Positions 1 to 64,000 of a stretch of 64,000 nucleotides of DNA are shown in pieces; within the stretch, counting starts at the first letter, position 1; each line of letters begins with the position of its first letter. The stretch is from Candidatus Omnitrophota bacterium. GTDB lineage: Bacteria; Omnitrophota; Gorgyraeia; Pluralincolimonadales; Pluralincolimonadaceae. The stretch is from the NCBI GenBank assembly GCA_041653595.1, contig JBAZFB010000001.1, positions 68,467 to 132,466 of the forward strand, written 5' to 3'. A program made the position numbers and the translations under genes. The notes below the pieces were generated by a model. The model did no database searches. It saw only the letters and a list, made by a program, of their open reading frames with translations, and was not told the origin of the DNA.

Positions 1-1022
1 AGCTTCTTGTTTTTGTTGTGTCTTTCGAGGGCGACTTCAAGTATCCTGTTCATCAGGTCCGGATAATTGAGTCCGGCGCATTTCGCTATATAAGGGAAAT
101 TAGAATCTACCGGGTCCAGCCCCGGCAGCGGGTTCACTTCCAGGACATACGGGACGCCTTCTTTCCCGAGCATTATATCGACGCGGGAAAGGTCGACACA
201 GCCTATGGCGCGGAACGCCTTGAGGGCGGTCTCTTTTACCGTCTTAGCCTCGGCCGCGCTCAAACGCGCCGGGCAATGCCAGTTCGGGGTCAATCCCTTA
301 CTCTCCTCCACTTCCTTCTCGAACTCCTTGACCTTCCATGTATAAAAAAATTCGCCCGAGGCCTTGCAGTTCGAGAAATCTATCTCGAGTATCGGCATCG
401 CGGCGGCCGGATAATTGCCGAGTATACCGACGGTCAGCTCTTTACCGTCGATGAATTCCTCGACGAGCGTCTCCTGTTGGTAGACGCGCGCGGTCCTCTC
501 GACCTCGCGGATGAGCTCTGTCTTATTCCGGACGACGCTGGCCATAGTTATTCCCTTGCCCGAGCCCTCGCTGTTAGGTTTCGCTATAAGCGGATACTTA
601 AGCCCTTCATCGGAGGCGGACGCCGGATCCGTCACAAGCCTGTATTTCGGCGTCGGTATCCCCGCCTGCTCGAAAAGTTTTTTCGTAAGCGTCTTGTTCA
701 GCGAGACGCTTAAAGCCATGACTCCCGAACCCGTATACGGGATCCCGAGAAAATCGAGTATCGCCGGCACCTGCGATTCCCTCGATTCGCCGTTAAGCCC
801 TTCGGCTATATTGAATACCATGTCTACTTTATTGTTCTGGAACCAGTTCAGCAGCCCCTTGTCCGCCTCGACCAGGAATACTTCATTGCCGCCGGAACGA
901 AGTCCGCTTGCTATCGCCTCGATCGTCTCCTTGCTGTCAAATTCAGAATAATAATCATCGGGAAGGCCGGTATTGCCGGTCTTCCTCTTCAGGTTATATG
1001 TAAGGGCTACCTTAAGTCCCAT
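1..1022 (-). CDS. D-alanine--D-alanine ligase family ATP-grasp protein; second tandem paralog, C-terminal end runs past the window start
   Basis: Manual reverse translation gives MGLKVALTYNLKRK...IAKPNSEGSGKGI...LEVNPLPGLD...ALERHNKNKK. The Ddl-type E-V-N-x-x-P-G motif and ATP-grasp lysine loop are present. ATG is at rc 1020-1022, 1 nt after the stop of the next ddl gene. Not in the ORF track because no stop lies inside the window. Confidence 0.7.
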   Translation of the reverse strand, partial: MGLKVALTYNLKRKTGNTGLPDDYYSEFDSKETIEAIASGLRSGGNEVFLVEADKGLLNWFQNNKVDMVFNIAEGLNGESRESQVPAILDFLGIPYTGSGVMALSVSLNKTLTKKLFEQAGIPTPKYRLVTDPASASDEGLKYPLIAKPNSEGSGKGITMASVVRNKTELIREVERTARVYQQETLVEEFIDGKELTVGILGNYPAAAMPILEIDFSNCKASGEFFYTWKVKEFEKEVEESKGLTPNWHCPARLSAAEAKTVKETALKAFRAIGCVDLSRVDIMLGKEGVPYVLEVNPLPGLDPVDSNFPYIAKCAGLNYPDLMNRILEVALERHNKNKK

Positions 1023-1023
1023 C

Positions 1024-2070
1024 TTATCTCATCCCGTACCTTTCCAGCGCGTGATCGAGTATCCTGTTTATTATGTTGTTGTATGATATCTTCATGTTCC
1101 TCGCCACTGTCATGAAGACATCCTCGGTAGAGAGCGACGGCAGCGGGTTGATCTCGAGCACGAACGGGTTGCCGTTCTTGTCCACCCTTATATCTACCCT
1201 GCCGAAATCGCGGCATTCTACCGCCTTATAGGCCTTTAAAGCCACGGCCTTAAGCTTCTTGTCGAGGTCCCGGGTGATCTTTGCCGGGCATACATAGCTT
1301 AACGTGTCCGACTTTATCCTCGAGAAGGTGTAGCAGAGGTCGCCTAGGTTTGTCTTGCCGTCTATGCTGATCTGGACCGTCGGCAGCACCTCGGGGTTTT
1401 CGGTCCCTATGATAGGTACGGTGAATTCCGAGCCGGTAATAAATTTTTCGACGAGTGCCGGCTGTTTATAAGTCCGTATTACCCAACCCGCGCGCCTTTT
1501 GAGCTCGCGGACGTTCTTTACGATAGACTTATCGCTTATCCCCTTGCTCGAGCCTTCCTGCTTCGGCTTGACTATCAGGGGATAACCGATCCCAACGCCG
1601 TCTATATTCCTTATATCGGAGACCTCAAAGAACGCGGGCGTAGGCACACCTTCGGAGATGAGGATCTTCTTTGCCATTATCTTGTCGAGCGTCAGGCCCA
1701 GCGTAAGCCCGTCGCCCCCGACGAACGGGATTCCGGCCATCTCCAATATCACGGGCACCTCGGATTCTCTGTTCCGCCCGGTTATGCCCTCGGCTATATT
1801 AAAGACGATGTCGACATCGAGCTTTTTCAACCGGAGAAGGAGGTTGCGGACGTTACCGATCTTCACGACCTTATGGCCGCCGGATTCTATTGCGTCCTTT
1901 ATGACTTCGATGGTATCGGGATGGTCAAACTCGGCATTGGCGTCTTCCGGATCGCCTTTCTTCAATACATAGTCGGGCTTGACGTCGTAGGTCAGCCCCA
2001 CTATTTTACCCCGCGCCTTTGAGGTGCGGGGCTTGTGCCCCATTCCGCGTTTCACCGCAACATTTGCCAT
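1024..2070 (-). CDS. ddl: D-alanine--D-alanine ligase (Ddl family, ATP-grasp)
   Basis: 348 aa. Motifs KPKQEGSSKGI and LEINPLPSLS; ATP-grasp architecture and size typical of Ddl. Confidence 0.8.
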   Translation of the reverse strand: MANVAVKRGMGHKPRTSKARGKIVGLTYDVKPDYVLKKGDPEDANAEFDHPDTIEVIKDAIESGGHKVVKIGNVRNLLLRLKKLDVDIVFNIAEGITGRNRESEVPVILEMAGIPFVGGDGLTLGLTLDKIMAKKILISEGVPTPAFFEVSDIRNIDGVGIGYPLIVKPKQEGSSKGISDKSIVKNVRELKRRAGWVIRTYKQPALVEKFITGSEFTVPIIGTENPEVLPTVQISIDGKTNLGDLCYTFSRIKSDTLSYVCPAKITRDLDKKLKAVALKAYKAVECRDFGRVDIRVDKNGNPFVLEINPLPSLSTEDVFMTVARNMKISYNNIINRILDHALERYGMR

Positions 2071-2089
2071 AATTTATCTTCCCGGGGTA

Positions 2090-2132
2090 CAAAAAAAGAA
2101 GGGACTTCCCCGTTTAGAAGTCCCTTCTTTTA
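2090..2132 (-). terminator. Rho-independent terminator hairpin flanked by A/T tracts on both sides (bidirectional)
   Basis: AGAAGGGACTTC-cccgttta-GAAGTCCCTTCT is a perfect 12-bp stem. It has A7 upstream and T4A5 downstream on the plus strand, so the minus-strand transcript ends in U7. It lies just downstream of the membrane-protein gene. Confidence 0.6.
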
Positions 2133-2179
2133 AAAACCTAGTTGAAATTATCCAACTTTTACTGCTCGTTCCTCCGGAA

Positions 2180-2863
2180 TTATCTTTTCTTCCATTTGTC
2201 GACAATTTCCGACGTTATCTTGCCGGCAATATCCTTCGAGCCGAGGCCGAACGCCAGGCCCAAAGCTAATCCGGTCGCCGCCAATGCCACCACTACCACG
2301 GTGTCCAATATGAATGTCCTGACACCGAGCATCGGGAGGACCGTAAGTACCGTTATTACTATGATTATTATCTGCGCTATCGATCCGAGGTTCTTCGAAG
2401 TCGCTATCCCGGCGTTCGATGCCGTTGTCCTTACAATCGAACCTATCAAAGCGGCAAAGAAAAGACCCAGTACCAGAACGAAGATCGAAAGTACTACCCT
2501 ACCGGCGTATTCAACCGCCTGATCGAGGAAACCGGACGTCTTGAGGCCCACTACGTTCAGTGTTATGATCACAAACACCAGAACCAGCAGCCAATAGATC
2601 ACCATACCGATCAACTCTGACAGGGTATGTTTGATCTCGCCTTTGGCGAGTATGCTCGCGATACCTGCCTTTTCAGATAAGACATCAAAGCGGGCGACCT
2701 TAAGTACCTGAACAACAGCCTTCTCGACGATCTTCGTGATGATCAGGAAGATAACGAGAAGTATCAATCCGCCTACGAGAAGTATCAGGTAATTCGCCAA
2801 ATTCGACCATACCTGGCTCCAGGTGGTGACGATCAAATTCAATGTCGTCTGCCCTTGACCCAT
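2180..2863 (-). CDS. Multi-pass membrane protein with conserved TM-helix repeats (mechanosensitive-channel-like)
   Basis: Highly hydrophobic. The likely start is the internal MGQGQ codon at 2863, preceded by AGGAGG. The ORF-track start at 2944 lacks an RBS. Confidence 0.5.
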   Translation of the reverse strand: MGQGQTTLNLIVTTWSQVWSNLANYLILLVGGLILLVIFLIITKIVEKAVVQVLKVARFDVLSEKAGIASILAKGEIKHTLSELIGMVIYWLLVLVFVIITLNVVGLKTSGFLDQAVEYAGRVVLSIFVLVLGLFFAALIGSIVRTTASNAGIATSKNLGSIAQIIIIVITVLTVLPMLGVRTFILDTVVVVALAATGLALGLAFGLGSKDIAGKITSEIVDKWKKR

Positions 2864-3022
2864 CTTACCCCTCCTTTCAGGTTTTAATTCCCTAAAATGA
2901 TTCCCTGTTTGATTTAATATTAACATAAAGAAAATAATTGTCAAGCACTTTTTCCAGGTTTAGCAATAAATTTCTATTCCGCGGCCGCGGCATTATGATA
3001 TAATCATAAAAATTAAACGGAG

Positions 3023-3589
3023 ATGAAGATGAAAAGACTTTTTGATCTCAAAGCGTGGATTTTAGTTTCTATTATCCTGATTTTCTGCAATATCGCGGCT
3101 TTTGCGGCCGGTAACAAGAAGGTTGCGCAGCTTTTGGGGCAGGCGACACAGTTTTTAAGCGCCGGCGACTACGATAAGGCGATAAAAACATGCGATGACA
3201 TCCTCGGAGTGGACCGGAATTGCCCGGCCGCCTATTATCTCCGCGGATTCGCCAACCGTTACAAGAAGGAATACGTGATCGCTATCGTGGATTTCACGCG
3301 CGCGGTGCAGCTCAACCCTAAATATGCGGCCGCCTATTACGGCCGCGCGCTCTCATACGCATATACGGGGGATTACGGTAACGCGCTGGCGGACCTTGAC
3401 GCGGCGATCGCCATAGATCCCCGTTATACCGACGCGTATATAAACCGCGCGAGGGTCTATTATGAGATAGACGAATACGACAAGGCGTGGGACGACGTGC
3501 ATAAGGCGGAATCCCTCGGCGTATCCGAGGACATACTATACAAGAGCTTCATCAAGAAGCTGAAGGAAGTTTCGGGAAGGAACCGATAG
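3023..3589 (+). CDS. Secreted/lipoprotein TPR-repeat protein
   Basis: N-terminal signal peptide (ILVSIILIFCNIAAFA). Repeated AYYxRGxAY TPR motifs. The alternative start at 3029 has better SD spacing. Confidence 0.7.
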   Translation: MKMKRLFDLKAWILVSIILIFCNIAAFAAGNKKVAQLLGQATQFLSAGDYDKAIKTCDDILGVDRNCPAAYYLRGFANRYKKEYVIAIVDFTRAVQLNPKYAAAYYGRALSYAYTGDYGNALADLDAAIAIDPRYTDAYINRARVYYEIDEYDKAWDDVHKAESLGVSEDILYKSFIKKLKEVSGRNR

Positions 3590-3620
3590 CGGCGGGCGGG
3601 ATCCAAGCCCGTCTTTTTTA
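3590..3620 (+). terminator. Putative terminator of the TPR gene
   Basis: GC stem GCGGGC..GCCCGTC followed by TTTTTTAC. Confidence 0.45.
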
Positions 3621-3623
3621 CTT

Positions 3624-3896
3624 TTAGGTCTTTTTCCTGTTGGGGAATAACACCAGTATAACAAACCCGAAGATGCTTAAAAGCCCGAGTAATCCCCAGG
3701 CGCCTTTGTAGCCTTTGCCTTTCGCGTAATTCCACAGGCCCCATATCAGCAGCAGGAATCCGCCGTAGATAAGGATAGCCGCGCACCAGAGGACTATCCC
3801 GATATGGACATAATAACTTGCCAAAAACCCGATTATCTGCGCCAGTATCCCGAACCCAACTCCGATATTCGTCTTTGTCCTGTACTCCCCTATCAT
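3624..3896 (-). CDS. Small hydrophobic membrane protein
   Basis: 90 aa with 3 predicted TM segments. Start overlaps the ogg stop by 4 nt. Confidence 0.4.
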   Translation of the reverse strand: MIGEYRTKTNIGVGFGILAQIIGFLASYYVHIGIVLWCAAILIYGGFLLLIWGLWNYAKGKGYKGAWGLLGLLSIFGFVILVLFPNRKKT

Positions 3897-4735
3897 GCTT
3901 TCCCCCTCCCGTGCCTTAAATAATGATATAAGTATTCCTGCGCGTATCCGGCGTAGGCGCCGAAACGTTCCCGCGCGAACTCCGCGGCTTTCTTAGGCGC
4001 CACGGTCTTCCCGTCAAAATATAACTCCTCGATGCCCCTCTTTATCCACACATCTACCGGAAAGGCCTCGTATTTCTTGAACGAAAAGAGCAAGACACAA
4101 TCCGCGACCTTCCCGCCCACGCCCTTAAGCGACATCAGCCTTTCCTTCGCTTCCGTATAGTTTAAATCCTCGAGCGCATCCAAGTCAAACTTTTTCGAGG
4201 CGACCTTCTGCGCGGTATCCTTTATATACGCGGCCCTGAAACCGAGCCCCAATCCCTTGAGGGCTTTTATATCGGCCCCGGCGATACGCGCGGCCGGAGG
4301 AAAGGAATAAGCTTCCGTCCCGCCAAAGGCGAGCCTCTTGCCGAACCTTTTCGAAAGGCCTGCTATCATCTTTTTTATGCGCGGGATATTGGTATACGAT
4401 GAAAGGATGAACGAGGCGAGGCACTCCCACCGGTCCTGGTTCAATATCCTGAGGCCGCGGTATTTCTTTATGGCCTTTTTGATGTGCGGGTCTGCGCCTA
4501 TTTCCTTATATATGCGCGGCAGGTCCTCATTGAGCCCGAAATAATCGGCTATCTTATCCCTGTCTACGGGGGAACCGGCCTCTATGGCGAGAGCGCGGCC
4601 GTCAAACGCGACCTTGACAAGCGCTTTGCCTATCACGCCGGCGTAAAAATCACCGGACCTCTCCCACCGGAACGCCTGGCCGCATTCCAACGTATGTTCG
4701 AGGTTAAAATCAGAGACGGGTAAGCTTAATCTCAT
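3893..4735 (-). CDS. ogg: 8-oxoguanine DNA glycosylase/AP lyase (HhH-GPD, Ogg family)
   Basis: N-terminal ECGQAFRW motif characteristic of Ogg. HhH-GPD region ([15 protein letters not shown]...D). Confidence 0.8.
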
Positions 4736-5286
4736 TTTACTTTAGGAAGGACTATCCCCTGTTGCGCCTGGTATTTTCCTTTTCTGTCCCTGTATGTGAC
4801 TTCCGGCGCTTCGTCGCATTCGTAAAAGAGGAGCTGCGCGATGCCTTCTTCGGAATAGATCTTTGCGGGATGCGGCGTCGTATTGCTTACCGCCATGGTG
4901 AGGTAACCCTCCCAGGTCGGTTCGAGCGGGCTGATATTCACGATCACCCCGCAGCGGCAGTATGTGGACTTGCCGAAGCAGATGGCGATCACCCTCTCCG
5001 GCATCTTGAAGTATTCCAGCGAACGCGCGAGGACGAACGAGTTCGGCGGGATAATGCACTCTTTTCCCTTAAAGTCGACGAAAGAGTGCGGGTCGATATG
5101 CTTGGGGTCTATTACGGGATTTCCCGTGCCGACGAATACCTTGAATTCGTCATGGACCCTTATGTCGTAACCGAAGCTCGAGAGGCCGTAACTGATATGG
5201 CCCTCTGAGACCTGGTGGTCGATAAAAGGTTCGATCATCCCGGCCTCGAGGACCATCTTTTTGATCCAGCGATCAGGTTTTATCAT
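4732..5286 (-). CDS. dcd: dCTP deaminase
   Basis: 184 aa; dUTPase-like fold sequence (MIKPDRWI..., [16 protein letters not shown]) typical of Dcd. Confidence 0.85.
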
Positions 5287-7656
5287 TTAGCCGCACTTGG
5301 AATAGCCGCACGCCTTGCAGACCATGCAGCCTTCGACGTGCTGGAGCGCGCCGCCGCAATCCGGGCAGACACCTACGACGTTGCCGAGCTTGTTCTTCCC
5401 CTTCGCTTCGCTCAGGACTCCGCCCTTCACTTCGCTCAGGACACCGGCTTTCGCGGAAGGCAACTCTTCGGCCCTTACTTCAGGCGCGGACTGCGGAGCC
5501 GCGGCGACGTCCTGCGCTTTCTTGTTCAGCAGCCGTCTTTCTATGACCTTTGCCAAGGCATCGGCGCAGGAGAATATCCTGCCGCCCTTCTCCCACGACG
5601 GGTTTGGGCACCTGATGCCGTTGAGCTGCTCTATTATTGAATGGGTATCGAGGCCGCAGCGCAGCGCGAGCGATACGAGCCTGCCGATGGCTTCGAGTTG
5701 GCTCGAGGCGCATCCGCCGGCCTTGCCCATCTGCGTGAATACCTCGAACGGCATCCCGTTCTCGTCCTCATTTATCGTGATATAGAGGTTGCCGCAGCCC
5801 GTGAGTATCTTCGTGGTCGTGCCCCTTGTGACCTCGGGCCTCGGGCGGGGTGATGTGCGCGCCTTATCTTCGGCCTTCGCTGCCGGGGCCTCGTTCCCTT
5901 CGGCGTTCTCCGCGTCCGGTTTCTCTTTAGTGCGGGCGATATAAAGGACCTGCTCTTCGCGGCTGCCGTCGCGGTATATGGTCACGCCCTTGCATCCCAT
6001 CTTATAAGCCAACAGGTATACCTCGTGCACATTGTCCGGCGTCGCGTTATGCGGGAAGTTGACCGTCTTCGAAACGGCGTTATCCGTATACTTCTGGAAA
6101 GCTGCCTGCATCCTGATATGCCAGATCGGCGTTATGTCGTGCGCCGTGACGAATACCCTCTTTATGTCGTCGGGGACCTCCTCTACGTCATGGAGCGTCC
6201 CTTTCTCGGCGATCTTCTGCATCAGCTCTTCGGAATAGAAACCGCGTTCCTTCGCGACGCCCTCGAATAACCTGTTGACCTCGACCAGTTTCGTCTTGTC
6301 CATCACCTCGCGGTAATAGGATATGGCGAAAACCGGTTCGATGCCGCTCGAGGTGTCGGCGAGTATGGAGAGCGTCCCGGTCGGGGCGATAGTGGTCAGC
6401 GTCGCGTTCCTCAGGCTCGGCCCGTCGGAATAAACGGAGCTCGAGAAGTTCGGGAACGGCCCGCGCCTTAACGCGAGCGCGTGCGCTTCCCTCCTCGATT
6501 CTTCCTGGATGAACGACATCACCTTCTCGGCCAATTCTATCGCTTCGTCGGAATTATAAGGGACCCCAAGCTTTATGAGCATCTCGGCGAATCCCATGAC
6601 GCCGAGGCCGATCTTCCGGTTGGCCTTGGTCATCGTCTCGATCTGCGGGAGCGGGAACTTGTTCATATCGATCACGTTATCGAGGAAATGGATCGCGAGT
6701 TTCGTCGTCCGGCGCAGCTTCTCCCAGTCGAGCTGGGGAGAGGAGGCATCCATGTCCACCATCTTAGAAAGGTTTATCGAGCCGAGGTTGCAGCTCTCAT
6801 AGGGGAGCAAGGGCTGCTCGCCGCACGGGTTCGTCGATTCGATCGCGCCGATCTTCGGCGTCGGGTTCGACTTGTTTATCCTGTCGATGAATATTATTCC
6901 CGGCTCGCCGTTCTTCCAGGCCCTCTTGACTATCATGTCGAATACTTCGCGGGCCTTCAGGTGCCCGAAGACTTTCTTGTTGTGCGGGGCGATGAGGTCG
7001 TATTCCTCGTCGCGCTCGACCCTCTTCATGAACTCTTCGGTGATCGCGACCGAGATGTTGAAATTCGTTATGTCCTTGTCCGTCTCTTTGCATTTTATGA
7101 AATCGAGGACATCCGGATGGTCGATGCGCAGTATGCCCATGTTCGCGCCGCGGCGTGTGCCGCCTTGTTTTACGGCGTGGGTGGCAGCGTCGAATACTTT
7201 CATGAAGGATACCGGGCCGCTCGCGATGCCGCCGGTCGTCTTTACCATCGAGTTGGCCGGGCGCAGCCTAGAGAAAGAGAACCCGGTGCCGCCGCCGGAA
7301 CGATGGATGAGCGCCGTGTTCTTTATCGCCTCGAATATCGATTCCATGGAATCTTCCACCGGCAGGACGAAACACGCCGACAGCTGCTGCAGCTCGCGTC
7401 CGGCGTTCATCAGGGTCGGTGAATTAGGCAGGAAGTCCAGGTTGTATATTATAGAGTAAAACTCATCCTCAAGCTTTGCCACATTATAATCTGGATCATA
7501 ATATGAGTCCGCTGAAGCTATGTTATGCGCTACGCGCCTGAAGAGCTCCTCCGGGGTCTCTATGACGCGGCCTTCCGAGTCCTTCCTGAGATAACGTTTT
7601 TCCAGGACTTTTTTGGAATTGGCTGATAAACCATTCTTGATACCTGTATCCCCCAT
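5287..7656 (-). CDS. nrdJ: Ribonucleoside-diphosphate reductase, class II (adenosylcobalamin-dependent) NrdJ
   Basis: NPCGEQPL active-site motif and C-terminal CPDCGG..CMVCKACG zinc ribbon. Probable start MGDTG at 7656 with AGGAGG-8nt-ATG. The ORF-track start at 7692 is an upstream extension. Confidence 0.9.
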   Translation of the reverse strand: MGDTGIKNGLSANSKKVLEKRYLRKDSEGRVIETPEELFRRVAHNIASADSYYDPDYNVAKLEDEFYSIIYNLDFLPNSPTLMNAGRELQQLSACFVLPVEDSMESIFEAIKNTALIHRSGGGTGFSFSRLRPANSMVKTTGGIASGPVSFMKVFDAATHAVKQGGTRRGANMGILRIDHPDVLDFIKCKETDKDITNFNISVAITEEFMKRVERDEEYDLIAPHNKKVFGHLKAREVFDMIVKRAWKNGEPGIIFIDRINKSNPTPKIGAIESTNPCGEQPLLPYESCNLGSINLSKMVDMDASSPQLDWEKLRRTTKLAIHFLDNVIDMNKFPLPQIETMTKANRKIGLGVMGFAEMLIKLGVPYNSDEAIELAEKVMSFIQEESRREAHALALRRGPFPNFSSSVYSDGPSLRNATLTTIAPTGTLSILADTSSGIEPVFAISYYREVMDKTKLVEVNRLFEGVAKERGFYSEELMQKIAEKGTLHDVEEVPDDIKRVFVTAHDITPIWHIRMQAAFQKYTDNAVSKTVNFPHNATPDNVHEVYLLAYKMGCKGVTIYRDGSREEQVLYIARTKEKPDAENAEGNEAPAAKAEDKARTSPRPRPEVTRGTTTKILTGCGNLYITINEDENGMPFEVFTQMGKAGGCASSQLEAIGRLVSLALRCGLDTHSIIEQLNGIRCPNPSWEKGGRIFSCADALAKVIERRLLNKKAQDVAAAPQSAPEVRAEELPSAKAGVLSEVKGGVLSEAKGKNKLGNVVGVCPDCGGALQHVEGCMVCKACGYSKCG

Positions 7657-7681
7657 AACCACGCCCTCCTTTCCAACCGCC

Positions 7682-7733
7682 AGTATAGTCAACCGCTAGT
7701 ATCGTGTCAAGGAAAAAATACTACATATTGTGT
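7682..7733 (-). promoter_or_regulatory. sigma70-like promoter of nrdJ with an NrdR-box-like palindrome immediately upstream
   Basis: Minus strand reads TTGACA-17nt-TATACT (rc of 7705-7710 and 7682-7687). ACACAATATGTAGT (rc of 7720-7733) resembles the NrdR box consensus acaCwAtATaTwGtgt. Confidence 0.45.
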
Positions 7734-7749
7734 TTCCCGTCGGCAAAAA

Positions 7750-7784
7750 CCCCCTATTTTGTGTTTTCCACGTTATTTAGGGGG
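7750..7784 (-). terminator. Hairpin with a U-tract on the minus strand, ending a ~230 nt transcribed element between gpmA and nrdJ
   Basis: CCCCCTA-21nt loop-TAGGGGG is a perfect 7-bp stem, followed on the minus strand by TTTTTG. Confidence 0.45.
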
Positions 7785-8025
7785 CTTTTGCTTCTACTTG
7801 CCCTTTTTGCGAAAAGAACTTCGCCCTTTTAGGGTAGGTTACTTCTTGGGTTTCTTTTTTCCGCAACCGCATGATCCGCACATTGCATTCTCTCCTCTGG
7901 TTCGCTTCGCTCACCATCCCTCGAACTATCCCGAACGCTGCCGAGGGATTTTTAGCCCTTACGTGTCCGGCTATAATTATACCATCTTTTTTCAATTCCG
8001 CAATAATATCTTTTCAGCGGCGCTT

Positions 8026-8775
8026 CTACTTTTTGGCTTTGCCCTGATTGGCGACGGCTTCCATCGCCTTCTTGACTTCTTCCGGGTCGCCGAGATAATA
8101 ATGCTTTATCGGTTTCAGGTTATTGTCGAGTTCGTAGACAAGAGGCAGGCCTGTGGGTATATTAAGCCCGACGATATCCTGGTCCGATACGTTATCGAGG
8201 TATTTTACGAGCGCCCTTAAAGAGTTGCCGTGCGCGGCGATAATGACGTGTTTGCCGCTCTTTACTGCCGGCGCCATAGTCTCGTGCCAATAAGGAAGGA
8301 AGCGCGCGACCGTATCCTTGAGGCACTCGGTCAGCGGTATCTCGCTCGGTTTCAAATCTTTGTAGCGCGGGTCTTTCGCCGGGCTGCGGGGGTCATTTTT
8401 TTCTAATGCCGGCGGCGGCGTGTCGTAACTCCTGCGCCATACTAAAACCTGCTCTTCGCCGAACTTCGCGGCCATCTCGGATTTATTGAGGCCTTGTAGC
8501 GCGCCGTAATGCCTCTCGTTTAAGCGCCATGAATTATATACGGGTATCCACATCAAGTCCATCCCGTCGAGGGTTATCCAGAGCGTCCTTATCGCCCTCT
8601 TGAGGACCGACGTGAACGCGACGTCGAATACGAAACCTTCCTTCTTTAACACCTCGCCTGCCTTCTTCGCCTCGGCGAGGCCTTTCTCGGAGAGGTCGAC
8701 ATCTGTCCAGCCGGTGAACCGGTTCTCCTTATTCCAAGTACTCTCGCCGTGACGAAGTAATACAACTTTATACAT
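8026..8775 (-). CDS. gpmA: 2,3-bisphosphoglycerate-dependent phosphoglycerate mutase
   Basis: [10 protein letters not shown] phosphohistidine motif. 249 aa, full-length dPGM. RBS AAGGAG is 7 nt upstream. Confidence 0.9.
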
Positions 8776-8859
8776 TTTGATCTCCTTTATTAAGCGGTAT
8801 CCCGCGGTGACCCGGAGTGCTAATCCGCGGGATGGTAATTACATCTGTAAGCGGTACCA

Positions 8860-10845
8860 TTATATCTTAAAAGCCTCTTCAAATTCAATATCATCCAGAC
8901 CTTCTCCCACCCGTTCTACATCCATAAACCGTTCCAGGATACTTCCCTCTTTAAGGAAGCGGGAGACTTCGGTAAATATAGAGCCGGTATTCCCGCCGGC
9001 ATAACTCCTCATCCAGCGGGCGGAGCGGTCTATGGCAGGTTTTAATAGTATGAGGTTATCTTTTGCCCGCGTGGCTGCCACGTAAAACAGGCGGCGTTCC
9101 TCTTCTATCGCGTCGTTATCGTCCATGGACTGGTACGACGGCAGATGTCCCTCGGCCACGTATATGACGAAGACCGTGTGCCACTCGAGCCCCTTCGCCG
9201 AGTGTATCGTCGAAAGCGTCATCGCGTGGTCATGTTTGCCCCGTAAGCCCGCATCGAGGACGCTCTTCTCCGGCGGCTCGAGCGCCATGTCGGTCAGGAA
9301 GGTCTCGAGCGATTTATACCTCGAGGCGATGCGCTCCAGCGAATTCAAGTCCGGCGCGCGCCTGTGGAAATCGTCGTATTTCGCCTTGAGCAGAGGATCG
9401 TAATATTTCAGGAATTCTTTCAGGAGTTCAACGGGCGGGTATTTCCCGGGTTTCAATTCTTTCAGCATATCGATAAGGTTTACCAGGTCTTCTGATTTTT
9501 TTAAAATGTCCTTGTCGACCTCGAGGCCTTTATTTTTTTCTATCATCTGCTCGGTTATCTTCGCGGCGGTCTTCTGCCCGATGCCGCGCATCAATAACAA
9601 GGCCCTGTGCCAGCTCACTTGGTCGTCGGGATTTTGAGCGATACGCAAGTATGAGATGACGTCCTTTATATGCGCCGCCTCGACGAACCTCTGTCCGCCG
9701 TATTTTACGAACGGGATATCGTGGTTGGCGAGCTCGATCTCAAGGTCGTTCGAGTGCCAACCGGCGCGGAATAGCACGGCGATCTCCTTGAGCATGACGC
9801 CCTCATCGACCAGTTCGATTATCTTCTGGACGATATATCTGGATTGGGTGTTTTCATCGCGCGCTTCGACGAACACCGGGGATTTCCCTTCGCGCTTCTT
9901 GGTAAAAAGGACCTTCTCGAACTTCTCCTCGGCGTTCTTTATGACCTCGTTGGTCAGGTCGAGTATCTGCTGGGTCGAGCGGTAGTTCTCCTCCAGCATT
10001 ATCACCTTCGCGCCCCTGAACACCTTCGGGAAGTCTATGATGTTCTTGAAATTCGCGCCGCGGAACGAATATATACTCTGGGAATCGTCGCCGACGACCA
10101 TGACATTATCGTGCTCCGATGCCAGCAAACGCACGATATCCGCCTGCAGCCTGTTCGTGTCCTGGTATTCATCGACCATTATATACTGATACTGTTCCGA
10201 GAGCCTCGAGCGGACATCCTTGTGCTCATGGAGCAGCCTTTTCAAGAATACGAGCAGGTCGTCGTAGTCCATGAGAGACTTCTCGCGCTTGTATTTGGCG
10301 TATCCCTCTTTTATCTTCTTTATCGCGCTCTCCCATTCGACGAACTGCGGGTATTCGAGCTCGAGGATTTTGCCGATATCGTCCGATTTGTTGACGGATT
10401 TCGAGATGACGTCGAGAAGCGCCCCCTTGCGAGGGAAGTGCTTCTCGAGATGGTCGAAGCCGAACTTGACGCGCACGATATTTACCGCGTCCTCGGCGTC
10501 GGATTCGTCCATTATCGTGAAATTATTGGGATATTCGACCAGCTTCGCGTATTTGCGCAGGACCATATTGGCGAATGAGTGGAAGGTGCCGCCGGCGACC
10601 CTCTCGCAGCGGTCGTCGAGCAATTTAGCGGCGCGGCGGAGCATCTCTTCGGACGCCTTGCGGGTAAAGGTAAGCAGTAATATCCGGTCGGGCTTGATTC
10701 CTTTTTCAACGAGGTAGGCCACGCGGTAGACGAGCGTGCGCGTCTTCCCGCTGCCTGCCCCGGCGATGACAAGATGCGGCCCTTCAGTGGACTCGACCGC
10801 TTTAAACTGGGCGGGATTTAATTCTTTTTTATAATCTATCTTCAT
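8860..10845 (-). CDS. ATP-dependent DNA helicase, UvrD/PcrA/Rep family
   Basis: Walker A AGAGSGKT plus helicase motifs (DEYQDTN, VGDDSQSIY, ...TIHSAKGLE). Confidence 0.85.
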   Translation of the reverse strand: MKIDYKKELNPAQFKAVESTEGPHLVIAGAGSGKTRTLVYRVAYLVEKGIKPDRILLLTFTRKASEEMLRRAAKLLDDRCERVAGGTFHSFANMVLRKYAKLVEYPNNFTIMDESDAEDAVNIVRVKFGFDHLEKHFPRKGALLDVISKSVNKSDDIGKILELEYPQFVEWESAIKKIKEGYAKYKREKSLMDYDDLLVFLKRLLHEHKDVRSRLSEQYQYIMVDEYQDTNRLQADIVRLLASEHDNVMVVGDDSQSIYSFRGANFKNIIDFPKVFRGAKVIMLEENYRSTQQILDLTNEVIKNAEEKFEKVLFTKKREGKSPVFVEARDENTQSRYIVQKIIELVDEGVMLKEIAVLFRAGWHSNDLEIELANHDIPFVKYGGQRFVEAAHIKDVISYLRIAQNPDDQVSWHRALLLMRGIGQKTAAKITEQMIEKNKGLEVDKDILKKSEDLVNLIDMLKELKPGKYPPVELLKEFLKYYDPLLKAKYDDFHRRAPDLNSLERIASRYKSLETFLTDMALEPPEKSVLDAGLRGKHDHAMTLSTIHSAKGLEWHTVFVIYVAEGHLPSYQSMDDNDAIEEERRLFYVAATRAKDNLILLKPAIDRSARWMRSYAGGNTGSIFTEVSRFLKEGSILERFMDVERVGEGLDDIEFEEAFKI

Positions 10846-11311
10846 TCTTGGCTTTTTCGACCATCTGGCGTTCGGAGGGATAAGTCATTATCCTTAAGGC
10901 CTCTTCTACCGGCAGCCAGCGGACGTCTTCGGCGTCCGTGTCGTGGTCCGCGGTGTTCCCGGATTCGAACCTTACGAGGTAGAAATATACGGTCTTGTGG
11001 ACGCGGGCCTTGTCCTCATCCGAATAGAACCAGTAATTTATCTTCCCGAGTTCCTTCTCGATGGAGCCGGTAAGGCCTGTCTCTTCCTTGATCTCGCGGA
11101 GGGCCGCCTGCTGGGGGGTCTCGAGTCTCTCTATCTTTCCTTTGGGAAGGCAGAATATCTTTCCTTCGCCGCGGGTCAGGACAATGACCTCCGTTTCGGC
11201 GCCTGCCTTGCGGTATACCACGCCGCCGGCAGAGAATTGTAATTTTGTCTTTATAGGTTTACTCATGGTTATCCCCGGGGGAACCATGGTTGACCCTATC
11301 GGGTCAACCAT
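10829..11311 (-). CDS. NUDIX hydrolase
   Basis: Nudix box GKIERLETPQQAALREIKEETGL. The ORF-track start at 11413 is probably too long. Candidate starts at 11311 (GGGAG 9 nt upstream), 11287 or 11266. Confidence 0.7.
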   Translation of the reverse strand: MVDPIGSTMVPPGITMSKPIKTKLQFSAGGVVYRKAGAETEVIVLTRGEGKIFCLPKGKIERLETPQQAALREIKEETGLTGSIEKELGKINYWFYSDEDKARVHKTVYFYLVRFESGNTADHDTDAEDVRWLPVEEALRIMTYPSERQMVEKAKNEDRL

Positions 11312-11461
11312 TTCGCCATTACTCCCAAATAGGGGGCTCAAAAAAAAGGCCTCCTTCATTACCTCTGAGGTGAGCCGACATACAGCACCACCGGGCAGCT
11401 TGAAACCGCCCAACCGTCGACATTCTAGTCGAAGGCAATGAAGGAGGTCCGGGGAGACTTA

Positions 11462-11668
11462 TTATTGCTTCTCTTTCTTCTCTTCCAGGGAGTCTTTTAT
11501 CTCGCCGATCCCCGCAAACACCGCGAGCAACCCGCCGAGTAAAAGTATTATGACCAGCCCGGATCTGAGGAAGCCGACTATATATTCTTCCCACCAATTT
11601 ATCAGGCCAACCACTCCGAGGACGATGGCGATCAGTCCGCCGATTATTGAGAGATATTTGCTCACCAT
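11462..11668 (-). CDS. Small membrane protein (2 TM)
   Basis: 68 aa hydrophobic. AGGAGG lies immediately upstream. Confidence 0.4.
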   Translation of the reverse strand: MVSKYLSIIGGLIAIVLGVVGLINWWEEYIVGFLRSGLVIILLLGGLLAVFAGIGEIKDSLEEKKEKQ

Positions 11669-11730
11669 CCGCCTCCTAAAACGTCCATTTCAAAAGAACC
11701 ATTAGAATTATATCACCCAAAAAAGCTTTG

Positions 11731-12216
11731 TCAAGGGATTTTATAGCCGATTTTTCTTAAGAGGTCCTTCCGCCATTTGACCCCGGCCTCGTCCTCTATT
11801 CCCTTCGGTTTCGCGCCGTCTATCACGCCGAGGATGCCCCTGCCGTTCTCCGATTCGGCGATGATAAGCTCGACCGGATTGGCAGTCGCGCAATAGATCC
11901 CGCATACCTCCGGGATATTTTTTATCGCGTTGAGCACGTTTATCGGATAGGAATCCTTCATTATTATAACAAAGCAGTGCCCCGCGCCGATCGCGAGCGC
12001 GTTCTTCTCTGCGAGCCTCTTTAGCTCCTCATCCGTGCCTGTGGACCTGACAAGGCACGCGCCGGAGGATTCGCAGAAAGCCATGCCGAATTTTATCCCC
12101 GGCACAGCGCCGGCCATCGCCTCGTGGATATCCTCGACCGTCTTTATGAAATGCGACTGGCCGATTATGATGTTATATTCCGCGGGTTTCTCTATCTTTA
12201 CGGTCTTCGTTTCCAT
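11731..12216 (-). CDS. Adenosine-specific kinase family protein (PF04008-like, archaeal type)
   Basis: 161 aa. Strong similarity to the ~160-aa adenosine-specific kinase family (KIEKPAEYNIIIGQSHFIKTVEDIHEA..IGAGHCFVI..GRGILGVIDG). Confidence 0.55.
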   Translation of the reverse strand: METKTVKIEKPAEYNIIIGQSHFIKTVEDIHEAMAGAVPGIKFGMAFCESSGACLVRSTGTDEELKRLAEKNALAIGAGHCFVIIMKDSYPINVLNAIKNIPEVCGIYCATANPVELIIAESENGRGILGVIDGAKPKGIEDEAGVKWRKDLLRKIGYKIP

Positions 12217-12226
12217 AGGTCCCTCC

Positions 12227-12682
12227 TTACCCTAATTTCGCGAGCTCTTCGGCGACCATCTGGCTGAGCATCTTGCCGTCAGCGGCGCCCTTTGCTTCCT
12301 CCATCGCGGCCTTCATGACCTTGCCCATGTCGGCGCGGCCCTTCGCCTCTACCGCCGCGATCGCGTTCTTGACGATGGGTTTTAACTCATCGGCAGACAG
12401 CATCTTGGGCATATACGATTCGAGTATCTTAAGCTCTACCGTCTCTTTATCAACGAGGTCCTGCCTGTTCCCCTTCGTGAACCCGTCGATGGAGTCCTTA
12501 TGCTGTTTTATCTGCTTAGATATGATGCCCGTCACGTCCTTGTCCTCGAGCTTTTCTGCCTTCTTCTCTATCTCGAGGTTCTTCATCCCCGCTTTGAGCA
12601 TACGCAGGGTCGAGAGCCTTATCCCGTCCTTGGCCTTCATCGCTTCCTTTATGTCCGCGTCGATCTTTTCCGCGAGAGTCAT
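12227..12682 (-). CDS. GatB/YqeY domain protein
   Basis: 151 aa YqeY-like sequence (MTLAEKIDADIKEAMKAKD..LSTLRMLKA). Confidence 0.8.
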   Translation of the reverse strand: MTLAEKIDADIKEAMKAKDGIRLSTLRMLKAGMKNLEIEKKAEKLEDKDVTGIISKQIKQHKDSIDGFTKGNRQDLVDKETVELKILESYMPKMLSADELKPIVKNAIAAVEAKGRADMGKVMKAAMEEAKGAADGKMLSQMVAEELAKLG

Positions 12683-13392
12683 TTCTTGTCCCCCTTTTTA
12701 TATACGAGTTTCGATATCCAGATGGAAAGTTCATACAAAAACAGCATCGGCACCGCCATCAGGCACTGGGTGAACGCGTCCGGCGTCGGCGTTATTACCG
12801 CGGCGGCTATGAATATTACGATTACCGCGAACTTCCTGTTCCTGTTCAGGAATGAAGGAGTGACTATCCCGAGTTTTGACAGTATCATCACAACGACAGG
12901 CAGTTCAAATGCTATCCCGAAGGAGAGAAGCATCATTATCACGAAAGACAGGTATTCCGATATCGAAAGTATCGGAAATACATTATGGTCGGGGAAATTG
13001 ATAAGGAACCGCAGAGCCCACGGAACGACAAAACTATACGCAAACACGACGCCGCCTAAAAAAAGCGTGGCGGAAAACGGGAGCGCGAACATCACTACCT
13101 TTTTTTCTTTTTCATTAAGACCGGCCGAGACAAAGGCCCAGAGCTGGTAAAGTACGACCGGTGACGCCAAAAAAAGCCCCGCAAAAAACGCCAGCTTGCA
13201 GTATTCCAGGAAGGCTTCGGCGGGAGAAAAGAAATTCAAGTGGTCTACCGATGGGAACATGAGCAATGACAGGATAAGCCGGACTTTCCAGAAAGCCAGT
13301 GCCGAGCAAATTACCACAGCCGCCGCCGATACCAATATGCGCCGGCGGAGCTCATCGAGATGCTCCACGAGTGTCATCTTGCTGTCAGCCAT
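12679..13392 (-). CDS. tatC: Sec-independent (Tat) protein translocase TatC
   Basis: 237 aa, 6 TM; TatC family sequence (HLDELRRRIL...). Confidence 0.85.
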   Translation of the reverse strand: MADSKMTLVEHLDELRRRILVSAAAVVICSALAFWKVRLILSLLMFPSVDHLNFFSPAEAFLEYCKLAFFAGLFLASPVVLYQLWAFVSAGLNEKEKKVVMFALPFSATLFLGGVVFAYSFVVPWALRFLINFPDHNVFPILSISEYLSFVIMMLLSFGIAFELPVVVMILSKLGIVTPSFLNRNRKFAVIVIFIAAAVITPTPDAFTQCLMAVPMLFLYELSIWISKLVYKKGDKK

Positions 13393-13404
13393 TTTAAAGG
13401 AGGG

Positions 13405-13569
13405 TTATTCTTTTTTGGATGACTGGGAATCGTCGTCTTTCATCGCCTTCTTAAACTCATTGATGGCCTTGCCTAATGAGCGGGCGATCTCGGGAAGACG
13501 CGCCGCCCCGAAGACGAGGAGGACGATGATAAGGATGATGATCAATTCCGGGAAACCGATATTGAACAT
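13405..13569 (-). CDS. tatA: Twin-arginine translocase TatA/E
   Basis: Found by manual translation; 54 aa, below the ORF-track cutoff. Sequence: [62 protein letters not shown]-5nt-ATG. Sits immediately upstream of tatC. Confidence 0.8.
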
Positions 13570-13582
13570 TTATACCTCCGTG

Positions 13583-14836
13583 TTATCTACGGAGATTATA
13601 ACACAAGGACAAAAGCGAGGCAAGGAATAGAAAGACCGTTGGAGGTTCCGGGACGAGGCCGTTCATCGCTTCCGCGTTAGACATTATGATGCCTATGGTA
13701 GAGGCGTCGGCCGGATAGAATACCCCGAACCCGTCGTTATGGCCCGAGCCGTCGGCTTCCAACATCCAGAAATTAGAGCCGGCCATAGAACTCCCCCGGG
13801 CGGCGGCCTCATAGACCGCGGCGAGATACGCCCGGTACCATGTATCCCTTACGTCTGCGGGCAGCTGTTTGCCGAACTCCTCGAAGATGAGCGGCTTATT
13901 CAGGATGTCGGCGTCAGAGACGTGCTGCTCTATCCAGGCAAGGGCCTGCTGCATATCCCAGTTCCAGAAATCGGAATATACATGGAGCGTCGCGAAATCT
14001 ATATTGGCGAGATTATGGTCCCCAACGAAATCCCCTCCTGTCGAACCGTTCTGGTACCACTGCGATCCCCTGTCCTTATAGAACCCTTCCACGCCGGTCG
14101 TGACGAGATGGTTCGCGTCGTTGGCCTTTACATAAGAGCTCATCTCATCGAGCCAGTTGCGCAGTTTCGCGCCGGTAGGGTCTGATTCCGCCCTCGCCTC
14201 GTTAGCCAATTCCCACGCCATGATGGTCGGGTCGTCTTTATAGACCCTGCCGTTATAAGTATTCGTCCTGTTCATGACGGTAGTGACGTAATCCTTATAC
14301 CATTGCCTGGTAGCAGGATCGGTATAAAAATCATCATGGCTTGCGGCGGACGGACTGAAGCTGTTATACCAGTTCATCCCGCCGTAATCGTCCCAGTTGT
14401 TGACGAGGGTGGGAAGGACGCGTATGCCGTAGCTCTCGGCCTTATACAGGACATAATCAAGGCCCTTGAAGGCGCTCTCATTGTATACGCCCGGGGCTGT
14501 CTGGTAAGCCCACGAAACCGGATAACCGTCCCTGTTCGCGCCGCCGTCATTAAAGGCCCATGTCCTGATGACGCTCAGCCCCATCTCCTTGGCCGACGAC
14601 AGGACCTGGTCTACCATCGGCCGGTAAGTTTCGTCCTCGGCGAAATAGCTCAGGTAAAAATTGTTCGTGCCCGTGTAATAGAACGGCTGGCCGCCCGAAT
14701 AGAACTGGCTACCGCTTCTCGTGACAAAGCTGTCTATCTCTGCCCGGCAGGAATAAGCCGTTATCAGGCTGATTATAACCGCGAAGTAAAATAGTATACT
14801 CTGGTATATCTTTACTGGGCATTTTTTTAGCAACAT
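13583..14836 (-). CDS. Secreted GH5 glycoside hydrolase (beta-mannanase-like) with PEP-CTERM-like C-terminal anchor
   Basis: Signal peptide; GH5 catalytic NEP-type motif AWELANEAR. The C-terminus VPEPPTVFLFLASLLSLCYNLRR matches the PEP-hydrophobic-RR sorting-signal architecture. Confidence 0.75.
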   Translation of the reverse strand: MLLKKCPVKIYQSILFYFAVIISLITAYSCRAEIDSFVTRSGSQFYSGGQPFYYTGTNNFYLSYFAEDETYRPMVDQVLSSAKEMGLSVIRTWAFNDGGANRDGYPVSWAYQTAPGVYNESAFKGLDYVLYKAESYGIRVLPTLVNNWDDYGGMNWYNSFSPSAASHDDFYTDPATRQWYKDYVTTVMNRTNTYNGRVYKDDPTIMAWELANEARAESDPTGAKLRNWLDEMSSYVKANDANHLVTTGVEGFYKDRGSQWYQNGSTGGDFVGDHNLANIDFATLHVYSDFWNWDMQQALAWIEQHVSDADILNKPLIFEEFGKQLPADVRDTWYRAYLAAVYEAAARGSSMAGSNFWMLEADGSGHNDGFGVFYPADASTIGIIMSNAEAMNGLVPEPPTVFLFLASLLSLCYNLRR

Positions 14837-14986
14837 TACTATCTCCTGGTTATATTAAGGAAGGGACTGCGGGAGGCTGCCGATATAGCCGGCTTCCAAC
14901 CCGCGAAGATTATACCATAAAAATCAAATACGGCAATTAAAATTATTTGCTTTTTTGTAGGAAATTTTATTGTTATAATGCTGTCT

Positions 14987-17236
14987 ATGAGACGACCCTT
15001 ATATCTTGCGGTCTTTATCTTCGGTTTCGCGGCAATGGCAGTCCAGATCCTGCTGATGCGGGAACTCCTGGTGGTCTTCTACGGCAACGAGCTATCCGCG
15101 GGAATAATGCTCGCCTCGTGGCTCTTCTGGGTCGCGGCGGGAAGTTTCGCGGCAAGATTTAAAAAATTCCGGGAAGGGATATTCCACTTACTCCTCCTCT
15201 CCGTCGCTGTGATCGTACCCGCGACGATATACCTTATAAGGGACATGAGGAACATTCTCGGCGTATCCGCCGGCGAGCTGATCGGGCTTGCGCCGATGGC
15301 TTTCTCCGTCTTCATCCTGCTCGCGCCGGCGTGCCTCGTCTTCGGTTCCCTTTTTGCCGTAAGCTGCCTCCTCGCCTCGCCGGAACCGGACTCGGCGCCG
15401 TCAGCCGCGGGAAAAATATACATGATCGAATCGCTCGGCGCTGTCGCCGGAGGCGTCGCCTTCAACCTGCTTTTGATCTATATCTTCGGCCCTTTACAGA
15501 TAGCTTTATTTTGCGGCTTATTAAACATCATTGCCGCGCTAATCATGGCTGACAGGAGGAAAGCTCCGGTAAGATGGGCCGCGACAGCCGTCTTCATGTA
15601 TTCCGTGGCCATCTATATCCTCTTCCCTTCGGGACTGGCCGATTTCCGCATGAGGGAGATGCAATGGAAGGGCCTCGAGTTGATCTCCGTAAAAGATTCC
15701 AAATACGGGAATATCGCGCTCACCAGGCTCGGGCCCCAGTTCAACCTGTTTGAGAACGGCCTCCTTACCGCGGCGACCGGCGATCTTCTGACCGCCGAGG
15801 AGTCGGTCCATTACGCGATGCTTGAACATCCCGCGCCCAAGAAAATCCTGCTTATAGGCGGGGCGCTCAACGGCGCTCTCGACGAAGTATTAAGGCATCC
15901 CGTCGAGTCGGTCGATTGCGTCGAGCTTGATCCCGAATCGGTGGAGATCGCGATAGAAAGGTACCCGCAAGGGTCTCTTTCCGGGTTATCCGACCCCAGG
16001 GTAAAGATGCATTATCTTGATGCCAAGCTCTTTGTAAAGGAAAGAGCCCTGGCACTGGACGCGCCTTCCTCGCGATACGACGTGATAATACTCACCCTCC
16101 CGAACCCTTACACGGCGCAGATAAACAGGTTCTACTCCTTCGAGTTCTACGGCGAAGCAAAACGCATCCTCGATGAGAAAGGGATATTTTCCTTCGGGGT
16201 CTCTTCCTCCGCGGATTATATCAGCGCCGACCTGGCGCGTTTTTTGAAATGCCTCGTCCTCACCCTTTCAAAACATTTTTCCGATATAAAGATAATTCCC
16301 GGGGAGAATGATTATTTTCTCGCCTCTCCGGCCGCGGGGATACTGACATATGACTATAAGACGCTCATCGCCAGGGCCAAGGAGAGGGGTCTCGACCTGA
16401 AATACGTAAATGAACATTACCTGCCGGATAAGCTGGACCCGATGCGCGTAGGATACCTTGAGGGCGCGATAAAAGTCGCCAGGGGCGCGAAGATCAACTT
16501 CGACCTGCGGCCCGTCGGATATTATTATGACATGGTCCTCTGGTCGGAGCGGGTCGACCCGCGGCTCAAGTCCTTCTTCAGGGGGTTGAGTACTTTCAAT
16601 TGGGGGATAATGCTGGGCATCGCGGGTTTTGCCTTCATCGGGCTGGCGCTTCTGCGCGGAAGGAACGGCTCTTTAAAACGGATGCCGTATTTCGTCTCTA
16701 TCGGGACGTCCGGTTTCTCGACGATGCTGCTGCAGGTAGTCCTAATACTCGCCTTCCAGTCGGCATACGGCTATGTATATTATAAAATAGGGTTTATATT
16801 CGCCTCGTTCATGCTGGGGCTTGCCGGCGGCAGCTTTATAGGCGCGAATTTGATAAAAAATGACGGGCGGCTCGCGAGGCAGTACTTCAATATCCAGGCC
16901 GCCCTATGCGCATACTGCCTGCTCCTGCCGGTAGTGTTCCGGTTGAATTGGGTCGCCGAGGGCTTCTTCCTGCTATTGCCGGCGGCTGCGGGGCTCCTGG
17001 GCGGGCTGCAGTTCACGATGGCAAACAGGATATGTTCAGGCGGTGTGAGTGGGAATGCGGCGCCGGTGATCTACGCGGTCGATCTCCTGGGCGCGTGCGC
17101 CGGCTCGCTGATAACCGCCGCGATAATAATACCTGTCAAGGGGATCGAGTTCGCGTGCATCTCTGCGGGATTCGTGAATCTCGCGGTATTGGTATTACTC
17201 GCGGGCGGGGATCAGCTCTTCCGCTCCAGGACATAA
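14987..17236 (+). CDS. Membrane-embedded spermidine synthase-like (polyamine aminopropyltransferase fold) protein
   Basis: ~750 aa. Multi-TM N- and C-terminal regions flank a SpeE-like class I MTase-fold core (KKILLIGGALNG...DVIILTLPNPYTAQ). The first ATG in the ORF track (14978) lies inside the TATAAT box, so the probable start is 14987. Confidence 0.6.
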   Translation: MRRPLYLAVFIFGFAAMAVQILLMRELLVVFYGNELSAGIMLASWLFWVAAGSFAARFKKFREGIFHLLLLSVAVIVPATIYLIRDMRNILGVSAGELIGLAPMAFSVFILLAPACLVFGSLFAVSCLLASPEPDSAPSAAGKIYMIESLGAVAGGVAFNLLLIYIFGPLQIALFCGLLNIIAALIMADRRKAPVRWAATAVFMYSVAIYILFPSGLADFRMREMQWKGLELISVKDSKYGNIALTRLGPQFNLFENGLLTAATGDLLTAEESVHYAMLEHPAPKKILLIGGALNGALDEVLRHPVESVDCVELDPESVEIAIERYPQGSLSGLSDPRVKMHYLDAKLFVKERALALDAPSSRYDVIILTLPNPYTAQINRFYSFEFYGEAKRILDEKGIFSFGVSSSADYISADLARFLKCLVLTLSKHFSDIKIIPGENDYFLASPAAGILTYDYKTLIARAKERGLDLKYVNEHYLPDKLDPMRVGYLEGAIKVARGAKINFDLRPVGYYYDMVLWSERVDPRLKSFFRGLSTFNWGIMLGIAGFAFIGLALLRGRNGSLKRMPYFVSIGTSGFSTMLLQVVLILAFQSAYGYVYYKIGFIFASFMLGLAGGSFIGANLIKNDGRLARQYFNIQAALCAYCLLLPVVFRLNWVAEGFFLLLPAAAGLLGGLQFTMANRICSGGVSGNAAPVIYAVDLLGACAGSLITAAIIIPVKGIEFACISAGFVNLAVLVLLAGGDQLFRSRT

Positions 17237-18195
17237 TCGGCGATCTCGCAAAAGGTCTTTCGGAGCATGCCGTCACCGTCGGCGAGCTTCTTCTTGGCCA
17301 GCTTCACGTAATCCGACGCTATGCCCTTCGAACGCGATATCGCCCCGGAACTCAATGCCTTCTCCCTCAGTATACGGTGAGAAGATTTTCCGCCGGAAGT
17401 GATGAGCTCGACTATACCCATCCTGTTCTTCCTGCCGGCGTTCTTTAATAGGAATATTATGGGCAGGGTGAGCTTTCCCTTCTCCATGTCCTGCCAGACG
17501 GTTTTCCCGAGCTGGCTCTCCTCCCCGACGAGGTCGAGGCAGTCGTCCGTTATCTGGAACGCCACGCCCAAATAAAGCCCGTAAGCCGCGAGCCGGTTTA
17601 TCTTATCCTCGCTGAGGCGCCCGAGCATTCCGCCGGATGCGCAGCAGTCCGAGATGAGGTACGCGCTCTTCCTTTTTATTATATCGAGATAATCGTCCTC
17701 GGTGATATCGAAATTATAGGCGTTCGCCAGCTGGGCAAGCTCCCCCTCGCACATCCTGGCGGCCGTCTTGGAGAATACGGTCATTATCCCCGGCTCGTCG
17801 AGCTTCGAGACTATGTCGAAGGCGCGCGCCAAAAGATAATCGCCGGCTATCACGGAGACGGCGTTGCCCCACTTGCTGTTTATCGTCCGCTGGCTGCGCC
17901 TTAATACCGCCTCATCTATTATATCGTCGTGCACGAGGCTCGCGGCGTGTATAAGCTCTATCGCCACGCCGAGCGATACGGCCTTCTCCATATCGCCTTC
18001 GCCCAATTTGGCCGAAAGCAGCACGAGCGTAGGCCTGAAGAATTTGCCGTGCGCCTTCGACAGGTAACTTCCTATCCCCCGTATCGGCTCGGATTGCCAT
18101 TTGAGCTGGTGCGCGTAATTGCTCTTCACCGCGGCCAGTTCCGCGGCGACGGGCCTTATTATCCTCTCGAGTTCTTTCGCGCTGTCTTTCATCAA
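17212..18195 (-). CDS. Polyprenyl diphosphate synthase (trans-isoprenyl diphosphate synthase)
   Basis: Both aspartate-rich motifs are present (LVHDDIIDE and FQITDDCLD). Confidence 0.85.
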   Translation of the reverse strand: MMKDSAKELERIIRPVAAELAAVKSNYAHQLKWQSEPIRGIGSYLSKAHGKFFRPTLVLLSAKLGEGDMEKAVSLGVAIELIHAASLVHDDIIDEAVLRRSQRTINSKWGNAVSVIAGDYLLARAFDIVSKLDEPGIMTVFSKTAARMCEGELAQLANAYNFDITEDDYLDIIKRKSAYLISDCCASGGMLGRLSEDKINRLAAYGLYLGVAFQITDDCLDLVGEESQLGKTVWQDMEKGKLTLPIIFLLKNAGRKNRMGIVELITSGGKSSHRILREKALSSGAISRSKGIASDYVKLAKKKLADGDGMLRKTFCEIADYVLERKS

Positions 18196-18371
18196 CCGGC
18201 CAATCTCCTGTAATAACGGCCTTCTTTATCCGAGACATTGCTGACCGCCTTGCGCTTAAAAACACCGGCAAACGCTTTTAGCGGCGAGCCGAACAAGGCC
18301 AGCGCGGCAATGATCAATATGTTCCTTTTCAGGAATTCCCTCCTGGTCATCCCTTCTTTGCGCGTATCCAT
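18192..18371 (-). CDS. Small ORF with a twin-arginine (Tat) signal peptide
   Basis: 59 aa: MDTRKEGMTRREFLKRNILIIAALALFGSPLKAFA|GVFKRK.... AGGAGG-4nt-ATG. The stop overlaps the polyprenyl synthase start in an ATGA arrangement. Confidence 0.4.
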   Translation of the reverse strand: MDTRKEGMTRREFLKRNILIIAALALFGSPLKAFAGVFKRKAVSNVSDKEGRYYRRLAG

Positions 18372-18384
18372 CTTTCCTCCTTTA

Positions 18385-19368
18385 TCACTGCCAGACTCCC
18401 GGGATCGCCTCATTACAAGAGGCGCATCTTCCGTTTGCGACATTATTTTCCAGCACATCGTAGCCGACGCGCTTTATTAAAAGCTTCCCGCACTTGGGAC
18501 AATAGGTATTATTCCCGTCGTGGGAGGGGATATTCCCGACATAGGCGTAATGGACGCCCCTCTTTTTTGCCATCTTCCACGCGGCGTCGAGCGTCTCTTC
18601 CGGGGTCGGCGGCAGGTTCTTTAGCTGGTACTGCGGCCAGAATTTGGAAAAATGCAGCGGGACATCGGCGCCCACGTTCTCGACCGTCCAGTCGATAAGG
18701 CGGGCCAGGTCATCTTTTTTGTCGTTTAGCGTCGGGACTATCAGGTTGACCAGCTCCATCCAGACTTTGCGCTCCTTGATCGCCTTTATCGTATCGAGGA
18801 CCGGTCGGAGCCTCCCAAAAGAGACCTTATTGTAAAATTCTTCGGTTATCCCCTTGAAATCCACCTTTATCGCGTCGACCGCCGAGCAGAGGTCATCAAG
18901 CGGCTTAGGGTTAATATATCCGGCGGTAATAAATACGCTTTTGATGCCCGCCTCCCGGCCGATCTTCGCGGTATCCAGGACATATTCCAAATATATGACG
19001 GGATCATTATAAGTATACGCGATCGACCTGCAGTTATACGCGGCCGCCCTTCGCGCCAATTCCCCCGGCGGGAGGTCGATATTATCGGTCTCTTCCGGAT
19101 CCGACTGCGAGATGTCCCAGTTCTGGCAGTATTTGCAGTGCAGGTTGCATCCGGCCGTTCCTATCGAGAACGCGGATGAGGCGGGAAGGAAATGGTAGAG
19201 GGGCTTCTTTTCGATGGGGTCCACGTGGACGGCGCACGGCTTTCCGTAGACGAGGCTTATTACCTTGCCGCCTTTGTTCGACCTCGCCCTGCAGTTACCC
19301 TTCTGTCCTTCATCGAGGACGCATCCGTTGGGACATAACTCGCATTGTACGAGATCTCCCTTTGCCAT
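18385..19368 (-). CDS. Radical SAM enzyme, AmmeMemoRadiSam-system / PflA-like activase family
   Basis: CNLHCKYCQNW (CxxxCxxC) motif typical of this subfamily. C-terminal CPKCG...CASC zinc ribbon. Confidence 0.7.
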   Translation of the reverse strand: MAKGDLVQCELCPNGCVLDEGQKGNCRARSNKGGKVISLVYGKPCAVHVDPIEKKPLYHFLPASSAFSIGTAGCNLHCKYCQNWDISQSDPEETDNIDLPPGELARRAAAYNCRSIAYTYNDPVIYLEYVLDTAKIGREAGIKSVFITAGYINPKPLDDLCSAVDAIKVDFKGITEEFYNKVSFGRLRPVLDTIKAIKERKVWMELVNLIVPTLNDKKDDLARLIDWTVENVGADVPLHFSKFWPQYQLKNLPPTPEETLDAAWKMAKKRGVHYAYVGNIPSHDGNNTYCPKCGKLLIKRVGYDVLENNVANGRCASCNEAIPGVWQ

Positions 19369-19386
19369 ATTGACCCCTTTACCGGC

Positions 19387-20781
19387 TTATTCTTCGTCGG
19401 AGACAAAAAGCTCGGGAAGGAATTTCTTAACTTTCCTCAGCATCTCCTGGTTCGAGATTACGGTCGTCCGGCCTTTGGCGTATTCGGAATCGACCCACTC
19501 CTTTATCTTGATGACCCCGGGGTTGTCTTTCGTGACCTGCTCATCCTTGCCCAGGTTCAAATAAAGGTTAAGCCACTTGGCTATCCCGGCTACGCCGGAT
19601 TTGTCGTTTATCGCGACCGTGACCTTCTTCTTGAGGATCTTCTCGGTATTAAATACGTTGTAAATCTCCTCGTCCTTCATCAGGCCGTCGGCGTGGATAC
19701 CCGCGCTCGTCATATTGAAATTCCTGCCGACGAACGGCTGGTTGTGCGGTATCTCGTAGCCTATCTCTTTAGTAAAATATTCGGCGATATCGGTGATGGC
19801 GGTCGTATCTATGCCGTCCTTGACGCCGCGGAGGGCGAGGTACTCCATCACGAGGCCCTCGATAGGGGTGTTGCCGGTCCTCTCGCCTATGCCCAGCATA
19901 GCGCCGTTAGCAGCGCAGCAGCCGTAAAGCCAGGATGTGGTCGCGTTGATGAGCCCGTGGTAGAAATCGTTGTGGCCGTGCCACTCGAGCTGCTCCGACG
20001 GGACCTCGGCGAGGTTCACCAGCCCGTAGATTATCCCTTTGACGCTCCTCGGGAGCGCGGTGCCTGGATAAGTCACGCCGTAGCCCATGGTATCGCAGGC
20101 CCTTATCTTTATCGGGATCTTCGCCTCCTTGGAAAGCTCCATCAGCTCCTGGACGAATGGGACGACGAACCCGTAGAAATCGGCGCGGGTTATATCCTCG
20201 AGGTGGCACCTAGGGATTATCCCCAGGTCGAGCGCGGATTTGACGATACCGAGATACATATCCATCGCCTGCTTCCTCGTCTTCTTGAGCTTGAGGAATA
20301 TGTGATAGTCGGACGCGGAAGTGAGTATCCCCGTCTCTTTAAGGCCCATCTCCTTGACGAGCTTGAAATCTTCCTTTACCGGCCTTATCCATCCCGTGAC
20401 CTGCGGGAATTTATGGCCGAGCTCGAGGCATTTCCTCACCGCATCCTTGTCCTTATCGGTATAGAGGAAGAACTCGCATTGCCTGATGAGGCCCTGTGAG
20501 CCGCCGAGCCTGTGCAGCATATCGTAGAGGTCGACTATCTGCTTTACCGTGAACGGCGGCAGTGATTGCTGTCCGTCCCTGAAAGTCGTATCCGTTATCC
20601 AGATATCATCCGGCGGGTTCATCGGGACTATCCGGTGGTTAAATACGATCTTCGGGACATCGGTATAATTGAATATCTCCCTGAAAAGGTTCGGGTCATC
20701 GATATCCTGGAGCTCGTACCTGTAATACTCCTCCTCGAGGGTGTTCGTCTTCTTATTGAATTTTATCTCGCCTTTTCTCAT
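19387..20781 (-). CDS. HMGL-like DRE-TIM synthase (Re-citrate synthase / homocitrate / isopropylmalate synthase family)
   Basis: WITDTTFRDGQQS substrate-binding motif. 464 aa. Operon context with aconitase-family and MDH genes suggests Re-citrate synthase. Confidence 0.6.
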   Translation of the reverse strand: MRKGEIKFNKKTNTLEEEYYRYELQDIDDPNLFREIFNYTDVPKIVFNHRIVPMNPPDDIWITDTTFRDGQQSLPPFTVKQIVDLYDMLHRLGGSQGLIRQCEFFLYTDKDKDAVRKCLELGHKFPQVTGWIRPVKEDFKLVKEMGLKETGILTSASDYHIFLKLKKTRKQAMDMYLGIVKSALDLGIIPRCHLEDITRADFYGFVVPFVQELMELSKEAKIPIKIRACDTMGYGVTYPGTALPRSVKGIIYGLVNLAEVPSEQLEWHGHNDFYHGLINATTSWLYGCCAANGAMLGIGERTGNTPIEGLVMEYLALRGVKDGIDTTAITDIAEYFTKEIGYEIPHNQPFVGRNFNMTSAGIHADGLMKDEEIYNVFNTEKILKKKVTVAINDKSGVAGIAKWLNLYLNLGKDEQVTKDNPGVIKIKEWVDSEYAKGRTTVISNQEMLRKVKKFLPELFVSDEE

Positions 20782-20798
20782 CGTCTTGCCTCTTCCCG

Positions 20799-21740
20799 TT
20801 AAACCAGCCCGGATTTTTTTAGGTAATCTATTCCTTCCCTGACCTGTTCAGCCGACCAGCGGAGCGCCGCCAGTTCTTTGTCCGAAATTTTCAATTCTAT
20901 CGTCTCTTCGACGCCGTCCTCCCCTATCCTGGCCGGGACGCCGCAATAAAGGTCCTTTATCCCGTATTGCCCGTCCAGATATACGCTCGCAGGAAGCACC
21001 TCGTTCTTGTCCTTGATCACCGCCTCGAGCATCTCGCAGACCGCGCTCGACGGCGCGTAAAAAGCGCTTCCGGTCTTAAGGAGCGAGACGATCTCGGCGC
21101 CCCCGTCGCGCGTCCTTTGTATTATGGCCTTAAGCTCGCCGTCGGGGATCATCTCCGAGACCGGCCTCCCTTTCGCCTTGGCATATTCGACAAGCGGGAC
21201 CATCGAATCGCCGTGGCCGCCGAGGACCATGGCCTCCACTTCCGACGGCAATACCCCGAGTTTTTCCGCTATGAAATATTTAAACCTCGCAGTATCGAGG
21301 ACTCCGGCCATCCCGAATACCCTCCTGCTCTCAAAACCGGAGACCTTGTAAGCCAGGTACGTCATGATATCCAGCGGGTTCGTCACCATTATTATGATCG
21401 ATCCCGGGCAATATTTACGTATATTCTCCGCCGCCTCCTTGACGATCGCCGCGTTCTTGACGAGGAGGTCCTCGCGCGTCATCCCGGGTTTGCGGGCCAG
21501 GCCTGCGGTCACGATGACCGCGCCTGAGCCTTTTATAAGGGAATAGTCGGAGCCTCCCTCTATATTAAAATTATACTCTTCCGTCGAGGCCGCCTGGCCG
21601 AGGTCCAGGGCCTTGCCCTTCGCCAGCCCTTCGGCAATATCGACGAGGACGACGTCGGCGAGTTTCCTCTCCACTATCCTCTGCGCGCATGTCCCGCCTA
21701 CCTGGCCGGCGCCTATGACCGCGACCTTGAGGTTATTCAA
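20799..21740 (-). CDS. mdh: Malate dehydrogenase (LDH-like family)
   Basis: VIGAGQVGG Rossmann motif, IVTAGLARKPGMTR and GGHGDSMVP motifs. Confidence 0.85.
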   Translation of the reverse strand: MNNLKVAVIGAGQVGGTCAQRIVERKLADVVLVDIAEGLAKGKALDLGQAASTEEYNFNIEGGSDYSLIKGSGAVIVTAGLARKPGMTREDLLVKNAAIVKEAAENIRKYCPGSIIIMVTNPLDIMTYLAYKVSGFESRRVFGMAGVLDTARFKYFIAEKLGVLPSEVEAMVLGGHGDSMVPLVEYAKAKGRPVSEMIPDGELKAIIQRTRDGGAEIVSLLKTGSAFYAPSSAVCEMLEAVIKDKNEVLPASVYLDGQYGIKDLYCGVPARIGEDGVEETIELKISDKELAALRWSAEQVREGIDYLKKSGLV

Positions 21741-22233
21741 TCTTGAAATCCCCGTGTTTCTTTATATGGTCTACGAGCCCGCCGTCACCGAGTATCTGCG
21801 TCATCGCTTTCGGGAGCGGCGCGAATTTCAGGTCGATCTTTTTTGTCACGTTCCTTATCACGCCCTTCTCGAGGTTCACCTCGAGTTCGTCACCGGCGGA
21901 AATTTTATCGGTATCGCACTCTATGGCCGGCAGGCCTATGTTTATCGCGTTCCTGAAGAATATCCTCGCGAACGATTTTGCGAGCACGCACGAAACGCCT
22001 GCCAATTTTATAATGGTAGGGGCGTGTTCCCTTGATGAGCCTAGTCCAAAATTCCTGCCGCCAACCACTAGATCACCCTTCGCGACCTTCGAGGCGAACT
22101 GCGGATCCGCGTCCTCGAGGACGTGTTTCGCGAGCTCGTTAAGGTCAGACCTGAGGTGGAAATATCTTCCCGGGGCGATAAGGTCGGTAGATATATCGTT
22201 GCCGAACTTCCACGCCTTTCCGCGTAATAACAT
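21733..22233 (-). CDS. Aconitase-family small subunit (LeuD-like)
   Basis: Probable start MLLRGKAWKFG at 22233, overlapping the large-subunit stop by 1 nt (TAATG). The ORF-track N-terminal extension is Arg-rich junk. Confidence 0.75.
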   Translation of the reverse strand: MLLRGKAWKFGNDISTDLIAPGRYFHLRSDLNELAKHVLEDADPQFASKVAKGDLVVGGRNFGLGSSREHAPTIIKLAGVSCVLAKSFARIFFRNAINIGLPAIECDTDKISAGDELEVNLEKGVIRNVTKKIDLKFAPLPKAMTQILGDGGLVDHIKKHGDFKIE

Positions 22234-23486
22234 TATAGGTACTCCCTGGGGTCGGTTACCTCGCCCTTGATCGCCGAGGCGGCCGCAGTCGCCGGCGAAG
22301 CGAGATATATGAAACTCTTGGGATTGCCCATCCTGCCGAGAAAATTCCTGTTGGATGTGGAGATGCAATTCTCTCCGTCTCCCAGTATGCCGCCGTGTAC
22401 CCCGACGCACGCGCCGCAGCCCGGGGTAGTCACCGTCGCCCCGAACTCTATGAATGTCTCGAGCAGCCCTTCCTTGGCCGCCATAAGGTAAACGTCCTTC
22501 GACGCCGGCGTCACGATGACACGCGTATCCGGGTCGCGCTTACGGCCTTTCCATATCGCCGCGACCAATTTAAGGTCCTCTATCCTGCCGTTCGTGCACG
22601 AGCCGATAAAGACCTGGTGTATCTTGACCTTCCCTATCTTATCTATAGGCTTGGCATTATCGATCGTATGCGGAAGGGAGACCATAGGCGCCAGCTTATC
22701 CACTTCGATATTTATCTCTTTTTCGAATTTCGCGTCCTTGTCCGATTTTATCTCCCGGTATTTCTCTTCCCTGCCGTGCTGTTTAAGATATGCCTTGGTC
22801 ACCCTGTCGGAGGCGAATATGCCGGCCTTGGCCCCGGCCTCTACGGCCATATTAGATATTACCAGCCGCTCCGACATCGGGAGCGATACCATCGCCTCGC
22901 CGGTAAACTCGAGGGCCTTATAAGTGGCCCCCTCGGCGCCGAGCGTGCCGATGAGATATAACATGAAATCTTTTGCATATACGCCGGGCTTGAATTTACC
23001 GCTGACCGCTATCTTTATCGTCTGAGGGACGCGGAACCACGTCTTGCCGAGGCCCATAGCGACGGCCACATCTGTAGATCCCATCCCTGTCGCGAAAGCG
23101 CCCAATGCCCCGCCGGTGCAGGTATGGGAATCGGCGCCGACAAGGACGTTGCCCGGCGAGGTGAAAAGCTCGCTCATTATCTGGTGGCAGACCCCCTCGC
23201 CTATCTCGAACAGGTAACAGCCCGTCTTCCTCGCGAAATTCCTCAACGTTATGTGGTCGTTCGAGAGTTCTTTCCTGGGCGACGGCGCCGCGTGGTCGAG
23301 AAATACGGCAATGCCCTGCGGGTTGACGACTTTTTTTATCCCCAACTGCTCGAGCTGCCTTACCGCGAGCGGCCCGGTGCCGTCCTGCAGGAGGCAAAGA
23401 TCCACCTTGGCGATGACGAAATCGTCCGCCTTTACGTCCTTCCCGGAATGCTCGGACAATATCTTTTCCGAAATTGTTTTTCCCAT
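22233..23486 (-). CDS. Aconitase-family large subunit (LeuC-like 3-isopropylmalate dehydratase/homoaconitase type)
   Basis: 417 aa with Fe-S ligating cysteines (GSCTNGR, CGACVG). Confidence 0.8.
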   Translation of the reverse strand: MGKTISEKILSEHSGKDVKADDFVIAKVDLCLLQDGTGPLAVRQLEQLGIKKVVNPQGIAVFLDHAAPSPRKELSNDHITLRNFARKTGCYLFEIGEGVCHQIMSELFTSPGNVLVGADSHTCTGGALGAFATGMGSTDVAVAMGLGKTWFRVPQTIKIAVSGKFKPGVYAKDFMLYLIGTLGAEGATYKALEFTGEAMVSLPMSERLVISNMAVEAGAKAGIFASDRVTKAYLKQHGREEKYREIKSDKDAKFEKEINIEVDKLAPMVSLPHTIDNAKPIDKIGKVKIHQVFIGSCTNGRIEDLKLVAAIWKGRKRDPDTRVIVTPASKDVYLMAAKEGLLETFIEFGATVTTPGCGACVGVHGGILGDGENCISTSNRNFLGRMGNPKSFIYLASPATAAASAIKGEVTDPREYL

Positions 23487-23502
23487 ATTTGTCTTATTAG
23501 GT

Positions 23503-23540
23503 ATAAAGCCCGGGGTTCGAGGGTCCCGGGCTTTATTTGA
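23503..23540 (-). terminator. GC-rich hairpin terminator after the small secreted-protein gene
   Basis: AAAGCCCGGG-10nt-CCCGGGCTTT flanked by T-rich sequence. Confidence 0.5.
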
Positions 23541-23557
23541 GATTCAAGGAAATGCTT

Positions 23558-23926
23558 TTATTTCTTTTCGGCTGGCCAGGATTCCTCTACGGATTTTCCG
23601 GGCATCTCTGCCGTACCAACGACCCCGGTCTTTACCGTATCTGCCGTCCCGGTAACGGGAGTTGTCACTATCTTTTCGGCTGCCCCTTCTTCGCCGGTAA
23701 GCGTCCCGCCGACAGCTTTCCCTGTGTCAGCCACGGTCCCGACGGCCTTTACGCCTGTATCGCCGACGACCTGGGCGGAATCCTTAGCGGCATTGAACGG
23801 CCAGTGGAACACGCCGCGCCAGAACTTCACAAAACCGTTCTCCTGCTGCTCTGCCGCGCATGCCGAACCGGCTACCATGCACGTTACGACCATTACCGCC
23901 AATACCAACAATGCCAACTTCTTCAT
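23558..23926 (-). CDS. Small secreted repeat protein
   Basis: Signal peptide, then DTGVKAVGTVADTGKAVGGT-type repeats. Confidence 0.45.
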   Translation of the reverse strand: MKKLALLVLAVMVVTCMVAGSACAAEQQENGFVKFWRGVFHWPFNAAKDSAQVVGDTGVKAVGTVADTGKAVGGTLTGEEGAAEKIVTTPVTGTADTVKTGVVGTAEMPGKSVEESWPAEKK

Positions 23927-23999
23927 TTACTTCCCCCTTTTAATGAGCCCCGACAATCGGGGCGAATTATGTCCGCCAAGTATTTGGCGGACTTCCTTA

Positions 24000-24185
24000 T
24001 CACTCTATCGAGATAGCTTCAACAGGACAACTGTCCTTGGCTTCTTTGCAGGTTTCCTCGGCTGCTTTTGGTACAGGATTGACTTTCACGGAAGCGGTAT
24101 CGCCCTTCATTTCGAAGACCTCCGGGCATATATTAGTGCAGAGTTCGCAACCGGTGCAGAGATTCGGGTCTACCTTAGCTTTCAT
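24000..24185 (-). CDS. 4Fe-4S ferredoxin (single-cluster)
   Basis: CTGCELCTNICP ... C motif; 61 aa. Confidence 0.75.
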   Translation of the reverse strand: MKAKVDPNLCTGCELCTNICPEVFEMKGDTASVKVNPVPKAAEETCKEAKDSCPVEAISIE

Positions 24186-24877
24186 CTAGTCACCTCCTCC
24201 ATACGCTCCATAAGCAACCCTTCGGCTAAACGCTCTTCTTTGCCGGTGATGTGGCCTTCGAGGAATTCAGCCTGTAATTGTTTAGAGAGGCAGTTTATGA
24301 ATATATTTAAGGCATTATTATACGACCATTTACGCCAAACGTCAAGTGGCAAACTGACCTCGCCCTGTTGCAATACGACCCCGAACTTGCGCCTCTGGGC
24401 CGCGCCGGCTATCTTCTTGCCGCGAGAGACTACATCCGACCTGACAGGCAGGGCAAAACACGAACCGAACGCCTTGGCCGGGACCGAAACCGGGGCATAA
24501 AGCTCGGCCTCAAGGCCCAATTCCTTCACCGCGGCGGCAACGCCTTCGTGTATATGGCGGTATGACGCGGCGGTCCCTTCCGGCATCACTCCTGAGCGCT
24601 CGCCGAAGACCAGGGAATACGTGATCCCGAGCTCGTCATGGTATACCGAACCGCCGCCGGTTGGCCGCCGGACGATCGGGACGCTGCTCTTCAGGAAAGG
24701 GCTATCGTCAAGCCGCTGGAATTTGCCTATAGAGACGCATGGGTATGTCCAACGGTATACTCTCAGGGTGGGGGCTGACGGCTCTTCCGCCATAGACTGC
24801 ATGATCGCCTCGTCGAGGGCCATGTTGGCCCCCGGCTCACGGGCGCCGTCTATTATCAGGCGCCAGGTTTTTTCCAT
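24182..24877 (-). CDS. Lipoyl/octanoyl transferase, LplA/LipM family (BPL_LPL catalytic domain)
   Basis: [15 protein letters not shown] motif. Overlaps gcvPB upstream and the ferredoxin gene downstream. Confidence 0.7.
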
Positions 24878-26310
24878 CTTAAGTTAAGCTCCCTTGCGGC
24901 GAGGACTTCATCGAGCCTGCGGACAGGGGTTATATGCGGCGCCCCGGTCAAGAGCGAGGCATTAGACCTCGCCTCCGCGGCTATCCTTATCATCGTTTCG
25001 GCGAAGGCATCGAGCGTCTCTTTCGACTCGGTCTCGGTCGGCTCTATCATTATCGCCTCCTCGACTATAAGCGGGAAATATACCGTCGGCGCGTGGAACC
25101 CGTAATCCAGGAGGCGTTTCGCGATATCGAGCGTCTTTACGCCGAACTCCTTCTTATCCTTCCCTGTGAGGACAAATTCGTGCATGCACGGCTCGTCCTC
25201 GACGGCGAGCTGGTAGTCGTTCTTGAGCTTCGCTTTCAGGTAATTCGCGTTGAGGACCGCCTCGAACGTGGCATCCTTCAGGCCGTCGGAGCCGAGCGAT
25301 TTCATATAGCAATATGCCCTTATTATCACGCCCGTGTTCCCATAAAAGGCGCGGACCTTGCCGATCGACCTCTTCTGGTCGTAATCGAGCGAGAGCTTGT
25401 TCCTCTTCTGTTTTATCCTGGGGATAGGGAGGAAATCTGCCAGATGGGCCTTTACGCCGACCGGCCCGGAACCTGGCCCGCCGCCGCCGTGCGGCGTGGA
25501 GAAAGTTTTATGAAGGTTCACATGACATACATCGAATCCCATATCCCCGGGCCTGGCCACGCCGAGAAGCGCGTTTAAGTTCGCGCCGTCCAGGTAAAGG
25601 AGCGCGCCGGCCTTATGGACTATATCGGCTATCTCTTTGACATTCTTCTCGAAGAGGCCGAGCGTATTCGGGTTCGTAAGCATCAGGACCGCGACCTCAT
25701 CGTCCATCGCGGCCTTCAGCGAGTCAAGGTCTATGCGGCCCGCCTTATCGGATCTTACCGTGACCACCTCATATCCGCATAACGCCGCGGACGCCGGATT
25801 GGTCCCGTGCGCCGAATCGGGTATCACGACTTTCTTGCGGGGGCTGCCTTTTGAAGTATGATATGCCCTGACGATGAGCATGCCGGTAAGCTCTCCGTGC
25901 GCGCCGGCCGCGGGCTGGAGAGTGAAAGCGTCCATCCCGCAGATCTTGCAGAGAGCCTGTTCCGTCTCATAAAGCACCTCCAGCATCCCCTGCACGCTCG
26001 TTTCCGGCTGGTAAGGATGGAGCCCGGTAAATTGCGGAAGGCCGGCCATCTTCTCGTTTATCTTCGGGTTATATTTCATCGTGCATGAGCCGAGCGGATA
26101 GAAATTCGTATCAATGGAATAATTCAGCTGCGACAACCGCGTAAAATGCCGTACGCAGTCGAGCTCGCTGACCTCGGGAAGGTCAGGTCCGTCCTTGCGC
26201 AGGCATTCCTGCGGGATAAGCGACTTTATATCGGCGTCCGGCACGTCGAGTTTCGGGAGAGAATATCCCTTCCTGCCGGGGCTGCTTATTTCGAATATAA
26301 GTTTTTCCAT
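24856..26310 (-). CDS. gcvPB: Glycine dehydrogenase (decarboxylating) subunit 2
   Basis: 484 aa; PLP-dependent P-protein C-terminal half. Overlaps gcvPA by 1 nt. Confidence 0.9.
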
Positions 26311-27644
26311 CAGTGTTTCCCCAGGAGTTCCGCGAACCTGTCAAGGTCATCGTTCGACTTCGTCTCGGTGACGCAGATCAGCATGCAATTCTTCATATCG
26401 GCGCGGAACCTGCCGAGCGGCAGGCCGCCTATCATGCCGTGCTTGAGAAGGTCGCCTGTTATCTTATCCGTCTCTTTCCCGCACCTGACCACGAATTCGT
26501 TGAAGAACGGCGCCTCGAACATCAGCTCGAACCCGCTCAATTTAAGTATCTTATCTTTAAGATAATGGCTCTTCAAGACGTTCTGCCGCGCGACTTCCTT
26601 TATCCCTTCCTTGCCTAACAGCGAAAGGTGGACGCACGCGGCCAGTGCCATGAGCCCTTCGTTGCTGCAGATATTTGACGTCGCCTTCTCCCTGCGGATA
26701 TGCTGTTCGCGCGCCTGCATCGTCAGGACGAAACCGCGCTTTCCTTCTATATCTTTTGTCATGCCGGCGACCCTGCCCGGCATCTTGCGCATATGTTTTT
26801 CTTTTACCGCGAAGAAACCCAGGTACGGCCCGCCGAAACTCATCGGTATCCCGAGCGGCTGGCCTTCGCCGACCGCGATATCGGCGTTATATCCGCCCGG
26901 AGCTTTTAATATTCCGAGCGATACGGGATTTACGCAGGCGATCAGGAGCGCTCCGCAGGAATGGCAGATGGATTCGATCTTGTCGGCCTTCTCGATGCAG
27001 CCGAAGAAATTCGGGTTCTGGACGATCACGCAGGCAGTGGAATCGTTCGCTTCTTTTTTTAATGCCGTTTCGTCGAAGAGGCCGCCTGCATGCGGTATCT
27101 CTACAAATTCTATCTTATACCCTTCAAGGTATGTCTTTATTACCTGCCTGTACTCGGGATGCAGGGAGCTTGAGAATATGACACGGTTCCTGCCGGTCTC
27201 CTTTACAGCGAGAATGACGGCCTCGGCCAAAGCTGACGCGCCGTCGTACATCGAGGCGTTGGCGACGTCCATTCCGGTCAATTCGCATATAAGGCTTTGG
27301 TACTCATATATCGCCTGTAGTGTTCCCTGGCTCGCCTCGGCCTGGTACGGCGTATATGCGGTAAGAAATTCCCCCCTTGAGATCAGCGATTCGACGGCCT
27401 GCGGGATATAATGCTCGTACGCGCCGCCGCCAAGGAAGGAAACCAGTTTCTGGGTAGAATAATTCTTCCCTGCCTTATCAAGCATGAGCTTTTTCAGCTC
27501 AAGTTCGGAGATGCCTTCGGCCAGGTCGAGCTTCTGCAGGCGGAACTCTTTGGGGATGGCGCTGAAAAGATCTTCTGAGGATGCCGCTCCTATAACGCCG
27601 AGCATCTCTTTCTTGTCTTTATCGGTATGGGGCGAGTACTTCAA
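26310..27644 (-). CDS. gcvPA: Glycine dehydrogenase (decarboxylating) subunit 1
   Basis: 444 aa P-protein N-terminal half. Confidence 0.9.
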
Positions 27645-27645
27645 A

Positions 27646-28035
27646 TCAATGCGCTCCGGTCTTTATGAATTCCAGGTAATCCTTTTGCGTCATCAGGGAA
27701 TCTATCTCTGATTTGTCCTTCATCTCGATCGCGAAGAACCAGCCCTCTTCATAGGGCGACTTGTTGACCAGTGAAGGGTCCTTTTCGACCGCATCGTTCG
27801 CTTTTACTATCTTCCCGGATACCGGGGCATATATCGAGAAGGCGGCCTTTACCGATTCCACTACCGCGGCCTCGCCTGCCTTCGCTACCTCTTTACCGGT
27901 TTTGGGAAGTTCGACGAAGACGACGTCGGTTATCTCTTTCTGGGCGTGGTCTGTTATGCCTACGTAGCCGGTGCTGCCCTCGACCCTAAGCCATTCATGC
28001 GTCTTCGTAAAACGCAGTTTCTCCAGATCGACCAT
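27646..28035 (-). CDS. gcvH: Glycine cleavage system H protein
   Basis: 129 aa with lipoyl-lysine region (ESVKAA). Confidence 0.9.
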   Translation of the reverse strand: MVDLEKLRFTKTHEWLRVEGSTGYVGITDHAQKEITDVVFVELPKTGKEVAKAGEAAVVESVKAAFSIYAPVSGKIVKANDAVEKDPSLVNKSPYEEGWFFAIEMKDKSEIDSLMTQKDYLEFIKTGAH

Positions 28036-28061
28036 TATCTCTTCCTCCTGCTTGTCCCGCG

Positions 28062-29162
28062 CTAATTTTTAGCGCGGCGATAAAATGGCGTCTCCACAAT
28101 AACGGCCTTCTTCTTTTCGCCGTGGACTATCACATCGAAAATCCCGCCGGTCTTGGAATCTTCCGGCGCGACATACGCGAAACCTATATTTTCTTTCAAA
28201 GTCGGCGAATAAGTCCCGCTCGTAACTATGCCGGCACTCTTCCCGCCCTTTTCTATGGCATATCCGGTGCGGGGGATCGCTCTATCCAACATCTTAAATC
28301 CTACCAGTATCTCCTCGATCCCCTTTGCCTTCCTCTCGAGTATAGCTTTTTTGCCGATGAAATCCTTGCTCAGGTCAAGCGTCCTCTCCAGCCCCGACTC
28401 CAATGGTGTCTTAGACTCATCAGTATCGACACCATAAAGCGGGCATCCCGCCTCAAGCCTTAAGGTGTCCCTCGCGCCCAGCCCGGCCGGGATAAGGCCA
28501 TATCCTTTTCCGGAGGCCAGGATATCGTTCCAGACCTTTATGCACTTGCCTGCCGGTATGAACATCTCGAACCCGTCCTCGCCGGTGTATCCGCTCCTCG
28601 AAAGGAGCGCGTAAGAACCGTCGACTTCGGTTTCGACAAAATGGCGGTGTTTGAGCTGGTCGATGTAGGCTTTACAAAAGTGAGACAATATCTGCTGCGA
28701 AGCCGGCCCCTGGATGGCTATCCCGCCGAGCGAATCGTTTATATCTTTTATATCGGCGCCTTCCGTGTTATGAGACCGTATCCACGCGAGGTCTTTTTCG
28801 AAGGTCGAGGCGTTCACGATAAGGATATACCTCTCTTCGCCCGCGTTATATATGAAGGCGTCATCAAGGGTCCCGCCGTTATCGTCGCATAACGGGGAAT
28901 AGACTATGCCTCCCGGGGCGGCCTTTTCTATGTTATTGGTGAATATCTTCTGCAGGAATTCTTTCGAGGACTTTCCGGAGACCTCGAGTTTTCCGAGGTG
29001 GGAGATATCGAAAAGCCCGGCTTTGGTGCGGGTCGCGTTATGTTCCTCAATAATGCTCGTATACTGGATAGGTAAAAGCCAGCCGTGGAATGAAACGATC
29101 TTCGCGTTAAGACCCTTGTGCGCCTCGTAGAGGGGGGTCTTCCTGTCTTCAGTGGAAGTCAT
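28062..29162 (-). CDS. gcvT: Glycine cleavage system aminomethyltransferase T
   Basis: 366 aa GcvT family. Confidence 0.9.
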   Translation of the reverse strand: MTSTEDRKTPLYEAHKGLNAKIVSFHGWLLPIQYTSIIEEHNATRTKAGLFDISHLGKLEVSGKSSKEFLQKIFTNNIEKAAPGGIVYSPLCDDNGGTLDDAFIYNAGEERYILIVNASTFEKDLAWIRSHNTEGADIKDINDSLGGIAIQGPASQQILSHFCKAYIDQLKHRHFVETEVDGSYALLSRSGYTGEDGFEMFIPAGKCIKVWNDILASGKGYGLIPAGLGARDTLRLEAGCPLYGVDTDESKTPLESGLERTLDLSKDFIGKKAILERKAKGIEEILVGFKMLDRAIPRTGYAIEKGGKSAGIVTSGTYSPTLKENIGFAYVAPEDSKTGGIFDVIVHGEKKKAVIVETPFYRRAKN

Positions 29163-29165
29163 CTA

Positions 29166-31280
29166 TTATTTTTCTAGCTCTATGCTTATCCTGGCGTCTA
29201 TCGCCATGCTTCCGCCTTTCCCTTCAGCCGGGAAGACCTTAAGCGGGTTTATATCGAGTTCTTTTATCATGGGGAAATCCGTGACCAGCTGCGAAAGCCT
29301 GAGCAACCCTTCTCTTATCGAATCTATATCCGCGGGTTTCTCGCCGCGGGCGCCTTTAAGGAGCGCGGCCGATTTTATCGAATCTACCATTTCAGCAGCC
29401 TCGCGCGGGAGTATCGGGGCGATCTTGAAACTGACGTCCTTAAGCACCTCGACATAGATGCCGCCGAGCCCGAACATAAGCATCGGCCCGAATTGCGCGT
29501 CTTTCGACATGCCCAGTATGACCTCTTTCCCTCCCGAGACCATCTCCTGGACGAGGACGCCGAGGATATTCGCGTTCGGCACCGCAGCCTTGGACTTCCT
29601 CATTATCTCATCAAACGCCGCCTCCGCTTCCTTGGCGTCCTTGAGCCCGACCTTGACCCCGCCCACGTCCGATTTATGCAGTATGTCAGGCGAGGCTATC
29701 TTCATTACGACGGGATAACCTGTCTTATCCGCGGCCACTGCCGCCTCAGCGGCGTTCTTGGCTAGGGTGCTCTTCGGCAGCCTGAAGCCGTAACTTTCTA
29801 TGATATCGCGCGCGGTATATTCGGGAATCTCTTTCTGCCCGGATCTGGCCGCCGCGTCGAGTATCTTCTTTACCCTGTCTTTGTCGACCTTAAAAGACTT
29901 TATGTCTTCCTTGGGAAGGTCGAGCATATTTTTGTATTTGACCATTATATTGAAGGACGAGATGGCGCGTTCAGGGAAGAGGAAATTCGGTATTTTATTG
30001 TCCTGCAGGATATTCGTGCCCTTCTCGACCAGCCTGCCGCCGATGAAACTCGTGAATATGGGCTTGCTGTCCTTGCTGGCCACAAGGACGTCGGCGGTCT
30101 CCTTTATCTTGCTGTTGCTCTGGGGCGTCAGTATCACTATAAGCCCGTTGACATTCGGATCTTTTAGAAGGGCGCTTACCGCGACCTTATACCTCTGGTC
30201 ATCGGCATCGCCTATGACGTCCACGGGATTATTCAGCGCGGCTGTCTTGGGAAGCGCCCCCCTCAGGTAATCGACCGTCTCTTTGCTCAGGGGCGCGACT
30301 TTCGCGAACTGTGAACGCTCGACCGCGTCGACCGCGATTATCCCCGGCCCGCCGGCATTAGTTATTATCGCGAGGTTCGGGCCCTGCGGGAGCTTCTGGT
30401 ATGAAAAAGCCACGGCGTAATCGAAAAGGTCCGCGATCGTCCTTGCGCGTATTATGCCTGTCTGCGCGAACGCTGCGTCGAACGCGGCATCGGAGCCCGC
30501 GAGGCTCCCGGTATGGCTTGAAGCGGCCTTTGCCCCTGCCTTGGACCCGCCGGCCTTGCAGATTATCACGGGCTTCTTGGCCGTGACCTCCCTGGCGACT
30601 CGCATAAATTCCTTGCCGTCCTTTACATCTTCTATATAGCCTAAGATGACTTTCGTGTCCGGATCCTCACCGAGCGCTTTCAGCAGGTCAGTCTCCGATA
30701 TGTCGGCTTTATTCCCGATGCTTACGAACTTGGAGAAACCTATCTTCTCCTTGACCGCCCAGTCGAGTATGGCAGTGCACAAGGCGCCTGACTGGGAAAA
30801 GAAAGCTATATCTCCGGGAAGCGGCGAGATTGCGGCAAACGAAGCGTTAAGGTGGGCGGTGGAGCTGATAAACCCGAGGCAGTTGGGGCCGAGCACCCTT
30901 ACCCCGTGTTCTTTAGCTACCGCGGCCAATTCCAGCTCGAGTTTCTTTCCTTCAGGGCCTGTTTCCTTGAAACCGGCGGTTATGACTATTGCGGCCTTTA
31001 TGCCTTTCTTGCCGCATTCCTTCATGACTTCGATGACCCCGGCCGCCGGGATGGCGAAGACCGCGAGATCGATATCTTCCTTTACGTCGAGCACCGACGG
31101 ATAGGCTTTATCCCCCATCACCTCGGTATCTTTGGGGTTTATCGGATATATTTTTCCTTTATATCCGTATTCCTTGAGATTGAATAGTACGTCGTGGCCG
31201 ATCTTGCCTTTTTTGGGGGATGCGCCGATTATGGCGATGGAACGGGGGTTGAAAAGCCTGTCCAGACCGTTTGAGCTCAT
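29166..31280 (-). CDS. Acetyl-CoA synthetase (ADP-forming), fused alpha/beta (acetate--CoA ligase [ADP-forming])
   Basis: 704 aa. CoA-binding N-domain (IAIIGAS), succinyl-CoA-synthetase-like flavodoxin and ATP-grasp domains. Confidence 0.8.
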   Translation of the reverse strand: MSSNGLDRLFNPRSIAIIGASPKKGKIGHDVLFNLKEYGYKGKIYPINPKDTEVMGDKAYPSVLDVKEDIDLAVFAIPAAGVIEVMKECGKKGIKAAIVITAGFKETGPEGKKLELELAAVAKEHGVRVLGPNCLGFISSTAHLNASFAAISPLPGDIAFFSQSGALCTAILDWAVKEKIGFSKFVSIGNKADISETDLLKALGEDPDTKVILGYIEDVKDGKEFMRVAREVTAKKPVIICKAGGSKAGAKAASSHTGSLAGSDAAFDAAFAQTGIIRARTIADLFDYAVAFSYQKLPQGPNLAIITNAGGPGIIAVDAVERSQFAKVAPLSKETVDYLRGALPKTAALNNPVDVIGDADDQRYKVAVSALLKDPNVNGLIVILTPQSNSKIKETADVLVASKDSKPIFTSFIGGRLVEKGTNILQDNKIPNFLFPERAISSFNIMVKYKNMLDLPKEDIKSFKVDKDRVKKILDAAARSGQKEIPEYTARDIIESYGFRLPKSTLAKNAAEAAVAADKTGYPVVMKIASPDILHKSDVGGVKVGLKDAKEAEAAFDEIMRKSKAAVPNANILGVLVQEMVSGGKEVILGMSKDAQFGPMLMFGLGGIYVEVLKDVSFKIAPILPREAAEMVDSIKSAALLKGARGEKPADIDSIREGLLRLSQLVTDFPMIKELDINPLKVFPAEGKGGSMAIDARISIELEK

Positions 31281-31347
31281 TTCATATTCCTTAGATTTTT
31301 TAGGTTAACAAGCCTTTCCGAGCATTACGAAAAGGTGGGATAGGGGT

Positions 31348-31390
31348 ATTTTATTAGGAAGGGGCAAAATTGTCAACGAAAATTTGACAA
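31348..31390 (-). promoter_or_regulatory. sigma70-like promoter of the ACD-gcv operon, with its -35 embedded in an inverted repeat
   Basis: Minus strand reads TTGACA-17nt-TAAAAT. The -35 lies inside TTGTCAA-N7-TTGACAA. SD AAGGAA is 7 nt before the ATG. Confidence 0.5.
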
Positions 31391-31392
31391 AT

Positions 31393-31454
31393 CCTAGAGA
31401 TCGCATGCGATCTCTAGGGCCCCAGATCCTAGAAATCGCATAGCGATTTCTAGG
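31393..31454. repeat. Two tandem near-identical perfect palindromes (26 and 27 bp)
   Basis: CCTAGAGATCGCATGCGATCTCTAGG at 31393-31418 and CCTAGAAATCGCATAGCGATTTCTAGG at 31428-31454. They are between the esterase stop and the ACD promoter. Confidence 0.6.
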
Positions 31455-31468
31455 AATCCCGGATGGGA

Positions 31469-32491
31469 TCACTGTTTTGCTATCCAGTCGAGGGCTTGCG
31501 AAATTATCGCCGGGGAAGGCCATTCGTGTCCGCCTTCGAATTCGTGCTTATAGACCTTCAGGTGGTTCGTATCTAACTTCGTATAAACCTTCTTTACCTC
31601 CTCCAGATTAGAGTCTTTCTTTCCTATACACAAATAGACGGCTACATTTTTGGCTATCTCCTGCCTTTCATCGGCGAACCCCGCGGCGCAGGCGATCACG
31701 CCCTTGAATTGGGCCGGATGGCCATATGCCATTTTAAACGACATCCTTGCTCCTCCTGAAAGGCCTGCCGCGTAAAACCGTTTTTCGTCGACCCTGAAAC
31801 GCTTCGGGATATCTTTAAGCATTGCCTCTTGCGCGCTGACTATGGGCTCCCACGGCCCGTTCTTGGCATCATGCGAACCGACAACGATCCATCCCAGGTT
31901 ATCCGCGGCGTAAGCAAACCGTTTAGCGGCATCTTCGCCGTTCCCGTTGGGGTCAAAACAGAAAAGAACGGGTCTCTTGGTTTTCGTATCATAATTGGAC
32001 GGCAGACGGACGGTATACCTATATGACGCGGAACCCGCATTGAAACTTATTGTATCGACAAGCTTAACGGGTTTTTCCTCCACCGGCTTTTGTTCCGCCG
32101 CTTCTTTTCTTTCTTCGGGTTCCGGTTTGGCTAACTTCTCATGTTCATCTTTCGTCACCCATTTGCCGTCGTATAAGATAAGCCCTTTGGCTTCCTGTTC
32201 GGCCGCAGTTTTTTTCCACTGTTCGTGCTCGGATTCGCGCTGCTGTTTTTGATCCTCCCATTTTTTCTTTAATTTCGCGTTCTCGCCGTCGCTCGCTTTT
32301 GAGATCGATTCTATGAGTGACTTGGGATAGGTCATCCTGCCGATATTTACGGCAACGACCACCGAATCGTCCGTTTCTATCTCTATCACACCTTCGACAG
32401 AACCGCCGGATTTGAGGCAAATAACATCCGCGAAAACGGCGGTAGGAATTAAGAGGAAGATAATAAGAAATAAAAGCGAGTGTTTTTTCAT
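31469..32491 (-). CDS. Secreted alpha/beta-hydrolase esterase (PHB-depolymerase-like esterase family)
   Basis: Signal peptide, charged coiled-coil-like linker, GLSGG nucleophile elbow. Confidence 0.6.
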   Translation of the reverse strand: MKKHSLLFLIIFLLIPTAVFADVICLKSGGSVEGVIEIETDDSVVVAVNIGRMTYPKSLIESISKASDGENAKLKKKWEDQKQQRESEHEQWKKTAAEQEAKGLILYDGKWVTKDEHEKLAKPEPEERKEAAEQKPVEEKPVKLVDTISFNAGSASYRYTVRLPSNYDTKTKRPVLFCFDPNGNGEDAAKRFAYAADNLGWIVVGSHDAKNGPWEPIVSAQEAMLKDIPKRFRVDEKRFYAAGLSGGARMSFKMAYGHPAQFKGVIACAAGFADERQEIAKNVAVYLCIGKKDSNLEEVKKVYTKLDTNHLKVYKHEFEGGHEWPSPAIISQALDWIAKQ

Positions 32492-32494
32492 TTG

Positions 32495-35400
32495 TCATTC
32501 TTTATTTTCTTTAGAGCTCTTAATAATATCCTTTATCTCGATATCTAAATTTGAAGTTATGAAGCTTTCTTCTTGTTTAAAGATCTCTTTTTTATTTAAT
32601 CCTTTATCCTTATCAAATGCTTTCCTTAAAATTTCGAGCGCTTTCTTTTTGTCGTTCTTCCTTAAATATGATACGCTCAATCCCAATGCATCGGTTGCCT
32701 TAAACTTGCCTTTCCCGAGAACCTTCTGGAAGATTTCGATGGCTTCGTCATATTTACCATTCTCGTAATACGCCCATCCAAGGGTTCCAAGATGATCATG
32801 ATCTTCGGGACCTAATTCCACACCCTTCTTTGCCCAATAAATCGTCTTGTCTCTTTCAGAGTTTTCTATTATAGAATCCCATGCGAGGTTATTGTAAGCG
32901 CACCCAAGGGTCGAACCATATTCAATGGCTTTCTTATAATAGAAAATAGCTTGTTTGAAATCATCTTTTTTATCGAATAAAAATCCCAAGCGTTCATAAG
33001 TATAATGATATTCGGGATTTATGCTTTCTTCAAGTTTGAATTCTCTTATTGCATCATCGACTTTATCCTTCTTCTTATAAGCTAAACCTAAAAAATAATG
33101 GGCTCTTCCAATATCCTCGTCTAATTCCAAGGCTTTTTTGGCGTTATCAATAACTTGTTCAATATTATCTTTTTTATAAAATACGCGGCAAATTTCCACG
33201 CGAAGCTCTGGGCTATCGGGCATGATTTCCAGGCCCTTTTTCAATAACTGAAGCGCTTTATCTACTTCATTTACATCAAAATACAATTCGTTCAACCAAA
33301 CATAAGCATCTGTGTATTTATTATCCAACTCAAGGCATTTAAGATATGACTGCTCTGCCTCTTTAAACATTTTTTTATTTCCATAAATTACTGCCAGATT
33401 ATAATAAACTGCTGGGGATTTAGGAGACAACGTCTGAGCCTTGAGGGTTTCCTTAAGCGCCTTATCATATTCATGATTATGGGAATACCTTGAACCGAGA
33501 CTCAAGTGAGCCAATGCAAAATAAGGGGCTATATTAAGGGCCTTCTCGAGCAGGACCTTCGTTTCATCATAAATTTTTCTATCATTTTTATTGCTACCTA
33601 TAAGAGCCATATATTTATCCCAATAGCAGTCGGCATCAAAAGGGTCAAGCTTTAAAGCCGCGTCATACATATAATCGGCTGTATCTATCCGGCCCGCAGG
33701 GAAAAAATTTGCTAATTCTTTATACGCAAGAGAAAAATTAGGGTCTTTTTTTAGAGCCAACCTCAGATAGATCAATCCTTCAAAAAAAGATGTGACATTT
33801 CTTTTTGAAATATTTTCTCCCTGATAAGCCCCCTTGGAATATAATAAAAAACAGCTAAAATCAGGAAGATAGAATTCTTCTATTCGCCTTCTCTCTAAAT
33901 CTGAAATTGATACTTCCAAATTTTTAACTATTTGAAAAATCATCTTTTGGCTCGCCTTCAGAAAGACATCTTTTCTACACTTAATCTCATCTAAAACTAT
34001 GGTTGCATTCCTCTTTTTATCAAAGATTGAAACGCTCAGGATCAAACTATTGTTATCGCTGCTTTCCTGAGAAACCCTGCCTATCAAAAGGTATTCTACT
34101 CCCCGTTTTTCACATGCTGCGGTCAGTTCCTTTCCGTTTTTTAAAAAACAATTTTTCTCGCCAGGTTCGCTGTAATAATCTAATATTGAAAACTTTCTTA
34201 TGCACATTAAATTTCTTCTAAATACCCGCTGTAAACCGATATTGATCGGCTGATGTTCCTCCGCTAAGCTGCCTACATCAAAATAGGAAATGCCTATTCG
34301 CATAGGATCCTTTATAATAATATCTTCCGGAGATATTACGGGTAAGACAGCCTCAGGATACTTTCGTAAATTCGGCCGCGGCAGTTTCGATAATTCTTCG
34401 AAAGTCATACCGGCAGTTCCTTTATAATCAAGTACCTCAAAGCGGTCAAAATAACAACTCCCGAGCATCTGGTAATTATACAAGGCGAGCGCCTTAAAAC
34501 TTAAATCCGTATCGGAAAACTTTATATGTCCGGCATCGACAAAGCCAATTTGATTCACTGTAACATCTACCGGCAGCCAAGTACCATTATCATAAATTTC
34601 GTTCCACATATGATACCCAAAATAGCCGTGGCCATAAGAGATCCCGAGAACGCCCTTTGCGGGTATGCCTAATGAACGGCAAAGAGCGCAAAATAAGACC
34701 GCATATTCCGAACAATCCCCTTCCTTGATCTTCAAGACATCTCTAGCGGAATAAAATCCTTTCTTTTCCGTAAATTTAATCTCGCCATTGATCCATTTGG
34801 AGATCTTGGTGACTTTTGTAATTATGTTCTCGTCGGCGCCTGCTATCTCCAAGGCGAGGGATCGAATTGCGTTATCGTTAATCTCGGCGTAAACGGAATC
34901 CGCTAAATATTTATTTGTATTTTCTCTCCCGATCTTAAATATCCTGTCGGGAATTTTTATATTATTCTCTACGATGACTTCGTAATTATTATTTATAAAA
35001 CTGACTTTTTGACGGGGACTTCTTAGGATCAAATTGTTCCTGATGAGCGTAAAAGAACGGCCCTTTACTTTCAGATAATAAAGTTTGTTCAAATCCACCA
35101 TATAAGTAGCAACCGGTATCGAAGACCTCTTGGATGCCGGCAATATCGCATCTTTTTCGACCTCAGATTCAGGGATTACTTTATATAACACATTTATATT
35201 TTCATATTGACCGCTAATTAATTTACCGTCTTCATCGATTATAAATCGTTGATTTAAATTATCAAAAGTTTTGCTGCTGACTGCAATTTCAAAAAAAACC
35301 TTCTGTTTGCCCCCGATGGGTGACTCGAACTTTCTGACAACCGTAAGTTTTTCTTTTATGACCTCAAGAAAATCCTCTTCAAAGACGTCAAATTCATAGG

Positions 35401-35857
35401 ACCCCACCCCCAGATTTCTATCAGCCACTAATTTCATTAAAATGACCGAGGGATACACTTTGCTGTTTGTTGACACCTTGCAATGCGTAACGTAACCATT
35501 TCTGGTAATATCGATTGCAATACCCTCTTTTGTCGCTCTCGCTTCAGCATAGAGTTCGCCTTCATACTCATGATTCTTTAATTCTAAATGGTCTAAGCTT
35601 AAATCCTTATTGACAAAAACGATAATTTCCCCTGTTTTTTTTGAATCGGGCGCATCCGCAGTCGGATAGTCATAGCTCAGTATCCTCACTTCGTGCCCTT
35701 CTTTATCCTCGCGGGGCAAAATCCGGTAGTTAAAATAGCCTGTCTTCTTGTTTTCAAAAAATATATTGCCCCAATATTCTTCATTGATTGCATCAGCCAA
35801 TGTGTATCCGGTGGACATGGATATTATCAAAATTGTAAAGAAAAATTTAAATTTCAT
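32495..35857 (-). CDS. Large secreted transglutaminase-like cysteine-protease-fold protein with C-terminal TPR repeats
   Basis: Signal peptide. TGase-like core (EGDCSEYAVLF...GYHMWNEIYDNGTWLPVD; Cys-His-Asp). More than 10 TPR motifs in the C-terminal half. Strongly AT-rich codon usage. Confidence 0.7.
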   Translation of the reverse strand: MKFKFFFTILIISMSTGYTLADAINEEYWGNIFFENKKTGYFNYRILPREDKEGHEVRILSYDYPTADAPDSKKTGEIIVFVNKDLSLDHLELKNHEYEGELYAEARATKEGIAIDITRNGYVTHCKVSTNSKVYPSVILMKLVADRNLGVGSYEFDVFEEDFLEVIKEKLTVVRKFESPIGGKQKVFFEIAVSSKTFDNLNQRFIIDEDGKLISGQYENINVLYKVIPESEVEKDAILPASKRSSIPVATYMVDLNKLYYLKVKGRSFTLIRNNLILRSPRQKVSFINNNYEVIVENNIKIPDRIFKIGRENTNKYLADSVYAEINDNAIRSLALEIAGADENIITKVTKISKWINGEIKFTEKKGFYSARDVLKIKEGDCSEYAVLFCALCRSLGIPAKGVLGISYGHGYFGYHMWNEIYDNGTWLPVDVTVNQIGFVDAGHIKFSDTDLSFKALALYNYQMLGSCYFDRFEVLDYKGTAGMTFEELSKLPRPNLRKYPEAVLPVISPEDIIIKDPMRIGISYFDVGSLAEEHQPINIGLQRVFRRNLMCIRKFSILDYYSEPGEKNCFLKNGKELTAACEKRGVEYLLIGRVSQESSDNNSLILSVSIFDKKRNATIVLDEIKCRKDVFLKASQKMIFQIVKNLEVSISDLERRRIEEFYLPDFSCFLLYSKGAYQGENISKRNVTSFFEGLIYLRLALKKDPNFSLAYKELANFFPAGRIDTADYMYDAALKLDPFDADCYWDKYMALIGSNKNDRKIYDETKVLLEKALNIAPYFALAHLSLGSRYSHNHEYDKALKETLKAQTLSPKSPAVYYNLAVIYGNKKMFKEAEQSYLKCLELDNKYTDAYVWLNELYFDVNEVDKALQLLKKGLEIMPDSPELRVEICRVFYKKDNIEQVIDNAKKALELDEDIGRAHYFLGLAYKKKDKVDDAIREFKLEESINPEYHYTYERLGFLFDKKDDFKQAIFYYKKAIEYGSTLGCAYNNLAWDSIIENSERDKTIYWAKKGVELGPEDHDHLGTLGWAYYENGKYDEAIEIFQKVLGKGKFKATDALGLSVSYLRKNDKKKALEILRKAFDKDKGLNKKEIFKQEESFITSNLDIEIKDIIKSSKENKE

Positions 35858-36288
35858 GTATTTTCGTCTTTCTTTTTCATAATAAAAATTTTAGTAACTA
35901 TAATTTTTTGAATGCTGCTTGTATTATTATACCTCATAATTATAAGTATTTAAAGGAGTTAGGCAAAGGTCTTTGATCAATTTGTGGAGGGTAAATCAGT
36001 TTGGCTTTTGATTATCTATCAGTATCGGGTGGCGCACTCTGGGAAATAAGAATATTATCCTTGATAAGCTACAATTTTAGCAGAAATCCCTGGGGACAGT
36101 TCTGGGATTAAATACAAAAACGTCCCCTTACTTCCCTAAAAAGCCAAGTCGCTGGTTGGAAAGCCATTTTCTAGGTGACTTTGGGATACTGTGTATAATT
36201 TTTGCACCGTGCGCTCTTGAGGCAGGATAAAACTACTTGTCAATTAAGTTAATTCCGGACCCTATTTTTTCTCTGTTCTTTTTCATTT

Positions 36289-36630
36289 TCATGGCATTGT
36301 AACATAAAAGCCATGTTTTATTAAAATCGGCGCTAAAATTCGTAATGCAAGGTGAAAAAATACAAGCATTAAAACGCCTATCTGGAATAAGGTTGCTAAC
36401 ATACTTAAAATAATCGAGACTAATTTGTTTATCTTTGAAAAATTTTTAAATAAATAACCTGCCGTGCCAACAAAAATCAGAATACTTACCAAAAGTATTA
36501 CCGGTAACCAAAATTTTTGAAATATCTTACCACTACCTCCTTGACCCGCTAATACATCAGCTATGAAAACTATCGAACTCAAAAATAGGTAAGCTACATA
36601 CCCAATAATGCATAAAATAAATGATTGCAT
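36289..36630 (-). CDS. Small polytopic membrane protein, candidate immunity protein for the upstream RHS toxin
   Basis: 113 aa with 3-4 TM segments. GGGGGA RBS. Starts 18 nt after the toxin stop. AT-rich. Confidence 0.45.
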   Translation of the reverse strand: MQSFILCIIGYVAYLFLSSIVFIADVLAGQGGSGKIFQKFWLPVILLVSILIFVGTAGYLFKNFSKINKLVSIILSMLATLFQIGVLMLVFFHLALRILAPILIKHGFYVTMP

Positions 36631-36647
36631 AATTATTCCCCCTTTTC

Positions 36648-39600
36648 TTAATATAAAGGAATTGGTTTATCTGCACCGGGTTGCCACCCGGGCAAATTTG
36701 GTATATTGGAAACACCGGCATCTTCTAAAATTCCATAAGTATAGGAGTTACTATTATAAAAGGGATCAATTGGCCAAGGTGTAGCATCATATGATAAATC
36801 ATTTTCATATTTTCCTGCTGAATTCAAGATATCTTTTATCAAATTTGTATCTGAACGTTTATCTAATATCCTCTGGCTATTTTTTAATTTTTCAGGTCTG
36901 TCAGCGGAGCTGCAAGGCGTAGCTACTAATTTACCATCTTTAGGATTGGCACTTAAGGTAAGTTCCAATTCGCCCTTTGAATTCTTATAGAAACCTGAGT
37001 TGGCAAAATCACTTGGATTATCGGGATGAAGTATAATTACCGTGTGGCTCCCCATTCCTAATACAGGCCTTGCTCCTATTGCTACATATAATCCCCACGG
37101 ATCATACTTATTAATGGGATCGTTATTGAGGTAGACGTAAAGGTTGGGTCCGTCTATCATCTCCAACGGGTCTTTGGTGATGAAGCGCCCTATTAAGGGG
37201 TTGTAATACCTGGCGCCGAAGAAGACAAGCCCTGTCTGGGGAGTGTATTCCTTGGTCTTGTAGGCGTATTTGGATTCCAAAGAGCCGGACTGATAGATTA
37301 TGTTGCCGAACGCATCGTAATCGTAGGTCTGGATGACAACGCCACTGCTGTTGGTTATCTGGTTGACGTTGCCTAAGTTGGAGTCATGATAATAGAGCGT
37401 ATTCGTCCAGTCGAAACTGCTTACAAGCCCTCCTATCCCTCCGGGGGCTGAAGGCAACTTGGAGTACATTATCAGGATATTATTTGAGGGGTCTCTTTCA
37501 ATGAGCGGGGCAAGGCCGTCATAGAGGTATTTTACCACGTTGCCGCCTATGTTGGTAGTGATACGTCTGCCGTCGCCTGAATAGGCGTAGTAGGTATTTA
37601 TATAGGGGGTTATTATGCCCCAGGGCCTGTTCTCGTAGTCGTAGTAGTAATAGGTGGTGCCGGTCCTACTGTTGGTTTCAACAACGAGATTGCCGTTGTT
37701 GTCGTAGGAGTAGCTTATCGACTCATACGGTAAAATCCTTGAAGTAATCTGGTTGGCGGCGTTATATGAGTTGGATATGGGGAGGCCGTCTCTTGTTTCT
37801 GAAGTGCGGTTTCCGGCATTGTCATAGGTGTAATTTCTGGTGTATGGGTATGAGCCTGTTTTGTCCTCATGGGTGAGGCGCCCAGCGTCGTTGTAGATAA
37901 AGTTATAGGTGTTGCCGAAGTTGTTGCTAATAGTTGTTATCTTACCGAGACTGTTGTAGTCATAGTGGTAACTCGAGAGGGTGTTCTGGGAACCATCTTT
38001 AACCGTTAAGGTGTTTACCCTGTCGTTGTCGTAGTAGAGCCATTCGGTGTAGGTGGAGTTGGGATAGTTCATTCTTGTCAGGCGGTTAGCGGTGTCGTAG
38101 TAAAAGGTTGTAGTCTGGCTCTGGGAGTTGGTCAGGGTATAGGGCAGGTTGTTGGCGTAGTAGGCGTAAGAGAAGTAACCTGCCGGAGTGGTCATGGATA
38201 TCCTGTTACCCGCGTAGTCATAGAAGTAGGTTATGGTGTCGTTGGCCTCGGGGCCGTCTACGGACGAGAGCCATGTCCTTGAGTTGTAGGTGTAGGTTGT
38301 CGCGCCATAATAATCGGTCATGGTAGCTGTTTTGCCATATCTGTTGTATAAATATACCACAGAGTTCGAGTCCGGGTATGAAACGGAATAAAGCTTGCCC
38401 GCTAAGTCATAGGTATAGGTGATGGTGTTGCCGTTAGCGTCTGTCTTGGTCTTGAGCTTACCGTTCTTGTAGTAGGTGCAGGTTGTTGTTTTGTTTAAAG
38501 GGTCAGTCTCGGTTAAGACGACGTTGACGTTGGGGTCATAGGTGTAAGTGGTGGTGTGGCCGTTCTGGTCTACCACGGAGGTAAGGTTACCTACCTCATC
38601 ATAATTGTAGGTCGTAGTATTTCCCAAGCCGTCTGCGACTGTCTTTATGCGGTAATAGCTATCAAAGGTGCGGCTTTCGACGGCTAAAAGCGTGCTGTCC
38701 GGACGGTATTTCTTCATGGTAGTGTAGTTTTTGCTGTCATTGAGTAATGGCGGGGAGCTTTCATAAGTGAAGATAGTTATCTCTTGGGTAGGGTCGGTTA
38801 CTTTAGTCAGGCGATTGTAGTGGTCGTTGTATTCGTAGGTGGTCTCAACAGGATTACCGTTGACGTAGCGGATGAGTTTCGTCATATTACCGAACGCGTC
38901 GTATTCATATTGCGTTACTTTGGTTCCAGGATCGGTTATGCTTACGCACTGGTTGAGTTCATTGTAAACATAGGTTGTTGTATGATTATTCGCGTCCCTG
39001 AAGGTCAAGAGATTGGAGTTTTTGTCGTAAGTATATTCTTCATAGCTTGAGTCGGGATAGGTCTTTCTCGTGAGCCGGCCTAAACCGTCATATTCGTAAC
39101 TTGTGGCAATCGGATCACTGCCGCTGTTATCGCCGTATTTTGAGGAAGTCATACGACCAAGTGTATCGTACGTGTACTGAATATAATTGCCTTCCCCATC
39201 CGTTTCCTTGGTGGTATTTCCGTATGTGTCGTAGGTATAATCCGTGGCTATGCCTTCGGGATCGATTATCTTCGTAAGACATCCGTACTGGTCGTACTGT
39301 TTTTCTATCGTCGCCGTTCCCTGATTATTGGGAGAAGGTGTGTATCTATGCCTTAGATTGCCATTTGAATCGTAGTCATATGTCCACGCCCTCTCTTTGG
39401 GATCTGTTATCGAAGTGATATAATGAAAAGTGGGGTCATAAGTAAAATACGCGGTATAACCTTCGTCGTTGTCGAGCTGCAAGGCGCTGCCAAAACGGTC
39501 TTGCACCCAGCCGCAGCCTTTGCCGTTCTCATCCGTAACCGAATCGCGAATATAACTATCATCGAAAGTGTAATTTGTTACGCCGTTATTTGAATCCGTA

Positions 39601-42600
39601 ATGCGAGTAATCTTTCCCTTCACGTATTCAAAGATGCTGGTTCTGTTGCGCATGTCGGTTATTGTGGTAATGCCTGTTTCAAAGAGATATTCATAAGTCG
39701 CCTGATTTCCTTTTGCGTCAGTAACGCGGTCGCAGACGTCGCTTATGTTCGAAGGGTCCCTGATATAATGATATTCCGTCCTGTTTCCCTCTGAGTCGAT
39801 ATACGCAGTTACGTTATGGATATTGCTTGCGTCATTATATTCGTATGTTTCCGAATAATTTTCGGGGCCTGTCACCGAAATTAGGTTTCCATTGTCATAA
39901 TAATAATTATAGGTAACCGAAAGCGAACCGGCAACACCTGTCACCGTCGAAATCCGGCCGTTACTATAGGTAAAGTCAATATGCCTGTCCCAATTTTCGT
40001 ATATCATATACAAAATGGGGCCGCCATAAATATACGAAAGACGGTTTCCGTTTAAGTCCTCAATATATAAAACACGACGGGTACCTTGATAGTTATCGAA
40101 ATGATATCTCTGTTTCCCGTACTTAATGGTCCAGCGCATCCAGTCATATGTCCCGTCACCATTATTGATTAGCTCCGAGCCGTCGCATTCAGGCCCGTAG
40201 TAGGAGCCGGCGCCGTTATACTCGTAACTAAATATCGTTCCATCCGGCCCGGTTATGATGACTTTTTCGGGATCCTGCCCTTGAGCCGGGATTACCTGCA
40301 TTTTGACATCGTGCGCAAGCGCCCAACCAAAGCCTATTTTGGAATCAACCTCACTGCTCGATGAATAGGTCCTTGTAAGATTCAGGCTGATGCCGTGTTT
40401 TCTCCCCCTTCCTAGTATGAATATATCTGTCTTCGGAATGATCACCTGGCCGCCTGTTATGGCTATTGGGTCAACGGGGGTGTCGCACTGTGTCGACGCG
40501 CGTTGCCCGCTTCCCATATATGTCATTCCTAACCCGCCGTCCGCATGCGGGTTATGCCCCGTCATCGAATCGTAAAGGTTAACACCCATCAAGTAATCCT
40601 CAGGAAGGCTTGCCTCCAATTTGCCATACTCTACTTCCCATTCGCCATTCGGAAGAACACCGGGATCGTTCTTAGTTATGCCTCCCTCGGATGACCGGCG
40701 ATTACCGCCCTTAATGGCTAACAGCTCGTCGGCAGCTAATTCTTTAACGTCAGGACGAGCCTTGACCGCCAGTATCTGTCCCTTCCATCTGGCCGGAAGC
40801 TCTTTATAGCTAATGAATTCGCTTGATAAATTATCTCTAACCAATATGCCGGCTGATCTTATACTCTCAAGGAATGCGTAATGACCGCTGTCTATAAACA
40901 GTATCGCTTCCCCGTTGTATTCCTTCAGTTTTTCTGCATCAATCTTAAATGCTGATACTTTCAAACCGTTATTTTTGGCCGCCTTTATAAGACCAAGTAA
41001 AGTGGTCCCGTCTTTATCCGTTCCGGCGGATTTAGCTATCTCTTTCGGCGTAGATTTTATACCGTAAGTCTTAAGCAATAAATTCAATGCATATGGGCCG
41101 CAAGCGTTATTTAGCGATGTCGCCGCTGACTGTTTGCCCAATCTTTCTATCAGCTTCAGCACCCCTTTGGCCTCGGCTGTCAGGAAATGATACGGATAAT
41201 TGGACACTAGCCGCTCAAAAGTTTCTTTGGCAAGCGGATAATTCCGCTGGTAATACCGGACCTTTCCTATCCAGAATAGAGCTTCCGCGGCATAGTAGGT
41301 GTCGCTGTTTAACGCTGTTTCATATTCCTTAAGGGCTTTTTCATAATCTTTGCGTTCAAAATATATGTGGCCTATCTCTATATGAAGCGGAGCCACAAAT
41401 TTACCCTCATCTATCTTGCTCTGCGCGTAAGCTATCGCCTCATCCGCCCCGTAATATATGACCTTACCCGTCATAGGATCTCTTTTCTTCTTCTCGCGTA
41501 ACGCTTGGACGATCTTAATATCGTCTCCTTGCGACTTAAAATATTCTATCGCCTTGTCGAATGACCTGAGCTGCCAATATATGTCCCCCAAAGCGTCCAG
41601 GTCGTTTGCTGTGTTAAAATATTTGATTGCCTGGTTAAACTGCTTTCTTTTTAGGGCCATCCTTCCCAATCCGGACATATCGTTGGCATCAGTAAAATAC
41701 TTCTCGGACTTTACGTAATCGCCAATTTCGCCGTAGAGAAAACCGAGGCCGGAAATATCATTAGCCTTTTGAAATAGTTCCAACGCTTTGTCGAATTTCT
41801 TGTCCTTAAGTTGAGTGAGACCTAATCCCGAGAGGTCGTTGGCGGCTGTAAAACAATTCTCCGCCTCCTTGAAATCACCCGCTCCCAGATAAACGTGACC
41901 TAACAACGAAAGATCATTCGCATTCTTGGCATATTGCGCGGCTCTTGCATAATCTTTCTGCACGCAATAGGTAAACCCTATGCCCGAAGGGTCGTTCGCT
42001 TTGGTAAAACTATCCAGCGCTCCCTTATAATTATGCCCCTTAAGATACGCATAGCCTAAGGCGGACGGGTCGTTTGCCTGTTTCGCGTATGATAGAGCGG
42101 CGGAATAGCTATTCATACCGTTATAGGCGACACTTAAGCCGGATTTGTCGTTTGCCTGGCTAAAAGAGCTGATAGCTTTGTCGTATTGCCTCTTGCCGCA
42201 GTAGGCATGGCCTAAGGCAGATAGATCGTTTGCCGCCAAGGCATATTTTATCGCTTCGTCGAATTGTTTCTTTCCTGAATAAGCAAGGCTTATCCCGGAG
42301 AGATCATTTGCCTGCTTAAAATATTTTAAAGCGCTGTCAAAATCCCTTTTGCCGCAGTAGGCATGGCCTATCCCCGAATTGTCCTTGTTAGAAGCGAACT
42401 GAGTAAGCGCCTCGTCGTATCTTCTTTCAGCCAAAAGGACAAGGCCGAGGCCCCCTTTGTCCCCTGCCTGGCTAAACCATCCCCGCGCTTCGTCTATCTT
42501 ATTTTCTCCCAGAGCCGCCAGGCCCATCCCCGAATAATCATTCGCCTGCCTGAAATATTCTCTTGCCTTGCTAAAATCTCTTTTTCCGCAGTAAGCGAGG

Positions 42601-42923
42601 CCTATCCCCGAGTAATCCTTCTTCTGCTCAAAGTGTCTTATTGCTTCATCATATTGGCGTTTTCCGCAATAGGCCATCCCCATCCCGGAAAGATCATTTG
42701 CTTTTTCAAAACTTTCCTTCGCAATGTCGTAACACCTCATCCCCAGATAAGCTATCCCCGCGCCGGAATAGTTATTCTTTTTTAGATATATTTCCAGCGC
42801 TCCTTTATAGTCGCCTTGCTCGATAGCCCGGAAGGCGATAACATCATCGGCAGATTCGAAACCCAGTATAAATAACGAACCCAATATCAACGCCGCGGCC
42901 ACTAAAACTATTTTCCTTTTCAT
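36648..42923 (-). CDS. Sec-secreted RHS/YD-repeat polymorphic toxin with an N-terminal 26-aa repeat array and an internal C39-like peptidase domain
   Basis: Probable start MKRKIVLV at 42923 (AAGGAG-6nt-ATG). Signal peptide. About 16 copies of ANDxSGxGxAYCGKRxYDxAIxxFxQ. C39 motifs NNACGPYAL and GHYAFL. Many YD repeats (YEYDAFGN, YTYDTLGR, YEYDGLGRLT). RHS core end ...NKYDPWGLY followed by a ~165-aa unrecognised C-terminal domain. Confidence 0.8.
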   Translation of the reverse strand: MKRKIVLVAAALILGSLFILGFESADDVIAFRAIEQGDYKGALEIYLKKNNYSGAGIAYLGMRCYDIAKESFEKANDLSGMGMAYCGKRQYDEAIRHFEQKKDYSGIGLAYCGKRDFSKAREYFRQANDYSGMGLAALGENKIDEARGWFSQAGDKGGLGLVLLAERRYDEALTQFASNKDNSGIGHAYCGKRDFDSALKYFKQANDLSGISLAYSGKKQFDEAIKYALAANDLSALGHAYCGKRQYDKAISSFSQANDKSGLSVAYNGMNSYSAALSYAKQANDPSALGYAYLKGHNYKGALDSFTKANDPSGIGFTYCVQKDYARAAQYAKNANDLSLLGHVYLGAGDFKEAENCFTAANDLSGLGLTQLKDKKFDKALELFQKANDISGLGFLYGEIGDYVKSEKYFTDANDMSGLGRMALKRKQFNQAIKYFNTANDLDALGDIYWQLRSFDKAIEYFKSQGDDIKIVQALREKKKRDPMTGKVIYYGADEAIAYAQSKIDEGKFVAPLHIEIGHIYFERKDYEKALKEYETALNSDTYYAAEALFWIGKVRYYQRNYPLAKETFERLVSNYPYHFLTAEAKGVLKLIERLGKQSAATSLNNACGPYALNLLLKTYGIKSTPKEIAKSAGTDKDGTTLLGLIKAAKNNGLKVSAFKIDAEKLKEYNGEAILFIDSGHYAFLESIRSAGILVRDNLSSEFISYKELPARWKGQILAVKARPDVKELAADELLAIKGGNRRSSEGGITKNDPGVLPNGEWEVEYGKLEASLPEDYLMGVNLYDSMTGHNPHADGGLGMTYMGSGQRASTQCDTPVDPIAITGGQVIIPKTDIFILGRGRKHGISLNLTRTYSSSSEVDSKIGFGWALAHDVKMQVIPAQGQDPEKVIITGPDGTIFSYEYNGAGSYYGPECDGSELINNGDGTYDWMRWTIKYGKQRYHFDNYQGTRRVLYIEDLNGNRLSYIYGGPILYMIYENWDRHIDFTYSNGRISTVTGVAGSLSVTYNYYYDNGNLISVTGPENYSETYEYNDASNIHNVTAYIDSEGNRTEYHYIRDPSNISDVCDRVTDAKGNQATYEYLFETGITTITDMRNRTSIFEYVKGKITRITDSNNGVTNYTFDDSYIRDSVTDENGKGCGWVQDRFGSALQLDNDEGYTAYFTYDPTFHYITSITDPKERAWTYDYDSNGNLRHRYTPSPNNQGTATIEKQYDQYGCLTKIIDPEGIATDYTYDTYGNTTKETDGEGNYIQYTYDTLGRMTSSKYGDNSGSDPIATSYEYDGLGRLTRKTYPDSSYEEYTYDKNSNLLTFRDANNHTTTYVYNELNQCVSITDPGTKVTQYEYDAFGNMTKLIRYVNGNPVETTYEYNDHYNRLTKVTDPTQEITIFTYESSPPLLNDSKNYTTMKKYRPDSTLLAVESRTFDSYYRIKTVADGLGNTTTYNYDEVGNLTSVVDQNGHTTTYTYDPNVNVVLTETDPLNKTTTCTYYKNGKLKTKTDANGNTITYTYDLAGKLYSVSYPDSNSVVYLYNRYGKTATMTDYYGATTYTYNSRTWLSSVDGPEANDTITYFYDYAGNRISMTTPAGYFSYAYYANNLPYTLTNSQSQTTTFYYDTANRLTRMNYPNSTYTEWLYYDNDRVNTLTVKDGSQNTLSSYHYDYNSLGKITTISNNFGNTYNFIYNDAGRLTHEDKTGSYPYTRNYTYDNAGNRTSETRDGLPISNSYNAANQITSRILPYESISYSYDNNGNLVVETNSRTGTTYYYYDYENRPWGIITPYINTYYAYSGDGRRITTNIGGNVVKYLYDGLAPLIERDPSNNILIMYSKLPSAPGGIGGLVSSFDWTNTLYYHDSNLGNVNQITNSSGVVIQTYDYDAFGNIIYQSGSLESKYAYKTKEYTPQTGLVFFGARYYNPLIGRFITKDPLEMIDGPNLYVYLNNDPINKYDPWGLYVAIGARPVLGMGSHTVIILHPDNPSDFANSGFYKNSKGELELTLSANPKDGKLVATPCSSADRPEKLKNSQRILDKRSDTNLIKDILNSAGKYENDLSYDATPWPIDPFYNSNSYTYGILEDAGVSNIPNLPGWQPGADKPIPLY
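41480..42790 (-). repeat. Tandem ~78-bp coding repeats (26-aa half-TPR-like unit) in the N-terminal region of the RHS protein
   Basis: Approximately 16 consecutive 26-aa units with consensus ANDLSGLGxAYCGKRxYDxAIxYFxQ, read from the translation. Confidence 0.6.
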
Positions 42924-42939
42924 CACGCTCTCCTTCTTT

Positions 42940-44571
42940 TTATTGGAGCGTCTTGCCAATGAATAACAATATTACCGCCAGAATGATCAGAGGAGTTATT
43001 GCCAAGAACCTGACAAATCTATTCTCAAAGCCGCTATTTAGAATCACTACCCCTATTGCAGTGCCTGCGGCGAAAGACAAAAACCAGATATTCCGTGAAG
43101 TTAAGCCGATGGTTAAAAAGAGTCCCGCGAAAACACATTCTATAATCACGGCTATCTTGCTGTTAGCAAGGCTGACGGAGTTATCGGCCGTGACGGGAAA
43201 ATCGGCTTTTTTGCTGACAAGATAAGCTAACGCGGCAATAGAGGAATTCACCTGCGTAGCATAGAACATGAACGTATACATGGCAATATAGCGAAATCTC
43301 TTTACGGGATGATGAATCATTTCCAAAATGGCCGGCAGTATTGGTGCGACAATGGTCAGGATAAGCATGGAAAAGAAATCCCATCTCCAAAAAAGGTTGC
43401 CCGAGATCCCGACCAATGTCCCAACGAAAGTATCATTGAAGGCAAGCGGCATTTTAAACATTGGGCCTTGGAATTGGAAATGGTAAAAATAGAACGGCAG
43501 GATTATCCCTACCGACAAAAGAAGCGCTAAAAACGGAAGGCCTAACAACAGGCTCTGAGCTGAAACGATGATGTCGAATTTTTCAATCCAGCTTATATTC
43601 CTGCTTTTGAGGAAATCCGGGTAGAATTTAAAAAGACATTCCGCCGTTCCCCTTATCCACTTTTCATTTCTTTTCCTATACTGGCGGTAGGTTGAAGGAA
43701 AATCCTCCATACAGGTTACGTCTTTTGCGTATACGCCGTAGTATCCCTTCTCCTTTATCTTCATAGAATACGCGAGGTCCTCTGTCGCCACCTCGGGGAA
43801 ACCGCCGATCGCCCTTAAAACATCGAGGCGCATTAACGCCCCGTGCCCGTAGAACATAACAAATCCATATTTATTTTTGGTACTCAGGTAATGGTCGCAA
43901 TGGAGTTCGATCTGATAACCGAGGCCTTGCGCGAAAGTTGATTTTTGATTCGAATTAAATTCCTGGCGCGATTGAACGAAAGCAACACGCGAATCACTAA
44001 AATACGGAAACAGTTTAATTATATAGTCGCTAGGTAATAGCGTATCGGCGTCAGATACGCTGAAATACTCGAAGTTCCCTATTTTACTCAATCCGTAGTT
44101 TAAATTACCCGCTTTATACCCGATCCTTTCCGGGCGCCGTATTACACTTATTGCCTTAGAATATCTGGCTACAAATTCGTCTATTCTCTCTTTGTATTCT
44201 CTGTTGGTGCTGTCATCCAAAATAAAGGTACGGAAATTGTCGTAGCCCTGAGCGAGACAAGTTAAGACCGCCTCTTCTTTAAAGTCATTGCAGGTGGTAT
44301 AGAGCAATGCGACCGCGGGAGCCTTTTCCTGATTTTGCCGAACGATATTATAGCCCGGCGTAGATTTGATATATGAGAATAGAATTATTACAAGGTGATA
44401 AAATGCATAAAACCAAAAAATATTAAGTAAGATACTAAAACATGCTACGGCAATTTTAGCAAAGATATTTTCTGGACCAACAACAAGGGCTAACACGCGG
44501 GGGCTAAAATAAAAAGCGGCGCATAGCCAGCAAAAGATCATTGTGCCGAACATTACAGGGTTCTTTTTCAT
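42940..44571 (-). CDS. Family-2 glycosyltransferase, processive polysaccharide synthase type (cellulose-synthase-like)
   Basis: N-terminal TMs. D, DxD (SDADTL) and Q-x-x-R-W-like (QYRKRNEKWIRG) motifs, then C-terminal TMs. The stop is 16 nt upstream of the RHS start. Confidence 0.7.
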   Translation of the reverse strand: MKKNPVMFGTMIFCWLCAAFYFSPRVLALVVGPENIFAKIAVACFSILLNIFWFYAFYHLVIILFSYIKSTPGYNIVRQNQEKAPAVALLYTTCNDFKEEAVLTCLAQGYDNFRTFILDDSTNREYKERIDEFVARYSKAISVIRRPERIGYKAGNLNYGLSKIGNFEYFSVSDADTLLPSDYIIKLFPYFSDSRVAFVQSRQEFNSNQKSTFAQGLGYQIELHCDHYLSTKNKYGFVMFYGHGALMRLDVLRAIGGFPEVATEDLAYSMKIKEKGYYGVYAKDVTCMEDFPSTYRQYRKRNEKWIRGTAECLFKFYPDFLKSRNISWIEKFDIIVSAQSLLLGLPFLALLLSVGIILPFYFYHFQFQGPMFKMPLAFNDTFVGTLVGISGNLFWRWDFFSMLILTIVAPILPAILEMIHHPVKRFRYIAMYTFMFYATQVNSSIAALAYLVSKKADFPVTADNSVSLANSKIAVIIECVFAGLFLTIGLTSRNIWFLSFAAGTAIGVVILNSGFENRFVRFLAITPLIILAVILLFIGKTLQ

Positions 44572-44612
44572 CTTAATTAGGGTTCGAAAGGTGTCGAAAA
44601 ATTAAAACAAAA

Positions 44613-44636
44613 AACGGCGATTAGAAAATCGCCGTT
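44613..44636 (-). terminator. Rho-independent terminator (AACGGCGATT-agaa-AATCGCCGTT) with a U-tract on the minus strand
   Basis: Perfect 10-bp stem followed on the minus strand by TTTTTTGTTTTAATTTTT. Confidence 0.55.
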
Positions 44637-44769
44637 ACGGAATTAATTTGGTACTCTAAGCGGGTAAAACTCCATCGGAATTTCTCCTTAAAAGAGCTTT
44701 CGCCGGAAGAAAAAAGGAAATCTATTTTATCTCTTAATTAAAATGGCCACTCCTTAATATGATTACGTA

Positions 44770-44796
44770 GGGCGGCACTTTTATCAAGTGCCGCCC
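44770..44796 (-). terminator. GC-rich hairpin immediately after the stop of the giant GH gene
   Basis: GGGCGGCACTT-ttatc-AAGTGCCGCCC is a perfect 11-bp stem with no strong U-tract. Confidence 0.4.
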
Positions 44797-44813
44797 CAAT
44801 GTGGTTTAAGTCT

Positions 44814-47800
44814 CTAAAACGACCAGCGGATGGAGTCTATGTAGAATGTAGTGGCGGATTCCGCGGTGATCTTGAACGGGCAGTAGACTTGGCTCAATGT
44901 AGCTCCCGAGAAGTCGCTTATCGGTATGGAGACTTCCTGCCACGACCCGCCGCTCGACGAGATATACTTCGTATAGGTATACCCCGCAGGCGCCTCTATC
45001 TCCACCTTTAAGGTCGTTGAACTCTTGACCCAGAACTTAAGGTAACCGTTGGCATACGTCGACAGGTCTACTGTGCCGCTCGTATGGAAAACACCCCATC
45101 CCGCCCACGCGGTGCTTATCGTCTGGAAGCATTTTGTCCCTTCAGGCGGGGTTTCGCCGGTATAATCACCGTTCCAACTGCCGAAGCCCCAGGTATAGAT
45201 ACTGCTGCCCTGCGGTATCCCGGAATCGGAGTAGACGCTGTAAGCGGTGCCGACGGTGATCTTCGTTTCGGGTTCGTAGGGCTCTCCTGTTGCGGTAAAC
45301 CTGAAGGTATCGTCCATGCCGATCCTCTCCTCATACGGCTCAACGCCTTCCCTCTTATGGTCGAAGAAGTAAGCGCCCCACATGTAGTTGCTGCCGTAAG
45401 GGGTATTTTCGGGAACCTCTATCTCGAAGCTTTCGTCTCCACTTCCGTCCTCGATAATAAAGTCCTCGCTAGCGTAAGTTTCGCCCGTATAGACATCCTG
45501 CAGGAATATCCGCAGGGTCAACGGGAAGGTCACCGCATACGGCTTCCATGCGGTTATCGTGACTATCGTGTCCAGGCCTTCCCAGACCACCGGTACTTCA
45601 ACCGTAGTGTCCGGATTGAAGTCCGTCGGGAAGTTCTCGTCCTCGACCTTCAATCGCGGCGCCCAGTATAACGAGGTCGGTACCTCATATTTATCCGACG
45701 TCTCGGTAAACCAGGTTATCCAGTTATACTTTCCGCCGCTCGCCGAATCCTCCAAGTCCGTATCGGCCGGGTCGTAGTCGGGAACCAGCGCGTATTCCGG
45801 GACATACGGACTCCTGAAATCATCCAGGAGGCCATTTACCGACTTGGTCTGCAGCCAGTCTTCCAGCCTAAACTGGGCTGCCGACGGATAGCCGGCCAAT
45901 GTCATCTTCTTTAGCAAGGTGATGATATCGGTGGCAAGATCTCCGTCGGTCAGGGTTATCCTGTAATATTTACAGGCGGTGTCTAAGTTTATCGTCGGGT
46001 TGTAATCGCCGGCCCAGTTGCCCGAGGTGTAAATATTGGTCCACGAGCTTCTGTCCGGGGACTTCTCGACGGTCAACTGGCTCCATGTGCCCGCGAAACT
46101 AAAGTTCATCGTCAACGTCGGAGATGTCGCTGAGGAGATGTCTTTAAATGCCATGGACAACTGCGGCCTTGTGCCGCTCGTGTTGGCGTTGCTGATCCAT
46201 GTAGTGGTTGTCTCGGTAAGCCAGCTGTTGGGGTCGGCCTTGCCGTCGAACATCGGGCTGCCGCCGTAGACCTCATTTGTAAGGCCGTCGCCGTTATCGC
46301 CGTCTTCCTTAAAACCGAAGTTGAGTTTAAGCGTATCATTCCTCGTGTTGTATGCGATCCAGTTATCGAACGTCCTGCCGCCGGTTGAAAGGAATGTCGC
46401 GCCGGCGTGGTAGAGGCCGTAGCCGGAGATGCTGGACTCGTAACCCGGGTCGTTAAACGAGGTGTAGAAGCCCATATGGTCCGTCCACGGGTCGGCCGAA
46501 TCCCACGGATAGGTATAGATCGTCCAATAGATGTTATCGTCGCCGCTCATGGTCGTATCCGGGATCTCGAATTGGAGGTTCTCGGTCCCGTTGGGATCTA
46601 TCGTCCATATCTCCTTTTCGGCTAACAGGAAATCGCCGTCTTCTTCATTCGGCGTGGCATATTTAAGCTGGATCCTCATCTTATAGATCTCTCTTGTCGT
46701 CCAATCGAAGACGTTCTGAGAGACCTGGCCGAATTCGTCCGTCAACTGGTCGTCGGTGTCGACGCCGTAGTTGAAGACGAAGGTCTTTCCTTTCTTCTCG
46801 CCGGTATCCGATGTGGCGAAGTAGGCGTCGTCGAAATAATACGTTCCCTGGTTCCATTCGTATAATTCGATTGAGGCAACCCTTTCCCAGTCTATCCCCG
46901 CTGTCTGCGAAACGGGCCATGATATCAAAGTCCACTCGTTCTGGACGGCCGACATCGTCGACCAGACCGCCGAGCTTAGATTGCCCCATTTGTCCTTGAA
47001 TTTGATCTGTAACGAATTGCTGCCTTGCGTGTCATATACCCAGACGTAGAAATCGGTCATAGTCGCCAGATTCATATATCCGATAGGCGCGGCGATGTTA
47101 ATACCGAGCGTGCCGCCGCCTGATGCGGATATCATCTTGACCGAACGGGTGCCGCTATGGACGATCGTCGTCTCGAACGCGGGATTAGACTGCCAGGCGT
47201 CATAGTAGTAATCGCCGGGGGTCGAATTGCCGGGCTCGAGGTTCTGGAAGGAAACGTTCTCCTTGGTCAGTAGGTTGCTTATCAAAGCAGGTGCGGAAGA
47301 GGCCGCGTTCTTTATATCGGCGATCTTCGTGCCTGTCGTAACCGTCGTCCAGGAGATCGCGGAAGCGCCCGAAGCCGTCGCTATATTCTGGCCGTTGGAG
47401 TAATCCTTGGTGATGTAATGAGTGTTGTCGGTAACCTGCAGGTTCAACAGGTCGCTTAAGGTCGTATACCCTGAATCGACGCCAAAGGCGCTCTCGATCC
47501 TTCCGGTGCCCGATGAGCCGTCCGGCTGCTTGATGCCGACGCCGCCGTCCGTGGCCACGACCGTAAACTGTCCCGCCTGCAAATACGCCTTTATGTTGTA
47601 GCATTCGTCGTTATTCATGACATAGACGCTCGGCAGGACCACGATCGGGAAGAATTCTTTCAAGTAACCCCAATCGAGGTTAAGCAGGTTGCCGTCGAGG
47701 CCTCTCTCGTTATCGTCGATGAAATAGTAACCCAACACGGGTTCCCATACGCCCAGCTGTGAGGCCTTTGCGCCCACTCCTATCTTTCCGCTGGCGAGGC

Positions 47801-50800
47801 CGGTGTTGGTAAACCCGCCTTGATACTCATTATCAAGATAGACCTGGAAGTTCGGTCCCGCCGCGATAACTTTCAATGTATGGAAGGTGCCGGCCGAGAG
47901 GGGGTTTGCGAGGTTGGCTACATTACCTCCGAACTCCTGGCCATTTACCCTTCCGCCGTACTTCACCCTCCAGAGCCCATAGTTGTTGTAGGGCTTGACG
48001 TAGTAGAAGTTGTTGTTATCCTGATAACGGAAGACAAGGTACGCCTCCGCGAAGTACGGGTCCATTGTGACGTACTTGAATTTCATCTCGGCGGTATAGT
48101 CTGTCCATGCCGAGTTTCCCGCAACCGAGATATTATAGCTCTGGCTCATTCGGTCGATGCTGTACTCATAGCTCGGCACCGTCCAGCGGCTCGAACCTTC
48201 CGCCACCGTCCAGTTGTTCGCGTTGCCGCTGCTGAAATCATCCGAGAACAGGGTATTGCCGCCGCTCGTTACCACGACGTCATCGAAATCGGTGACCGCC
48301 GGGTTGGAATGGACGTAGCCTAAGTCCTCAAGCCAATCGCAGACCTGGTTTACCTTATTGTAATGGGTTGAATACAGCGCCTGCGTCTTGGCGGACCTTA
48401 CGACCGCTATGCGCTGCGGGAAGGAAGTCTCCCTGCTGATAGGCGTATTCTCCCATGATTGATATTCATACAGGTCCTCCCACTTGAAATTGACGGAGTA
48501 GCTCTGTCCTTTGTTTAACGCGGTCGGAAGAGACGTGGTGGGAGCCGCTCCCCATTCCAATTGCGTCTTTTGATACGACTCCGCCACCTTTACGCTCGAC
48601 TCCTCCAGCCAGGCATGAATGACGTAATTTCCTCCGTCTGGAGTCGATATATAGTCGCTGTCGGCCTTGTTCGCATCCGGTATCCAGAGCCACAGCGTCT
48701 GTTCGCCTGCTCCGGTGACGGTGGTATTCATCGACTCATAGATCTCGTTGGGGGTGTTATCCCCGTTGTCGCCGTCTTCCTGGAAAGCGACGTATAATGT
48801 CAGATCCGATGCCGCCAGGGTATCATACCTTACCTTGACCTGATACGACTTATCCCCCATGGGGTGGACGACAGCCGGCGCGTCAAGTATCGTAGCCTTC
48901 TTTGAAGGAGAACCGCTGTAAGCCTTTATCAGTTCATGGCCGTCGGGTACCAGCGTCAAATTAAACGTCCCGTCGCTGTTCTCTTCTATAACCCCGCCTG
49001 TGGTCAGATTCTCGACTGTCCTCCCGCTGATCAGGCTCGTCGTTATCGTCACGCTCTCGTTCTGGTCGTTTCTGTAATTCTTGGCCGATATCAGGATGGA
49101 GCCGTCGCTCCCGGTCCTGTAACAGACCTGGACATATTGAGAGCCCGTGACATTCAAACTCGGCTGTATGCCGAAGCCGGTCAAGAATATAGCCTTCATC
49201 CAATCGTAATGCTTTGCCCACGGGATTATATCCTGTTTGCCGTCGCCGTCTCCGTCCGGGCTTATGTCTCCCAGGCTGAACGTCGTTATAGCGGCCTTGG
49301 ATGTCCCGTTGTCCTTTATCACAAGCGCAGGGTTGCCGTTTGAATGGGTGGCATAGACCGTGCCTGTCGTAGCGGTGATCATATTGCTGTATTTCCAGAC
49401 GCGGAAGACATCCTGTCTTGATGCGGTCAACGGCGAAAGCGCCTGGGTGACCGTCGTGGTGATGGGCGTAAAATTAATCCCATATTGGCCGTTTCTTGCC
49501 GGGTCATCATAACCGGAGGTATTCGCGGCATTGACGCCGAAGATATTGCCCATCTCTGTTGTGAAGTCGCCTAATGAGTTTACGTGGTAGTCCTGCATTC
49601 CGGGCAGGTCCGCGTCCGCGTAGATGTTGACGCCCGCGGGAATTATCTTTGTGCGGATATAATTCATATCCCCCGGGTAGGTCCGCATATTCCTCGGCAG
49701 TATTATAGCCGCGTAAGAACTGTAATCGGCCGGCGTGCCGTTATTCTTCTCGAAACTCTGGAACGCAATCTGGCTTCCAGATACATAGGTCGCCTGATCT
49801 AAATAATAGACGCCCTGATTCCATTCATAGAGCTCGACCGATGCGATCCTGTCTTTGTTGAGATTGGGAACGCTTGGATACTGCGTCATGTCCCAGTTTA
49901 TCTGTGTCCACTGGTTCTGCACCGAATTGTTCGAAGACCACAGGCAATAGCCGTCGCCTCCCGACCCTCCGTCGCCTTCCGCGTCTCTTAAGCGCAGTTG
50001 GATAGAGTTATTCCCCTGCGTATCATAGACCCAGACAGAGAAACCGGTAGCGCTGCTTAAATCCATTACCTGAGCGCTGTTGGCCGGGTATACCGCAACC
50101 GTCCCGCCGCCGCTTCCGGCAGTTATCTTCAGGGATCTCGTCCCGGCATAAACCGTCGAAAGGTTTATCACGGGATCAGACTGCCAGATATCCTTAAAAT
50201 ATTTCGAAGCCAAAAGAGCGGTCCTGTCGATAAATGCGGGGTTCAGCCCCAGCCTCGTCAACGGGCCGTAGAGCTGCTGCATGTTGCATTCATAACGGTT
50301 ATACATCCCGTCGGTCGCATCCGACCAGTAGAACGCCACATCCGGGGTGGGGTCGGTCGAATTTCCTATAAGCCCTTCGACGTCTATCTGCTCCATCAGA
50401 TTATAGGTATCCCTTACGACCCAGAACGAAGGCTTGATCCTTCTGTCGGCATATACGATGCCGAAACCTTTTTCCCTGTCTGTAATATAGGGCCTGTCAT
50501 TCCAGGTGAAGACGTGGACGCCTATGGCACCCGCTTCCAATTCCTCCCATAAGGAATTTCTTATCAGCGGTCCCTGGTTCAGTTCGTTCATCCCGGAATA
50601 CATTGTCTCGGAACTCGTGAAACCGGTCTCGGTGCAGAGAACGGGCAGACCCGTCCTCCATTTGGCATTTATCACTCCCCACCGGCCTGTCTGGGACTCA
50701 TGCCCCAACAGGTCCCACGGATAATTATTTATAGACCAGAAATCAAGCGGAGCGCCTATATCCCTGCAGGCCTTCGCGATCTTGGCCGTATCCTCTGCGT

Positions 50801-52034
50801 GATAACGCCAATCCTCCTCGCCCCATTGCATGCCGACGGTGGCATAGGAGATAAGATGGTTCGGGTCGGATTGCCTTACCGCCTGCGCGCCCAGGGAGGT
50901 AAAACTCGCTATACTATCCTCTCTCCACTGGACCAGGTCCCACCATGCGCCCGGATTATAGACGGCCGGGTTCGGGTTGCCGCTGGCGATCCCGCCCGGA
51001 TCATTCGGCGGCCACTTCGAGGTATCGCAATAGTCATCGCGGGTGTAATATTCCGGCATTATGACCGTGGTGAAGGAAGCGTATGTTGTGCCCCAAACCT
51101 GGTTTAATGCGGCGATAGTGCCATATTTTGCCGACAGCCAGGTCCTGAAGGCGCTTTCGCAATCGGCGTCATAGCCGTCCTGCTTTCCGCTCCATAGCCC
51201 AAGATAACCGTATTCGTTTCCGACTATCCAGCCGACGATAGTGGGATTGTCTTTGTATCTGGCCGCAACGGCAGATAGAAACTCGGCATACTGCGCGCGG
51301 GCGTTGGCGTTCTCGTAGGAGATAATATCCGACTTCCAACGGGCCTGTTGAAATACCCCCTCGTTATCGTACCCCGGCGGATGCATTGTAAACCCGCTCT
51401 GAGTAAACCAGTCGGGCGGCCATTGATAACCGACGAGCGCGAAGATCCTGATGCCGCGCTGGGCCGCTGCCTGCACGAAATAATCGTAGTTCGTCCAATC
51501 GAACTGGTTATCGCCGGCTGACTCTATCTGTTTCCAGACGAAATCGACCCTTATGGAATTAACATTTGCCTTGACCATCTCGTCCAGGTCGTAATCGATC
51601 TGCTCGAAGGTCTGCCACATGCCGAGGGGCCGGTTCCATGTCTGATACGCTATCCCGTGAGGGATCCAGTAGTCGTTCTTTGCCTCGTCCCATAAATAAC
51701 CGTTTTTAAATGTAATAAATACCTGCCCCGTAAAATCCTGATCCAGCTGGTCGGCGCTTAAAGGGGTATAACTTTTTGAGGCGGGGCTGGTCTTCCAGCC
51801 GAACTTTGAGGGAGTAACCGTATAATTACCCGACGATAAACTTACAAATTCGTAATAGCCGTTTGCGCCTGTCGTGTAATTCTGGCTTGCCGCTCCAGTC
51901 AGGGCAACGGATACGCCGCTTATGCCCTGGGCGCTAGAGTCTTTGACATAGCCATTTATGGTATAAGCGTATGCCTGACTCGATAGAACAAAAAGAAAAA
52001 GCGCTGTGACAAAAAACCATTTCTTCCTCATCAT
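44814..52034 (-). CDS. Giant (2406 aa) secreted multidomain glycoside hydrolase
   Basis: Signal peptide. CarboxypepD_reg-like domain (YTINGYVKDSSAQGISGVSVALTG). GH-A clan TIM-barrel module of GH42/GH5 type (WIVGNEYGYLGLW). LamG/DUF1080-like beta-sandwich. Repeated CBM-like beta-sandwich modules including the C-terminus. Confidence 0.7.
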   Translation of the reverse strand: MMRKKWFFVTALFLFVLSSQAYAYTINGYVKDSSAQGISGVSVALTGAASQNYTTGANGYYEFVSLSSGNYTVTPSKFGWKTSPASKSYTPLSADQLDQDFTGQVFITFKNGYLWDEAKNDYWIPHGIAYQTWNRPLGMWQTFEQIDYDLDEMVKANVNSIRVDFVWKQIESAGDNQFDWTNYDYFVQAAAQRGIRIFALVGYQWPPDWFTQSGFTMHPPGYDNEGVFQQARWKSDIISYENANARAQYAEFLSAVAARYKDNPTIVGWIVGNEYGYLGLWSGKQDGYDADCESAFRTWLSAKYGTIAALNQVWGTTYASFTTVIMPEYYTRDDYCDTSKWPPNDPGGIASGNPNPAVYNPGAWWDLVQWREDSIASFTSLGAQAVRQSDPNHLISYATVGMQWGEEDWRYHAEDTAKIAKACRDIGAPLDFWSINNYPWDLLGHESQTGRWGVINAKWRTGLPVLCTETGFTSSETMYSGMNELNQGPLIRNSLWEELEAGAIGVHVFTWNDRPYITDREKGFGIVYADRRIKPSFWVVRDTYNLMEQIDVEGLIGNSTDPTPDVAFYWSDATDGMYNRYECNMQQLYGPLTRLGLNPAFIDRTALLASKYFKDIWQSDPVINLSTVYAGTRSLKITAGSGGGTVAVYPANSAQVMDLSSATGFSVWVYDTQGNNSIQLRLRDAEGDGGSGGDGYCLWSSNNSVQNQWTQINWDMTQYPSVPNLNKDRIASVELYEWNQGVYYLDQATYVSGSQIAFQSFEKNNGTPADYSSYAAIILPRNMRTYPGDMNYIRTKIIPAGVNIYADADLPGMQDYHVNSLGDFTTEMGNIFGVNAANTSGYDDPARNGQYGINFTPITTTVTQALSPLTASRQDVFRVWKYSNMITATTGTVYATHSNGNPALVIKDNGTSKAAITTFSLGDISPDGDGDGKQDIIPWAKHYDWMKAIFLTGFGIQPSLNVTGSQYVQVCYRTGSDGSILISAKNYRNDQNESVTITTSLISGRTVENLTTGGVIEENSDGTFNLTLVPDGHELIKAYSGSPSKKATILDAPAVVHPMGDKSYQVKVRYDTLAASDLTLYVAFQEDGDNGDNTPNEIYESMNTTVTGAGEQTLWLWIPDANKADSDYISTPDGGNYVIHAWLEESSVKVAESYQKTQLEWGAAPTTSLPTALNKGQSYSVNFKWEDLYEYQSWENTPISRETSFPQRIAVVRSAKTQALYSTHYNKVNQVCDWLEDLGYVHSNPAVTDFDDVVVTSGGNTLFSDDFSSGNANNWTVAEGSSRWTVPSYEYSIDRMSQSYNISVAGNSAWTDYTAEMKFKYVTMDPYFAEAYLVFRYQDNNNFYYVKPYNNYGLWRVKYGGRVNGQEFGGNVANLANPLSAGTFHTLKVIAAGPNFQVYLDNEYQGGFTNTGLASGKIGVGAKASQLGVWEPVLGYYFIDDNERGLDGNLLNLDWGYLKEFFPIVVLPSVYVMNNDECYNIKAYLQAGQFTVVATDGGVGIKQPDGSSGTGRIESAFGVDSGYTTLSDLLNLQVTDNTHYITKDYSNGQNIATASGASAISWTTVTTGTKIADIKNAASSAPALISNLLTKENVSFQNLEPGNSTPGDYYYDAWQSNPAFETTIVHSGTRSVKMISASGGGTLGINIAAPIGYMNLATMTDFYVWVYDTQGSNSLQIKFKDKWGNLSSAVWSTMSAVQNEWTLISWPVSQTAGIDWERVASIELYEWNQGTYYFDDAYFATSDTGEKKGKTFVFNYGVDTDDQLTDEFGQVSQNVFDWTTREIYKMRIQLKYATPNEEDGDFLLAEKEIWTIDPNGTENLQFEIPDTTMSGDDNIYWTIYTYPWDSADPWTDHMGFYTSFNDPGYESSISGYGLYHAGATFLSTGGRTFDNWIAYNTRNDTLKLNFGFKEDGDNGDGLTNEVYGGSPMFDGKADPNSWLTETTTTWISNANTSGTRPQLSMAFKDISSATSPTLTMNFSFAGTWSQLTVEKSPDRSSWTNIYTSGNWAGDYNPTINLDTACKYYRITLTDGDLATDIITLLKKMTLAGYPSAAQFRLEDWLQTKSVNGLLDDFRSPYVPEYALVPDYDPADTDLEDSASGGKYNWITWFTETSDKYEVPTSLYWAPRLKVEDENFPTDFNPDTTVEVPVVWEGLDTIVTITAWKPYAVTFPLTLRIFLQDVYTGETYASEDFIIEDGSGDESFEIEVPENTPYGSNYMWGAYFFDHKREGVEPYEERIGMDDTFRFTATGEPYEPETKITVGTAYSVYSDSGIPQGSSIYTWGFGSWNGDYTGETPPEGTKCFQTISTAWAGWGVFHTSGTVDLSTYANGYLKFWVKSSTTLKVEIEAPAGYTYTKYISSSGGSWQEVSIPISDFSGATLSQVYCPFKITAESATTFYIDSIRWSF

Positions 52035-52084
52035 GTTACCCCCTACTTTTTATCTTAAAAACGTGTCGAGTAATAAAAGAAAAA

Positions 52085-52110
52085 AACGGCGATTTTTTAA
52101 AATCGCCGTT
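52085..52110 (-). terminator. Hairpin AACGGCGATTTT..AAAATCGCCGTT plus U-tract, the same core arms as the hairpin at 44613
   Basis: Perfect palindrome followed on the minus strand by T7. It is downstream of the response regulator and upstream of the giant GH gene. Confidence 0.5.
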
Positions 52111-52277
52111 TAGTATTTTCTTTTCGGTGAGAACCGAAACCTGCTGAACTCATTTTTTGAAACCTTCTGAAGGACTGATTTTTTGTCTGAGTCTTCAAGA
52201 AAGGTGTGGAAACAGTGGGAGTATACATCAAATATTAATTTTGTCAAGTAAAAATTTTTAGGGCCTTTCAAATATAT

Positions 52278-52640
52278 TTATTTCGTCCCCAAAACTTCCT
52301 TTAATACCTGGACTATCTCTTCCTTCTTTACCGGCTTGTTGACGAACTTGCTCACGCCGGTCTCTATCGCCTTGGCGTATATATCCCAGTCTCCGAATGC
52401 TGTTATCATGACAACAGGGATAGAGGGAAACTCCTTCTTCGACTTCTTCAGGAAGACAAGGCCGTTCTCGCCCGGCATGGAGAGGTCCGCGAAGACGATG
52501 CCGAACTTCTCCTTCTTGATGGCGGCGAGGCCCTCGGCGGTATTAAGCGAGACCGAAACCTCATGCCCCTCGCTCTTCAATATCTTGGAAAAGGCCACAC
52601 CGAACTCAACATCATCGTCGACCAGCAATATCTTTGCCAT
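52278..52640 (-). CDS. Stand-alone response regulator receiver (CheY-like)
   Basis: DDD acidic pocket (LLVDDDVE...D54-like ADLSMPG) and KP motif. Confidence 0.8.
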   Translation of the reverse strand: MAKILLVDDDVEFGVAFSKILKSEGHEVSVSLNTAEGLAAIKKEKFGIVFADLSMPGENGLVFLKKSKKEFPSIPVVMITAFGDWDIYAKAIETGVSKFVNKPVKKEEIVQVLKEVLGTK

Positions 52641-52655
52641 TAAAGCGCCTCCTTT

Positions 52656-53861
52656 TCAGACCACGAACGGCAATCTTATCTTTACTTTAGTGCCTCTATT
52701 GACTTTGCTTTCGCAGGATATGCCCCCGCCCGCGGTGATGACCATGTCGCGCGCTATATAAAGCCCCAGTCCGGTACCCACATCTTTTGTAGTGAAGAAT
52801 GGCTCGAATATCCTTCTAAGATTTTCCCGGGCTATCCCGACACCCGTATCCTCGACCGTGATCTCGACGTCATCCTTTTCCTTTTTTGTATAGACCCTGA
52901 TCTGTCCGCCCGACGGCATAGCCTCGAAGGAATTCCTCATGATGTTCAACATGATCTGCCGCAATTGGCTCTCTTCGATCCTGGCGTTGGGCAGGCCTTT
53001 CTCGAGTTCCTTAAGGAACGAGATGCCTTTGCGGCTCGCCTCTTTTTCCAGAAACTTCACGAGCGAATCAAGGAGGGCGCTTACGTCACAGCTTTTATAT
53101 TCGGACCTCGACTTCCTCATGAACTTAAGGTGTTCCCCGACGACATCGTTGACCTCCTGGACCTCGTTCATGATGGAGCCTATCAGCGTCCCGGCTTCTT
53201 TGGCATCTACCCCCTGGCATTTCTTTATTTGCTCGGCCAGGAGTTCGGCGTTAAGGCTGATAGTGCTCAGGGGATTCCTTACCGCGTGCGCTATCTGGGA
53301 CGACATCAGCCCCATGGCCGCGAGCTGTTCGGCATTGACGAGCTGGCGGTGCATCCGCCTCTCCCTTTCCGAGAGATACCCCATAGTGACTGCCAGGAGC
53401 AAGAGGAATCCCGCGCGCAGCGAGATATCGGTCCAATGGATCTTTATCAGGCAGTCCGGACAGGAAAAGATGTAGACGCCCGAGACGAGCAGGGCTATTC
53501 CGATACTGGCAAAGAGGCCGTAATAAAAAGAATGTATGGCGGCGAGGAGGAAAAATCCCAAAGTGAAGGTCGAATTGAGCCCGCCGGTCATCGGCACGAC
53601 CACGCTGAGGAAGATGAGATCGACGAGCAGCTCAAAGAAATATATCTTGGGGGCCTTGTCGGCGAACTTGAATACGCACAAGTACAGCGCGAGATTGTAA
53701 ACGAAGTAGATCCCGATAATGACGAGGAATAAGAGCTTGGCGCCGGGGGGCATAGGATGGTACAGCCCCCAGATCATCGCGCCGAAGACCGCCAATAACT
53801 TGACCAGCGCGAAAGCGAAATCCGTCGGGTCGATATTAAAGATATGCCTCTCCGGTCTCAT
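52656..53861 (-). CDS. Membrane sensor histidine kinase
   Basis: N-terminal TMs, H-box HAVRNPLSTIS, HATPase_c N/G boxes (DTGVGI, GTGLGL). Confidence 0.8.
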   Translation of the reverse strand: MRPERHIFNIDPTDFAFALVKLLAVFGAMIWGLYHPMPPGAKLLFLVIIGIYFVYNLALYLCVFKFADKAPKIYFFELLVDLIFLSVVVPMTGGLNSTFTLGFFLLAAIHSFYYGLFASIGIALLVSGVYIFSCPDCLIKIHWTDISLRAGFLLLLAVTMGYLSERERRMHRQLVNAEQLAAMGLMSSQIAHAVRNPLSTISLNAELLAEQIKKCQGVDAKEAGTLIGSIMNEVQEVNDVVGEHLKFMRKSRSEYKSCDVSALLDSLVKFLEKEASRKGISFLKELEKGLPNARIEESQLRQIMLNIMRNSFEAMPSGGQIRVYTKKEKDDVEITVEDTGVGIARENLRRIFEPFFTTKDVGTGLGLYIARDMVITAGGGISCESKVNRGTKVKIRLPFVV

Positions 53862-55870
53862 TGCAGCTCTTCCTTATATACCCTCAATATCTCGGCCACG
53901 CTCCACGCCTGCGATATTGCGCCCTTCGGGTTATAGGGCGGGTCGCCGTCAAAGATCTCGGATACCGTTCCGAGGCCGGCGTCTTTGATGTGTTCCGCGA
54001 GGGGAGCTAAAAATCTCCTCGCCTCCTGCCGCGTGTTCTTATTCCTGCCGTAGACGTTAAGGTAGGCGGAGATAAAGTGCCCCAACAGCCACGGCCAGAC
54101 CGTGCCCTGATGGTAACAGGCGTCGCGCATGCGCTGGTCCCCGGAATATACGCCGCGGTAATTCCTGTCTTTCGGCGATAGGGAACGAAGGCCGTAAGGC
54201 GTAAGGAGCTCTTTCCCCACCACATCGATGACCCTTTTTTCCTTCTCTTTCCCGATCAGCCGGTACGGGAGGCTGAGGGCGAATATCTGGTTGGGGCGGA
54301 GCGAGGCGTCCGGCCCTCCTTCATTGACGCAGTCATACAGGTAGCCCCCTGCCTCGTTCCAAAAGGTTATCTCAAAACTCTTCTTCGTAAGGTGGGCGAG
54401 CCGCGCGCACTCGTGGCGGTATTTGAGATCAAGCTTCTCGCAGATATCTTCCATTATCTTCAGGGCGTTGTACCAGAGGGCATTGACCTCGACGGCTTTC
54501 CCGTTCCTGGGCGTCACCACCCATCCGCCTATCTTCGCGTCCATCCATGTCAGCTGCGCGTCCGGGTCTTCGGTGGCGACCAGTCCGTCCTTGTCCATCT
54601 TTATGCCGTAACGCGTCCCGTTTATGTAGAACTGGATTATCTCTTCGAGGCAGTCGAGCATATTTGATTCGATGAAATCATAATCATTGGTATATTCGAG
54701 GAATTTGTGTATCGCCCAGAAGAACCACAGGGACGAATCGACGCTGTTATATTCGGGCTCTTTCGCCTTCTCCGGGAACCTGTTGGGAATCATCCCTTCG
54801 TCGCAATGTTTCGCGAACGTCAGCAGGATATCCTTCGCCTCGTCGTACCTGCCCAGGGTGAGGGTCAGGCCGGGAAGCGATATAAGGGCGTCCCTGCCCC
54901 AATCCCAGAACCAGTGGTAGCCCGCGACTATCGTCGGCAGGCCGTCCGGCCTCTTTATCAGGAACGAGTCTGACGCGTTCGCCAGGCGCACGGCGAAATT
55001 GTCCTTCAAGTTGACCGCGGCGGAGATCTCGCTGTGCCGCAGGACCTCGCTCGACTCGAGGACCTCGAGCGACCGCATCTTGCGCCCCTCGGTCGAGGCG
55101 ACGATGTAAGCCTTGTCCCCTTCCTTGACCAGGAAGCCGAGCTCCCCGGGGCTGTAGAGGTCCTCGTGATATTCGAGGCCCCTCTCCTTTTCGCGCTGGT
55201 ACTCGAAGGACTTGTACCAATATCCCGTCCGCTCGAACCTGTCGGCGTTGTTGGCCAGGTAAATTATCGGCGACTCGCCGTACGGCTTCATCTTGATATA
55301 TCCTTCCAGGCACTCGACCGACTTGTCGAAACCCGAGTTCTCCATCGATACCCAGTGGTAATCTCGCGCGGCGATAAGCGGCTGCAGCAATAGCTCGAGA
55401 TAACCCGGCGATTTCAGCACCTTATAAGTGATAACGGTCGTGTTCTCGCCGTGGACCATGAAGACAGCTTTCTCTATGGTCACATCCCCGGCCTTGTAGG
55501 TGAATACAGGGAACGGGTCCAGCCTGAACTCCTCGAGATACCTGTAGCCTTCGGGATGGATTATGCCGCCGGGGTAATTGCTGCAGGAGAGGTTATACCG
55601 GCTGCCGTCTTTCAGCACAAGGGTCTCTTCAAGCTTTGACAGGACTACCATGCGCGCGAGCGAAGGCCCTACCGCGGCCACGAGCAATCCGTGATAACGG
55701 CGGGTATTAGTCCCGATTATGGTCGATGACGCGTAGCCTCCGAGGCCGTTCGTCTCGATCCATTCCCTGGATGAGGCGGCCTGGAAATCGCCGCACACTT
55801 CCTTCCCGAAACGGATGACTTCGTCTGTCGCCGGGGATGCTTCCCTTACCGCGTCCTTCGTCATTATCAT
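53858..55870 (-). CDS. Glycogen debranching enzyme (amylo-alpha-1,6-glucosidase family, GDE_N/GDE_C)
   Basis: 670 aa bacterial-type GDE. ATGA overlap with the kinase gene. Confidence 0.7.
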   Translation of the reverse strand: MIMTKDAVREASPATDEVIRFGKEVCGDFQAASSREWIETNGLGGYASSTIIGTNTRRYHGLLVAAVGPSLARMVVLSKLEETLVLKDGSRYNLSCSNYPGGIIHPEGYRYLEEFRLDPFPVFTYKAGDVTIEKAVFMVHGENTTVITYKVLKSPGYLELLLQPLIAARDYHWVSMENSGFDKSVECLEGYIKMKPYGESPIIYLANNADRFERTGYWYKSFEYQREKERGLEYHEDLYSPGELGFLVKEGDKAYIVASTEGRKMRSLEVLESSEVLRHSEISAAVNLKDNFAVRLANASDSFLIKRPDGLPTIVAGYHWFWDWGRDALISLPGLTLTLGRYDEAKDILLTFAKHCDEGMIPNRFPEKAKEPEYNSVDSSLWFFWAIHKFLEYTNDYDFIESNMLDCLEEIIQFYINGTRYGIKMDKDGLVATEDPDAQLTWMDAKIGGWVVTPRNGKAVEVNALWYNALKIMEDICEKLDLKYRHECARLAHLTKKSFEITFWNEAGGYLYDCVNEGGPDASLRPNQIFALSLPYRLIGKEKEKRVIDVVGKELLTPYGLRSLSPKDRNYRGVYSGDQRMRDACYHQGTVWPWLLGHFISAYLNVYGRNKNTRQEARRFLAPLAEHIKDAGLGTVSEIFDGDPPYNPKGAISQAWSVAEILRVYKEELQ

Positions 55871-55871
55871 C

Positions 55872-56387
55872 CTATTCCAGCCCGCCTTTCGTCTTCCCGC
55901 CCTCGGCGTCCAGCTTCCTGAAGAACTCTTCCGGCCGCAGGTTCTCTATCTCTTTCTCGAAATTCTTCACCTCGTCTTCGCTTATGGGCTTGTTTATGAC
56001 CGGGCAGAGTTCGAGCACCTTCTCATCGATAAATACCGGCGCGCCGGTCCTCACGGCCAAGGCTATGGCGTCGGACGGCCGCGAATCTATCTCCAGGGTC
56101 TTATCACCCTGTTTCAGTATGACGGTGGCGTAATAGGCGTTGTCCTTCAAGTCGCTTATGATGACCTTCTCGATCGAGCCGCCGAGCGCCTTGATGAGGT
56201 TTACGGTAAGGTCGTGCGTCAGCGGCCTTTTGAATTTCCCTCCCTCGAGGACCATCACGATCGATGTCCCCTCGCTCACGCCTATCCAGATGGGTATCAG
56301 CCTCGAGCCGTCCACCTCTTCCAGGGTGACGACATACTGCGCTAATGGAGGGATAAATATCAACGAGTAGATCTTGGCGAGTTTCAT
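55872..56387 (-). CDS. Bifunctional nuclease (BFN, PF02577) family protein
   Basis: DSRPSDAIALAVR signature. 171 aa. Confidence 0.6.
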   Translation of the reverse strand: MKLAKIYSLIFIPPLAQYVVTLEEVDGSRLIPIWIGVSEGTSIVMVLEGGKFKRPLTHDLTVNLIKALGGSIEKVIISDLKDNAYYATVILKQGDKTLEIDSRPSDAIALAVRTGAPVFIDEKVLELCPVINKPISEDEVKNFEKEIENLRPEEFFRKLDAEGGKTKGGLE

Positions 56388-56428
56388 TCCGCGCTCTCCT
56401 GCTACAATATTAGACCATACCCTCTATC

Positions 56429-57056
56429 TAGGGACGGTTCTTGAGCCAATCGGAGAAGTGTCCCCTATTAATATTAAAAATTTCTGAAAGAAAATCCCTT
56501 TTTCTTGCGTCTATTATATAACAAGGAGGTTTAAGATGCCAAGGAGCGCAAGAGTATTTATAGAAAATGCCTGCTATCATATTATAGCAAGGGGAAACCA
56601 AAAACAAGAGGTTTTCTTTGAGACAGTTGACTACGAAAAATATCTTCAACTGCTGAAAAAGTACAAAACAAAATACCATTTTAAACTCTACGGTTACTGC
56701 CTTATGAATAATCATGTACATATGGTGATAGACCCCGGGAAACCACGAGAAATATCCAAAGCCATACAGGGACTGAATTTATCTTATTCGATATGGTTCA
56801 ACGCAAAATATGACAAAATCGGGCATCTTTGGCAGGACCGTTTTAAGAGTATGGTTATTGAAAAAAATGATTATCTTATTACCTGTATCAACTATATTGA
56901 GGCCAACCCCGTCAGGGGAAACATAGTAAACAGCCCTTTGGATTATCTTTGGAGTAGCTATAAAGAAAGAATCTTCGATATAAAAAATGGGGTTTTAGAT
57001 GTACCAGAATTATTTTGAGGGACATTTCTCCGATTGGCTCAAGAACCGTCCCTAGA
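56429..57056 (+). mobile_element. REP-RAYT-REP unit: IS200/IS605-like Y1 (REP-associated tyrosine transposase) gene flanked by inverted REP-like repeats
   Basis: CTAGGGACGGTTCTTGAGCCAATCGGAGAAGTGTCCCC at 56429-56465. Its reverse complement (2 mismatches) is at 57018-57056 and begins at the RAYT stop codon. Confidence 0.7.
56536..57018 (+). CDS. REP-associated tyrosine transposase (RAYT; IS200-like Y1 HuH transposase)
   Basis: 160 aa. HuH motif NNHVHMVID and catalytic Tyr region (NYIEANPVRG). Typical RAYT size. Confidence 0.75.
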   Translation: MPRSARVFIENACYHIIARGNQKQEVFFETVDYEKYLQLLKKYKTKYHFKLYGYCLMNNHVHMVIDPGKPREISKAIQGLNLSYSIWFNAKYDKIGHLWQDRFKSMVIEKNDYLITCINYIEANPVRGNIVNSPLDYLWSSYKERIFDIKNGVLDVPELF

Positions 57057-58218
57057 GCATCTCAAGGACTAAACATTTGAGGTAATTCGATTCGGGGAAG
57101 TTCAGGAGGATAGGGTGGTCGGCGGGCTGGATGCGTTTCTCTATGAGGCGCGCGCGCCTGCGCGATTCGGACAAAGCCTCCGCCAGGATGTCCATGAATT
57201 GCCCTTCCGAAAGGTTGTAAGAACACGAGCAGGTCATAAGGTGCCCGCCTTTTTTCAGTAATTTCATAGCCCTGAAATTTATGTCTATATAACCGCGCGC
57301 CGCGGCCTGTATATCTTTCTTTGACTTCGCGAACGCCGGCGGATCGAGAACTATGAAGTCGAACTGCCTTTCTTCTTTCTGGAATGATTTTAATGTCTCG
57401 GAGACCTTCCCCTCGACTGTTTCGATTTTCGTGAGGCCGTTAAGTTCGGCGTTCTCCTTTAATCCCCGGAGCGCAGGACCCGAGGAATCGACGGCGGTCA
57501 CCTCGCCGGCCGATAGCGCCATATGCAGGGAGAAGAGGCCCTGGTATGAGAAACAATCGAGCGCCTTGCCCCTGGAGTATTTTTCCGAGGCGATGTGGTT
57601 CTCGCGCTGGTCGAGGTACGCGCCGGTCTTCTGGCCGCTCATTATATCGACAAGATATTTTATATTACCCTCGCGGACCACTGCCTTCTCAGGCGGCCTG
57701 CCATAGAGGACCTCTTTCTTCTCTTCGAGGCCTTCGAACTTCCTCATAGCCGAATCGTTCCTCGCGACTATAGACGCCGGCTTAAGCAGGTCCTTCAGGC
57801 CGTCAACGATCGTATCTTTTATATTGTCCATGCCGAGGCATAACGTCTGTATGGACAGGTGCTCGCCGTATTTATCCACAATGAGCGAGGGGAGGCCGTC
57901 GGCCTCGGAATGGGCGATGCGGTACGCGTCGGCGTCCTTTACGGTCTTCTTCCTGTACTCTATGCATCCGGAAAGCCGGCTGCGCCAGAACCCCGCGTCG
58001 ACCGGCACGTCATCGTAAGTGATTATTCGCAGGGCGATCTTCGACCTTTCATTATAAAAGGCCTTGGCAATGAATTTGCCGCTGTTGTCCAGGACTGAGA
58101 TTATCGAACCGGAGAGGGAAGGATCATTTCTTTCGAGATCATCCTTATATATCCACGGGTGGCCGGTGCGGAACCATGCCGCGCCTTTCCTTGTGATTCT
58201 CAGGGACGGGGTTTGCAT
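57052..58218 (-). CDS. Class I SAM-dependent rRNA methyltransferase, RlmI/RlmK-like (PUA-like N-domain + MTase)
   Basis: 388 aa; MTase motifs (LDCFSYQGLFS, DPPAF). Confidence 0.7.
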   Translation of the reverse strand: MQTPSLRITRKGAAWFRTGHPWIYKDDLERNDPSLSGSIISVLDNSGKFIAKAFYNERSKIALRIITYDDVPVDAGFWRSRLSGCIEYRKKTVKDADAYRIAHSEADGLPSLIVDKYGEHLSIQTLCLGMDNIKDTIVDGLKDLLKPASIVARNDSAMRKFEGLEEKKEVLYGRPPEKAVVREGNIKYLVDIMSGQKTGAYLDQRENHIASEKYSRGKALDCFSYQGLFSLHMALSAGEVTAVDSSGPALRGLKENAELNGLTKIETVEGKVSETLKSFQKEERQFDFIVLDPPAFAKSKKDIQAAARGYIDINFRAMKLLKKGGHLMTCSCSYNLSEGQFMDILAEALSESRRRARLIEKRIQPADHPILLNFPESNYLKCLVLEML

Positions 58219-58255
58219 AGAATGATTCTAACAGGCGATATGCTTGCGTGTCAAT

Positions 58256-58266
58256 TGTGATATAAT
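58256..58266 (+). promoter_or_regulatory. Extended -10 promoter (TGaTATAAT) positioned for a leaderless MFS transcript
   Basis: TATAAT at 58261-58266 with TG at -15/-14. The ATG at 58276 is only 9 nt downstream and has no SD. Confidence 0.4.
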
Positions 58267-58275
58267 ATCGCCGAT

Positions 58276-59583
58276 ATGGAAAAGAAAGGGAAGATAAGGC
58301 AAAGCCTCAGGAATTCCTTCATAGACGGCGCATTCTGCTCGGCGATGATAGGTTTTGTCGACCAGTATATAACGCCGTTCGCGGTCGCGCTTAAGGCGAC
58401 GAGCGAGCAGATAGGCATGCTTACCGCTTTCCCGAACCTCGTCGCTTCCCTGATACAGCTCAAATCGGCGGACGTTACCGAACACCTCAAGAGCCGCATG
58501 AGGATAATAAGGATATTCGTATTCTTCCACGCCTTTATGTTCCTCCCTATCCTGCTTATACCGCTCATTTTCACCACTAACAGGGCGGGATGGCTTATCG
58601 TCTTTGTCACAATGGCGGCCTCTTTCAACGCGTTCCCGGGCCCGGCATGGACGAGCCTGATGGCCGACCATCTTCCCGCGCGCAGCAGGGGAAAGTATTT
58701 CGGCTGGAGGAACAGGCTGTTGGGCATGATCACCGTGGCGTGCGCGATTCTCGCGGGTTTTATCCTCAATATCTTCGGCAAGGATAAGCTCTACGGTTTC
58801 ATGGTGATACTCGGGCTTGCTTTTGTGTCGCGGTTCATATCCTGGTATTTCCTGAGCAAGATGTACGAGCCGCCGATAAAGGTCACGAGCGAGCACTATT
58901 TCACGTTCTGGGATTTCATAAAAAGGACGAAACAATCGAATTTCGCGAAGTTCGTCATATATGTCGCGAGCATCAGCTTCGCCCAAAATATCTCGGGGCC
59001 GTTCTTTGCGGTATATATGATCAGGGACCTCAATTTAAGTTACGGCATGTACACCATCATAGTGACGTCCTCGACCATAGCGACCCTGCTTACCATGGGG
59101 ATATGGGGAAGGCATGCCGACGTGGTCGGCAACATGAAGGTCATAAGGCTCACGTCGTTCTTCATACCGGTCATCCCGGTCTTATGGCTCTTTTCGCATA
59201 ATGTCTACTATCTTATAATAATCCAGCTGTTTGCCGGATATGTCTGGGCCGGATTCAACCTCTCGATATTTAATTTCGTATATGACGCGGTCACGCCGGA
59301 GAAGAGGACGCGCTGCGTCTCGTATTTTAACGTCATAAACGGGATGGCGATATGCTGCGGCGCCTTACTGGGAGGTTTCCTCGCAAAGAGCCTGCCGCCG
59401 ATATTCGGTTACCGGCTGCTGACCTTATTTTTGCTTTCGGGCGTCCTGCGGGCCGTATTTTCCGCGACTATACTTCCTATGGTAAAGGAGGTCAGGCGCG
59501 TGGAAAAGATCAGCAGCCTCGACCTCTTCTTCAGCATCACCCGGCTGCGGCCGATAGAGGTAGAAGGCGAAAAAGATATTTAG
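58276..59583 (+). CDS. MFS transporter
   Basis: 435 aa, 12 TM; MFS signature between TM2 and TM3 (GRHADVVG...). Confidence 0.75.
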   Translation: MEKKGKIRQSLRNSFIDGAFCSAMIGFVDQYITPFAVALKATSEQIGMLTAFPNLVASLIQLKSADVTEHLKSRMRIIRIFVFFHAFMFLPILLIPLIFTTNRAGWLIVFVTMAASFNAFPGPAWTSLMADHLPARSRGKYFGWRNRLLGMITVACAILAGFILNIFGKDKLYGFMVILGLAFVSRFISWYFLSKMYEPPIKVTSEHYFTFWDFIKRTKQSNFAKFVIYVASISFAQNISGPFFAVYMIRDLNLSYGMYTIIVTSSTIATLLTMGIWGRHADVVGNMKVIRLTSFFIPVIPVLWLFSHNVYYLIIIQLFAGYVWAGFNLSIFNFVYDAVTPEKRTRCVSYFNVINGMAICCGALLGGFLAKSLPPIFGYRLLTLFLLSGVLRAVFSATILPMVKEVRRVEKISSLDLFFSITRLRPIEVEGEKDI

Positions 59584-59668
59584 GGACGGTTCTTGAGCTA
59601 ATCGGAAAAGTGTCCCCCATCCAAATACTAAGGGGACACTTTTAGCTTTGGCTCAAGAACCGTCCCTC
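59581..59668. repeat. REP doublet: two inverted copies of the same REP-like element found around the RAYT gene
   Basis: TAGGGACGGTTCTTGAGCTAATCGGAAAAGTGTCCCCC at 59581-59618 and its inverted copy at 59632-59668. The first copy begins at the MFS stop codon; the second ends 2 nt after the GH116-like stop. Confidence 0.7.
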
Positions 59669-61961
59669 TTATTTTCCGGAAGAGGGACTTAAGGATATTC
59701 TCGTATGGGTCGTCTATCTCCAGTAAGAGTTCCCAGACGGCGCGGGCGCGCTGGTATTGCTCGGGATTGGTCGGCCGCGGAGTGCCCCCTCCGTCATGCC
59801 ATCCTTCGGGGGTGTTGAACCAGTAGGCGCTCGGTTCGTGTCCGTAGACGATATAATAGCAGCCGTACGCCGCCTTAAGCGCCTCTTCTTTAAGGCCGAG
59901 GTGGTACATGGTCGCGGCCATAAAATATGTGGAACCCGGCCAGACCTCCCTGGCCATGTTGATATTTATATCGCTTCCGTCGGCGTTCCTGCTGTTAATG
60001 GCTCCGCAGTCGCCCACGCCGTCGCCGTTAAAATCATTGAGCGGCACGACGCACATCTCATAGACCTTTTTCAGGTATCGGACCATACGCTCGCGCGGAA
60101 GGATATCGGGCAATTCCGTCGTCTCGCAGAACCTCTGGCCGTTCAGCCCGTCGGCCATTATGGCGCCGGAATTTTTTCCCGCGGTGTCCATCCTGTAATA
60201 CTGCCCCGCTTCATTCCACAGCTGTTTGTCGAGGTTTGTCCTCGCTTTATCAAGGAGTCCGAGCGCTTCCTTAAGTATCGGGTCGCGCTGGACATGCGCC
60301 AGCTTTACCACCGCCTCGAGCGCTCCGACCCAGAGCCCGCCGCATAAGAGGCTGGTGCCGTACAGGCCCCACGCGTCGTAGGTATTATCCGAACCGTTGT
60401 TGTTCGGCAGCCCGTCCCCGTCCGTGTCCTGGGACTTCATGTACTCGTAGGTCATCTTCACTGCCGCCCAGCAGTAATCTAGGAACTCCCTGTCCTCGCG
60501 GACATAATAATACCTGGCTACCTGCTGGATGAACTTGGCGTGCAGGTCTTTCCAGTGCAGCTTGTTCGTACCGTAGTTATCGAATTTGAAGAACGGGTCG
60601 TCAGCCGGCGCGCCGAAGTCGTGCGGCGTCTGGTGGAGGCTGTCGTAATGCATTATACCGTCGGCGAAACACCTCAATATGTCCCGTTCTATCTCCGGCC
60701 AGAACTTGAGCGTCAGTATCGAACAGTAATGCCTGACGTCGAAAGTCTCGCAGAACGGGTAGCCTATCGATTCCATGACGAAGAACTTATGGTCGTCCTC
60801 ATGGAGCCCCATATATTCCCGGTCGTGGCCGGACTTAAGCCCGGATTCGTAGAACGTCCCGCCGAACTGCGTGTAATATAATTCGTTGAAAGCCGCGGTC
60901 TTGAGCCAGGCCGGGTATTTCCTGTTCCTTATGACGGGATTCATCCACGCGTCGACCTTCTTCTCCCATTCCGGGTAATTCGCGAGGGCTTCTTTCGCGA
61001 TATTGAAGGATTGCGCGGAATCCCGTCCGAAATATTCGGTATATTTCCTCCACCACTCGGTACCGGTGACGCACGCGTCGCCGAATTTCACTACCGGAAA
61101 ATCCCACGAGAGGACGACCGGCACTACCTTTGACTCTCCGGGACCGAGCGAGACCTTGACCGCTATGGCCGCGGCCGAATCAGAACCGTCGAGCCTGCTG
61201 TTGCCGAGAAGGCCGTCGGCCTTAAAATCCCTCCAGACCTCGGAGCCGTCGCCGTCCTTATTCCAGCTGAGCGCGTATGTAAGGACCGCACCCTTATCCG
61301 CCCTGGATGCGACGCACCATTCCGAATTCTGTGTCTCGGGCGTATTGTCCGGGCGGTCGGCCTTTAAGACTATTCCGGTGATGTCGCCGTCATTTTTGAG
61401 GATATTTTTATAGCCCCTCCGGCGCAGGGACCCGCTGAAAGGCGGCTGCGGCCAGGTGAGCATAACCGAGGCCTCGGCTTTCTCCTTGGCAGGATTGGAA
61501 AATTTAAACTGCCAGACGGCGACAGGATAAGACGTCTCTTTGTAATTATTCGGGATTATAGGCGAGAAGAACTTCTGCGAGATATCGAGGGTGAAGCAGT
61601 CATACGTGACCCATCCCTTTGGCTGGAGGGCGCAATACGCCGCTTCCCCTTTATTTAATTTATCCCATGCCGGTTTTAGCGACGGGTTCGTCCCGAGCGT
61701 CTTTACTTTAGCCGGGCCGGACCCGACTTTCTCGTAGACATGGAACGCGCCCTCATAAAGCCATGTCTGGTCGTAGGCGCCGCACTTGAGCGCCCAAGGG
61801 CCGAACGCGCCGGAGATGCTGTACATGAAAGCTCCGGCGCCGAACCCCCCGAGCGCCACGCCCCTGTCCGGGCAGGAGCTCGCCGTGTTAGAAGGCACAT
61901 CGCCGAGACCCCTCTTCCAGGCGCAATCGGGTATCTCGAAAAAATCCCTCTTCCTCGTCAT
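59628..61961 (-). CDS. GH116-like (GBA2-type beta-glucosidase/glucosylceramidase family) glycoside hydrolase
   Basis: 777 aa. N-terminal beta-sandwich with GGFGAG motif, C-terminal (alpha/alpha)6-like region. Assignment by overall resemblance only. Confidence 0.5.
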   Translation of the reverse strand: MTRKRDFFEIPDCAWKRGLGDVPSNTASSCPDRGVALGGFGAGAFMYSISGAFGPWALKCGAYDQTWLYEGAFHVYEKVGSGPAKVKTLGTNPSLKPAWDKLNKGEAAYCALQPKGWVTYDCFTLDISQKFFSPIIPNNYKETSYPVAVWQFKFSNPAKEKAEASVMLTWPQPPFSGSLRRRGYKNILKNDGDITGIVLKADRPDNTPETQNSEWCVASRADKGAVLTYALSWNKDGDGSEVWRDFKADGLLGNSRLDGSDSAAAIAVKVSLGPGESKVVPVVLSWDFPVVKFGDACVTGTEWWRKYTEYFGRDSAQSFNIAKEALANYPEWEKKVDAWMNPVIRNRKYPAWLKTAAFNELYYTQFGGTFYESGLKSGHDREYMGLHEDDHKFFVMESIGYPFCETFDVRHYCSILTLKFWPEIERDILRCFADGIMHYDSLHQTPHDFGAPADDPFFKFDNYGTNKLHWKDLHAKFIQQVARYYYVREDREFLDYCWAAVKMTYEYMKSQDTDGDGLPNNNGSDNTYDAWGLYGTSLLCGGLWVGALEAVVKLAHVQRDPILKEALGLLDKARTNLDKQLWNEAGQYYRMDTAGKNSGAIMADGLNGQRFCETTELPDILPRERMVRYLKKVYEMCVVPLNDFNGDGVGDCGAINSRNADGSDININMAREVWPGSTYFMAATMYHLGLKEEALKAAYGCYYIVYGHEPSAYWFNTPEGWHDGGGTPRPTNPEQYQRARAVWELLLEIDDPYENILKSLFRKIRGTVLEPKLKVSP

Positions 61962-64000
61962 CTATTCCAGTTCTTCTTCTTTTATTACCTTTATTTGTAC
62001 CGGCCCTTTATAGATGCCGCCCTGCCTTTCGTTGTCGTATACCTTCACAGCTATCACATTCTGCGAATTGAGGTTCACGATGCCCGCCGGGATCTCGTAA
62101 TTCCTTTCTTTCTCCCATACCGACTGGACGTGCGGAGGGAACAAACCGCTCTTGCCTACGAGGTTATTGTTGAAGAAGGTCATATCGACATCGTCGATGC
62201 CCCCAAACTGGAGAGTTATCTTAGCGCCTTTCTCCTTCCAGATCTCCCTTCTCTCCTTGGAGAGCTTGAAGCTGTACCAATACCATGCGTATCCGTCGTA
62301 GTTGGCGAATCCCTGGGTCTCCCAGACCGCCGGCACATTTACCTCTTTCCACTCCCTGCCCGGAAATTTCAGTTTAGCCCAATTGATATCGTCGCCGGTC
62401 CTGAAATACCATTTGCCCGAAAGGTCCAGCGTATCGAGGACCTTCTTCGGCTTGGTGAAACCGCAGAGTTTAATCGCTTTCTTGATGTTCTTGTTCTGCG
62501 CGAAATATTTCCAGACCATCCCGGTCCTGTAGTTCTCTATCATAAGGACTATCGGGCCCTGGTCGATGCCGATATATTTCGATGAGACCCAGTTCCTGTC
62601 CCAGTTGAACGCGTCGACGAAACCGTATTTGCCCCAGATCTTGTCCCTGTAATTGGCATACATATACCTGGCCGCCTTTATCGAGAGGTCCGGGGTAAAG
62701 ATGATGGAGGATATCGCCGCTGTAGGCGATACCGTCCCGTCGTTCTCGCCGTTAGGGGCCCCGTAGGCCTTGTAGCCGTCCGGTCCGTCGCAGGCGGTCA
62801 GTCCCCAGCAGTCCGGGCCGTAGGTCTTGCTGCGGTTCGCATTGTCGATGCACCACTGCCTGTTAGCCATCGTCGCCTGGACCGAGTTTTGGAAATAATC
62901 CATGAAGCTATCTTCTTTGCCCTTGAAATCGACGTAGCAGTGCGAATACTGGTGGGTAAATAAAGCCGGCGGGCCGGTGAACCTGAAGCCTTTATAGGTC
63001 GTGAAACCCCTGTTATAGGCGCTCCAGGAATCGGGCGACATCGGATGCGTATCCGAACCTATGCCCATAAAATACAGCACCAGGTGTTCGGAGGTATAAC
63101 CCGACCACCTGTAAGGCAGAAAACCCTTCTCCGGGAACCAGCCCATGCTCGGGGTGGTGCCGTTGTCCATCATCCACGCCCAATCGACCCTGTCGCAGAT
63201 CTCCTTCGCAAGCCCCTCTATCTCGGTGCCTTTGTAATATTCTCCCACGAAGACGACTCCGGCCAGGAGCAGCGTCGTATCTATCGAGGAGAGCTCGCAA
63301 TCGCCCCAGCGCTTCCCTGTCTTCATGTCCAGGAAATGATAATAGAAACCGTGGACGCATTCTGCCCTGTCCCTGAAGAACTTAAGGGTCGTGATTATCC
63401 TCTCTTTTACCTTGTCTTCCGGGAGCCAGCCGCGTTCCACTGCCACGCAGAGCGCGGGCAGGCCGAACCCGACCGACGCGATGCTGGCCATCGGCGAATT
63501 GTCCTTGAGGAGGGTATTGCAGGTATCCTTGATCAGACCGTTCTCGGGATTCGCTTCCTCCCAGAAGAACATGCACGCCGAATGCTCAATGAGGTCTAGG
63601 AACTGTTCGTCGGTCATCGTCGATGGCTCAGGCGCCTTGCATCTTATCGGCTGCGGCCTGGAAACGTTCGTCCTCTCGCCCTCAAGGGTGAGCCCGTCCA
63701 AATAGATCACCCCGGAGAACGGCTGTCCGTAATCATTGCGGAACGTGACCGAAAAATTATCCATATTGTACCAATCGTATATCGATTTAAAATCCGCCAG
63801 GGGGATCGTGACTTTCTGCCATCCCGCAGTCACGCCTGCCGGAAGATATGTCTTTATATCCAGCTTCTCCTCGAACGACGAGCCGTCTTTCATTCCTACT
63901 TTAAATACTTCTCCGCCCTTCTCCCCCTTCACCCAGAAAATGACAATCCCGTATTTGCTCAGGTCCTTTCCGACCAGGCCGAACCAGAAACCCGATTCCT
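61962..64000 (-). CDS. Glucoamylase-like DUF3131/GH144-like (beta-1,2-glucanase family) hydrolase with C-terminal GH2-type sugar-binding jelly roll; N-terminus probably beyond the window
   Basis: WGKYGFVDAFNWD...GIDQGPIVLMIENY motif region. The ORF stays open in frame upstream of the first Met toward the window end. Confidence 0.5.
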   Translation of the reverse strand, partial: ESGFWFGLVGKDLSKYGIVIFWVKGEKGGEVFKVGMKDGSSFEEKLDIKTYLPAGVTAGWQKVTIPLADFKSIYDWYNMDNFSVTFRNDYGQPFSGVIYLDGLTLEGERTNVSRPQPIRCKAPEPSTMTDEQFLDLIEHSACMFFWEEANPENGLIKDTCNTLLKDNSPMASIASVGFGLPALCVAVERGWLPEDKVKERIITTLKFFRDRAECVHGFYYHFLDMKTGKRWGDCELSSIDTTLLLAGVVFVGEYYKGTEIEGLAKEICDRVDWAWMMDNGTTPSMGWFPEKGFLPYRWSGYTSEHLVLYFMGIGSDTHPMSPDSWSAYNRGFTTYKGFRFTGPPALFTHQYSHCYVDFKGKEDSFMDYFQNSVQATMANRQWCIDNANRSKTYGPDCWGLTACDGPDGYKAYGAPNGENDGTVSPTAAISSIIFTPDLSIKAARYMYANYRDKIWGKYGFVDAFNWDRNWVSSKYIGIDQGPIVLMIENYRTGMVWKYFAQNKNIKKAIKLCGFTKPKKVLDTLDLSGKWYFRTGDDINWAKLKFPGREWKEVNVPAVWETQGFANYDGYAWYWYSFKLSKERREIWKEKGAKITLQFGGIDDVDMTFFNNNLVGKSGLFPPHVQSVWEKERNYEIPAGIVNLNSQNVIAVKVYDNERQGGIYKGPVQIKVIKEEELE

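Follow-up and report, generated by a model that had tools for sequence, protein, structure and literature searches.

A putative three-gene operon for an Rhs polymorphic toxin in a Candidatus Omnitrophota bacterium, with an internal C39 peptidase domain and a GT2 synthase neighbour

The Sec-dependent Rhs/YD toxins, such as WapA-WapI of Bacillus subtilis, combine an N-terminal export signal, a YD shell and a core ending in DPxGL with a C-terminal toxin that varies and an immunity gene alongside, and their tips are swapped between strains. The WapA tips are nucleases acting in the cytoplasm, and the corresponding immunity proteins are soluble. An Rhs cage around a self-cleaved C-terminal toxin is also the design of the T6SS Rhs effectors and of the TcB/TcC ABC-toxin cages; some of the T6SS Rhs tips, for example pore-forming ones, likewise have membrane immunity proteins. 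In the synthase-dependent exopolysaccharide systems (BcsA-BcsC, PgaC-PgaA, Pel), a membrane GT2 synthase is found beside a secreted TPR-rich protein. Finally, the release of a large surface protein by a cysteine protease that cuts an N-terminal retention module is known from LapA-LapG, where LapG, a separate C93 enzyme, cuts at a di-alanine site and frees the giant adhesin LapA.

The locus described here shares elements with each of these systems. It lies in a window of 64,000 nt (the whole stretch of DNA that was analysed) on contig JBAZFB010000001.1 of assembly GCA_041653595.1, from an uncultivated Candidatus Omnitrophota bacterium. In contrast to WapA-WapI, its tips are paired with integral membrane proteins, its pre-toxin region contains a 26-residue repeat array, TPRs and a C39 peptidase, and a GT2 synthase is its conserved partner. 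With respect to the T6SS and TcB/TcC cages, TcB/TcC-like Rhs genes occur as separate genes in two other Omnitrophota loci that carry a homologous toxin tip, adjoining an orphan copy in one (L007) and present in the other (L001).

A three-gene locus and its GT2 synthase

Three co-directional genes were confirmed on the minus strand in the order GT2, 2091-aa Rhs protein and 113-aa ORF, with gaps of 16 and 17 nt (Table 1). The terminator-like hairpin sits between the GT2 gene and an upstream 2406-aa gene. The NCBI entry of the Rhs protein, MFA5338624.1, is annotated solely as a C39 domain-containing protein.

Table 1. Features of the locus, listed in the direction of the minus strand (residue numbers are those of the 2091-aa protein)
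Feature	Coordinates	Strand	Details
Terminator-like hairpin	44613..44636	-	10-bp stem then T run; consensus match only
GT2 glycosyltransferase gene	42940..44571	-	543 aa
Rhs polymorphic toxin precursor (putative)	36648..42923	-	ATG at 42923, stop 36648; 2091 aa
N-terminal MKRK and 18-residue hydrophobic segment	42834..42923	-	sequence, hydropathy
Sixteen 26-residue repeats	41532..42779	-	consensus ANDxSGxGxAYCGKRxYDxAIxYFxQ
Canonical 34-residue TPRs	41184..41390	-	residues 512-580; TPR_2, TPR_12, TPR_16 best stretches
C39 cysteine peptidase domain	40755..41111	-	residues 605-723; PF03412
Double-glycine leader-like motif LAADELLAIKGG	40704..40739	-	residues 729-740; cleavage predicted after G740
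DUF6531, N-terminal entry to Rhs shell	40233..40472	-	residues 818-897
YD/RHS repeat shell	37320..40226	-	~residues 900-1868
Rhs-associated core	37089..37319	-	residues 1869-1945; ends in DPWGL
Recombination breakpoint	37137		L047 identity stops 49 nt before tip
Toxin tip (predicted)	36651..37088	-	146 aa; permuted papain-like hydrolase, H1960, D2008, S2058
Putative immunity gene	36289..36630	-	113 aa; NCBI WC317_00555

The GT2 protein matches Glyco_tranf_2_3 (Pfam, E 6.6e-24), gives partial matches to CelA, PgaC and MdoH (NCBIfam), and has the BcsA cellulose synthase as its closest solved relative (E 3e-8). It carries the motifs DAD at residue 174, TED at 263 and RNEKW at 301, the last being a variant of QxxRW, and its hydropathy profile has seven hydrophobic segments, two N-terminal and five C-terminal. 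With the catalytic domain, the motifs and the flanking TM segments all present, the protein can be assigned to the processive-type membrane GT2 synthases, as had been proposed from a first inspection, with processivity itself a prediction.

The first-pass annotation had also remarked on the co-occurrence with a polysaccharide synthase, and this arrangement proved to be kept elsewhere. In L042, L043, L044 and the strain contig L047, the GT2 gene immediately precedes the gene for the repeat protein. Homologues of 36–66% identity adjoin repeat or TPR proteins in L042, L043, L044 and L045; the pairing in L045 is between a 36% identical homologue and a TPR protein, while L042, L043 and L044 are three further distinct loci with 53–66% identity. 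Conservation of the linkage across loci indicates that it is not accidental, and argues against the synthase being a functionally unrelated neighbour. Compared with the BcsA-BcsC, PgaC-PgaA and Pel systems, the TPR-like protein has no porin domain, carrying a protease and an Rhs toxin instead, and its repeat unit is 26 rather than 34 residues long.

The anchor module, C39 peptidase and Rhs cage

The N-terminal hydrophobic stretch of the Rhs protein is kept in the L042, L043 and L044 homologues. It had been described as a signal peptide; the hydrophobic segment was confirmed, but since it has no clear AxA site, it may be a Sec signal peptide or else stay uncleaved as a signal anchor. Of the roughly 16 repeat copies reported initially, exactly 16 were found, in perfect 26-residue register across residues 49–464. 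They give partial matches to TPR_2, TPR_1 and TPR_7 that cover only about positions 2–27 of the TPR models, and score as shortened TPR-like helical hairpins; residues 512–580 match full TPR models. A low-confidence single-sequence AF2 model of the N-terminal module (pLDDT 47) has two helices of about 10 residues per 26-residue repeat. No tandem repeat was seen at the DNA level in the array, and copy number differs between homologues.

The domain previously called C39-like matches Peptidase_C39 itself (PF03412, E 5e-21, 75.3 bits against a Pfam gathering cutoff of 22). Its closest solved relatives are LahT (6mpz), PCAT1 (4ry2) and ComA. The catalytic candidates are C608, H681 and D697, with the Asp at H+16; in the alignment, the first two coincide with the catalytic Cys and His of LahT, and all three residues are kept in L042 and L043. 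Six residues past the domain end begins LAADELLAIKGG, which has the form LxxxELxxIxGG and fits the leader consensus, a motif that turns up in 0.6% of shuffled proteins. Around it, all but two positions of the block IKGGNRR[SA]SEGGxTKNDP are invariant in three homologues, the conservation of the site resting on these three independent sequences; in the same three, the C39 domain is less well conserved, at 46–55% identity.

The position and conservation of the double-glycine motif imply self-release: the C39 domain apparently cuts its own chain and so frees the Rhs protein from the anchor. The alternative is that the peptidase acts on other double-glycine substrates or is a second effector, and that the GT2 gene has no functional link to the toxin, which we regard as very improbable. 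C39-like domains do occur as toxin tips (Tox-PL-C39; PMC3482391), no obvious double-glycine leader follows the C39 domain of P0083, which is an independent C39-Rhs protein with the same tip family, and between near-identical strains the C39 segment has diverged unusually far (83% protein identity to L047, against 97–98% for other segments). However, the nearly invariant motif beside the domain speaks against this alternative, as does L044, in which two genes encode the repeat and Rhs proteins separately, both products having a signal peptide, and C39 and motif have been lost together. In apparently processing itself, the domain differs from the related bacteriocin-exporter peptidases LahT, PCAT1 and ComA, whose fold family and leader-like motif it shares: it forms part of the 2091-aa chain that is presumably its substrate, lies upstream of the site, and lacks the ABC transporter fusion that cuts a short N-terminal leader. 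The likeness to LapA-LapG is conceptual, the protease here being a C39 enzyme that would act in cis at a double-glycine site.

Beyond the motif, the protein is an Rhs cage by its profile matches. RHS_repeat (PF05593) covers 11 stretches of the shell (E 2.6e-65), accompanied by TIGR01643 (E 4e-39), YD_repeat_2x and a partial RHS_core match, and the Rhs_assc_core model TIGR03696 is covered at positions 1–76 of 76 (E 2.5e-20). The YD/RHS shell ending in DPWGL therefore stood up to profile searches, as did the C39 and GT2 assignments, the RHS and C39 matches being strong. DPWGL (residues 1941–1945) marks the site of the C-terminal aspartyl self-cleavage of the Rhs family, which is predicted for this protein also.

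Delivery as a T6SS Rhs effector was considered and rejected: the PAAR/VgrG-loading N-terminal domain is missing, no PAAR, VgrG-binding, SpvB or TcdB domain being found in the Rhs protein (Pfam, NCBIfam), and there is no T6SS gene among the window ORFs scanned. A TPS secretion domain and a CdiB partner, the hallmarks of CdiA/CdiB, are absent from the Rhs protein and its neighbours, and none of the ORFs scanned codes for an outer-membrane export component or a delivery component.

Tip and putative immunity gene are exchanged as a cassette

Comparison of related loci, which the first-pass annotation had suggested as a check for cassette swapping, revealed two such exchanges. The L047 strain contig has 94% DNA identity to the window from 43952 to 37137; past this breakpoint come a Gly-rich hydrophobic tip of unrelated sequence and a 196-aa ORF that has six hydrophobic segments. 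The L043 homologue is 60–79% identical as far as DPWGL and then continues into an unrelated tip, accompanied by an Rce1/CPBP-like membrane protein. In both cases the 113-aa ORF is replaced jointly with the tip, and the two are found together again on an orphan Rhs tail in L007 and on L001. The shell has a GC content of 0.47, the tip of 0.37 and the immunity gene of 0.31. At the level of sequence comparison, these exchanges show that the 146-residue tip and the 113-aa membrane protein behave as one toxin/immunity cassette that can be exchanged, bearing out the polymorphic-toxin reading.

It is improbable, in our judgement, that the Rhs protein is instead a predation or host-attack weapon of epibiotic Omnitrophota, the GT2 polysaccharide and TPR-like array serving prey attachment and the membrane protein only preventing self-damage during export. 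Omnitrophota have been reported to be predatory or host-dependent and to have giant surface proteins with N-terminal C39 domains near signal peptides (bioRxiv 10.1101/2023.11.21.568195), and the missing T6SS-type loading domain would fit such a role. Against it, strain-level swaps of tip and immunity gene and orphan cassettes are hallmarks of competition between close relatives, and many free-living phyla have toxins of this family with membrane proteins encoded next to them.

The tip had been taken to be about 165 aa long and unassignable to any fold. It is shorter, at 146 aa past DPWGL, and a fold can be named. In the AF2 model (pLDDT 95), H1960 is on strand 2 and the last helix has S2058 at its N-terminus; the YNSNS motif is the counterpart of the NC motif, but has Ser in the place of Cys. 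An early-strand His and a nucleophile that opens a later helix give the modelled tip the features of the permuted papain-like (NlpC/P60-LRAT-PPPDE) fold. Its matches are to hydrolase folds, including a T6SS effector, and to no structural domain, the outcome that would have spoken against a toxin. H1960 and N2057 are present in all 114 tip relatives and S2058 in 113, with Cys in the remaining one (P0060); a classical Cys-nucleophile enzyme of this fold was rejected on this count. These data show a large, unannotated, C-terminal family, on Rhs proteins wherever tested, with an invariant His and Ser at the nucleophile position.

This order, with the His first and the nucleophile heading a late helix, is shared with DUF3750, YiiX/C92, PPPDE/DeSI, LRAT/PLAAT, CLN5 and TseH, and DUF3750, like the tip, has Ser in place of Cys, having been described as a Ser-for-Cys papain-like family (PMC10318531). 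What sets the tip family apart is its place as a toxin tip on Rhs proteins with adjacent membrane proteins. DUF3750 gives weak matches in 4 of 37 family members (best E 0.01), and the window tip has no match to it at E up to 10 and reaches no Pfam threshold; we treat the tip as a distant relative of DUF3750 (PF12570), not a member.

The 113-aa ORF has three to four hydrophobic segments by hydropathy and is 53–54% identical to the ORFs directly 3′ of the toxin homologues in L001 and L007, so that the membrane protein noticed initially in the immunity position is conserved there. In 16 of 35 tip-family loci, drawn from many phyla, the toxin is followed by a small ORF with at least two TM segments; the background is at most 7%. 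These ORFs belong to several unrelated sequence families, and all three tip alleles of the window Rhs lineage are paired with integral membrane proteins. Together with the papain-like hydrolase fold, this fits the earlier proposal that the toxin acts at the membrane and not as a nuclease.

A cell-wall target is the less likely option, to be rated as unlikely overall: the tip would cleave peptidoglycan in the periplasm, as an amidase or endopeptidase of the kind of the NlpC/P60 and TseH effectors, and the membrane protein would do no more than hold an inhibitor on the periplasmic side. Peptidoglycan is indeed the target of TseH and of the classic NlpC/P60 enzymes. However, the best matches of the tip are mostly His-first permuted enzymes, several with acyl or lipid substrates (CLN5, PLAAT4, RID), and a Ser nucleophile would suit esters more than amides. 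The downstream proteins are almost wholly transmembrane with very short loops, leaving little soluble surface against a periplasmic amidase. The tip is mildly acidic (pI 5.3), and so gives no electrostatic hint of anionic lipid binding.

Proposed mechanism

The explanation we favour, a three-gene polymorphic toxin operon working in six steps (anchor, GT2 docking, C39 release, core cleavage, membrane toxin, membrane immunity), is considered probable as a whole. The N-terminal hydrophobic segment would take the Rhs protein across the cytoplasmic membrane or anchor it there. The 26-residue TPR-like array and the TPRs would dock either on the GT2 synthase encoded alongside or on the polysaccharide that it makes, by analogy with the TPR scaffolds of synthase-dependent exopolysaccharide systems. 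The internal C39 peptidase would then cleave its own chain past the double-glycine motif at G740, freeing the Rhs cage (residues 741–2091) from the anchor module, and the Rhs core would cleave itself after DPWGL, the tip staying enclosed in the cage. In the target, the tip would work on the outer face of the cytoplasmic membrane, as a Ser/His acyl hydrolase or acyltransferase whose substrate would most likely be a phospholipid or a lipid-linked envelope precursor. In the producer, the small integral membrane protein would block the toxin at this outer membrane-face site.

A broader proposal is more tentative, and we put it forward as rather unlikely: T6SS-independent Rhs deployment, in which a processive GT2 synthase and a 26-residue-repeat TPR-like scaffold may hold the cage at the envelope or exopolysaccharide, and an in-cis C39 double-glycine peptidase may release it; the tips would be membrane-directed and include a new family of papain-like, lipid-modifying Ser/His toxins, with very small integral membrane proteins as antidotes. 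New here are the conserved double-glycine motif after the C39 domain, which implies self-release, and the conserved adjacency of the GT2 synthase and the repeat protein.

A three-gene operon and its setting

The first-pass annotation had described three closely spaced, co-directional genes, and these are present on the minus strand at 36289-44571, with intergenic gaps of 16 and 17 nt. The operon, from a Candidatus Omnitrophota MAG, encodes products that NCBI names a glycosyltransferase, a "cysteine peptidase family C39 domain-containing protein" and a hypothetical protein. Pfam and NCBIfam bore out every domain that had been named from the sequence (GT2, RHS, C39 and the DPWGL core). The tip, which is the 146-aa toxin domain following DPWGL, and the 113-aa membrane protein, its putative immunity protein, had no match in either collection.

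Features of the operon, its products and its neighbours (window positions for genes, residue numbers for the Rhs protein)
Feature	Position	Strand	Detail
GT2 synthase	42940-44571	-	543 aa
Rhs protein	ATG 42923 (MKRKIV...) to stop 36648	-	2091 aa
Membrane protein	36289-36630	-	113 aa
RHS_repeat	Rhs protein	-	Pfam/NCBIfam, E 2.6e-65
Peptidase_C39	residues 605-723	-	E 5e-21
DUF6531	residues 818-897	-	Pfam/NCBIfam
Rhs-associated core	residues 1869-1945	-	Pfam/NCBIfam; DPWGL at end
Tip residue	H1960	-	114/114 aligned tip relatives
Tip residue	D2008	-	107/114 aligned tip relatives
Tip residue	Y2045	-	114/114 aligned tip relatives
Tip residue	N2057	-	114/114 aligned tip relatives
Tip residue	S2058	-	113/114 aligned tip relatives; Cys in P0060, a tip-family protein
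Secreted transglutaminase-core protein	32495-35857	-	1120 aa; many TPRs; 431 nt downstream of immunity gene
Secreted giant protein	44814-52034	-	2406 aa; CarboxypepD_reg and GH42-like domains within first 515 residues; weak Exop_C match at extreme C-terminus; ~1800 other residues without Pfam/NCBIfam match
Glycogen debranching enzyme, GH116 and glucoamylase-like genes	53858-55870 and 59628-63932		clustered, upstream

The repeat array at the N-terminus of the Rhs protein, put earlier at about 16 copies, occupies residues 49-464 and consists of 16 units in exact 26-residue register, which score as truncated TPRs. No DNA-level tandem repeat was found in 36000-45000, indicating that the array is old and not recently amplified. 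By motif count there are 16 repeats in the window protein, at least 18 in its metagenomic homologue L043 and at least 18 over 996 aa in the split-gene locus L044; since the counts differ among the L042, L043 and L044 homologues, array length is variable. A single-sequence structure model of residues 31-800 was poor (pLDDT 47). The 18-residue hydrophobic stretch at the N-terminus may be an uncleaved anchor.

The operon lies in a block (32-46 kb) whose GC content is below that of its housekeeping and carbohydrate-metabolism flanks. Against a GC of ~0.53 for the flanking genome, the Rhs shell stands at 0.47, the toxin tip at 0.37 and the immunity gene at 0.31; the fall from shell to tip to immunity gene fits an imported cassette. 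A terminator-like hairpin lies between the operon and the upstream gene; a promoter scan gave nothing informative beyond this hairpin, and a search of the window for tRNA genes found none. The upstream glycosidase genes and the GH42-like giant protein make this a glycan-degrading neighbourhood. The downstream transglutaminase gene has promoter-like sites of its own and a GC of 0.37, equal to that of the toxin cassette. A transglutaminase core also stands at the N-terminus of a gammaproteobacterial Rhs protein with the same toxin family (L023), and on the basis of these two cases papain-like domains ahead of Rhs shells may be a recurring theme.

Exchange of toxin and immunity cassettes

The operon is a polymorphic toxin and immunity system, as is evident from cassette swaps in two related loci and from the joint travel of the tip and its 113-aa partner. 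Comparison with related genomes, proposed in the first-pass annotation as a check, revealed replacement of both the tip and the downstream gene in L047 and L043. L047, a contig from another sample, is 94% identical in DNA to window 43952-37137, and homology ends 49 nt before the tip. Its protein is 97-98% identical in repeats and shell and terminates in an unrelated, glycine-rich and hydrophobic tip, after which comes a 196-aa ORF with six hydrophobic segments. The metagenomic locus L043 has the same architecture, with segments 60-79% identical up to DPWGL and then an unrelated tip, behind which lie a 342-aa Rce1/CPBP-like membrane protein and an orphan Rhs tail. L043 is a multi-cassette arrangement: a second complete Rhs gene is found upstream of GT2 (4397-8641 of that locus), and the orphan tail past the CPBP-like gene is of 275 aa and is accompanied by a 128-aa ORF (19449-20721).

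The window-type cassette was also found on other carriers. In L007, from another Omnitrophota MAG, the tip and 113-aa partner are carried on a 331-aa orphan Rhs tail, and in L001 a homologous tip gene, ending at the contig edge, and the 113-aa partner adjoin a TcB/TcC-like Rhs gene. The tips in these two loci are 57-60% identical to that of the window and the membrane proteins 53-54%. Just past the L007 Rhs genes, at 13980-16176 of that locus, a phage-type integrase is accompanied by a homologue of replication protein O, with type IV pilus/T2SS-like genes on the other side; in L001, T2SS E, F and G genes lie beside the Rhs gene.

The polysaccharide synthase and predicted C39 self-release

The GT2 synthase has 2 + 5 hydrophobic segments and the motifs DAD, TED and RNEKW, matches GT2 families at E 6.6e-24 and has BcsA as its best solved relative. 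Homologues of the Rhs protein were reached via this gene and a 90% cluster; a word-indexed search with the C39-to-DUF6531 region returned one weak match only. In L042, L043 (identical to L046) and L044 the gene immediately upstream of the repeat protein is a GT2 homologue 53-66% identical to that of the window; the L047 GT2 is near-identical, and in L045 a 36% identical GT2 stands beside a TPR protein. This adjacency defines a conserved core of GT2 plus repeat/TPR protein, to which the Rhs part is fused or adjacent. The core resembles the pairs of synthase and TPR scaffold in exopolysaccharide systems, a likeness which suggests that the 26-residue array might dock on the synthase or its product. 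With tblastn, no GT2 or C39 was found next to toxin-family members in other phyla, and hence the GT2 link is a trait of this Rhs lineage, not of the toxin family.

LahT, PCAT1 and ComA, all double-glycine proteases, align with the C39 domain, which has C608 and H681 at the catalytic positions and D697 sixteen residues after the His; L042 and L043 retain all three. Six residues past the domain is LAADELLAIKGG (residues 729-740), with hydrophobic residues at -4, -7, -12 and -15 and Glu at -8. It fits LSxxELxxIxGG, the classical double-glycine leader consensus, and such a motif appears in 0.6% of shuffled copies of the Rhs protein. The sequence IKGGNRR[SA]SEGGxTKNDP is invariant save two positions in three homologues whose C39 domains are 46-55% identical. 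Between the window and L047, the C39 segment (40755-41111) is 83% identical in protein, compared with 97-98% for the flanking repeats, TPRs and shell and 100% for the block containing the double-glycine site; the low C39 identity could stem from recombination confined to this patch or from diversifying selection acting on the protease.

We infer that C39 would cut in cis after G740, freeing the Rhs cage from its N-terminal anchor or scaffold. The split-gene locus L044 provides a natural control for this idea. Its GT2 gene precedes one for a 996-aa protein that comprises a signal peptide, repeats and TPRs and ends before any C39 or double-glycine motif; the next gene, a separate one with its own signal peptide, starts at DUF6531 and the Rhs shell. 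The fused form thus differs from the split one by the addition, exactly at the junction, of a protease and a predicted cleavage site. An independent protein, P0083, combines a signal peptide, C39, Rhs and a window-type tip, with no obvious double-glycine leader. In giant Omnitrophota proteins, N-terminal C39 domains near signal peptides have been proposed to cleave them (bioRxiv 10.1101/2023.11.21.568195), and a 2012 survey (PMC3482391) has C39 among toxin tips but not among the proteases that process Sec-type polymorphic toxins.

The toxin family, its fold and its membrane partners

An exhaustive HMMER search gave a tip family of 207 cluster representatives at E <=1e-3, almost always at the extreme C-terminus (median 5.5 residues beyond the domain). 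All 12 of the full-length members scanned were Rhs proteins, from Proteobacteria, Acidobacteriota, Paenibacillus and other phyla. One family protein, P0085 (1669 aa), has seven tandem partial copies at ~168-residue spacing, which correspond only to query residues 81-132, the latter half of the toxin domain.

The family profile found nothing meaningful among PDB sequences. The AF2 model of the tip matched the folds of YiiX (2if6, score 6.9), CLN5 (6r99, 6.8), the T6SS effector TseH (6v98, 6.7), PPPDE/DeSI (2wp7, 6.7), Aichivirus 2A (7zv6, 6.6), a cysteine peptidase (3kw0, 5.9), the MARTX RID acyltransferase (5xn7, 5.2) and PLAAT4 (7zot, 5.0). This predicted structure places S2058 where the last helix begins and H1960 on strand 2; in LRAT and PPPDE enzymes these positions are taken by Cys and His, so that N-S-N, invariant within YNSNS, corresponds to their NC motif with Cys changed to Ser. 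DUF3750, a papain-like family with a conserved Ser for Cys and without known function in a 2023 survey (PMC10318531), matched weakly in 4 of 37 tip relatives, and we regard the tip as distantly related to this family but outside it.

Related loci of the tip were gathered with a 7-sequence alignment. The 113-aa protein has 3-4 hydrophobic segments, and in 16 of 35 genome loci encoding a tip relative the next ORF is of 88-177 aa with at least two such segments; at most 7% of ORFs after other large ORFs in those loci pass the same test. These small proteins form several sequence families that jackhmmer did not connect to one another and that are treated as analogous, not homologous, which fits fast-evolving immunity proteins with only location in common. 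Within the window Rhs lineage, 3/3 tip alleles are paired with integral membrane proteins. By the polymorphic-toxin logic for locating interception applied to Lipocone toxins (PMC12419801), this pairing suggests that the toxin is intercepted at or in the membrane.

The main rival reading of the tip is a peptidoglycan hydrolase like TseH, which is among its fold matches. Our preferred reading is an acyl hydrolase or acyltransferase whose substrate would be a membrane lipid or lipid-linked precursor, because several structural neighbours (CLN5, PLAAT, RID) have lipid-acyl chemistry, the putative centre is of Ser/His/Asp type and the immunity proteins are almost wholly transmembrane.

Among bacterial weapons, Rhs toxins form a major class, and to our knowledge the processing and deployment of the many Rhs proteins without T6SS or Tc partners are poorly understood. 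To the Rhs polymorphic toxins, of which it is a variant form, the locus contributes a newly recognised family of toxin and immunity proteins, a C39 double-glycine release predicted to act in cis, and a polysaccharide synthase as conserved partner. Three of its features lend themselves to testing: a C39 protease built into the protein together with a double-glycine site where anchor and Rhs cage meet, a conserved synthase partnership together with an unusual 26-residue TPR-like array, and a widespread, unannotated toxin family with Ser for Cys on a permuted papain-like scaffold. Once the substrate of the tip is identified, the DUF3750-like branch of papain-like enzymes would gain a function, and the locus adds to what is emerging about large C39-bearing surface proteins in Omnitrophota.

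Follow-up and report, generated by a model that had tools for sequence, protein, structure and literature searches.

A composition step at the DPxGL junction of an Rhs-type polymorphic toxin gene in Omnitrophota is consistent with separate histories of shell and tip

Introduction

Why does the codon usage of a large RHS gene in a Candidatus Omnitrophota genome change abruptly close to its 3' end, and does this change mark the edge of an exchangeable toxin and immunity cassette? The break in composition between the shell and the tip of Rhs genes has been known since the 1990s and is textbook knowledge. The Omnitrophota are small cells, most of them uncultured and some of them predators or parasites, and their weaponry has been little studied. 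The gene lies in a stretch of 64,000 nucleotides (assembly GCA_041653595.1, contig JBAZFB010000001.1), which we call the window, and all positions are counted from its first letter. A preliminary description had seen here the compositional signature of a displaceable C-terminal toxin and immunity cassette, and we have followed it up in the window and in related loci, which are given L numbers.

We conclude, with a probability of roughly 85%, that this is an Rhs-type polymorphic toxin locus, and that the step in composition reflects separate histories of the shell and of the module formed by tip and immunity gene. Since such a break is textbook knowledge, the finding mainly confirms the rule in Omnitrophota. 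What is new here is the lineage and an undescribed toxin domain, and the AT-rich signature of exchangeable cassettes is itself long known.

Organisation of the locus

The features of the locus are collected in Table 1. According to the ORF list and its translation the RHS gene can be read from a TTG and then encodes 2103 aa, but it likely starts at the ATG at 42923 (MKRKIVLV...), which would give 2091 aa. Multiple YD/RHS repeats are found, with RHS_repeat (PF05593, E 3.1e-65) matching in 12 stretches and TIGR01643 (E 4.7e-39) in 13. In the translation a hydrophobic signal or anchor segment (aa 13-35) stands N-terminal to the 26-aa repeats. The C39-like domain scores above its Pfam cutoff and has both the Cys (NACGPYAL) and the His motif (GHYAFL) that are expected of it; we predict it to be a peptidase. 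The DUF6531 region holds the stretch VDPIAITGG, which resembles an N-terminal autocleavage motif (compared with PMC8636562).

Table 1. Features of the RHS locus and its 3' neighbours, with the evidence for each.
Feature	Position	Strand	Evidence
RHS/YD-repeat polymorphic toxin gene	36648..42959	minus	ORF list, translation, Pfam, TIGR01643 and TIGR03696 matches
N-terminal ~26-aa (78-nt) repeats, TPR-model matches	41535..42711	minus	78-nt spaced direct-repeat families, TPR_2 E 7.7e-38, translation
Peptidase C39-like domain, aa 617-735	40755..41111	minus	PF03412 E 5.3e-21, 75.3 bits (cutoff 22)
DUF6531, N-terminal plug region of RHS shells, aa 830-909	40233..40472	minus	PF20148 29.6 bits (cutoff 24.1)
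YD-repeat shell	37320..40232	minus	Internal GC3 change point ~codon 1352; GC-skew plateau 37500-38900
RHS repeat-associated core domain, aa 1881-1957	37089..37319	minus	TIGR03696 72.8 bits (cutoff 32.5), profile 1-76 of 76
C-terminal toxin domain, 146 aa, aa 1958-2103	36651..37088	minus	GC3 0.26; AF2 pLDDT 96.5; after DPWGL
Putative immunity gene, 113 aa	36289..36630	minus	3-4 transmembrane segments, GC3 0.26
Secreted transglutaminase-core + TPR protein, 1120 aa	32495..35857	minus	GC 0.37, GC3 0.38
Esterase-like alpha/beta hydrolase gene	31469..32491	minus	PF00756; GC3 0.55

The core domain closes with PINKYDPWGL (aa 1948-1957), a sequence of the form PxxxxDPxGL. A first motif, DPLEM (aa 1930-1934, 37158..37172), precedes DPWGL (aa 1953-1957, 37089..37103) with 18 aa between them. 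By the rule that two DPLGL motifs 17 aa apart bear the catalytic Asp (PMC8636562), this core domain is presumed to be an aspartyl autoprotease; from the break in DNA homology (see below) we presume that it is the recombination junction as well. Against the NCBIfam equivalog of the RHS element core (NF041261) the protein reaches 136 bits where the cutoff is 2000, and its sequence thus places it as a distant relative of the enterobacterial equivalog and not as a member.

The domain scan found no PAAR, VgrG, LXG or TcB domain in the RHS protein, and the neighbours scanned in the window include no secretion-system gene that would link it to a PAAR/VgrG type VI system (T6SS), to a T7SS or to TcA/TcB. 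The architecture of anchor, 26-aa repeats and C39 domain has no known delivery machine in its vicinity, and one may ask by what route such toxins are exported and delivered.

The GC3 step at the junction

The last 500 shell codons have a GC content of 0.483 and a GC3 of 0.668, against 0.374 and 0.260 in the 146 codons of the C-terminal domain (GC3 of shell versus tip, Fisher p = 2.5e-18), and the downstream ORF (36289..36630) has 0.310 and 0.263. The maximum-likelihood change point in GC3 falls at codons 1944-1956 (~37097-37130), on or just 5' of DPWGL (codons 1953-1957), and its likelihood ratio was reached in none of 500 permutations. The drop survives stratification by amino acid (Mantel-Haenszel, odds ratio 6.4, p 2.5e-18) and can therefore not be explained by amino-acid content, which the stratified test rules out as its origin. 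Tyrosine is encoded by TAC and TAT in the proportion 42:25 in the shell and 0:8 in the tip, and aspartate by GAC and GAT in the proportion 26:6 and 1:11, respectively. The 33 backbone genes of the window have a GC3 of 0.68 +/- 0.08, and among 802 windows of 146 codons drawn from them there is not one with a GC3 of 0.30 or less, the lowest being 0.40.

The AT-rich codons that the preliminary description had noticed after DPWGL and in the downstream ORF are thus borne out, and the codons that it quoted (aaa tat gaa ... gct aca, or KYENDLSYDAT) are found on the minus strand at ~36811..36779. The profile of GC3 along the gene, proposed there as a check, is not uniform and has its change point at DPWGL. 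Two of its statements need to be modified. It had called the codons of the YD-repeat body mixed to GC-rich, but the body is uneven, with a GC3 of 0.51 up to ~codon 1352 (~38903) and 0.65 beyond, and its 3' part has ~50% C at third positions. It had also assigned a lower GC to the toxin domain and the immunity gene. The composition is as claimed, but the immunity ORF lies outside the interval assigned to it, and the low-GC tract goes on to ~32450.

Exchange of tips among related loci

Past DPxGL, unrelated sequences are found on shells whose last 307 aa are 49-87% identical, and BLASTP groups the 25 tips of these homologous shells into 20 clusters. At the junction GC3 drops in every one of 24 relatives (mean 0.27, Wilcoxon p 1.2e-7). 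Compared at the DNA level with the closest relative, L100, the shell has 85% identity in its final 246 nt and 90-93% in its final 60 nt, and from the first codon past DPWGL the identity is at chance. The whole architecture is shared with L005, L084 and L009 at 44-68% identity, and their tips are different. Related loci also hold arrays of a shell fragment, a tip and a small ORF, and these orphan modules include 150-300 aa of the 3' shell. The tip family of the window is found as an orphan module in L164 and L165, from other metagenomes, and in L089 and L165 it is likewise joined to RHS shells. The tips and partner ORFs of this family have a GC3 of 0.18-0.31 in loci where the shell has 0.43-0.71.

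At the level of sequence, these comparisons demonstrate that homologous shells swap their tips and that the break falls exactly on the conserved junction, and they support the earlier view of a displaceable cassette. Judging by the window and by all 24 related loci, a change-point search in GC3 at DPxGL is a reliable way to find cargo boundaries in Omnitrophota genomes. The expectation of orphan pairs of toxin and immunity gene in the vicinity did not hold for the window itself. A six-frame search of its 64 kb for the junction motif gave a single junction, a repeat search returned the N-terminal 78-nt repeats and no repeated junction, and in tblastn the full ORF sets from the closest related loci gave no additional tip or immunity homolog. 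With no orphan tip, second junction motif or junction repeat in the window, displacement is not directly seen here, and orphans occur in the related loci.

Alternative explanations

The tract of low GC extends from ~37050 to ~32450, with a GC of 0.30-0.43 against 0.54 in the backbone, and has the character of a low G+C trough. It measures 4.6 kb and exceeds the tip and the partner ORF, since it also takes in the 3.4-kb transglutaminase/TPR gene, which fills the slot where relatives carry orphan modules. In six related loci a homolog of the esterase-like gene (22% identity) closes the RHS arrays on their 3' side, and the gene probably flanks the variable slot on that same side. No tRNA genes were found as island boundaries, and no Rfam families in 31-45 kb.

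One could thus argue that DPWGL is the edge of a larger accessory block of 4.6 kb (32495..37088), set in the variable slot that the shell and the esterase-like flank enclose, and not of a cassette of 0.8 kb only. The GC that stays low along the tract, the recurring esterase-like gene, the order of tip, ORF and transglutaminase gene, which is repeated in the independent assembly L168, and the troughs that extend beyond the rhs gene in the study of Jackson et al. (PMC2935791) all agree with this. The tract is however not one homogeneous insertion, because GC3 is 0.26 in tip and partner ORF and 0.38 in the transglutaminase gene (p 3.5e-6). Moreover, in none of the related loci does a homolog of that gene stand beside the tip family of the window, and a spacer of 430 nt with promoter-like sites separates it from the partner ORF. 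We regard the larger block as rather unlikely. It is largely compatible with separate histories of shell and module, and differs only in the unit of transfer.

A slightly less probable alternative is that the step is partly made by the shell, the last 400-600 codons having been driven to a high, C-ending GC3, for instance by GC-biased gene conversion. The most recombining segment would then be enriched and its contrast with the tip exaggerated, which would complement the main explanation. The second change point near codon 1352, where GC3 rises from 0.51 to 0.65, was not equalled in any of 300 permutations, and a rise is seen in three full-length relatives as well (L005 0.50 to 0.75, L084 0.42 to 0.53, L009 0.35 to 0.46). 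The 150-300 aa of 3' shell in the orphan modules also mark out the recombining zone. The four genes are however orthologs and hence not independent samples, the rise is absent in L165, and it is C alone that is enriched (G3 0.09-0.18), unlike the symmetric pattern of gene conversion alone. The tip, at 0.26, is also far below the 5' shell at 0.51, so the drop is independent of the ramp in the shell.

Far less probable is an explanation by codon choice with no transfer at all, whether because the tip and the membrane ORF are weakly expressed or under relaxed selection, or because of their amino-acid composition. Codon adaptation is often weaker in accessory genes, and Ile, Leu, Phe and Lys, amino acids with AT-rich codons, are abundant in the partner ORF. 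But the drop withstands the amino-acid stratification, it takes place inside a single ORF over ~10 codons, and unrelated tips are found on homologous shells with the break in DNA homology at the same codon. The comparative data have already largely refuted this explanation.

The least probable is a chimera of the metagenome assembly at the conserved junction sequence: two independent short-read contigs do stop just 5' of the junction, at 37119 and 37199, but a join of this kind is made unlikely by identical independent contigs, as L169, from a different run, is 100% identical over the junction including 111 nt of shell that are only ~90% identical to the nearest other shell, and by the same pattern in 24 other loci from many assemblies and the pairing of the tip family with RHS shells in L089 and L165. 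Assemblers break at repeated sequence, as at these two contig ends.

The tip family and its partners

Judged from its sequence relatives, the tip belongs to a large, unannotated, RHS-associated family for which there is no Pfam model. At E <= 1e-3 the family is matched by 765 cluster representatives. The domain is at the extreme C-terminus in 147 of 154 proteins and directly preceded by an RHS-type junction in 86 of 92, and one member sits on a DUF637/PT-VENN (CdiA-type) protein. His15 and Ser113, the latter in the motif YNSNSY, are invariant in 41 diverse members. In the AF2 model (pLDDT 96.5) S113 opens the helix 113-123 and H15 is within the strand 13-20, and a conserved His on a strand and a Ser at the N-terminus of a helix would agree with the permuted order of papain-like enzymes.

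Neither the tip nor the partner ORF has any match in Pfam (E <= 10), NCBIfam, PADLOC or PHROGs. A search of PDB sequences with two profiles gave designed proteins and a HIT protein as best matches (E 0.27-1.1), and with Foldseek the sole credible match of two independent tip models was Aichivirus 2A (E 0.13-0.17). Aichivirus 2A is an H-box/NC relative of PLAAT3. With hhalign, the tip family and human PLAAT3, the sequence of which was verified against PDB entry 4dot, gave a probability of 0.2%. We know of no activity for DUF3750 (PF12570) itself. The window tip has no match to it at E <= 10 and does not reach the gathering score; 11 of 150 family members match it, all below threshold (best E 0.0011), and there are no DUF3750-annotated proteins among the best 120 matches of the family profile. 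DUF3750 has been classed as papain-like, with Ser replacing Cys (PMC10318531).

With low confidence we suggest that the tip may act at the cell envelope, as a hydrolase or acyltransferase of a serine-type papain-like, LRAT/DUF3750-like kind. Action at the envelope would fit with every partner protein seen being membrane-embedded. The assignment to an enzyme class is weak, considering the Foldseek and hhalign values and the lack of a Pfam match. A large RHS tip family without Pfam model, with an invariant His/Ser pair and membrane-embedded partners, is in any case a candidate for a new toxin activity.

The partner ORF begins 17 nt past the stop codon of the toxin and has a ribosome-binding site, GGGGGA. 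Homologs with 47-53% identity stand directly 3' of the same tip family in L001 and L165, so that this partner is adjacent to the tip in three loci. In other loci the ORF behind this tip family encodes an unrelated membrane protein, which belongs to a family B in L089, in L166 and at the orphan of L165, and is 170 aa long in L164 and 211 aa long in L004. We also considered that the 113-aa family (A) and family B might be homologs, which an hhalign probability of 0.3% speaks against. From its position and conserved adjacency only, we infer that the 113-aa membrane ORF is the immunity gene. Promoter and terminator scans around it gave nothing above chance.

A model of the locus

From its N-terminus on, the large protein is made up of an anchor, the 26-aa TPR-like repeats, the C39 peptidase domain, and the YD-repeat shell with the RHS core, in that order. 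The 146 aa past DPWGL would be the toxic cargo and the 113-aa membrane protein its protective partner. If the protein behaves like the Rhs and Tc proteins of solved structure, the Asp motifs in DPLEM and DPWGL would release the tip inside the shell. Exchange would take place by homologous recombination, with the conserved 3' end of the shell as homology arm, and incoming modules would be drawn from an AT-rich pool common to Omnitrophota. The present module is not adapted to the codon usage of its host (GC3 0.68), and the continuation of the low-GC tract through the accessory gene to the esterase-like flank fits the low G+C trough of enterobacterial rhs genes.

The 3' end of the shell is itself enriched in GC3, and a picture of a native shell and a foreign tip is therefore too simple. 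Tentatively, and with more doubt than belief, we propose a "ramp then cliff", in which GC3 increases over the last 400-600 shell codons and falls to ~0.3 in every tip whatever the baseline of the host (shell GC3 0.39-0.74), together with a new toxin class. If true, this would mean that recombination enriches the homology arm in GC, and that there is an AT-rich pool of cassettes throughout the phylum that turns over faster than it adapts to host composition. The toxin class, if true, would be a Ser-His papain-like (DUF3750/LRAT-like) family with the 765 cluster representatives, neutralised by multi-pass membrane proteins of no fewer than two unrelated families.

Comparison with known systems

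The tip resembles DUF3750, LRAT, PLAAT and H-box/NC proteins in that the modelled His is on a beta-strand and the nucleophile after it opens a helix (H15...S113). It differs from LRAT, PLAAT and H-box/NC proteins in its hhalign probability of 0.2% with PLAAT3 and in a Foldseek E of 0.13-0.17 only, and from DUF3750 in having no Pfam match at E <= 10. As in CdiA-CT/CdiI and the orphan arrays of other polymorphic toxins, a modular tip and a putative immunity gene stand behind a conserved pre-toxin junction. Unlike in CdiA, this junction is the DPxGL of RHS proteins and not VENN, and the carrier is a YD shell and not a filamentous haemagglutinin.

With the cocoons of Photorhabdus laumondii T6SS Rhs1 and of TcC (PMC8636562) the window protein shares RHS repeats, a DUF6531-type plug and a core domain, and its Asp-Pro motifs (DPLEM...DPWGL) are 18 aa apart, as compared with 17 in Rhs1, with the tip directly after the second motif. 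From this likeness we infer that the window protein may be autocleaved and its tip encapsulated. Unlike Rhs1, it has no PAAR, VgrG, Eag chaperone or T6SS gene in the window.

Rhs tips have been reported to differ in GC and codon bias (PMC8636562), and in enterobacterial rhs genes, compared in E. coli rhsA-H and Serratia marcescens SMA1610 by Jackson et al. (2009, PMC2935791), a G+C-rich core is followed by an A+T-rich tip and a trough of more than 7 kb, for which a displacement model has been proposed. The window differs from these in its phylum and its low NF041261 score, in having no orphan array of core fragment, tip and immunity gene within 64 kb, and in an N-terminus of anchor, 26-aa repeats and C39 domain instead of a PAAR or VgrG-linked one. 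In E. coli the GC of the core exceeds that of the genome, whereas the window shell is not richer than its genome, since GC3 in the last 500 codons is 0.67 against 0.68 in the backbone, and lower in the 5' part. The likeness is nevertheless extensive: a conserved YD shell extends up to a hyperconserved PxxxxDPxGL junction, beyond which come an unrelated tip of higher AT content and a small ORF, the low G+C trough reaches kilobases downstream, and tips are swapped between homologous cores, with orphan arrays of core fragments and tips in the related loci.

The RHS gene and its composition break

The preliminary description had held that the 3' end of the long RHS gene, together with the immunity gene behind it, is lower in GC than the RHS shell, and this is confirmed: the tip and the partner ORF both fall well below the shell in GC and GC3 (see table), and the AT-rich codons that were quoted are found in the sequence. 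The drop is real, lies at the DPWGL junction where it had been placed, and is far beyond chance (shell against tip GC3, Fisher test, p = 2.5e-18). The likelihood change point of GC3 falls at codons 1944-1956, with a value that was matched in 0 of 500 permutations, and no 146-codon stretch with a GC3 of 0.30 or less exists in the backbone genes of the window. The step remains after stratifying by amino acid (odds ratio 6.4, p 2.5e-18), and the difference lies in synonymous codon choice: for Tyr the shell has TAC:TAT counts of 42:25 and the tip 0:8, and the corresponding shell and tip counts are 26:6 and 1:11 for Asp and 46:9 and 2:10 for Asn.

Features of the RHS locus and their base composition (strand and composition where available)
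Feature	Position	Strand	GC	GC3	Details
RHS ORF	36648..42959	minus			2103 codons; ORF list and translation; 36648..37150 is the 3' end
Hydrophobic segment	N-terminus of RHS protein	minus
Repeats matching TPR models	after the hydrophobic segment	minus			about 560 aa
Peptidase_C39	aa 617-735, 40755-41111	minus			75 bits, cutoff 22
DUF6531	aa 830-909	minus
RHS repeats		minus			E 3.1e-65
RHS repeat-associated core domain, TIGR03696	aa 1881-1957	minus			72.8 bits, cutoff 32.5
Last 500 shell codons			0.483	0.668
DPWGL	codons 1953-1957, 37089..37103	minus
Tip	36651..37088	minus	0.374	0.260	146 aa; remainder after DPWGL
Partner ORF	36289..36630		0.310	0.263	113 aa; starts 17 nt past tip stop codon; GGGGGA ribosome-binding site; 3-4 hydrophobic segments
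Transglutaminase-core gene	32495..35857		0.37	0.38	1120 aa; signal peptide, transglutaminase core, many TPR repeats
Esterase-like gene	31469..32491			0.55	GxSGG motif; beyond it, backbone
33 backbone genes of the window			about 0.54	0.68 +/- 0.08

The start codon of the RHS gene is likely the ATG at 42923. The region upstream (42940-52034) holds a family-2 glycosyltransferase gene with a GC3 of 0.49, which ends 16 nt before this codon, and encodes a GH42-like protein of 2406 aa that has a CarboxypepD_reg domain. The first third of the RHS protein (41535-42711) consists of repeats of approximately 78 nt (26 aa), which match models of the 34-aa TPR; this architecture is common to the RHS proteins of the window and of the related loci L005, L084 and L009. 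The C39 domain has a Cys motif, NACGPYAL, and a His motif, GHYAFL, with apparent catalytic residues, and the last residues of the RHS core domain are ...NDPINKYDPWGL.

It is unlikely that the join of shell and tip is an assembly chimera, since two contigs from independent assemblies of other sequencing runs, L168 (35289..37119) and L169 (36209..37199), are 100% identical to the window, and L169 crosses the junction and takes in 111 nt of the window's particular shell. Both short-read contigs break off shortly before the DPWGL junction (30-110 nt upstream of it), as assemblers do at sequence common to several variants, and this may be a sign of several coexisting variants of shell or tip in the samples.

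Exchange of tips among related loci

The 307 C-terminal residues of the shell served as query against the JGI metagenomes and a set of GTDB genomes, one for each species. Shells of 49-87% identity were found in about 30 loci, almost all of which come from Omnitrophota or from MAGs of similar binning. The ORF in each of them runs beyond a DPxGL-type motif into sequence unrelated to the window tip, whose family is present only in L089, and 25 tips fall into 20 BLASTP clusters. L005, L084 and L009 carry other tips despite having the repeats, C39 and shell in common with the window at 44-68% identity. Tip GC3 is below shell GC3 in all 24 of 24 loci, with a mean difference of 0.27 (Wilcoxon p 1.2e-7), and across related loci it spans 0.17-0.40 for tips and 0.39-0.74 for shells. 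The junction peptide LYVYLNNDPINKYDPWGL is identical in L100 and the window, and DNA identity between the two is 85% for the 246 nt at the 3' end of the shell, reaches 90-93% in the final 60 nt, and drops to chance at the first tip codon.

Related loci also contain arrays in which a unit of shell fragment (150-300 aa), tip and small AT-rich ORF occurs up to three times, and these are the arrays that the displacement model predicts. An orphan copy of the window-tip family is present in each of L164 and L165. In L165 (1-4025) the family is present twice: first on the main RHS gene, which is followed by a 113-aa homolog of the partner ORF, and then downstream as the orphan, which is accompanied by an IS200-like transposase gene and by a 144-aa membrane protein unrelated to the 113-aa one. 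In L094 (873-1511) and L096 (1012-1728) the final shell fragment of the array stops at ...KEYSPETGLI, short of the junction, and borders on the esterase-like gene; this looks like a deletion scar closing the variable slot. The reading of tip and immunity gene as a displaceable cassette is supported by the unrelated tips on homologous shells, the GC3 drop in 24 of 24 loci, the break at the junction and the orphans in relatives.

The variable slot and the wider low-GC tract

Orphan pairs, which it had been proposed to look for in the flanking genome, were absent within 64 kb by motif, repeat and tblastn searches: the six-frame search gave a single junction motif, no DNA repeat of the junction was found in the window, and no further tip or immunity homolog was hit there by tblastn with the full ORF sets of the nearest related loci. 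The transglutaminase/TPR gene sits behind the immunity ORF and ahead of the esterase-like gene, in a slot that in relatives holds orphans; no homolog of this gene was found adjoining related RHS loci. Esterase-like homologs (22% identity, E about 1e-12) end the arrays at the 3' side in six loci (L087, L011, L051, L094, L096 and L098), and this recurrence suggests that the gene is a conserved flank of the variable slot. The next gene beyond it is a GspE-like ATPase in relatives and an ADP-forming acetyl-CoA synthetase in the window. At a distance of 19 kb from the RHS genes there is an IS200-like Y1 transposase ORF (56536-57018) with a low GC of 0.356, and homologs of about 34% identity adjoin RHS arrays in L165, L009, L102 and L004.

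The low-GC tract exceeds the tip/immunity cassette, as a GC of 0.30-0.43 persists to about 32450 and takes in a 430-nt spacer and the transglutaminase/TPR gene, which differs in GC3 from tip and partner ORF (p 3.5e-6). From 32.4 to 44.8 kb, the upstream glycosyltransferase gene included, composition is entirely below that of the backbone, and within the shell only the 3' part has a backbone-like GC3. A second GC3 change point is placed at about codon 1352 (~38903), where GC3 goes from 0.51 to 0.65 (matched in 0 of 300 permutations). About half of the third positions in the 3' shell part are C, which explains a GC-skew plateau at 37500-38900. L005, L084 and L009 also show a climb in GC3 across the last 400-600 shell codons, from differing baselines, and each climb ends in a crash at the tip. 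The climb could stem from gene conversion in a recombining arm, from joint transfer of pieces of the 3' shell or from codon selection.

The partner proteins and the tip family

Homologs of the partner ORF, of equal length and 47-53% identity, stand directly behind the window-tip family in L001 and L165, and have a GxGGSGKI loop and a C-terminal LAPIL...YVTMP in common. This type (family A) is replaced by proteins of 143-159 aa (family B) in L089, the L165 orphan and L166, and by unrelated proteins of 170 aa in L164 and 211 aa in L004; families A and B have no profile similarity to each other. All partner proteins have several hydrophobic segments, except that of L004, which has only two. An immunity function of the partner ORF is what we infer. 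Membrane-embedded immunity proteins are typical for toxins acting on or in the membrane, e.g. those of colicins and T6SS effectors. The membrane-embedded partners would fit a lipid- or envelope-directed tip enzyme, with which they are compatible without being proof of it.

A word-indexed search gave six relatives of the tip with 49-65% identity, all after DPxGL-type junctions, and an exhaustive profile search matched 765 cluster representatives at E <= 1e-3. The domain is the extreme C-terminus in 147 of 154 members and is preceded by an RHS-type junction in 86 of the 92 that have upstream sequence; there are full-length members with RHS repeats, and one with DUF637 and PT-VENN. The domain carries no Pfam annotation in any member. 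Invariant in 41 diverse members are H15, P22, D63, Y100, N112, S113, G125, P137 and G138, with the family motif YNSNS[YF]. An AlphaFold2 model made from the alignment of these 41 (pLDDT 96.5) places H15 on the second predicted strand and S113 at a helix N-terminus. Foldseek searches of the PDB with two independent models gave only Aichivirus 2A protein chains above noise (E 0.13-0.17, probability 0.41-0.77, TM 0.35-0.59), a protein of the H-box/NC type that is related to the phospholipase/acyltransferase PLAAT3. Profile comparison of the tip family with PLAAT3 itself was negative. Sub-threshold matches to DUF3750, the sole recurrent non-RHS Pfam family, occur in 11 of 150 members, and the window tip itself has no Pfam match; a survey places DUF3750 among the papain-like families with a conserved serine replacing the cysteine (PMC10318531). 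That the tip is a Ser-His papain-like hydrolase or acyltransferase is a tentative proposal, about which we are more doubtful than confident.

Discussion

Sequence comparison shows the components of an Rhs polymorphic toxin at the locus, and tips that are swapped between homologous shells at the DPxGL junction. By analogy with solved Rhs/Tc proteins, the tip would be enclosed by the shell and freed by a cut involving the Asp of DPWGL and an upstream DPLEM motif 18 aa away, and an N-terminal cut may be marked by the motif VDPIAITGG in the DUF6531 region (PMC8636562). There are no T6SS, T7SS or Tc genes within the window, and neither an ABC exporter nor another secretion gene near the C39-bearing RHS gene. 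Its N-terminus, with anchor, repeats and an apparently catalytic C39, is unlike those of PAAR- or VgrG-linked Rhs proteins; giant Omnitrophota proteins are reported to have C39 domains near the N-terminus as well (bioRxiv 10.1101/2023.11.21.568195).

The composition break is a known hallmark of Rhs loci, and what is new is confined to the lineage, the unannotated tip family with its membrane partners, the unusual N-terminal architecture and the ramp-then-cliff pattern of GC3. GC content and codon bias set Rhs tips apart from their shells (PMC8636562). The enterobacterial rhs loci have a G+C-rich core and an A+T-rich tip, their trough can exceed 7 kb, and their tips are replaced by laterally acquired alternatives (PMC2935791), and this published description of composition and displacement matches the RHS locus of the window.

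Follow-up and report, generated by a model that had tools for sequence, protein, structure and literature searches.

Contracted 26-residue TPR arrays fused or linked to RHS toxins of Omnitrophota: a candidate membrane-anchored stalk

Introduction

Sec-dependent, teneurin-like RHS/YD polymorphic toxins carry, in this order, a signal or anchor, a repeat region, the RHS shell and a C-terminal toxin that varies, with a small ORF downstream of the gene (Zhang et al. 2012, PMC3482391). The same paper includes TPR and Sel1 repeats in its list of Sec-dependent polymorphic toxins. In Omnitrophota, N-terminal C39 domains are found near the signal peptides of large surface proteins and have been proposed to cleave them (bioRxiv 10.1101/2023.11.21.568195). 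Here, we analyzed a stretch of 64,000 nucleotides from a Candidatus Omnitrophota bacterium (the window), in which one gene follows the order of the Sec-dependent RHS toxins. It departs from them in that the repeats are of a 26-residue type, the toxin has a dedicated partner gene that is either split or fused, a C39 peptidase with a double-glycine-like site lies inside the protein, and a GT2 gene is linked; none of these four features is described in the literature that we found on such toxins. We propose, with a probability of roughly 0.55, that the repeat region is a contracted-TPR, membrane-anchored stalk or docking scaffold of variable length for a Sec-exported RHS toxin, which would be freed by C39 self-cleavage.

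Results

The repeat array lies within a 2091-aa protein encoded on the minus strand, whose enclosing open frame is ORF 36648..42959 (Table 1). The ATG at 42923 is the likely start, since AAGGAG is found 7 nt upstream. The initial annotation had assigned the array to an RHS toxin, and the same polypeptide indeed carries RHS_repeat (216 bits, 15 stretches in Pfam), DUF6531 (29.6 bits), NCBIfam matches to TIGR01643 and TIGR03696 (73.3 bits), and an Rhs-associated core with the DPxGL motif, as found in RHS/YD-repeat polymorphic toxins. The domain after DPWGL is presumed to be the toxin by analogy with other RHS proteins; its 140 aa matched no Pfam family at E<=1. The 113-aa ORF 3′ of the gene gave no match in the NCBIfam search, and small ORFs are also located 3′ of the RHS gene in loci L001, L008 and L019. 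In the N-terminal segment (aa 1-22), neither an AxA site nor a lipobox Cys is present. Homologues share this hydrophobic segment and end it in (L/M)GF(E/Q).

Table 1. Features of the repeat gene and its neighbours (window coordinates).
Feature	Position	Strand	Description and basis
Whole gene	36648..42923	-	N-terminal hydrophobic segment, 26-mer array, TPR tail, C39 peptidase, DUF6531, RHS shell, C-terminal toxin; ORF list, translation, Pfam, NCBIfam
N-terminal segment, aa 1-22	42858..42923	-	MKRK + IVLVAAALILGSLFILGF; signal peptide or signal anchor; read from sequence
Capping hairpin, aa 23-48	42780..42857	-	Degenerate, N-terminal; register table, two helices in AF2
Repeat array, aa 49-464	41532..42779	-	16 tandem 26-residue contracted-TPR units without indels; register, consensus, TPR homology, AF2
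Module tail, aa 465-590	41154..41531	-	Half unit, short beta-hairpin, canonical-length TPRs (aa 512-578); Pfam, AF2 secondary structure
Peptidase_C39, aa 605-723	40755..41111	-	Pfam 75.3 bits (cut-off 22)
Double-glycine-leader-like motif, aa 729-740	40704..40739	-	LAADELLAIKGG; candidate cis-cleavage site; alignment of fused forms
DUF6531, aa 818-897	40233..40472	-	N-terminal domain typical of RHS proteins; Pfam 29.6 bits (cut-off 24.1)
RHS/YD-repeat shell	37074..40232	-	Ends in Rhs-associated core with DPWGL (aa 1941-1946); Pfam, NCBIfam, motif position
Presumed toxin domain, aa ~1951-2091	36651..37073	-	C-terminal, after DPWGL; general RHS architecture
Small ORF, 113 aa	36289..36630	-	Hydrophobic, directly downstream of RHS gene; candidate immunity protein; ORF list
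Membrane GT2 glycosyltransferase, 543 aa	42940..44571	-	Pfam Glyco_tranf_2_3 85.6 bits

When the protein is cut every 26 residues from aa 49, 16 units fall into perfect register, with the column consensus A-N-D-L-S-G-L-G-L-A-Y-(L/C)-G-K-R-(D/Q)-(Y/F)-D-(E/K)-A-(I/L)-x-Y-F-x-Q. D3 and A20 are each conserved in 15 of the 16 units, S5 and G8 in 14, and F24 in 13; core positions of the units are fixed, and surface positions vary. The mean BLOSUM62 score at lag 26 was 1.79, compared to -0.86 ± 0.09 in 200 shuffles (about 29 SD above the shuffles), and only lags 26, 52, 78 and 104 stood out. The initial annotation had placed about 16 ANDxSGxG-AYCGKRxYD repeats at 41480-42790 and had described their DNA as degenerate. 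The count and span hold, with a capping unit next to the 16 units, the motif agrees with our consensus, and Tandem Repeats Finder, run on the DNA with a minimum score of 30, found no repeat. The mean identity between units was 39% at the protein level and 49% at the DNA level, and where residues are identical the third codon positions agree at a rate of only 0.43. From the low identity of the DNA and of third positions, together with the Tandem Repeats Finder result, we conclude that the array is old and maintained by selection, and did not arise by recent duplication of DNA.

The initial annotation had suggested that the repeats may be a new class, shorter than TPR or Sel1. The period of 26 is shorter than both, but the novelty of the class was not borne out, since the repeat region alone matched Pfam TPR_2 with 129.4 bits (cut-off 27, E 5.9e-39, 12 stretches) and TPR_1 with 117.5 bits, and hhalign aligned it to consensus TPR with 99.2% probability (E 3.4e-19). 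In contrast to ordinary TPRs, the Pfam matches cover only about positions 4-27 of the 34-position profile, and the hhalign alignment carries exactly one 8-residue gap per repeat. Gaps of 8 residues were also required by phmmer against consensus TPR structures, whereas in the canonical TPR proteins of the large search 100 profile positions span ~124 residues. Thus, the profile test that could have returned the array to ordinary TPR or Sel1 went largely against a new class: the TPR profiles match strongly, but the units are not ordinary TPRs, and Sel1 stayed below its cut-off (22.9 bits compared to 30.7, one 15-residue stretch, and a period of 26 instead of 36-44). The period is exactly 26, not 34, in the 16 units here and in relatives with 8-31 units.

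Like canonical TPRs (TPR_1/TPR_2; CTPR, e.g. PDB 8chy and 2fo7), the array carries a part of the core signature (L7, G8, Y11, A20, F/Y24 and A27), the equivalents of which (with F24) are conserved in 9-15 of the 16 units, and it is predicted to form the same antiparallel helix A/helix B hairpins stacked into a solenoid. Unlike them, it has helices of ~10 instead of ~14 residues and lacks the residues of the junction, where a canonical TPR has the DPNN loop and the initial turn of helix A, and the signature positions W4 and P32 fall within the deleted segment. Because strong TPR matches occur together with an 8-residue gap at every junction, the unit is a contracted TPR, a TPR minus 8 junction residues that make up the inter-repeat loop and the turn opening helix A. 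Judged from these profiles, the 26-residue array is a rare shortened TPR and not a new fold class.

An AlphaFold2 model of 8 units had a pLDDT of 96.3 and a pTM of 0.84, with all five models above 95, and laid out each unit as helix10-turn3-helix10-turn3. The helical hairpin suggested earlier for the repeat is therefore what the model predicts, and the units are predicted to stack into a thin alpha-solenoid or helical rod. By E-value, the best structural match of this model was the 8-repeat consensus TPR (CTPR8), aligned repeat for repeat at 24% identity, but the superposition was poor (TMq 0.41, rmsd 13.4 Å) and the predicted global path differs. Among all solved chains, PEX5 gave the highest TM, at ~0.6. 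A full-length single-sequence model had a pTM of 0.45 and is weak on global shape.

C-terminal to the array and its tail lies the C39 domain, with the catalytic Cys in NNACGP (aa 605-610) and the His in DSGHYAF (aa 678-684). Both align with LahT (6mpz) and PCAT1 (4ry2), in the fused forms only. About 6 residues past the Pfam match begins LAADELLAIKGG, with the pattern L(-12)..E(-8)L(-7)..I(-4)xGG, followed by a conserved EGGxTKxDPG at aa 744-755. At this motif the fused forms read LLAIKGG (window), TMSIKGG (P0004) and AIDIKAG (L006, where GG is AG); GG is missing from most split RHS partners, and the RHS protein of L003 has LSPSEMAKIKGG after its signal peptide. The domain thus resembles the C39 of PCAT/AMS ABC exporters (PCAT1, LahT, ComA) in fold match, in the conserved Cys and His, and in the leader-like L..EL..IxGG motif. 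In contrast to these exporters, no ABC transporter is attached, the domain is inside a Sec-exported protein, and the putative substrate motif lies in cis, C-terminal to the domain. We infer that C39 may cut at LAADELLAIKGG and so release the RHS shell from its own polypeptide.

True 26-mers are rare: in a search of 1.84 billion representatives, the best 150 matches included ~20 such clusters, and most of the named ones are from Omnitrophota. A DUF6531/RHS protein accompanies the array in 12 of 12 loci, either fused to it (window, L006 and P0004) or encoded directly 3′ of it (L001/2, L003, L007, L008, L009, L016, L018, L019/20 and L021). The unit number is 8, 16, 21 or 31 with no register slip in any relative, and all members have the N-terminal hydrophobic segment. 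Most relatives encode the scaffold as a protein of its own (~400 aa), from a gene immediately upstream of that for an RHS protein with its own signal peptide; in L001 the stop codon of the array gene abuts the RHS start codon. The module tail, in which the best TPR_2/TPR_12 stretches are at aa 512-576, is conserved in these standalone homologues, and homologous tails occur in P0001-3. Three architectures were found: separate, fused with an active-looking C39, and a form (L016 and L019) in which a second membrane helix is followed by a dead C39-like domain. The dead domains parallel the dead C39-like domain of HlyB, and with them in the family, C39 cleavage is no general property of its members. 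A TPR protein is found 3′ of the RHS gene in L021.

The stop codon of the GT2 gene is 14 nt upstream of the repeat gene ATG (intervening 42924..42939). The NCBIfam matches of this GT2 are weakly CelA/PgaC/MdoH-like, all far below cut-off. The gene is directly upstream, in conserved order, in the window, L001/2, L006, L007, L008 and L009 and nearby in L021, and is missing from L003, L016 and L019, all of which keep the RHS partner. The stalk model leaves this conserved neighbouring synthase unexplained. No secretion genes were seen next to the repeat gene in the window; in L001/L002, however, genes for T2SSE, T2SSF, T2SSG and GspH occur 2-6 kb downstream, and the RHS gene of L019 has an N_methyl gene nearby.

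Discussion

Since the array is fused to or adjoins an RHS toxin in every related genome examined, its most likely role is that of the toxin's membrane-anchored stalk or docking scaffold, and the pattern of fusion and splitting argues for a physical partnership of the two. Because it directly follows the N-terminal hydrophobic segment, the array is probably exported and tethered to the inner membrane; that segment could alternatively be a cleaved signal peptide, in which case there would be no tether. The array would then serve the RHS (YD-shell) polymorphic toxin as a stalk of adjustable length or as a docking scaffold. In the window, scaffold, active-looking C39 cysteine peptidase and RHS toxin are parts of one polypeptide, and the predicted C39 cut at the double-glycine-like motif would let the RHS shell leave its anchor. 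In the split relatives, the standalone scaffold presumably binds the RHS protein non-covalently. We infer the topology, tethering, RHS binding and self-cleavage of the array protein, and the evidence for the functional part is gene linkage and fusion. The stalk first suggested for the repeats agrees with the membrane segment at the N-terminus and with a number of units that differs between relatives.

TPR proteins often serve as secretion chaperones or adaptors, and the array could instead be one of these, holding the Sec-exported RHS protein briefly in the periplasm before passing it to an outer-membrane route (type II secretion or pilus-like). The tightly coupled genes of the split forms, which make separate proteins (as with the abutting codons of L001), the type II secretion and pilus-type genes of L001/L002 and L019, and the likeness of the dead domains to the substrate-binding C39-like domain of HlyB are consistent with this role. 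We consider it unlikely, since it explains neither the covalent fusion nor why arrays have expanded from 8 units to as many as 31, and no secretion genes adjoin the gene in the window. The upstream membrane GT2 also brings to mind the periplasmic TPR scaffolds of synthase-dependent exopolysaccharide systems (BcsC, PgaA, PelB, AlgK), with the RHS link being secondary. Here the GT2 neighbour alone fits: loci without GT2 retain their RHS partner, Pfam shows no outer-membrane porin domain fused to the array, the fusion partner is RHS and not the synthase, and the NCBIfam PgaA model reached 16 bits (cut-off 367) on P0007 only, with no such match to the window module. Such a role is therefore improbable.

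The initial annotation had also suggested receptor binding. Peptides are among the ligands that TPR solenoids bind, and the array might be a receptor- or target-binding module that recognizes a molecule at the surface of prey or of competing cells. The variable surface and fixed core of the units would suit such binding, as would the predatory or parasitic lifestyle proposed for Omnitrophota (bioRxiv 10.1101/2023.11.21.568195). The module is, however, N-terminal and beside the membrane segment, it would be left behind in the fused forms if C39 cleavage occurs, and in the split forms it is outside the toxin polypeptide, which makes target binding quite doubtful. Some immunity proteins carry fused TPR repeats (PMC3482391), and with the TPR protein of L021 this raises the question of whether the array protein regulates the RHS toxin or confers immunity to it. 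This is very improbable, because the array invariably precedes the toxin, as an upstream gene or as an N-terminal fusion, and is conserved across loci, whereas immunity genes are downstream and vary with the toxin tip, a role that the separate small downstream ORFs suit better.

In the stalk or scaffold reading, the RHS toxins of uncultivated Omnitrophota-type bacteria gain a conserved dedicated partner in three architectures, and the study of bacterial conflict gains a concrete, testable proposal for the retention and release of RHS shells where the locus shows no type VI or Tc apparatus. More tentatively, these loci may represent a previously undescribed system by which Omnitrophota and neighbouring lineages present and release Sec-exported RHS toxins, and in which an anchored solenoid with or without C39 would work independently of type VI secretion and Tc-toxin injection, the stalk length (8-31 units) would set the distance between shell and membrane, cis cleavage at the double glycine would fire the toxin, and the GT2 would supply a required glycan; as a whole, this is possible rather than probable.

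For repeat-protein structure and design, the array offers a natural TPR cut to 26 residues, with 10-residue helices and a strict register of up to 31 units. Since the prediction is confident yet no solved structure superposes well, it is a compact solenoid building block worth solving. The isolated repeat region also matched TPR_COPA_B (46.9 bits, cut-off 33) and TPR_IF140-IFT172 (30.5 bits, cut-off 26.8), and IFT-A and clathrin chains were among the fold matches. Coat and IFT alpha-solenoids (TPR_COPA_B, TPR_IF140-IFT172, Clathrin repeat) are irregular and have a beta-propeller partner, whereas the array is strictly 26-periodic and has no propeller, and the TM of 0.15-0.28 (IFT-A) likewise points to resemblance and not membership; what the array shares with them is short helices and tight turns.

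The array is built of 26-residue units

The initial annotation described about 16 tandem 26-residue units carried by degenerate DNA, and both parts of that description hold. When the protein was cut at 26-residue steps from aa 49, 16 units fell into perfect register with the consensus A-N-D-L-S-G-L-G-L-A-Y-(L/C)-G-K-R-(D/Q)-(Y/F)-D-(E/K)-A-(I/L)-x-Y-F-x-Q. The mean BLOSUM62 score at lag 26 was 1.79, compared to -0.86 ± 0.09 for shuffled sequences, and multiples of 26 alone stood out. On average, the units share 39% of their residues and 49% of their bases, the third codon positions of identical residues agree at a rate of 0.43, and Tandem Repeats Finder detected no DNA-level tandem repeat at the array, which led us to reject recent duplication or an assembly artefact as its origin. 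The low DNA and third-position identity between units, together with the lack of a DNA repeat, indicates that the array is ancient and has been kept up at the protein level. The positions of the array and of its neighbors are listed in the table.

Features of the array gene and its surroundings (aa, residues of the 2091-aa product; other positions are those of the window)
Feature	Position	Strand	Basis or remark
Transglutaminase-core and canonical 34-residue TPR protein, 1120 aa	32495..35857	minus	next to the RHS cassette on its downstream side; within the low-GC block
Small hydrophobic ORF, 113 aa	36289..36630		follows the RHS fusion gene
Long ORF with repeat region	36648..42959	minus	ORF list
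Likely start codon ATG	42923	minus	AAGGAG 7 nt upstream; protein of 2091 aa
N-terminal hydrophobic segment	aa 1-22	minus	
Degenerate capping hairpin	aa 23-48	minus	26-residue register
16-unit array	aa 49-464 (41532..42779)	minus	26-residue register
Tail of canonical-length TPRs	aa 512-578	minus	Pfam/NCBIfam domain order
Peptidase_C39	aa 605-723	minus	Pfam, 75 bits
Double-glycine leader-like motif LAADELLAIKGG	aa 729-740 (40704..40739)	minus	just C-terminal to C39
Conserved EGGxTKxDPG	aa 744-755 (40659..40694)	minus	after the double-glycine-like motif
DUF6531	aa 818-897	minus	Pfam/NCBIfam domain order
RHS/YD repeats and Rhs-associated core	after DUF6531	minus	RHS/YD repeats, 216 bits
DPWGL motif	aa 1941-1946	minus	precedes the C-terminal ~140 aa, which have no family match in Pfam or NCBIfam
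Membrane GT2 glycosyltransferase	42940..44571	minus	ends 14 nt before the ATG of the array gene (intervening bases 42924..42939)
CarboxypepD_reg (N-terminal) and GH42-like beta-galactosidase protein, 2406 aa	44814..52034	minus	upstream of the GT2 gene

The unit is a contracted TPR

The repeat had been put forward as a possible new helical hairpin, shorter than TPR or Sel1 and unlike MORN. On the repeat region alone, Pfam returned TPR_2 with 129 bits (12 stretches) and TPR_1 with 117 bits, the matches covering just profile positions about 4-27 of 34. In hhalign, a four-unit profile (alignment A1) matched four consensus TPRs with 99.2% probability (E 3.4e-19) and exactly one 8-residue gap per repeat, and designed consensus TPRs were the sole phmmer matches among PDB sequences, again with 8-residue gaps at every junction. 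The stretch missing from the 26-mer is the DPNN/DPRS loop plus the first turn of helix A. These gaps and the missing segment identify the unit as a TPR that has lost 8 residues. It retains the TPR core residues L7, G8, Y11, A20, F24 and A27 and lacks W4 and P32, whereas the canonical TPR has both and a period of 34 residues. Given the strong TPR profile matches, a new fold class was dropped and the claim of a new repeat does not stand. The distinction from Sel1 and MORN was borne out, since Sel1 scored under its Pfam cut-off on the repeat region and MORN was not one of the 25 Pfam families listed out of 30 at E ≤ 10. The outcome that the annotation had named as a refutation, ordinary TPR or Sel1 repeats, came about only as to the TPR profile; the 8-residue gap per repeat sets them apart from the ordinary 34-residue unit. 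Taken together, these results make a contracted TPR solenoid well supported (probability about 0.9).

A single-sequence AF2 run on the full-length N-terminal part (aa 23-597), taken for secondary structure only, gave an unbroken run of ~10-residue helices with 3-residue turns between them (one of five models confident; pLDDT 83, pTM 0.45). With five non-overlapping segments as input alignment (A3, 5 rows), an 8-unit segment was predicted with a pLDDT of 96.3 and a pTM of 0.84, all five models exceeding 95, in the pattern turn3-helix10-turn3-helix10. In this model A-N-D forms the inter-repeat turn, L-S-G-L-G-L-A-Y-L-G helix A, K-R-D the intra-repeat turn and Y-D-E-A-I-x-Y-F-x-Q helix B. The first-ranked Foldseek match in the PDB was an 8-repeat consensus TPR, with each repeat aligned to one repeat (24% identity), though with a TMq of 0.41 and an rmsd of 13.4 Å. 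The top TM in the PDB was ~0.6, for the PEX5 TPR domain.

A cysteine at unit position 12 (AYCGK, helix A) is present in 5 of the 16 window units and in most units of the fused relatives P0004 and L006, and is rare among standalone homologues. Such cysteines would line up along an exported solenoid.

Arrays of the 26-mer are rare

The search for the consensus in other proteomes that had been proposed did find relatives. Only three (P0001-3; ~400 aa, 36-41% identity) came up when 5.8 billion proteins were searched by word index; one of them carries the name Candidatus Omnitrophica. In a full HMMER scan, the four-unit profile had 5915 matches among 1.84 billion representatives at E ≤ 0.001, the majority of them ordinary 34-mers in which the 100 profile positions spread over ~124 residues. 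Just 23 of 153 proteins (the best 150 of these matches plus P0001-3) were 26-periodic. All ten clusters looked up were singletons; those with a name were a Candidatus Omnitrophota C39-domain protein and a single 'Verrucomicrobiales' MAG. Four clear relatives, each an Omnitrophota MAG, came from a scan of species-representative genomes.

The profile also matched unrelated short-period helical repeats in P0080, P0144 and P0031. P0080 has a 26-residue unit of another kind; P0031 (1252 aa) has ~40 single-helix 13-residue 'WExAGxCF' units behind a region that, by eye, resembles a UvrD-type helicase.

The array is linked to an RHS protein at all 12 loci

Three architectures were found. Type (a), standalone, consists of a hydrophobic N-terminus, 8 units and a tail as in the window, and the gene directly after it encodes a DUF6531/RHS protein that has a signal peptide of its own (loci L001/2, L003, L007, L008, L009 and L021). 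In type (b), C39 and RHS are fused to 16 units in the window, 21 in P0004 and 31 in L006, where the ORF (9392..15961, running off the contig) holds ~31 consecutive units over ~806 residues with zero indels. Type (c) has a hydrophobic N-terminus, ~8 units, a second membrane helix and a C-terminal C39-like domain (P0007, P0008, P0013, P0015, P0020, P0022 and P0027; loci L016, L018 and L019/20); the DUF6531/RHS gene is always next, and its product starts with its own membrane helix. Members of the family carry 8, 16, 21 or 31 units, and RHS is fused or directly follows in 12 of 12 loci. The module belongs to no named NCBIfam family, every match being far below cut-off. A very large Laminin_G_3 protein lies ahead of the type (c) module in L019/L020 and L016.

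A double-glycine-like motif follows apparently active C39 domains

The catalytic Cys and His of the fused forms match those of LahT and PCAT1 in the alignment. In type (c), the Cys is replaced by D, S or P and the His by T or S, and with both replaced the C39-like domain is considered dead. Right after the apparently active domains come LAADELLAIKGG in the window, LSYKQTMSIKGG in P0004 and a segment ending in AIDIKAG in L006, and the conserved EGGxTKxDPG is next in the fused forms. In the window, the motif reads L(-12), E(-8), L(-7), I(-4), G(-2) and G(-1), in agreement with the double-glycine leader consensus. The RHS protein of L003 carries LSPSEMAKIKGG directly past its signal peptide. With these motifs directly behind a C39 domain that looks active, the protein may be cleaved in cis, which would set the RHS part free. 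In giant proteins of Omnitrophota, C39 domains have been noted near N-terminal signal peptides and suggested to cleave these giant proteins (bioRxiv 10.1101/2023.11.21.568195).

Possible roles of the array

The linkage and the fusions point tentatively, at slightly less than even odds, to a scaffold role of the array for the RHS toxin. The best-supported reading is an exported solenoid of variable length, anchored at the membrane, that would hold or dock the toxin; in the fused forms, predicted self-cleavage by C39 would release it. We infer both the cleavage and the topology. The array might alternatively be an export adaptor, a target-binding module or an immunity factor.

A further rival makes it an exopolysaccharide scaffold acting with the GT2 glycosyltransferase. 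The GT2 gene lies ahead of the module in the window, L001/2, L006, L007, L008 and L009, is nearby in L021, and is absent in L003 and in the type (c) loci; its product is multi-pass, with weak similarity to CelA/PgaC/MdoH far under family cut-offs. TPR repeats are already recorded in Sec-dependent polymorphic toxins (PMC3482391). A literature search of incomplete coverage turned up neither a strict 26-residue TPR variant nor this RHS partner module, nor an RHS, C39 and TPR system in Omnitrophota, which is weak evidence of novelty.

Genomic surroundings

Genes like those of type II secretion or type IV pili (T2SSE, T2SSF, T2SSG, GspH; N_methyl) lie a few kb from the 26-mer/RHS pair in L001 (17303..21134) and L019 (17812..18450); none adjoins the array gene in the window. 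The window has a low-GC block at 32000..45000 (GC 0.35-0.48 vs 0.53-0.57 on either side), which spans the transglutaminase/TPR gene, the small hydrophobic ORF, the RHS fusion gene and the GT2 gene and looks like a horizontally acquired cassette.
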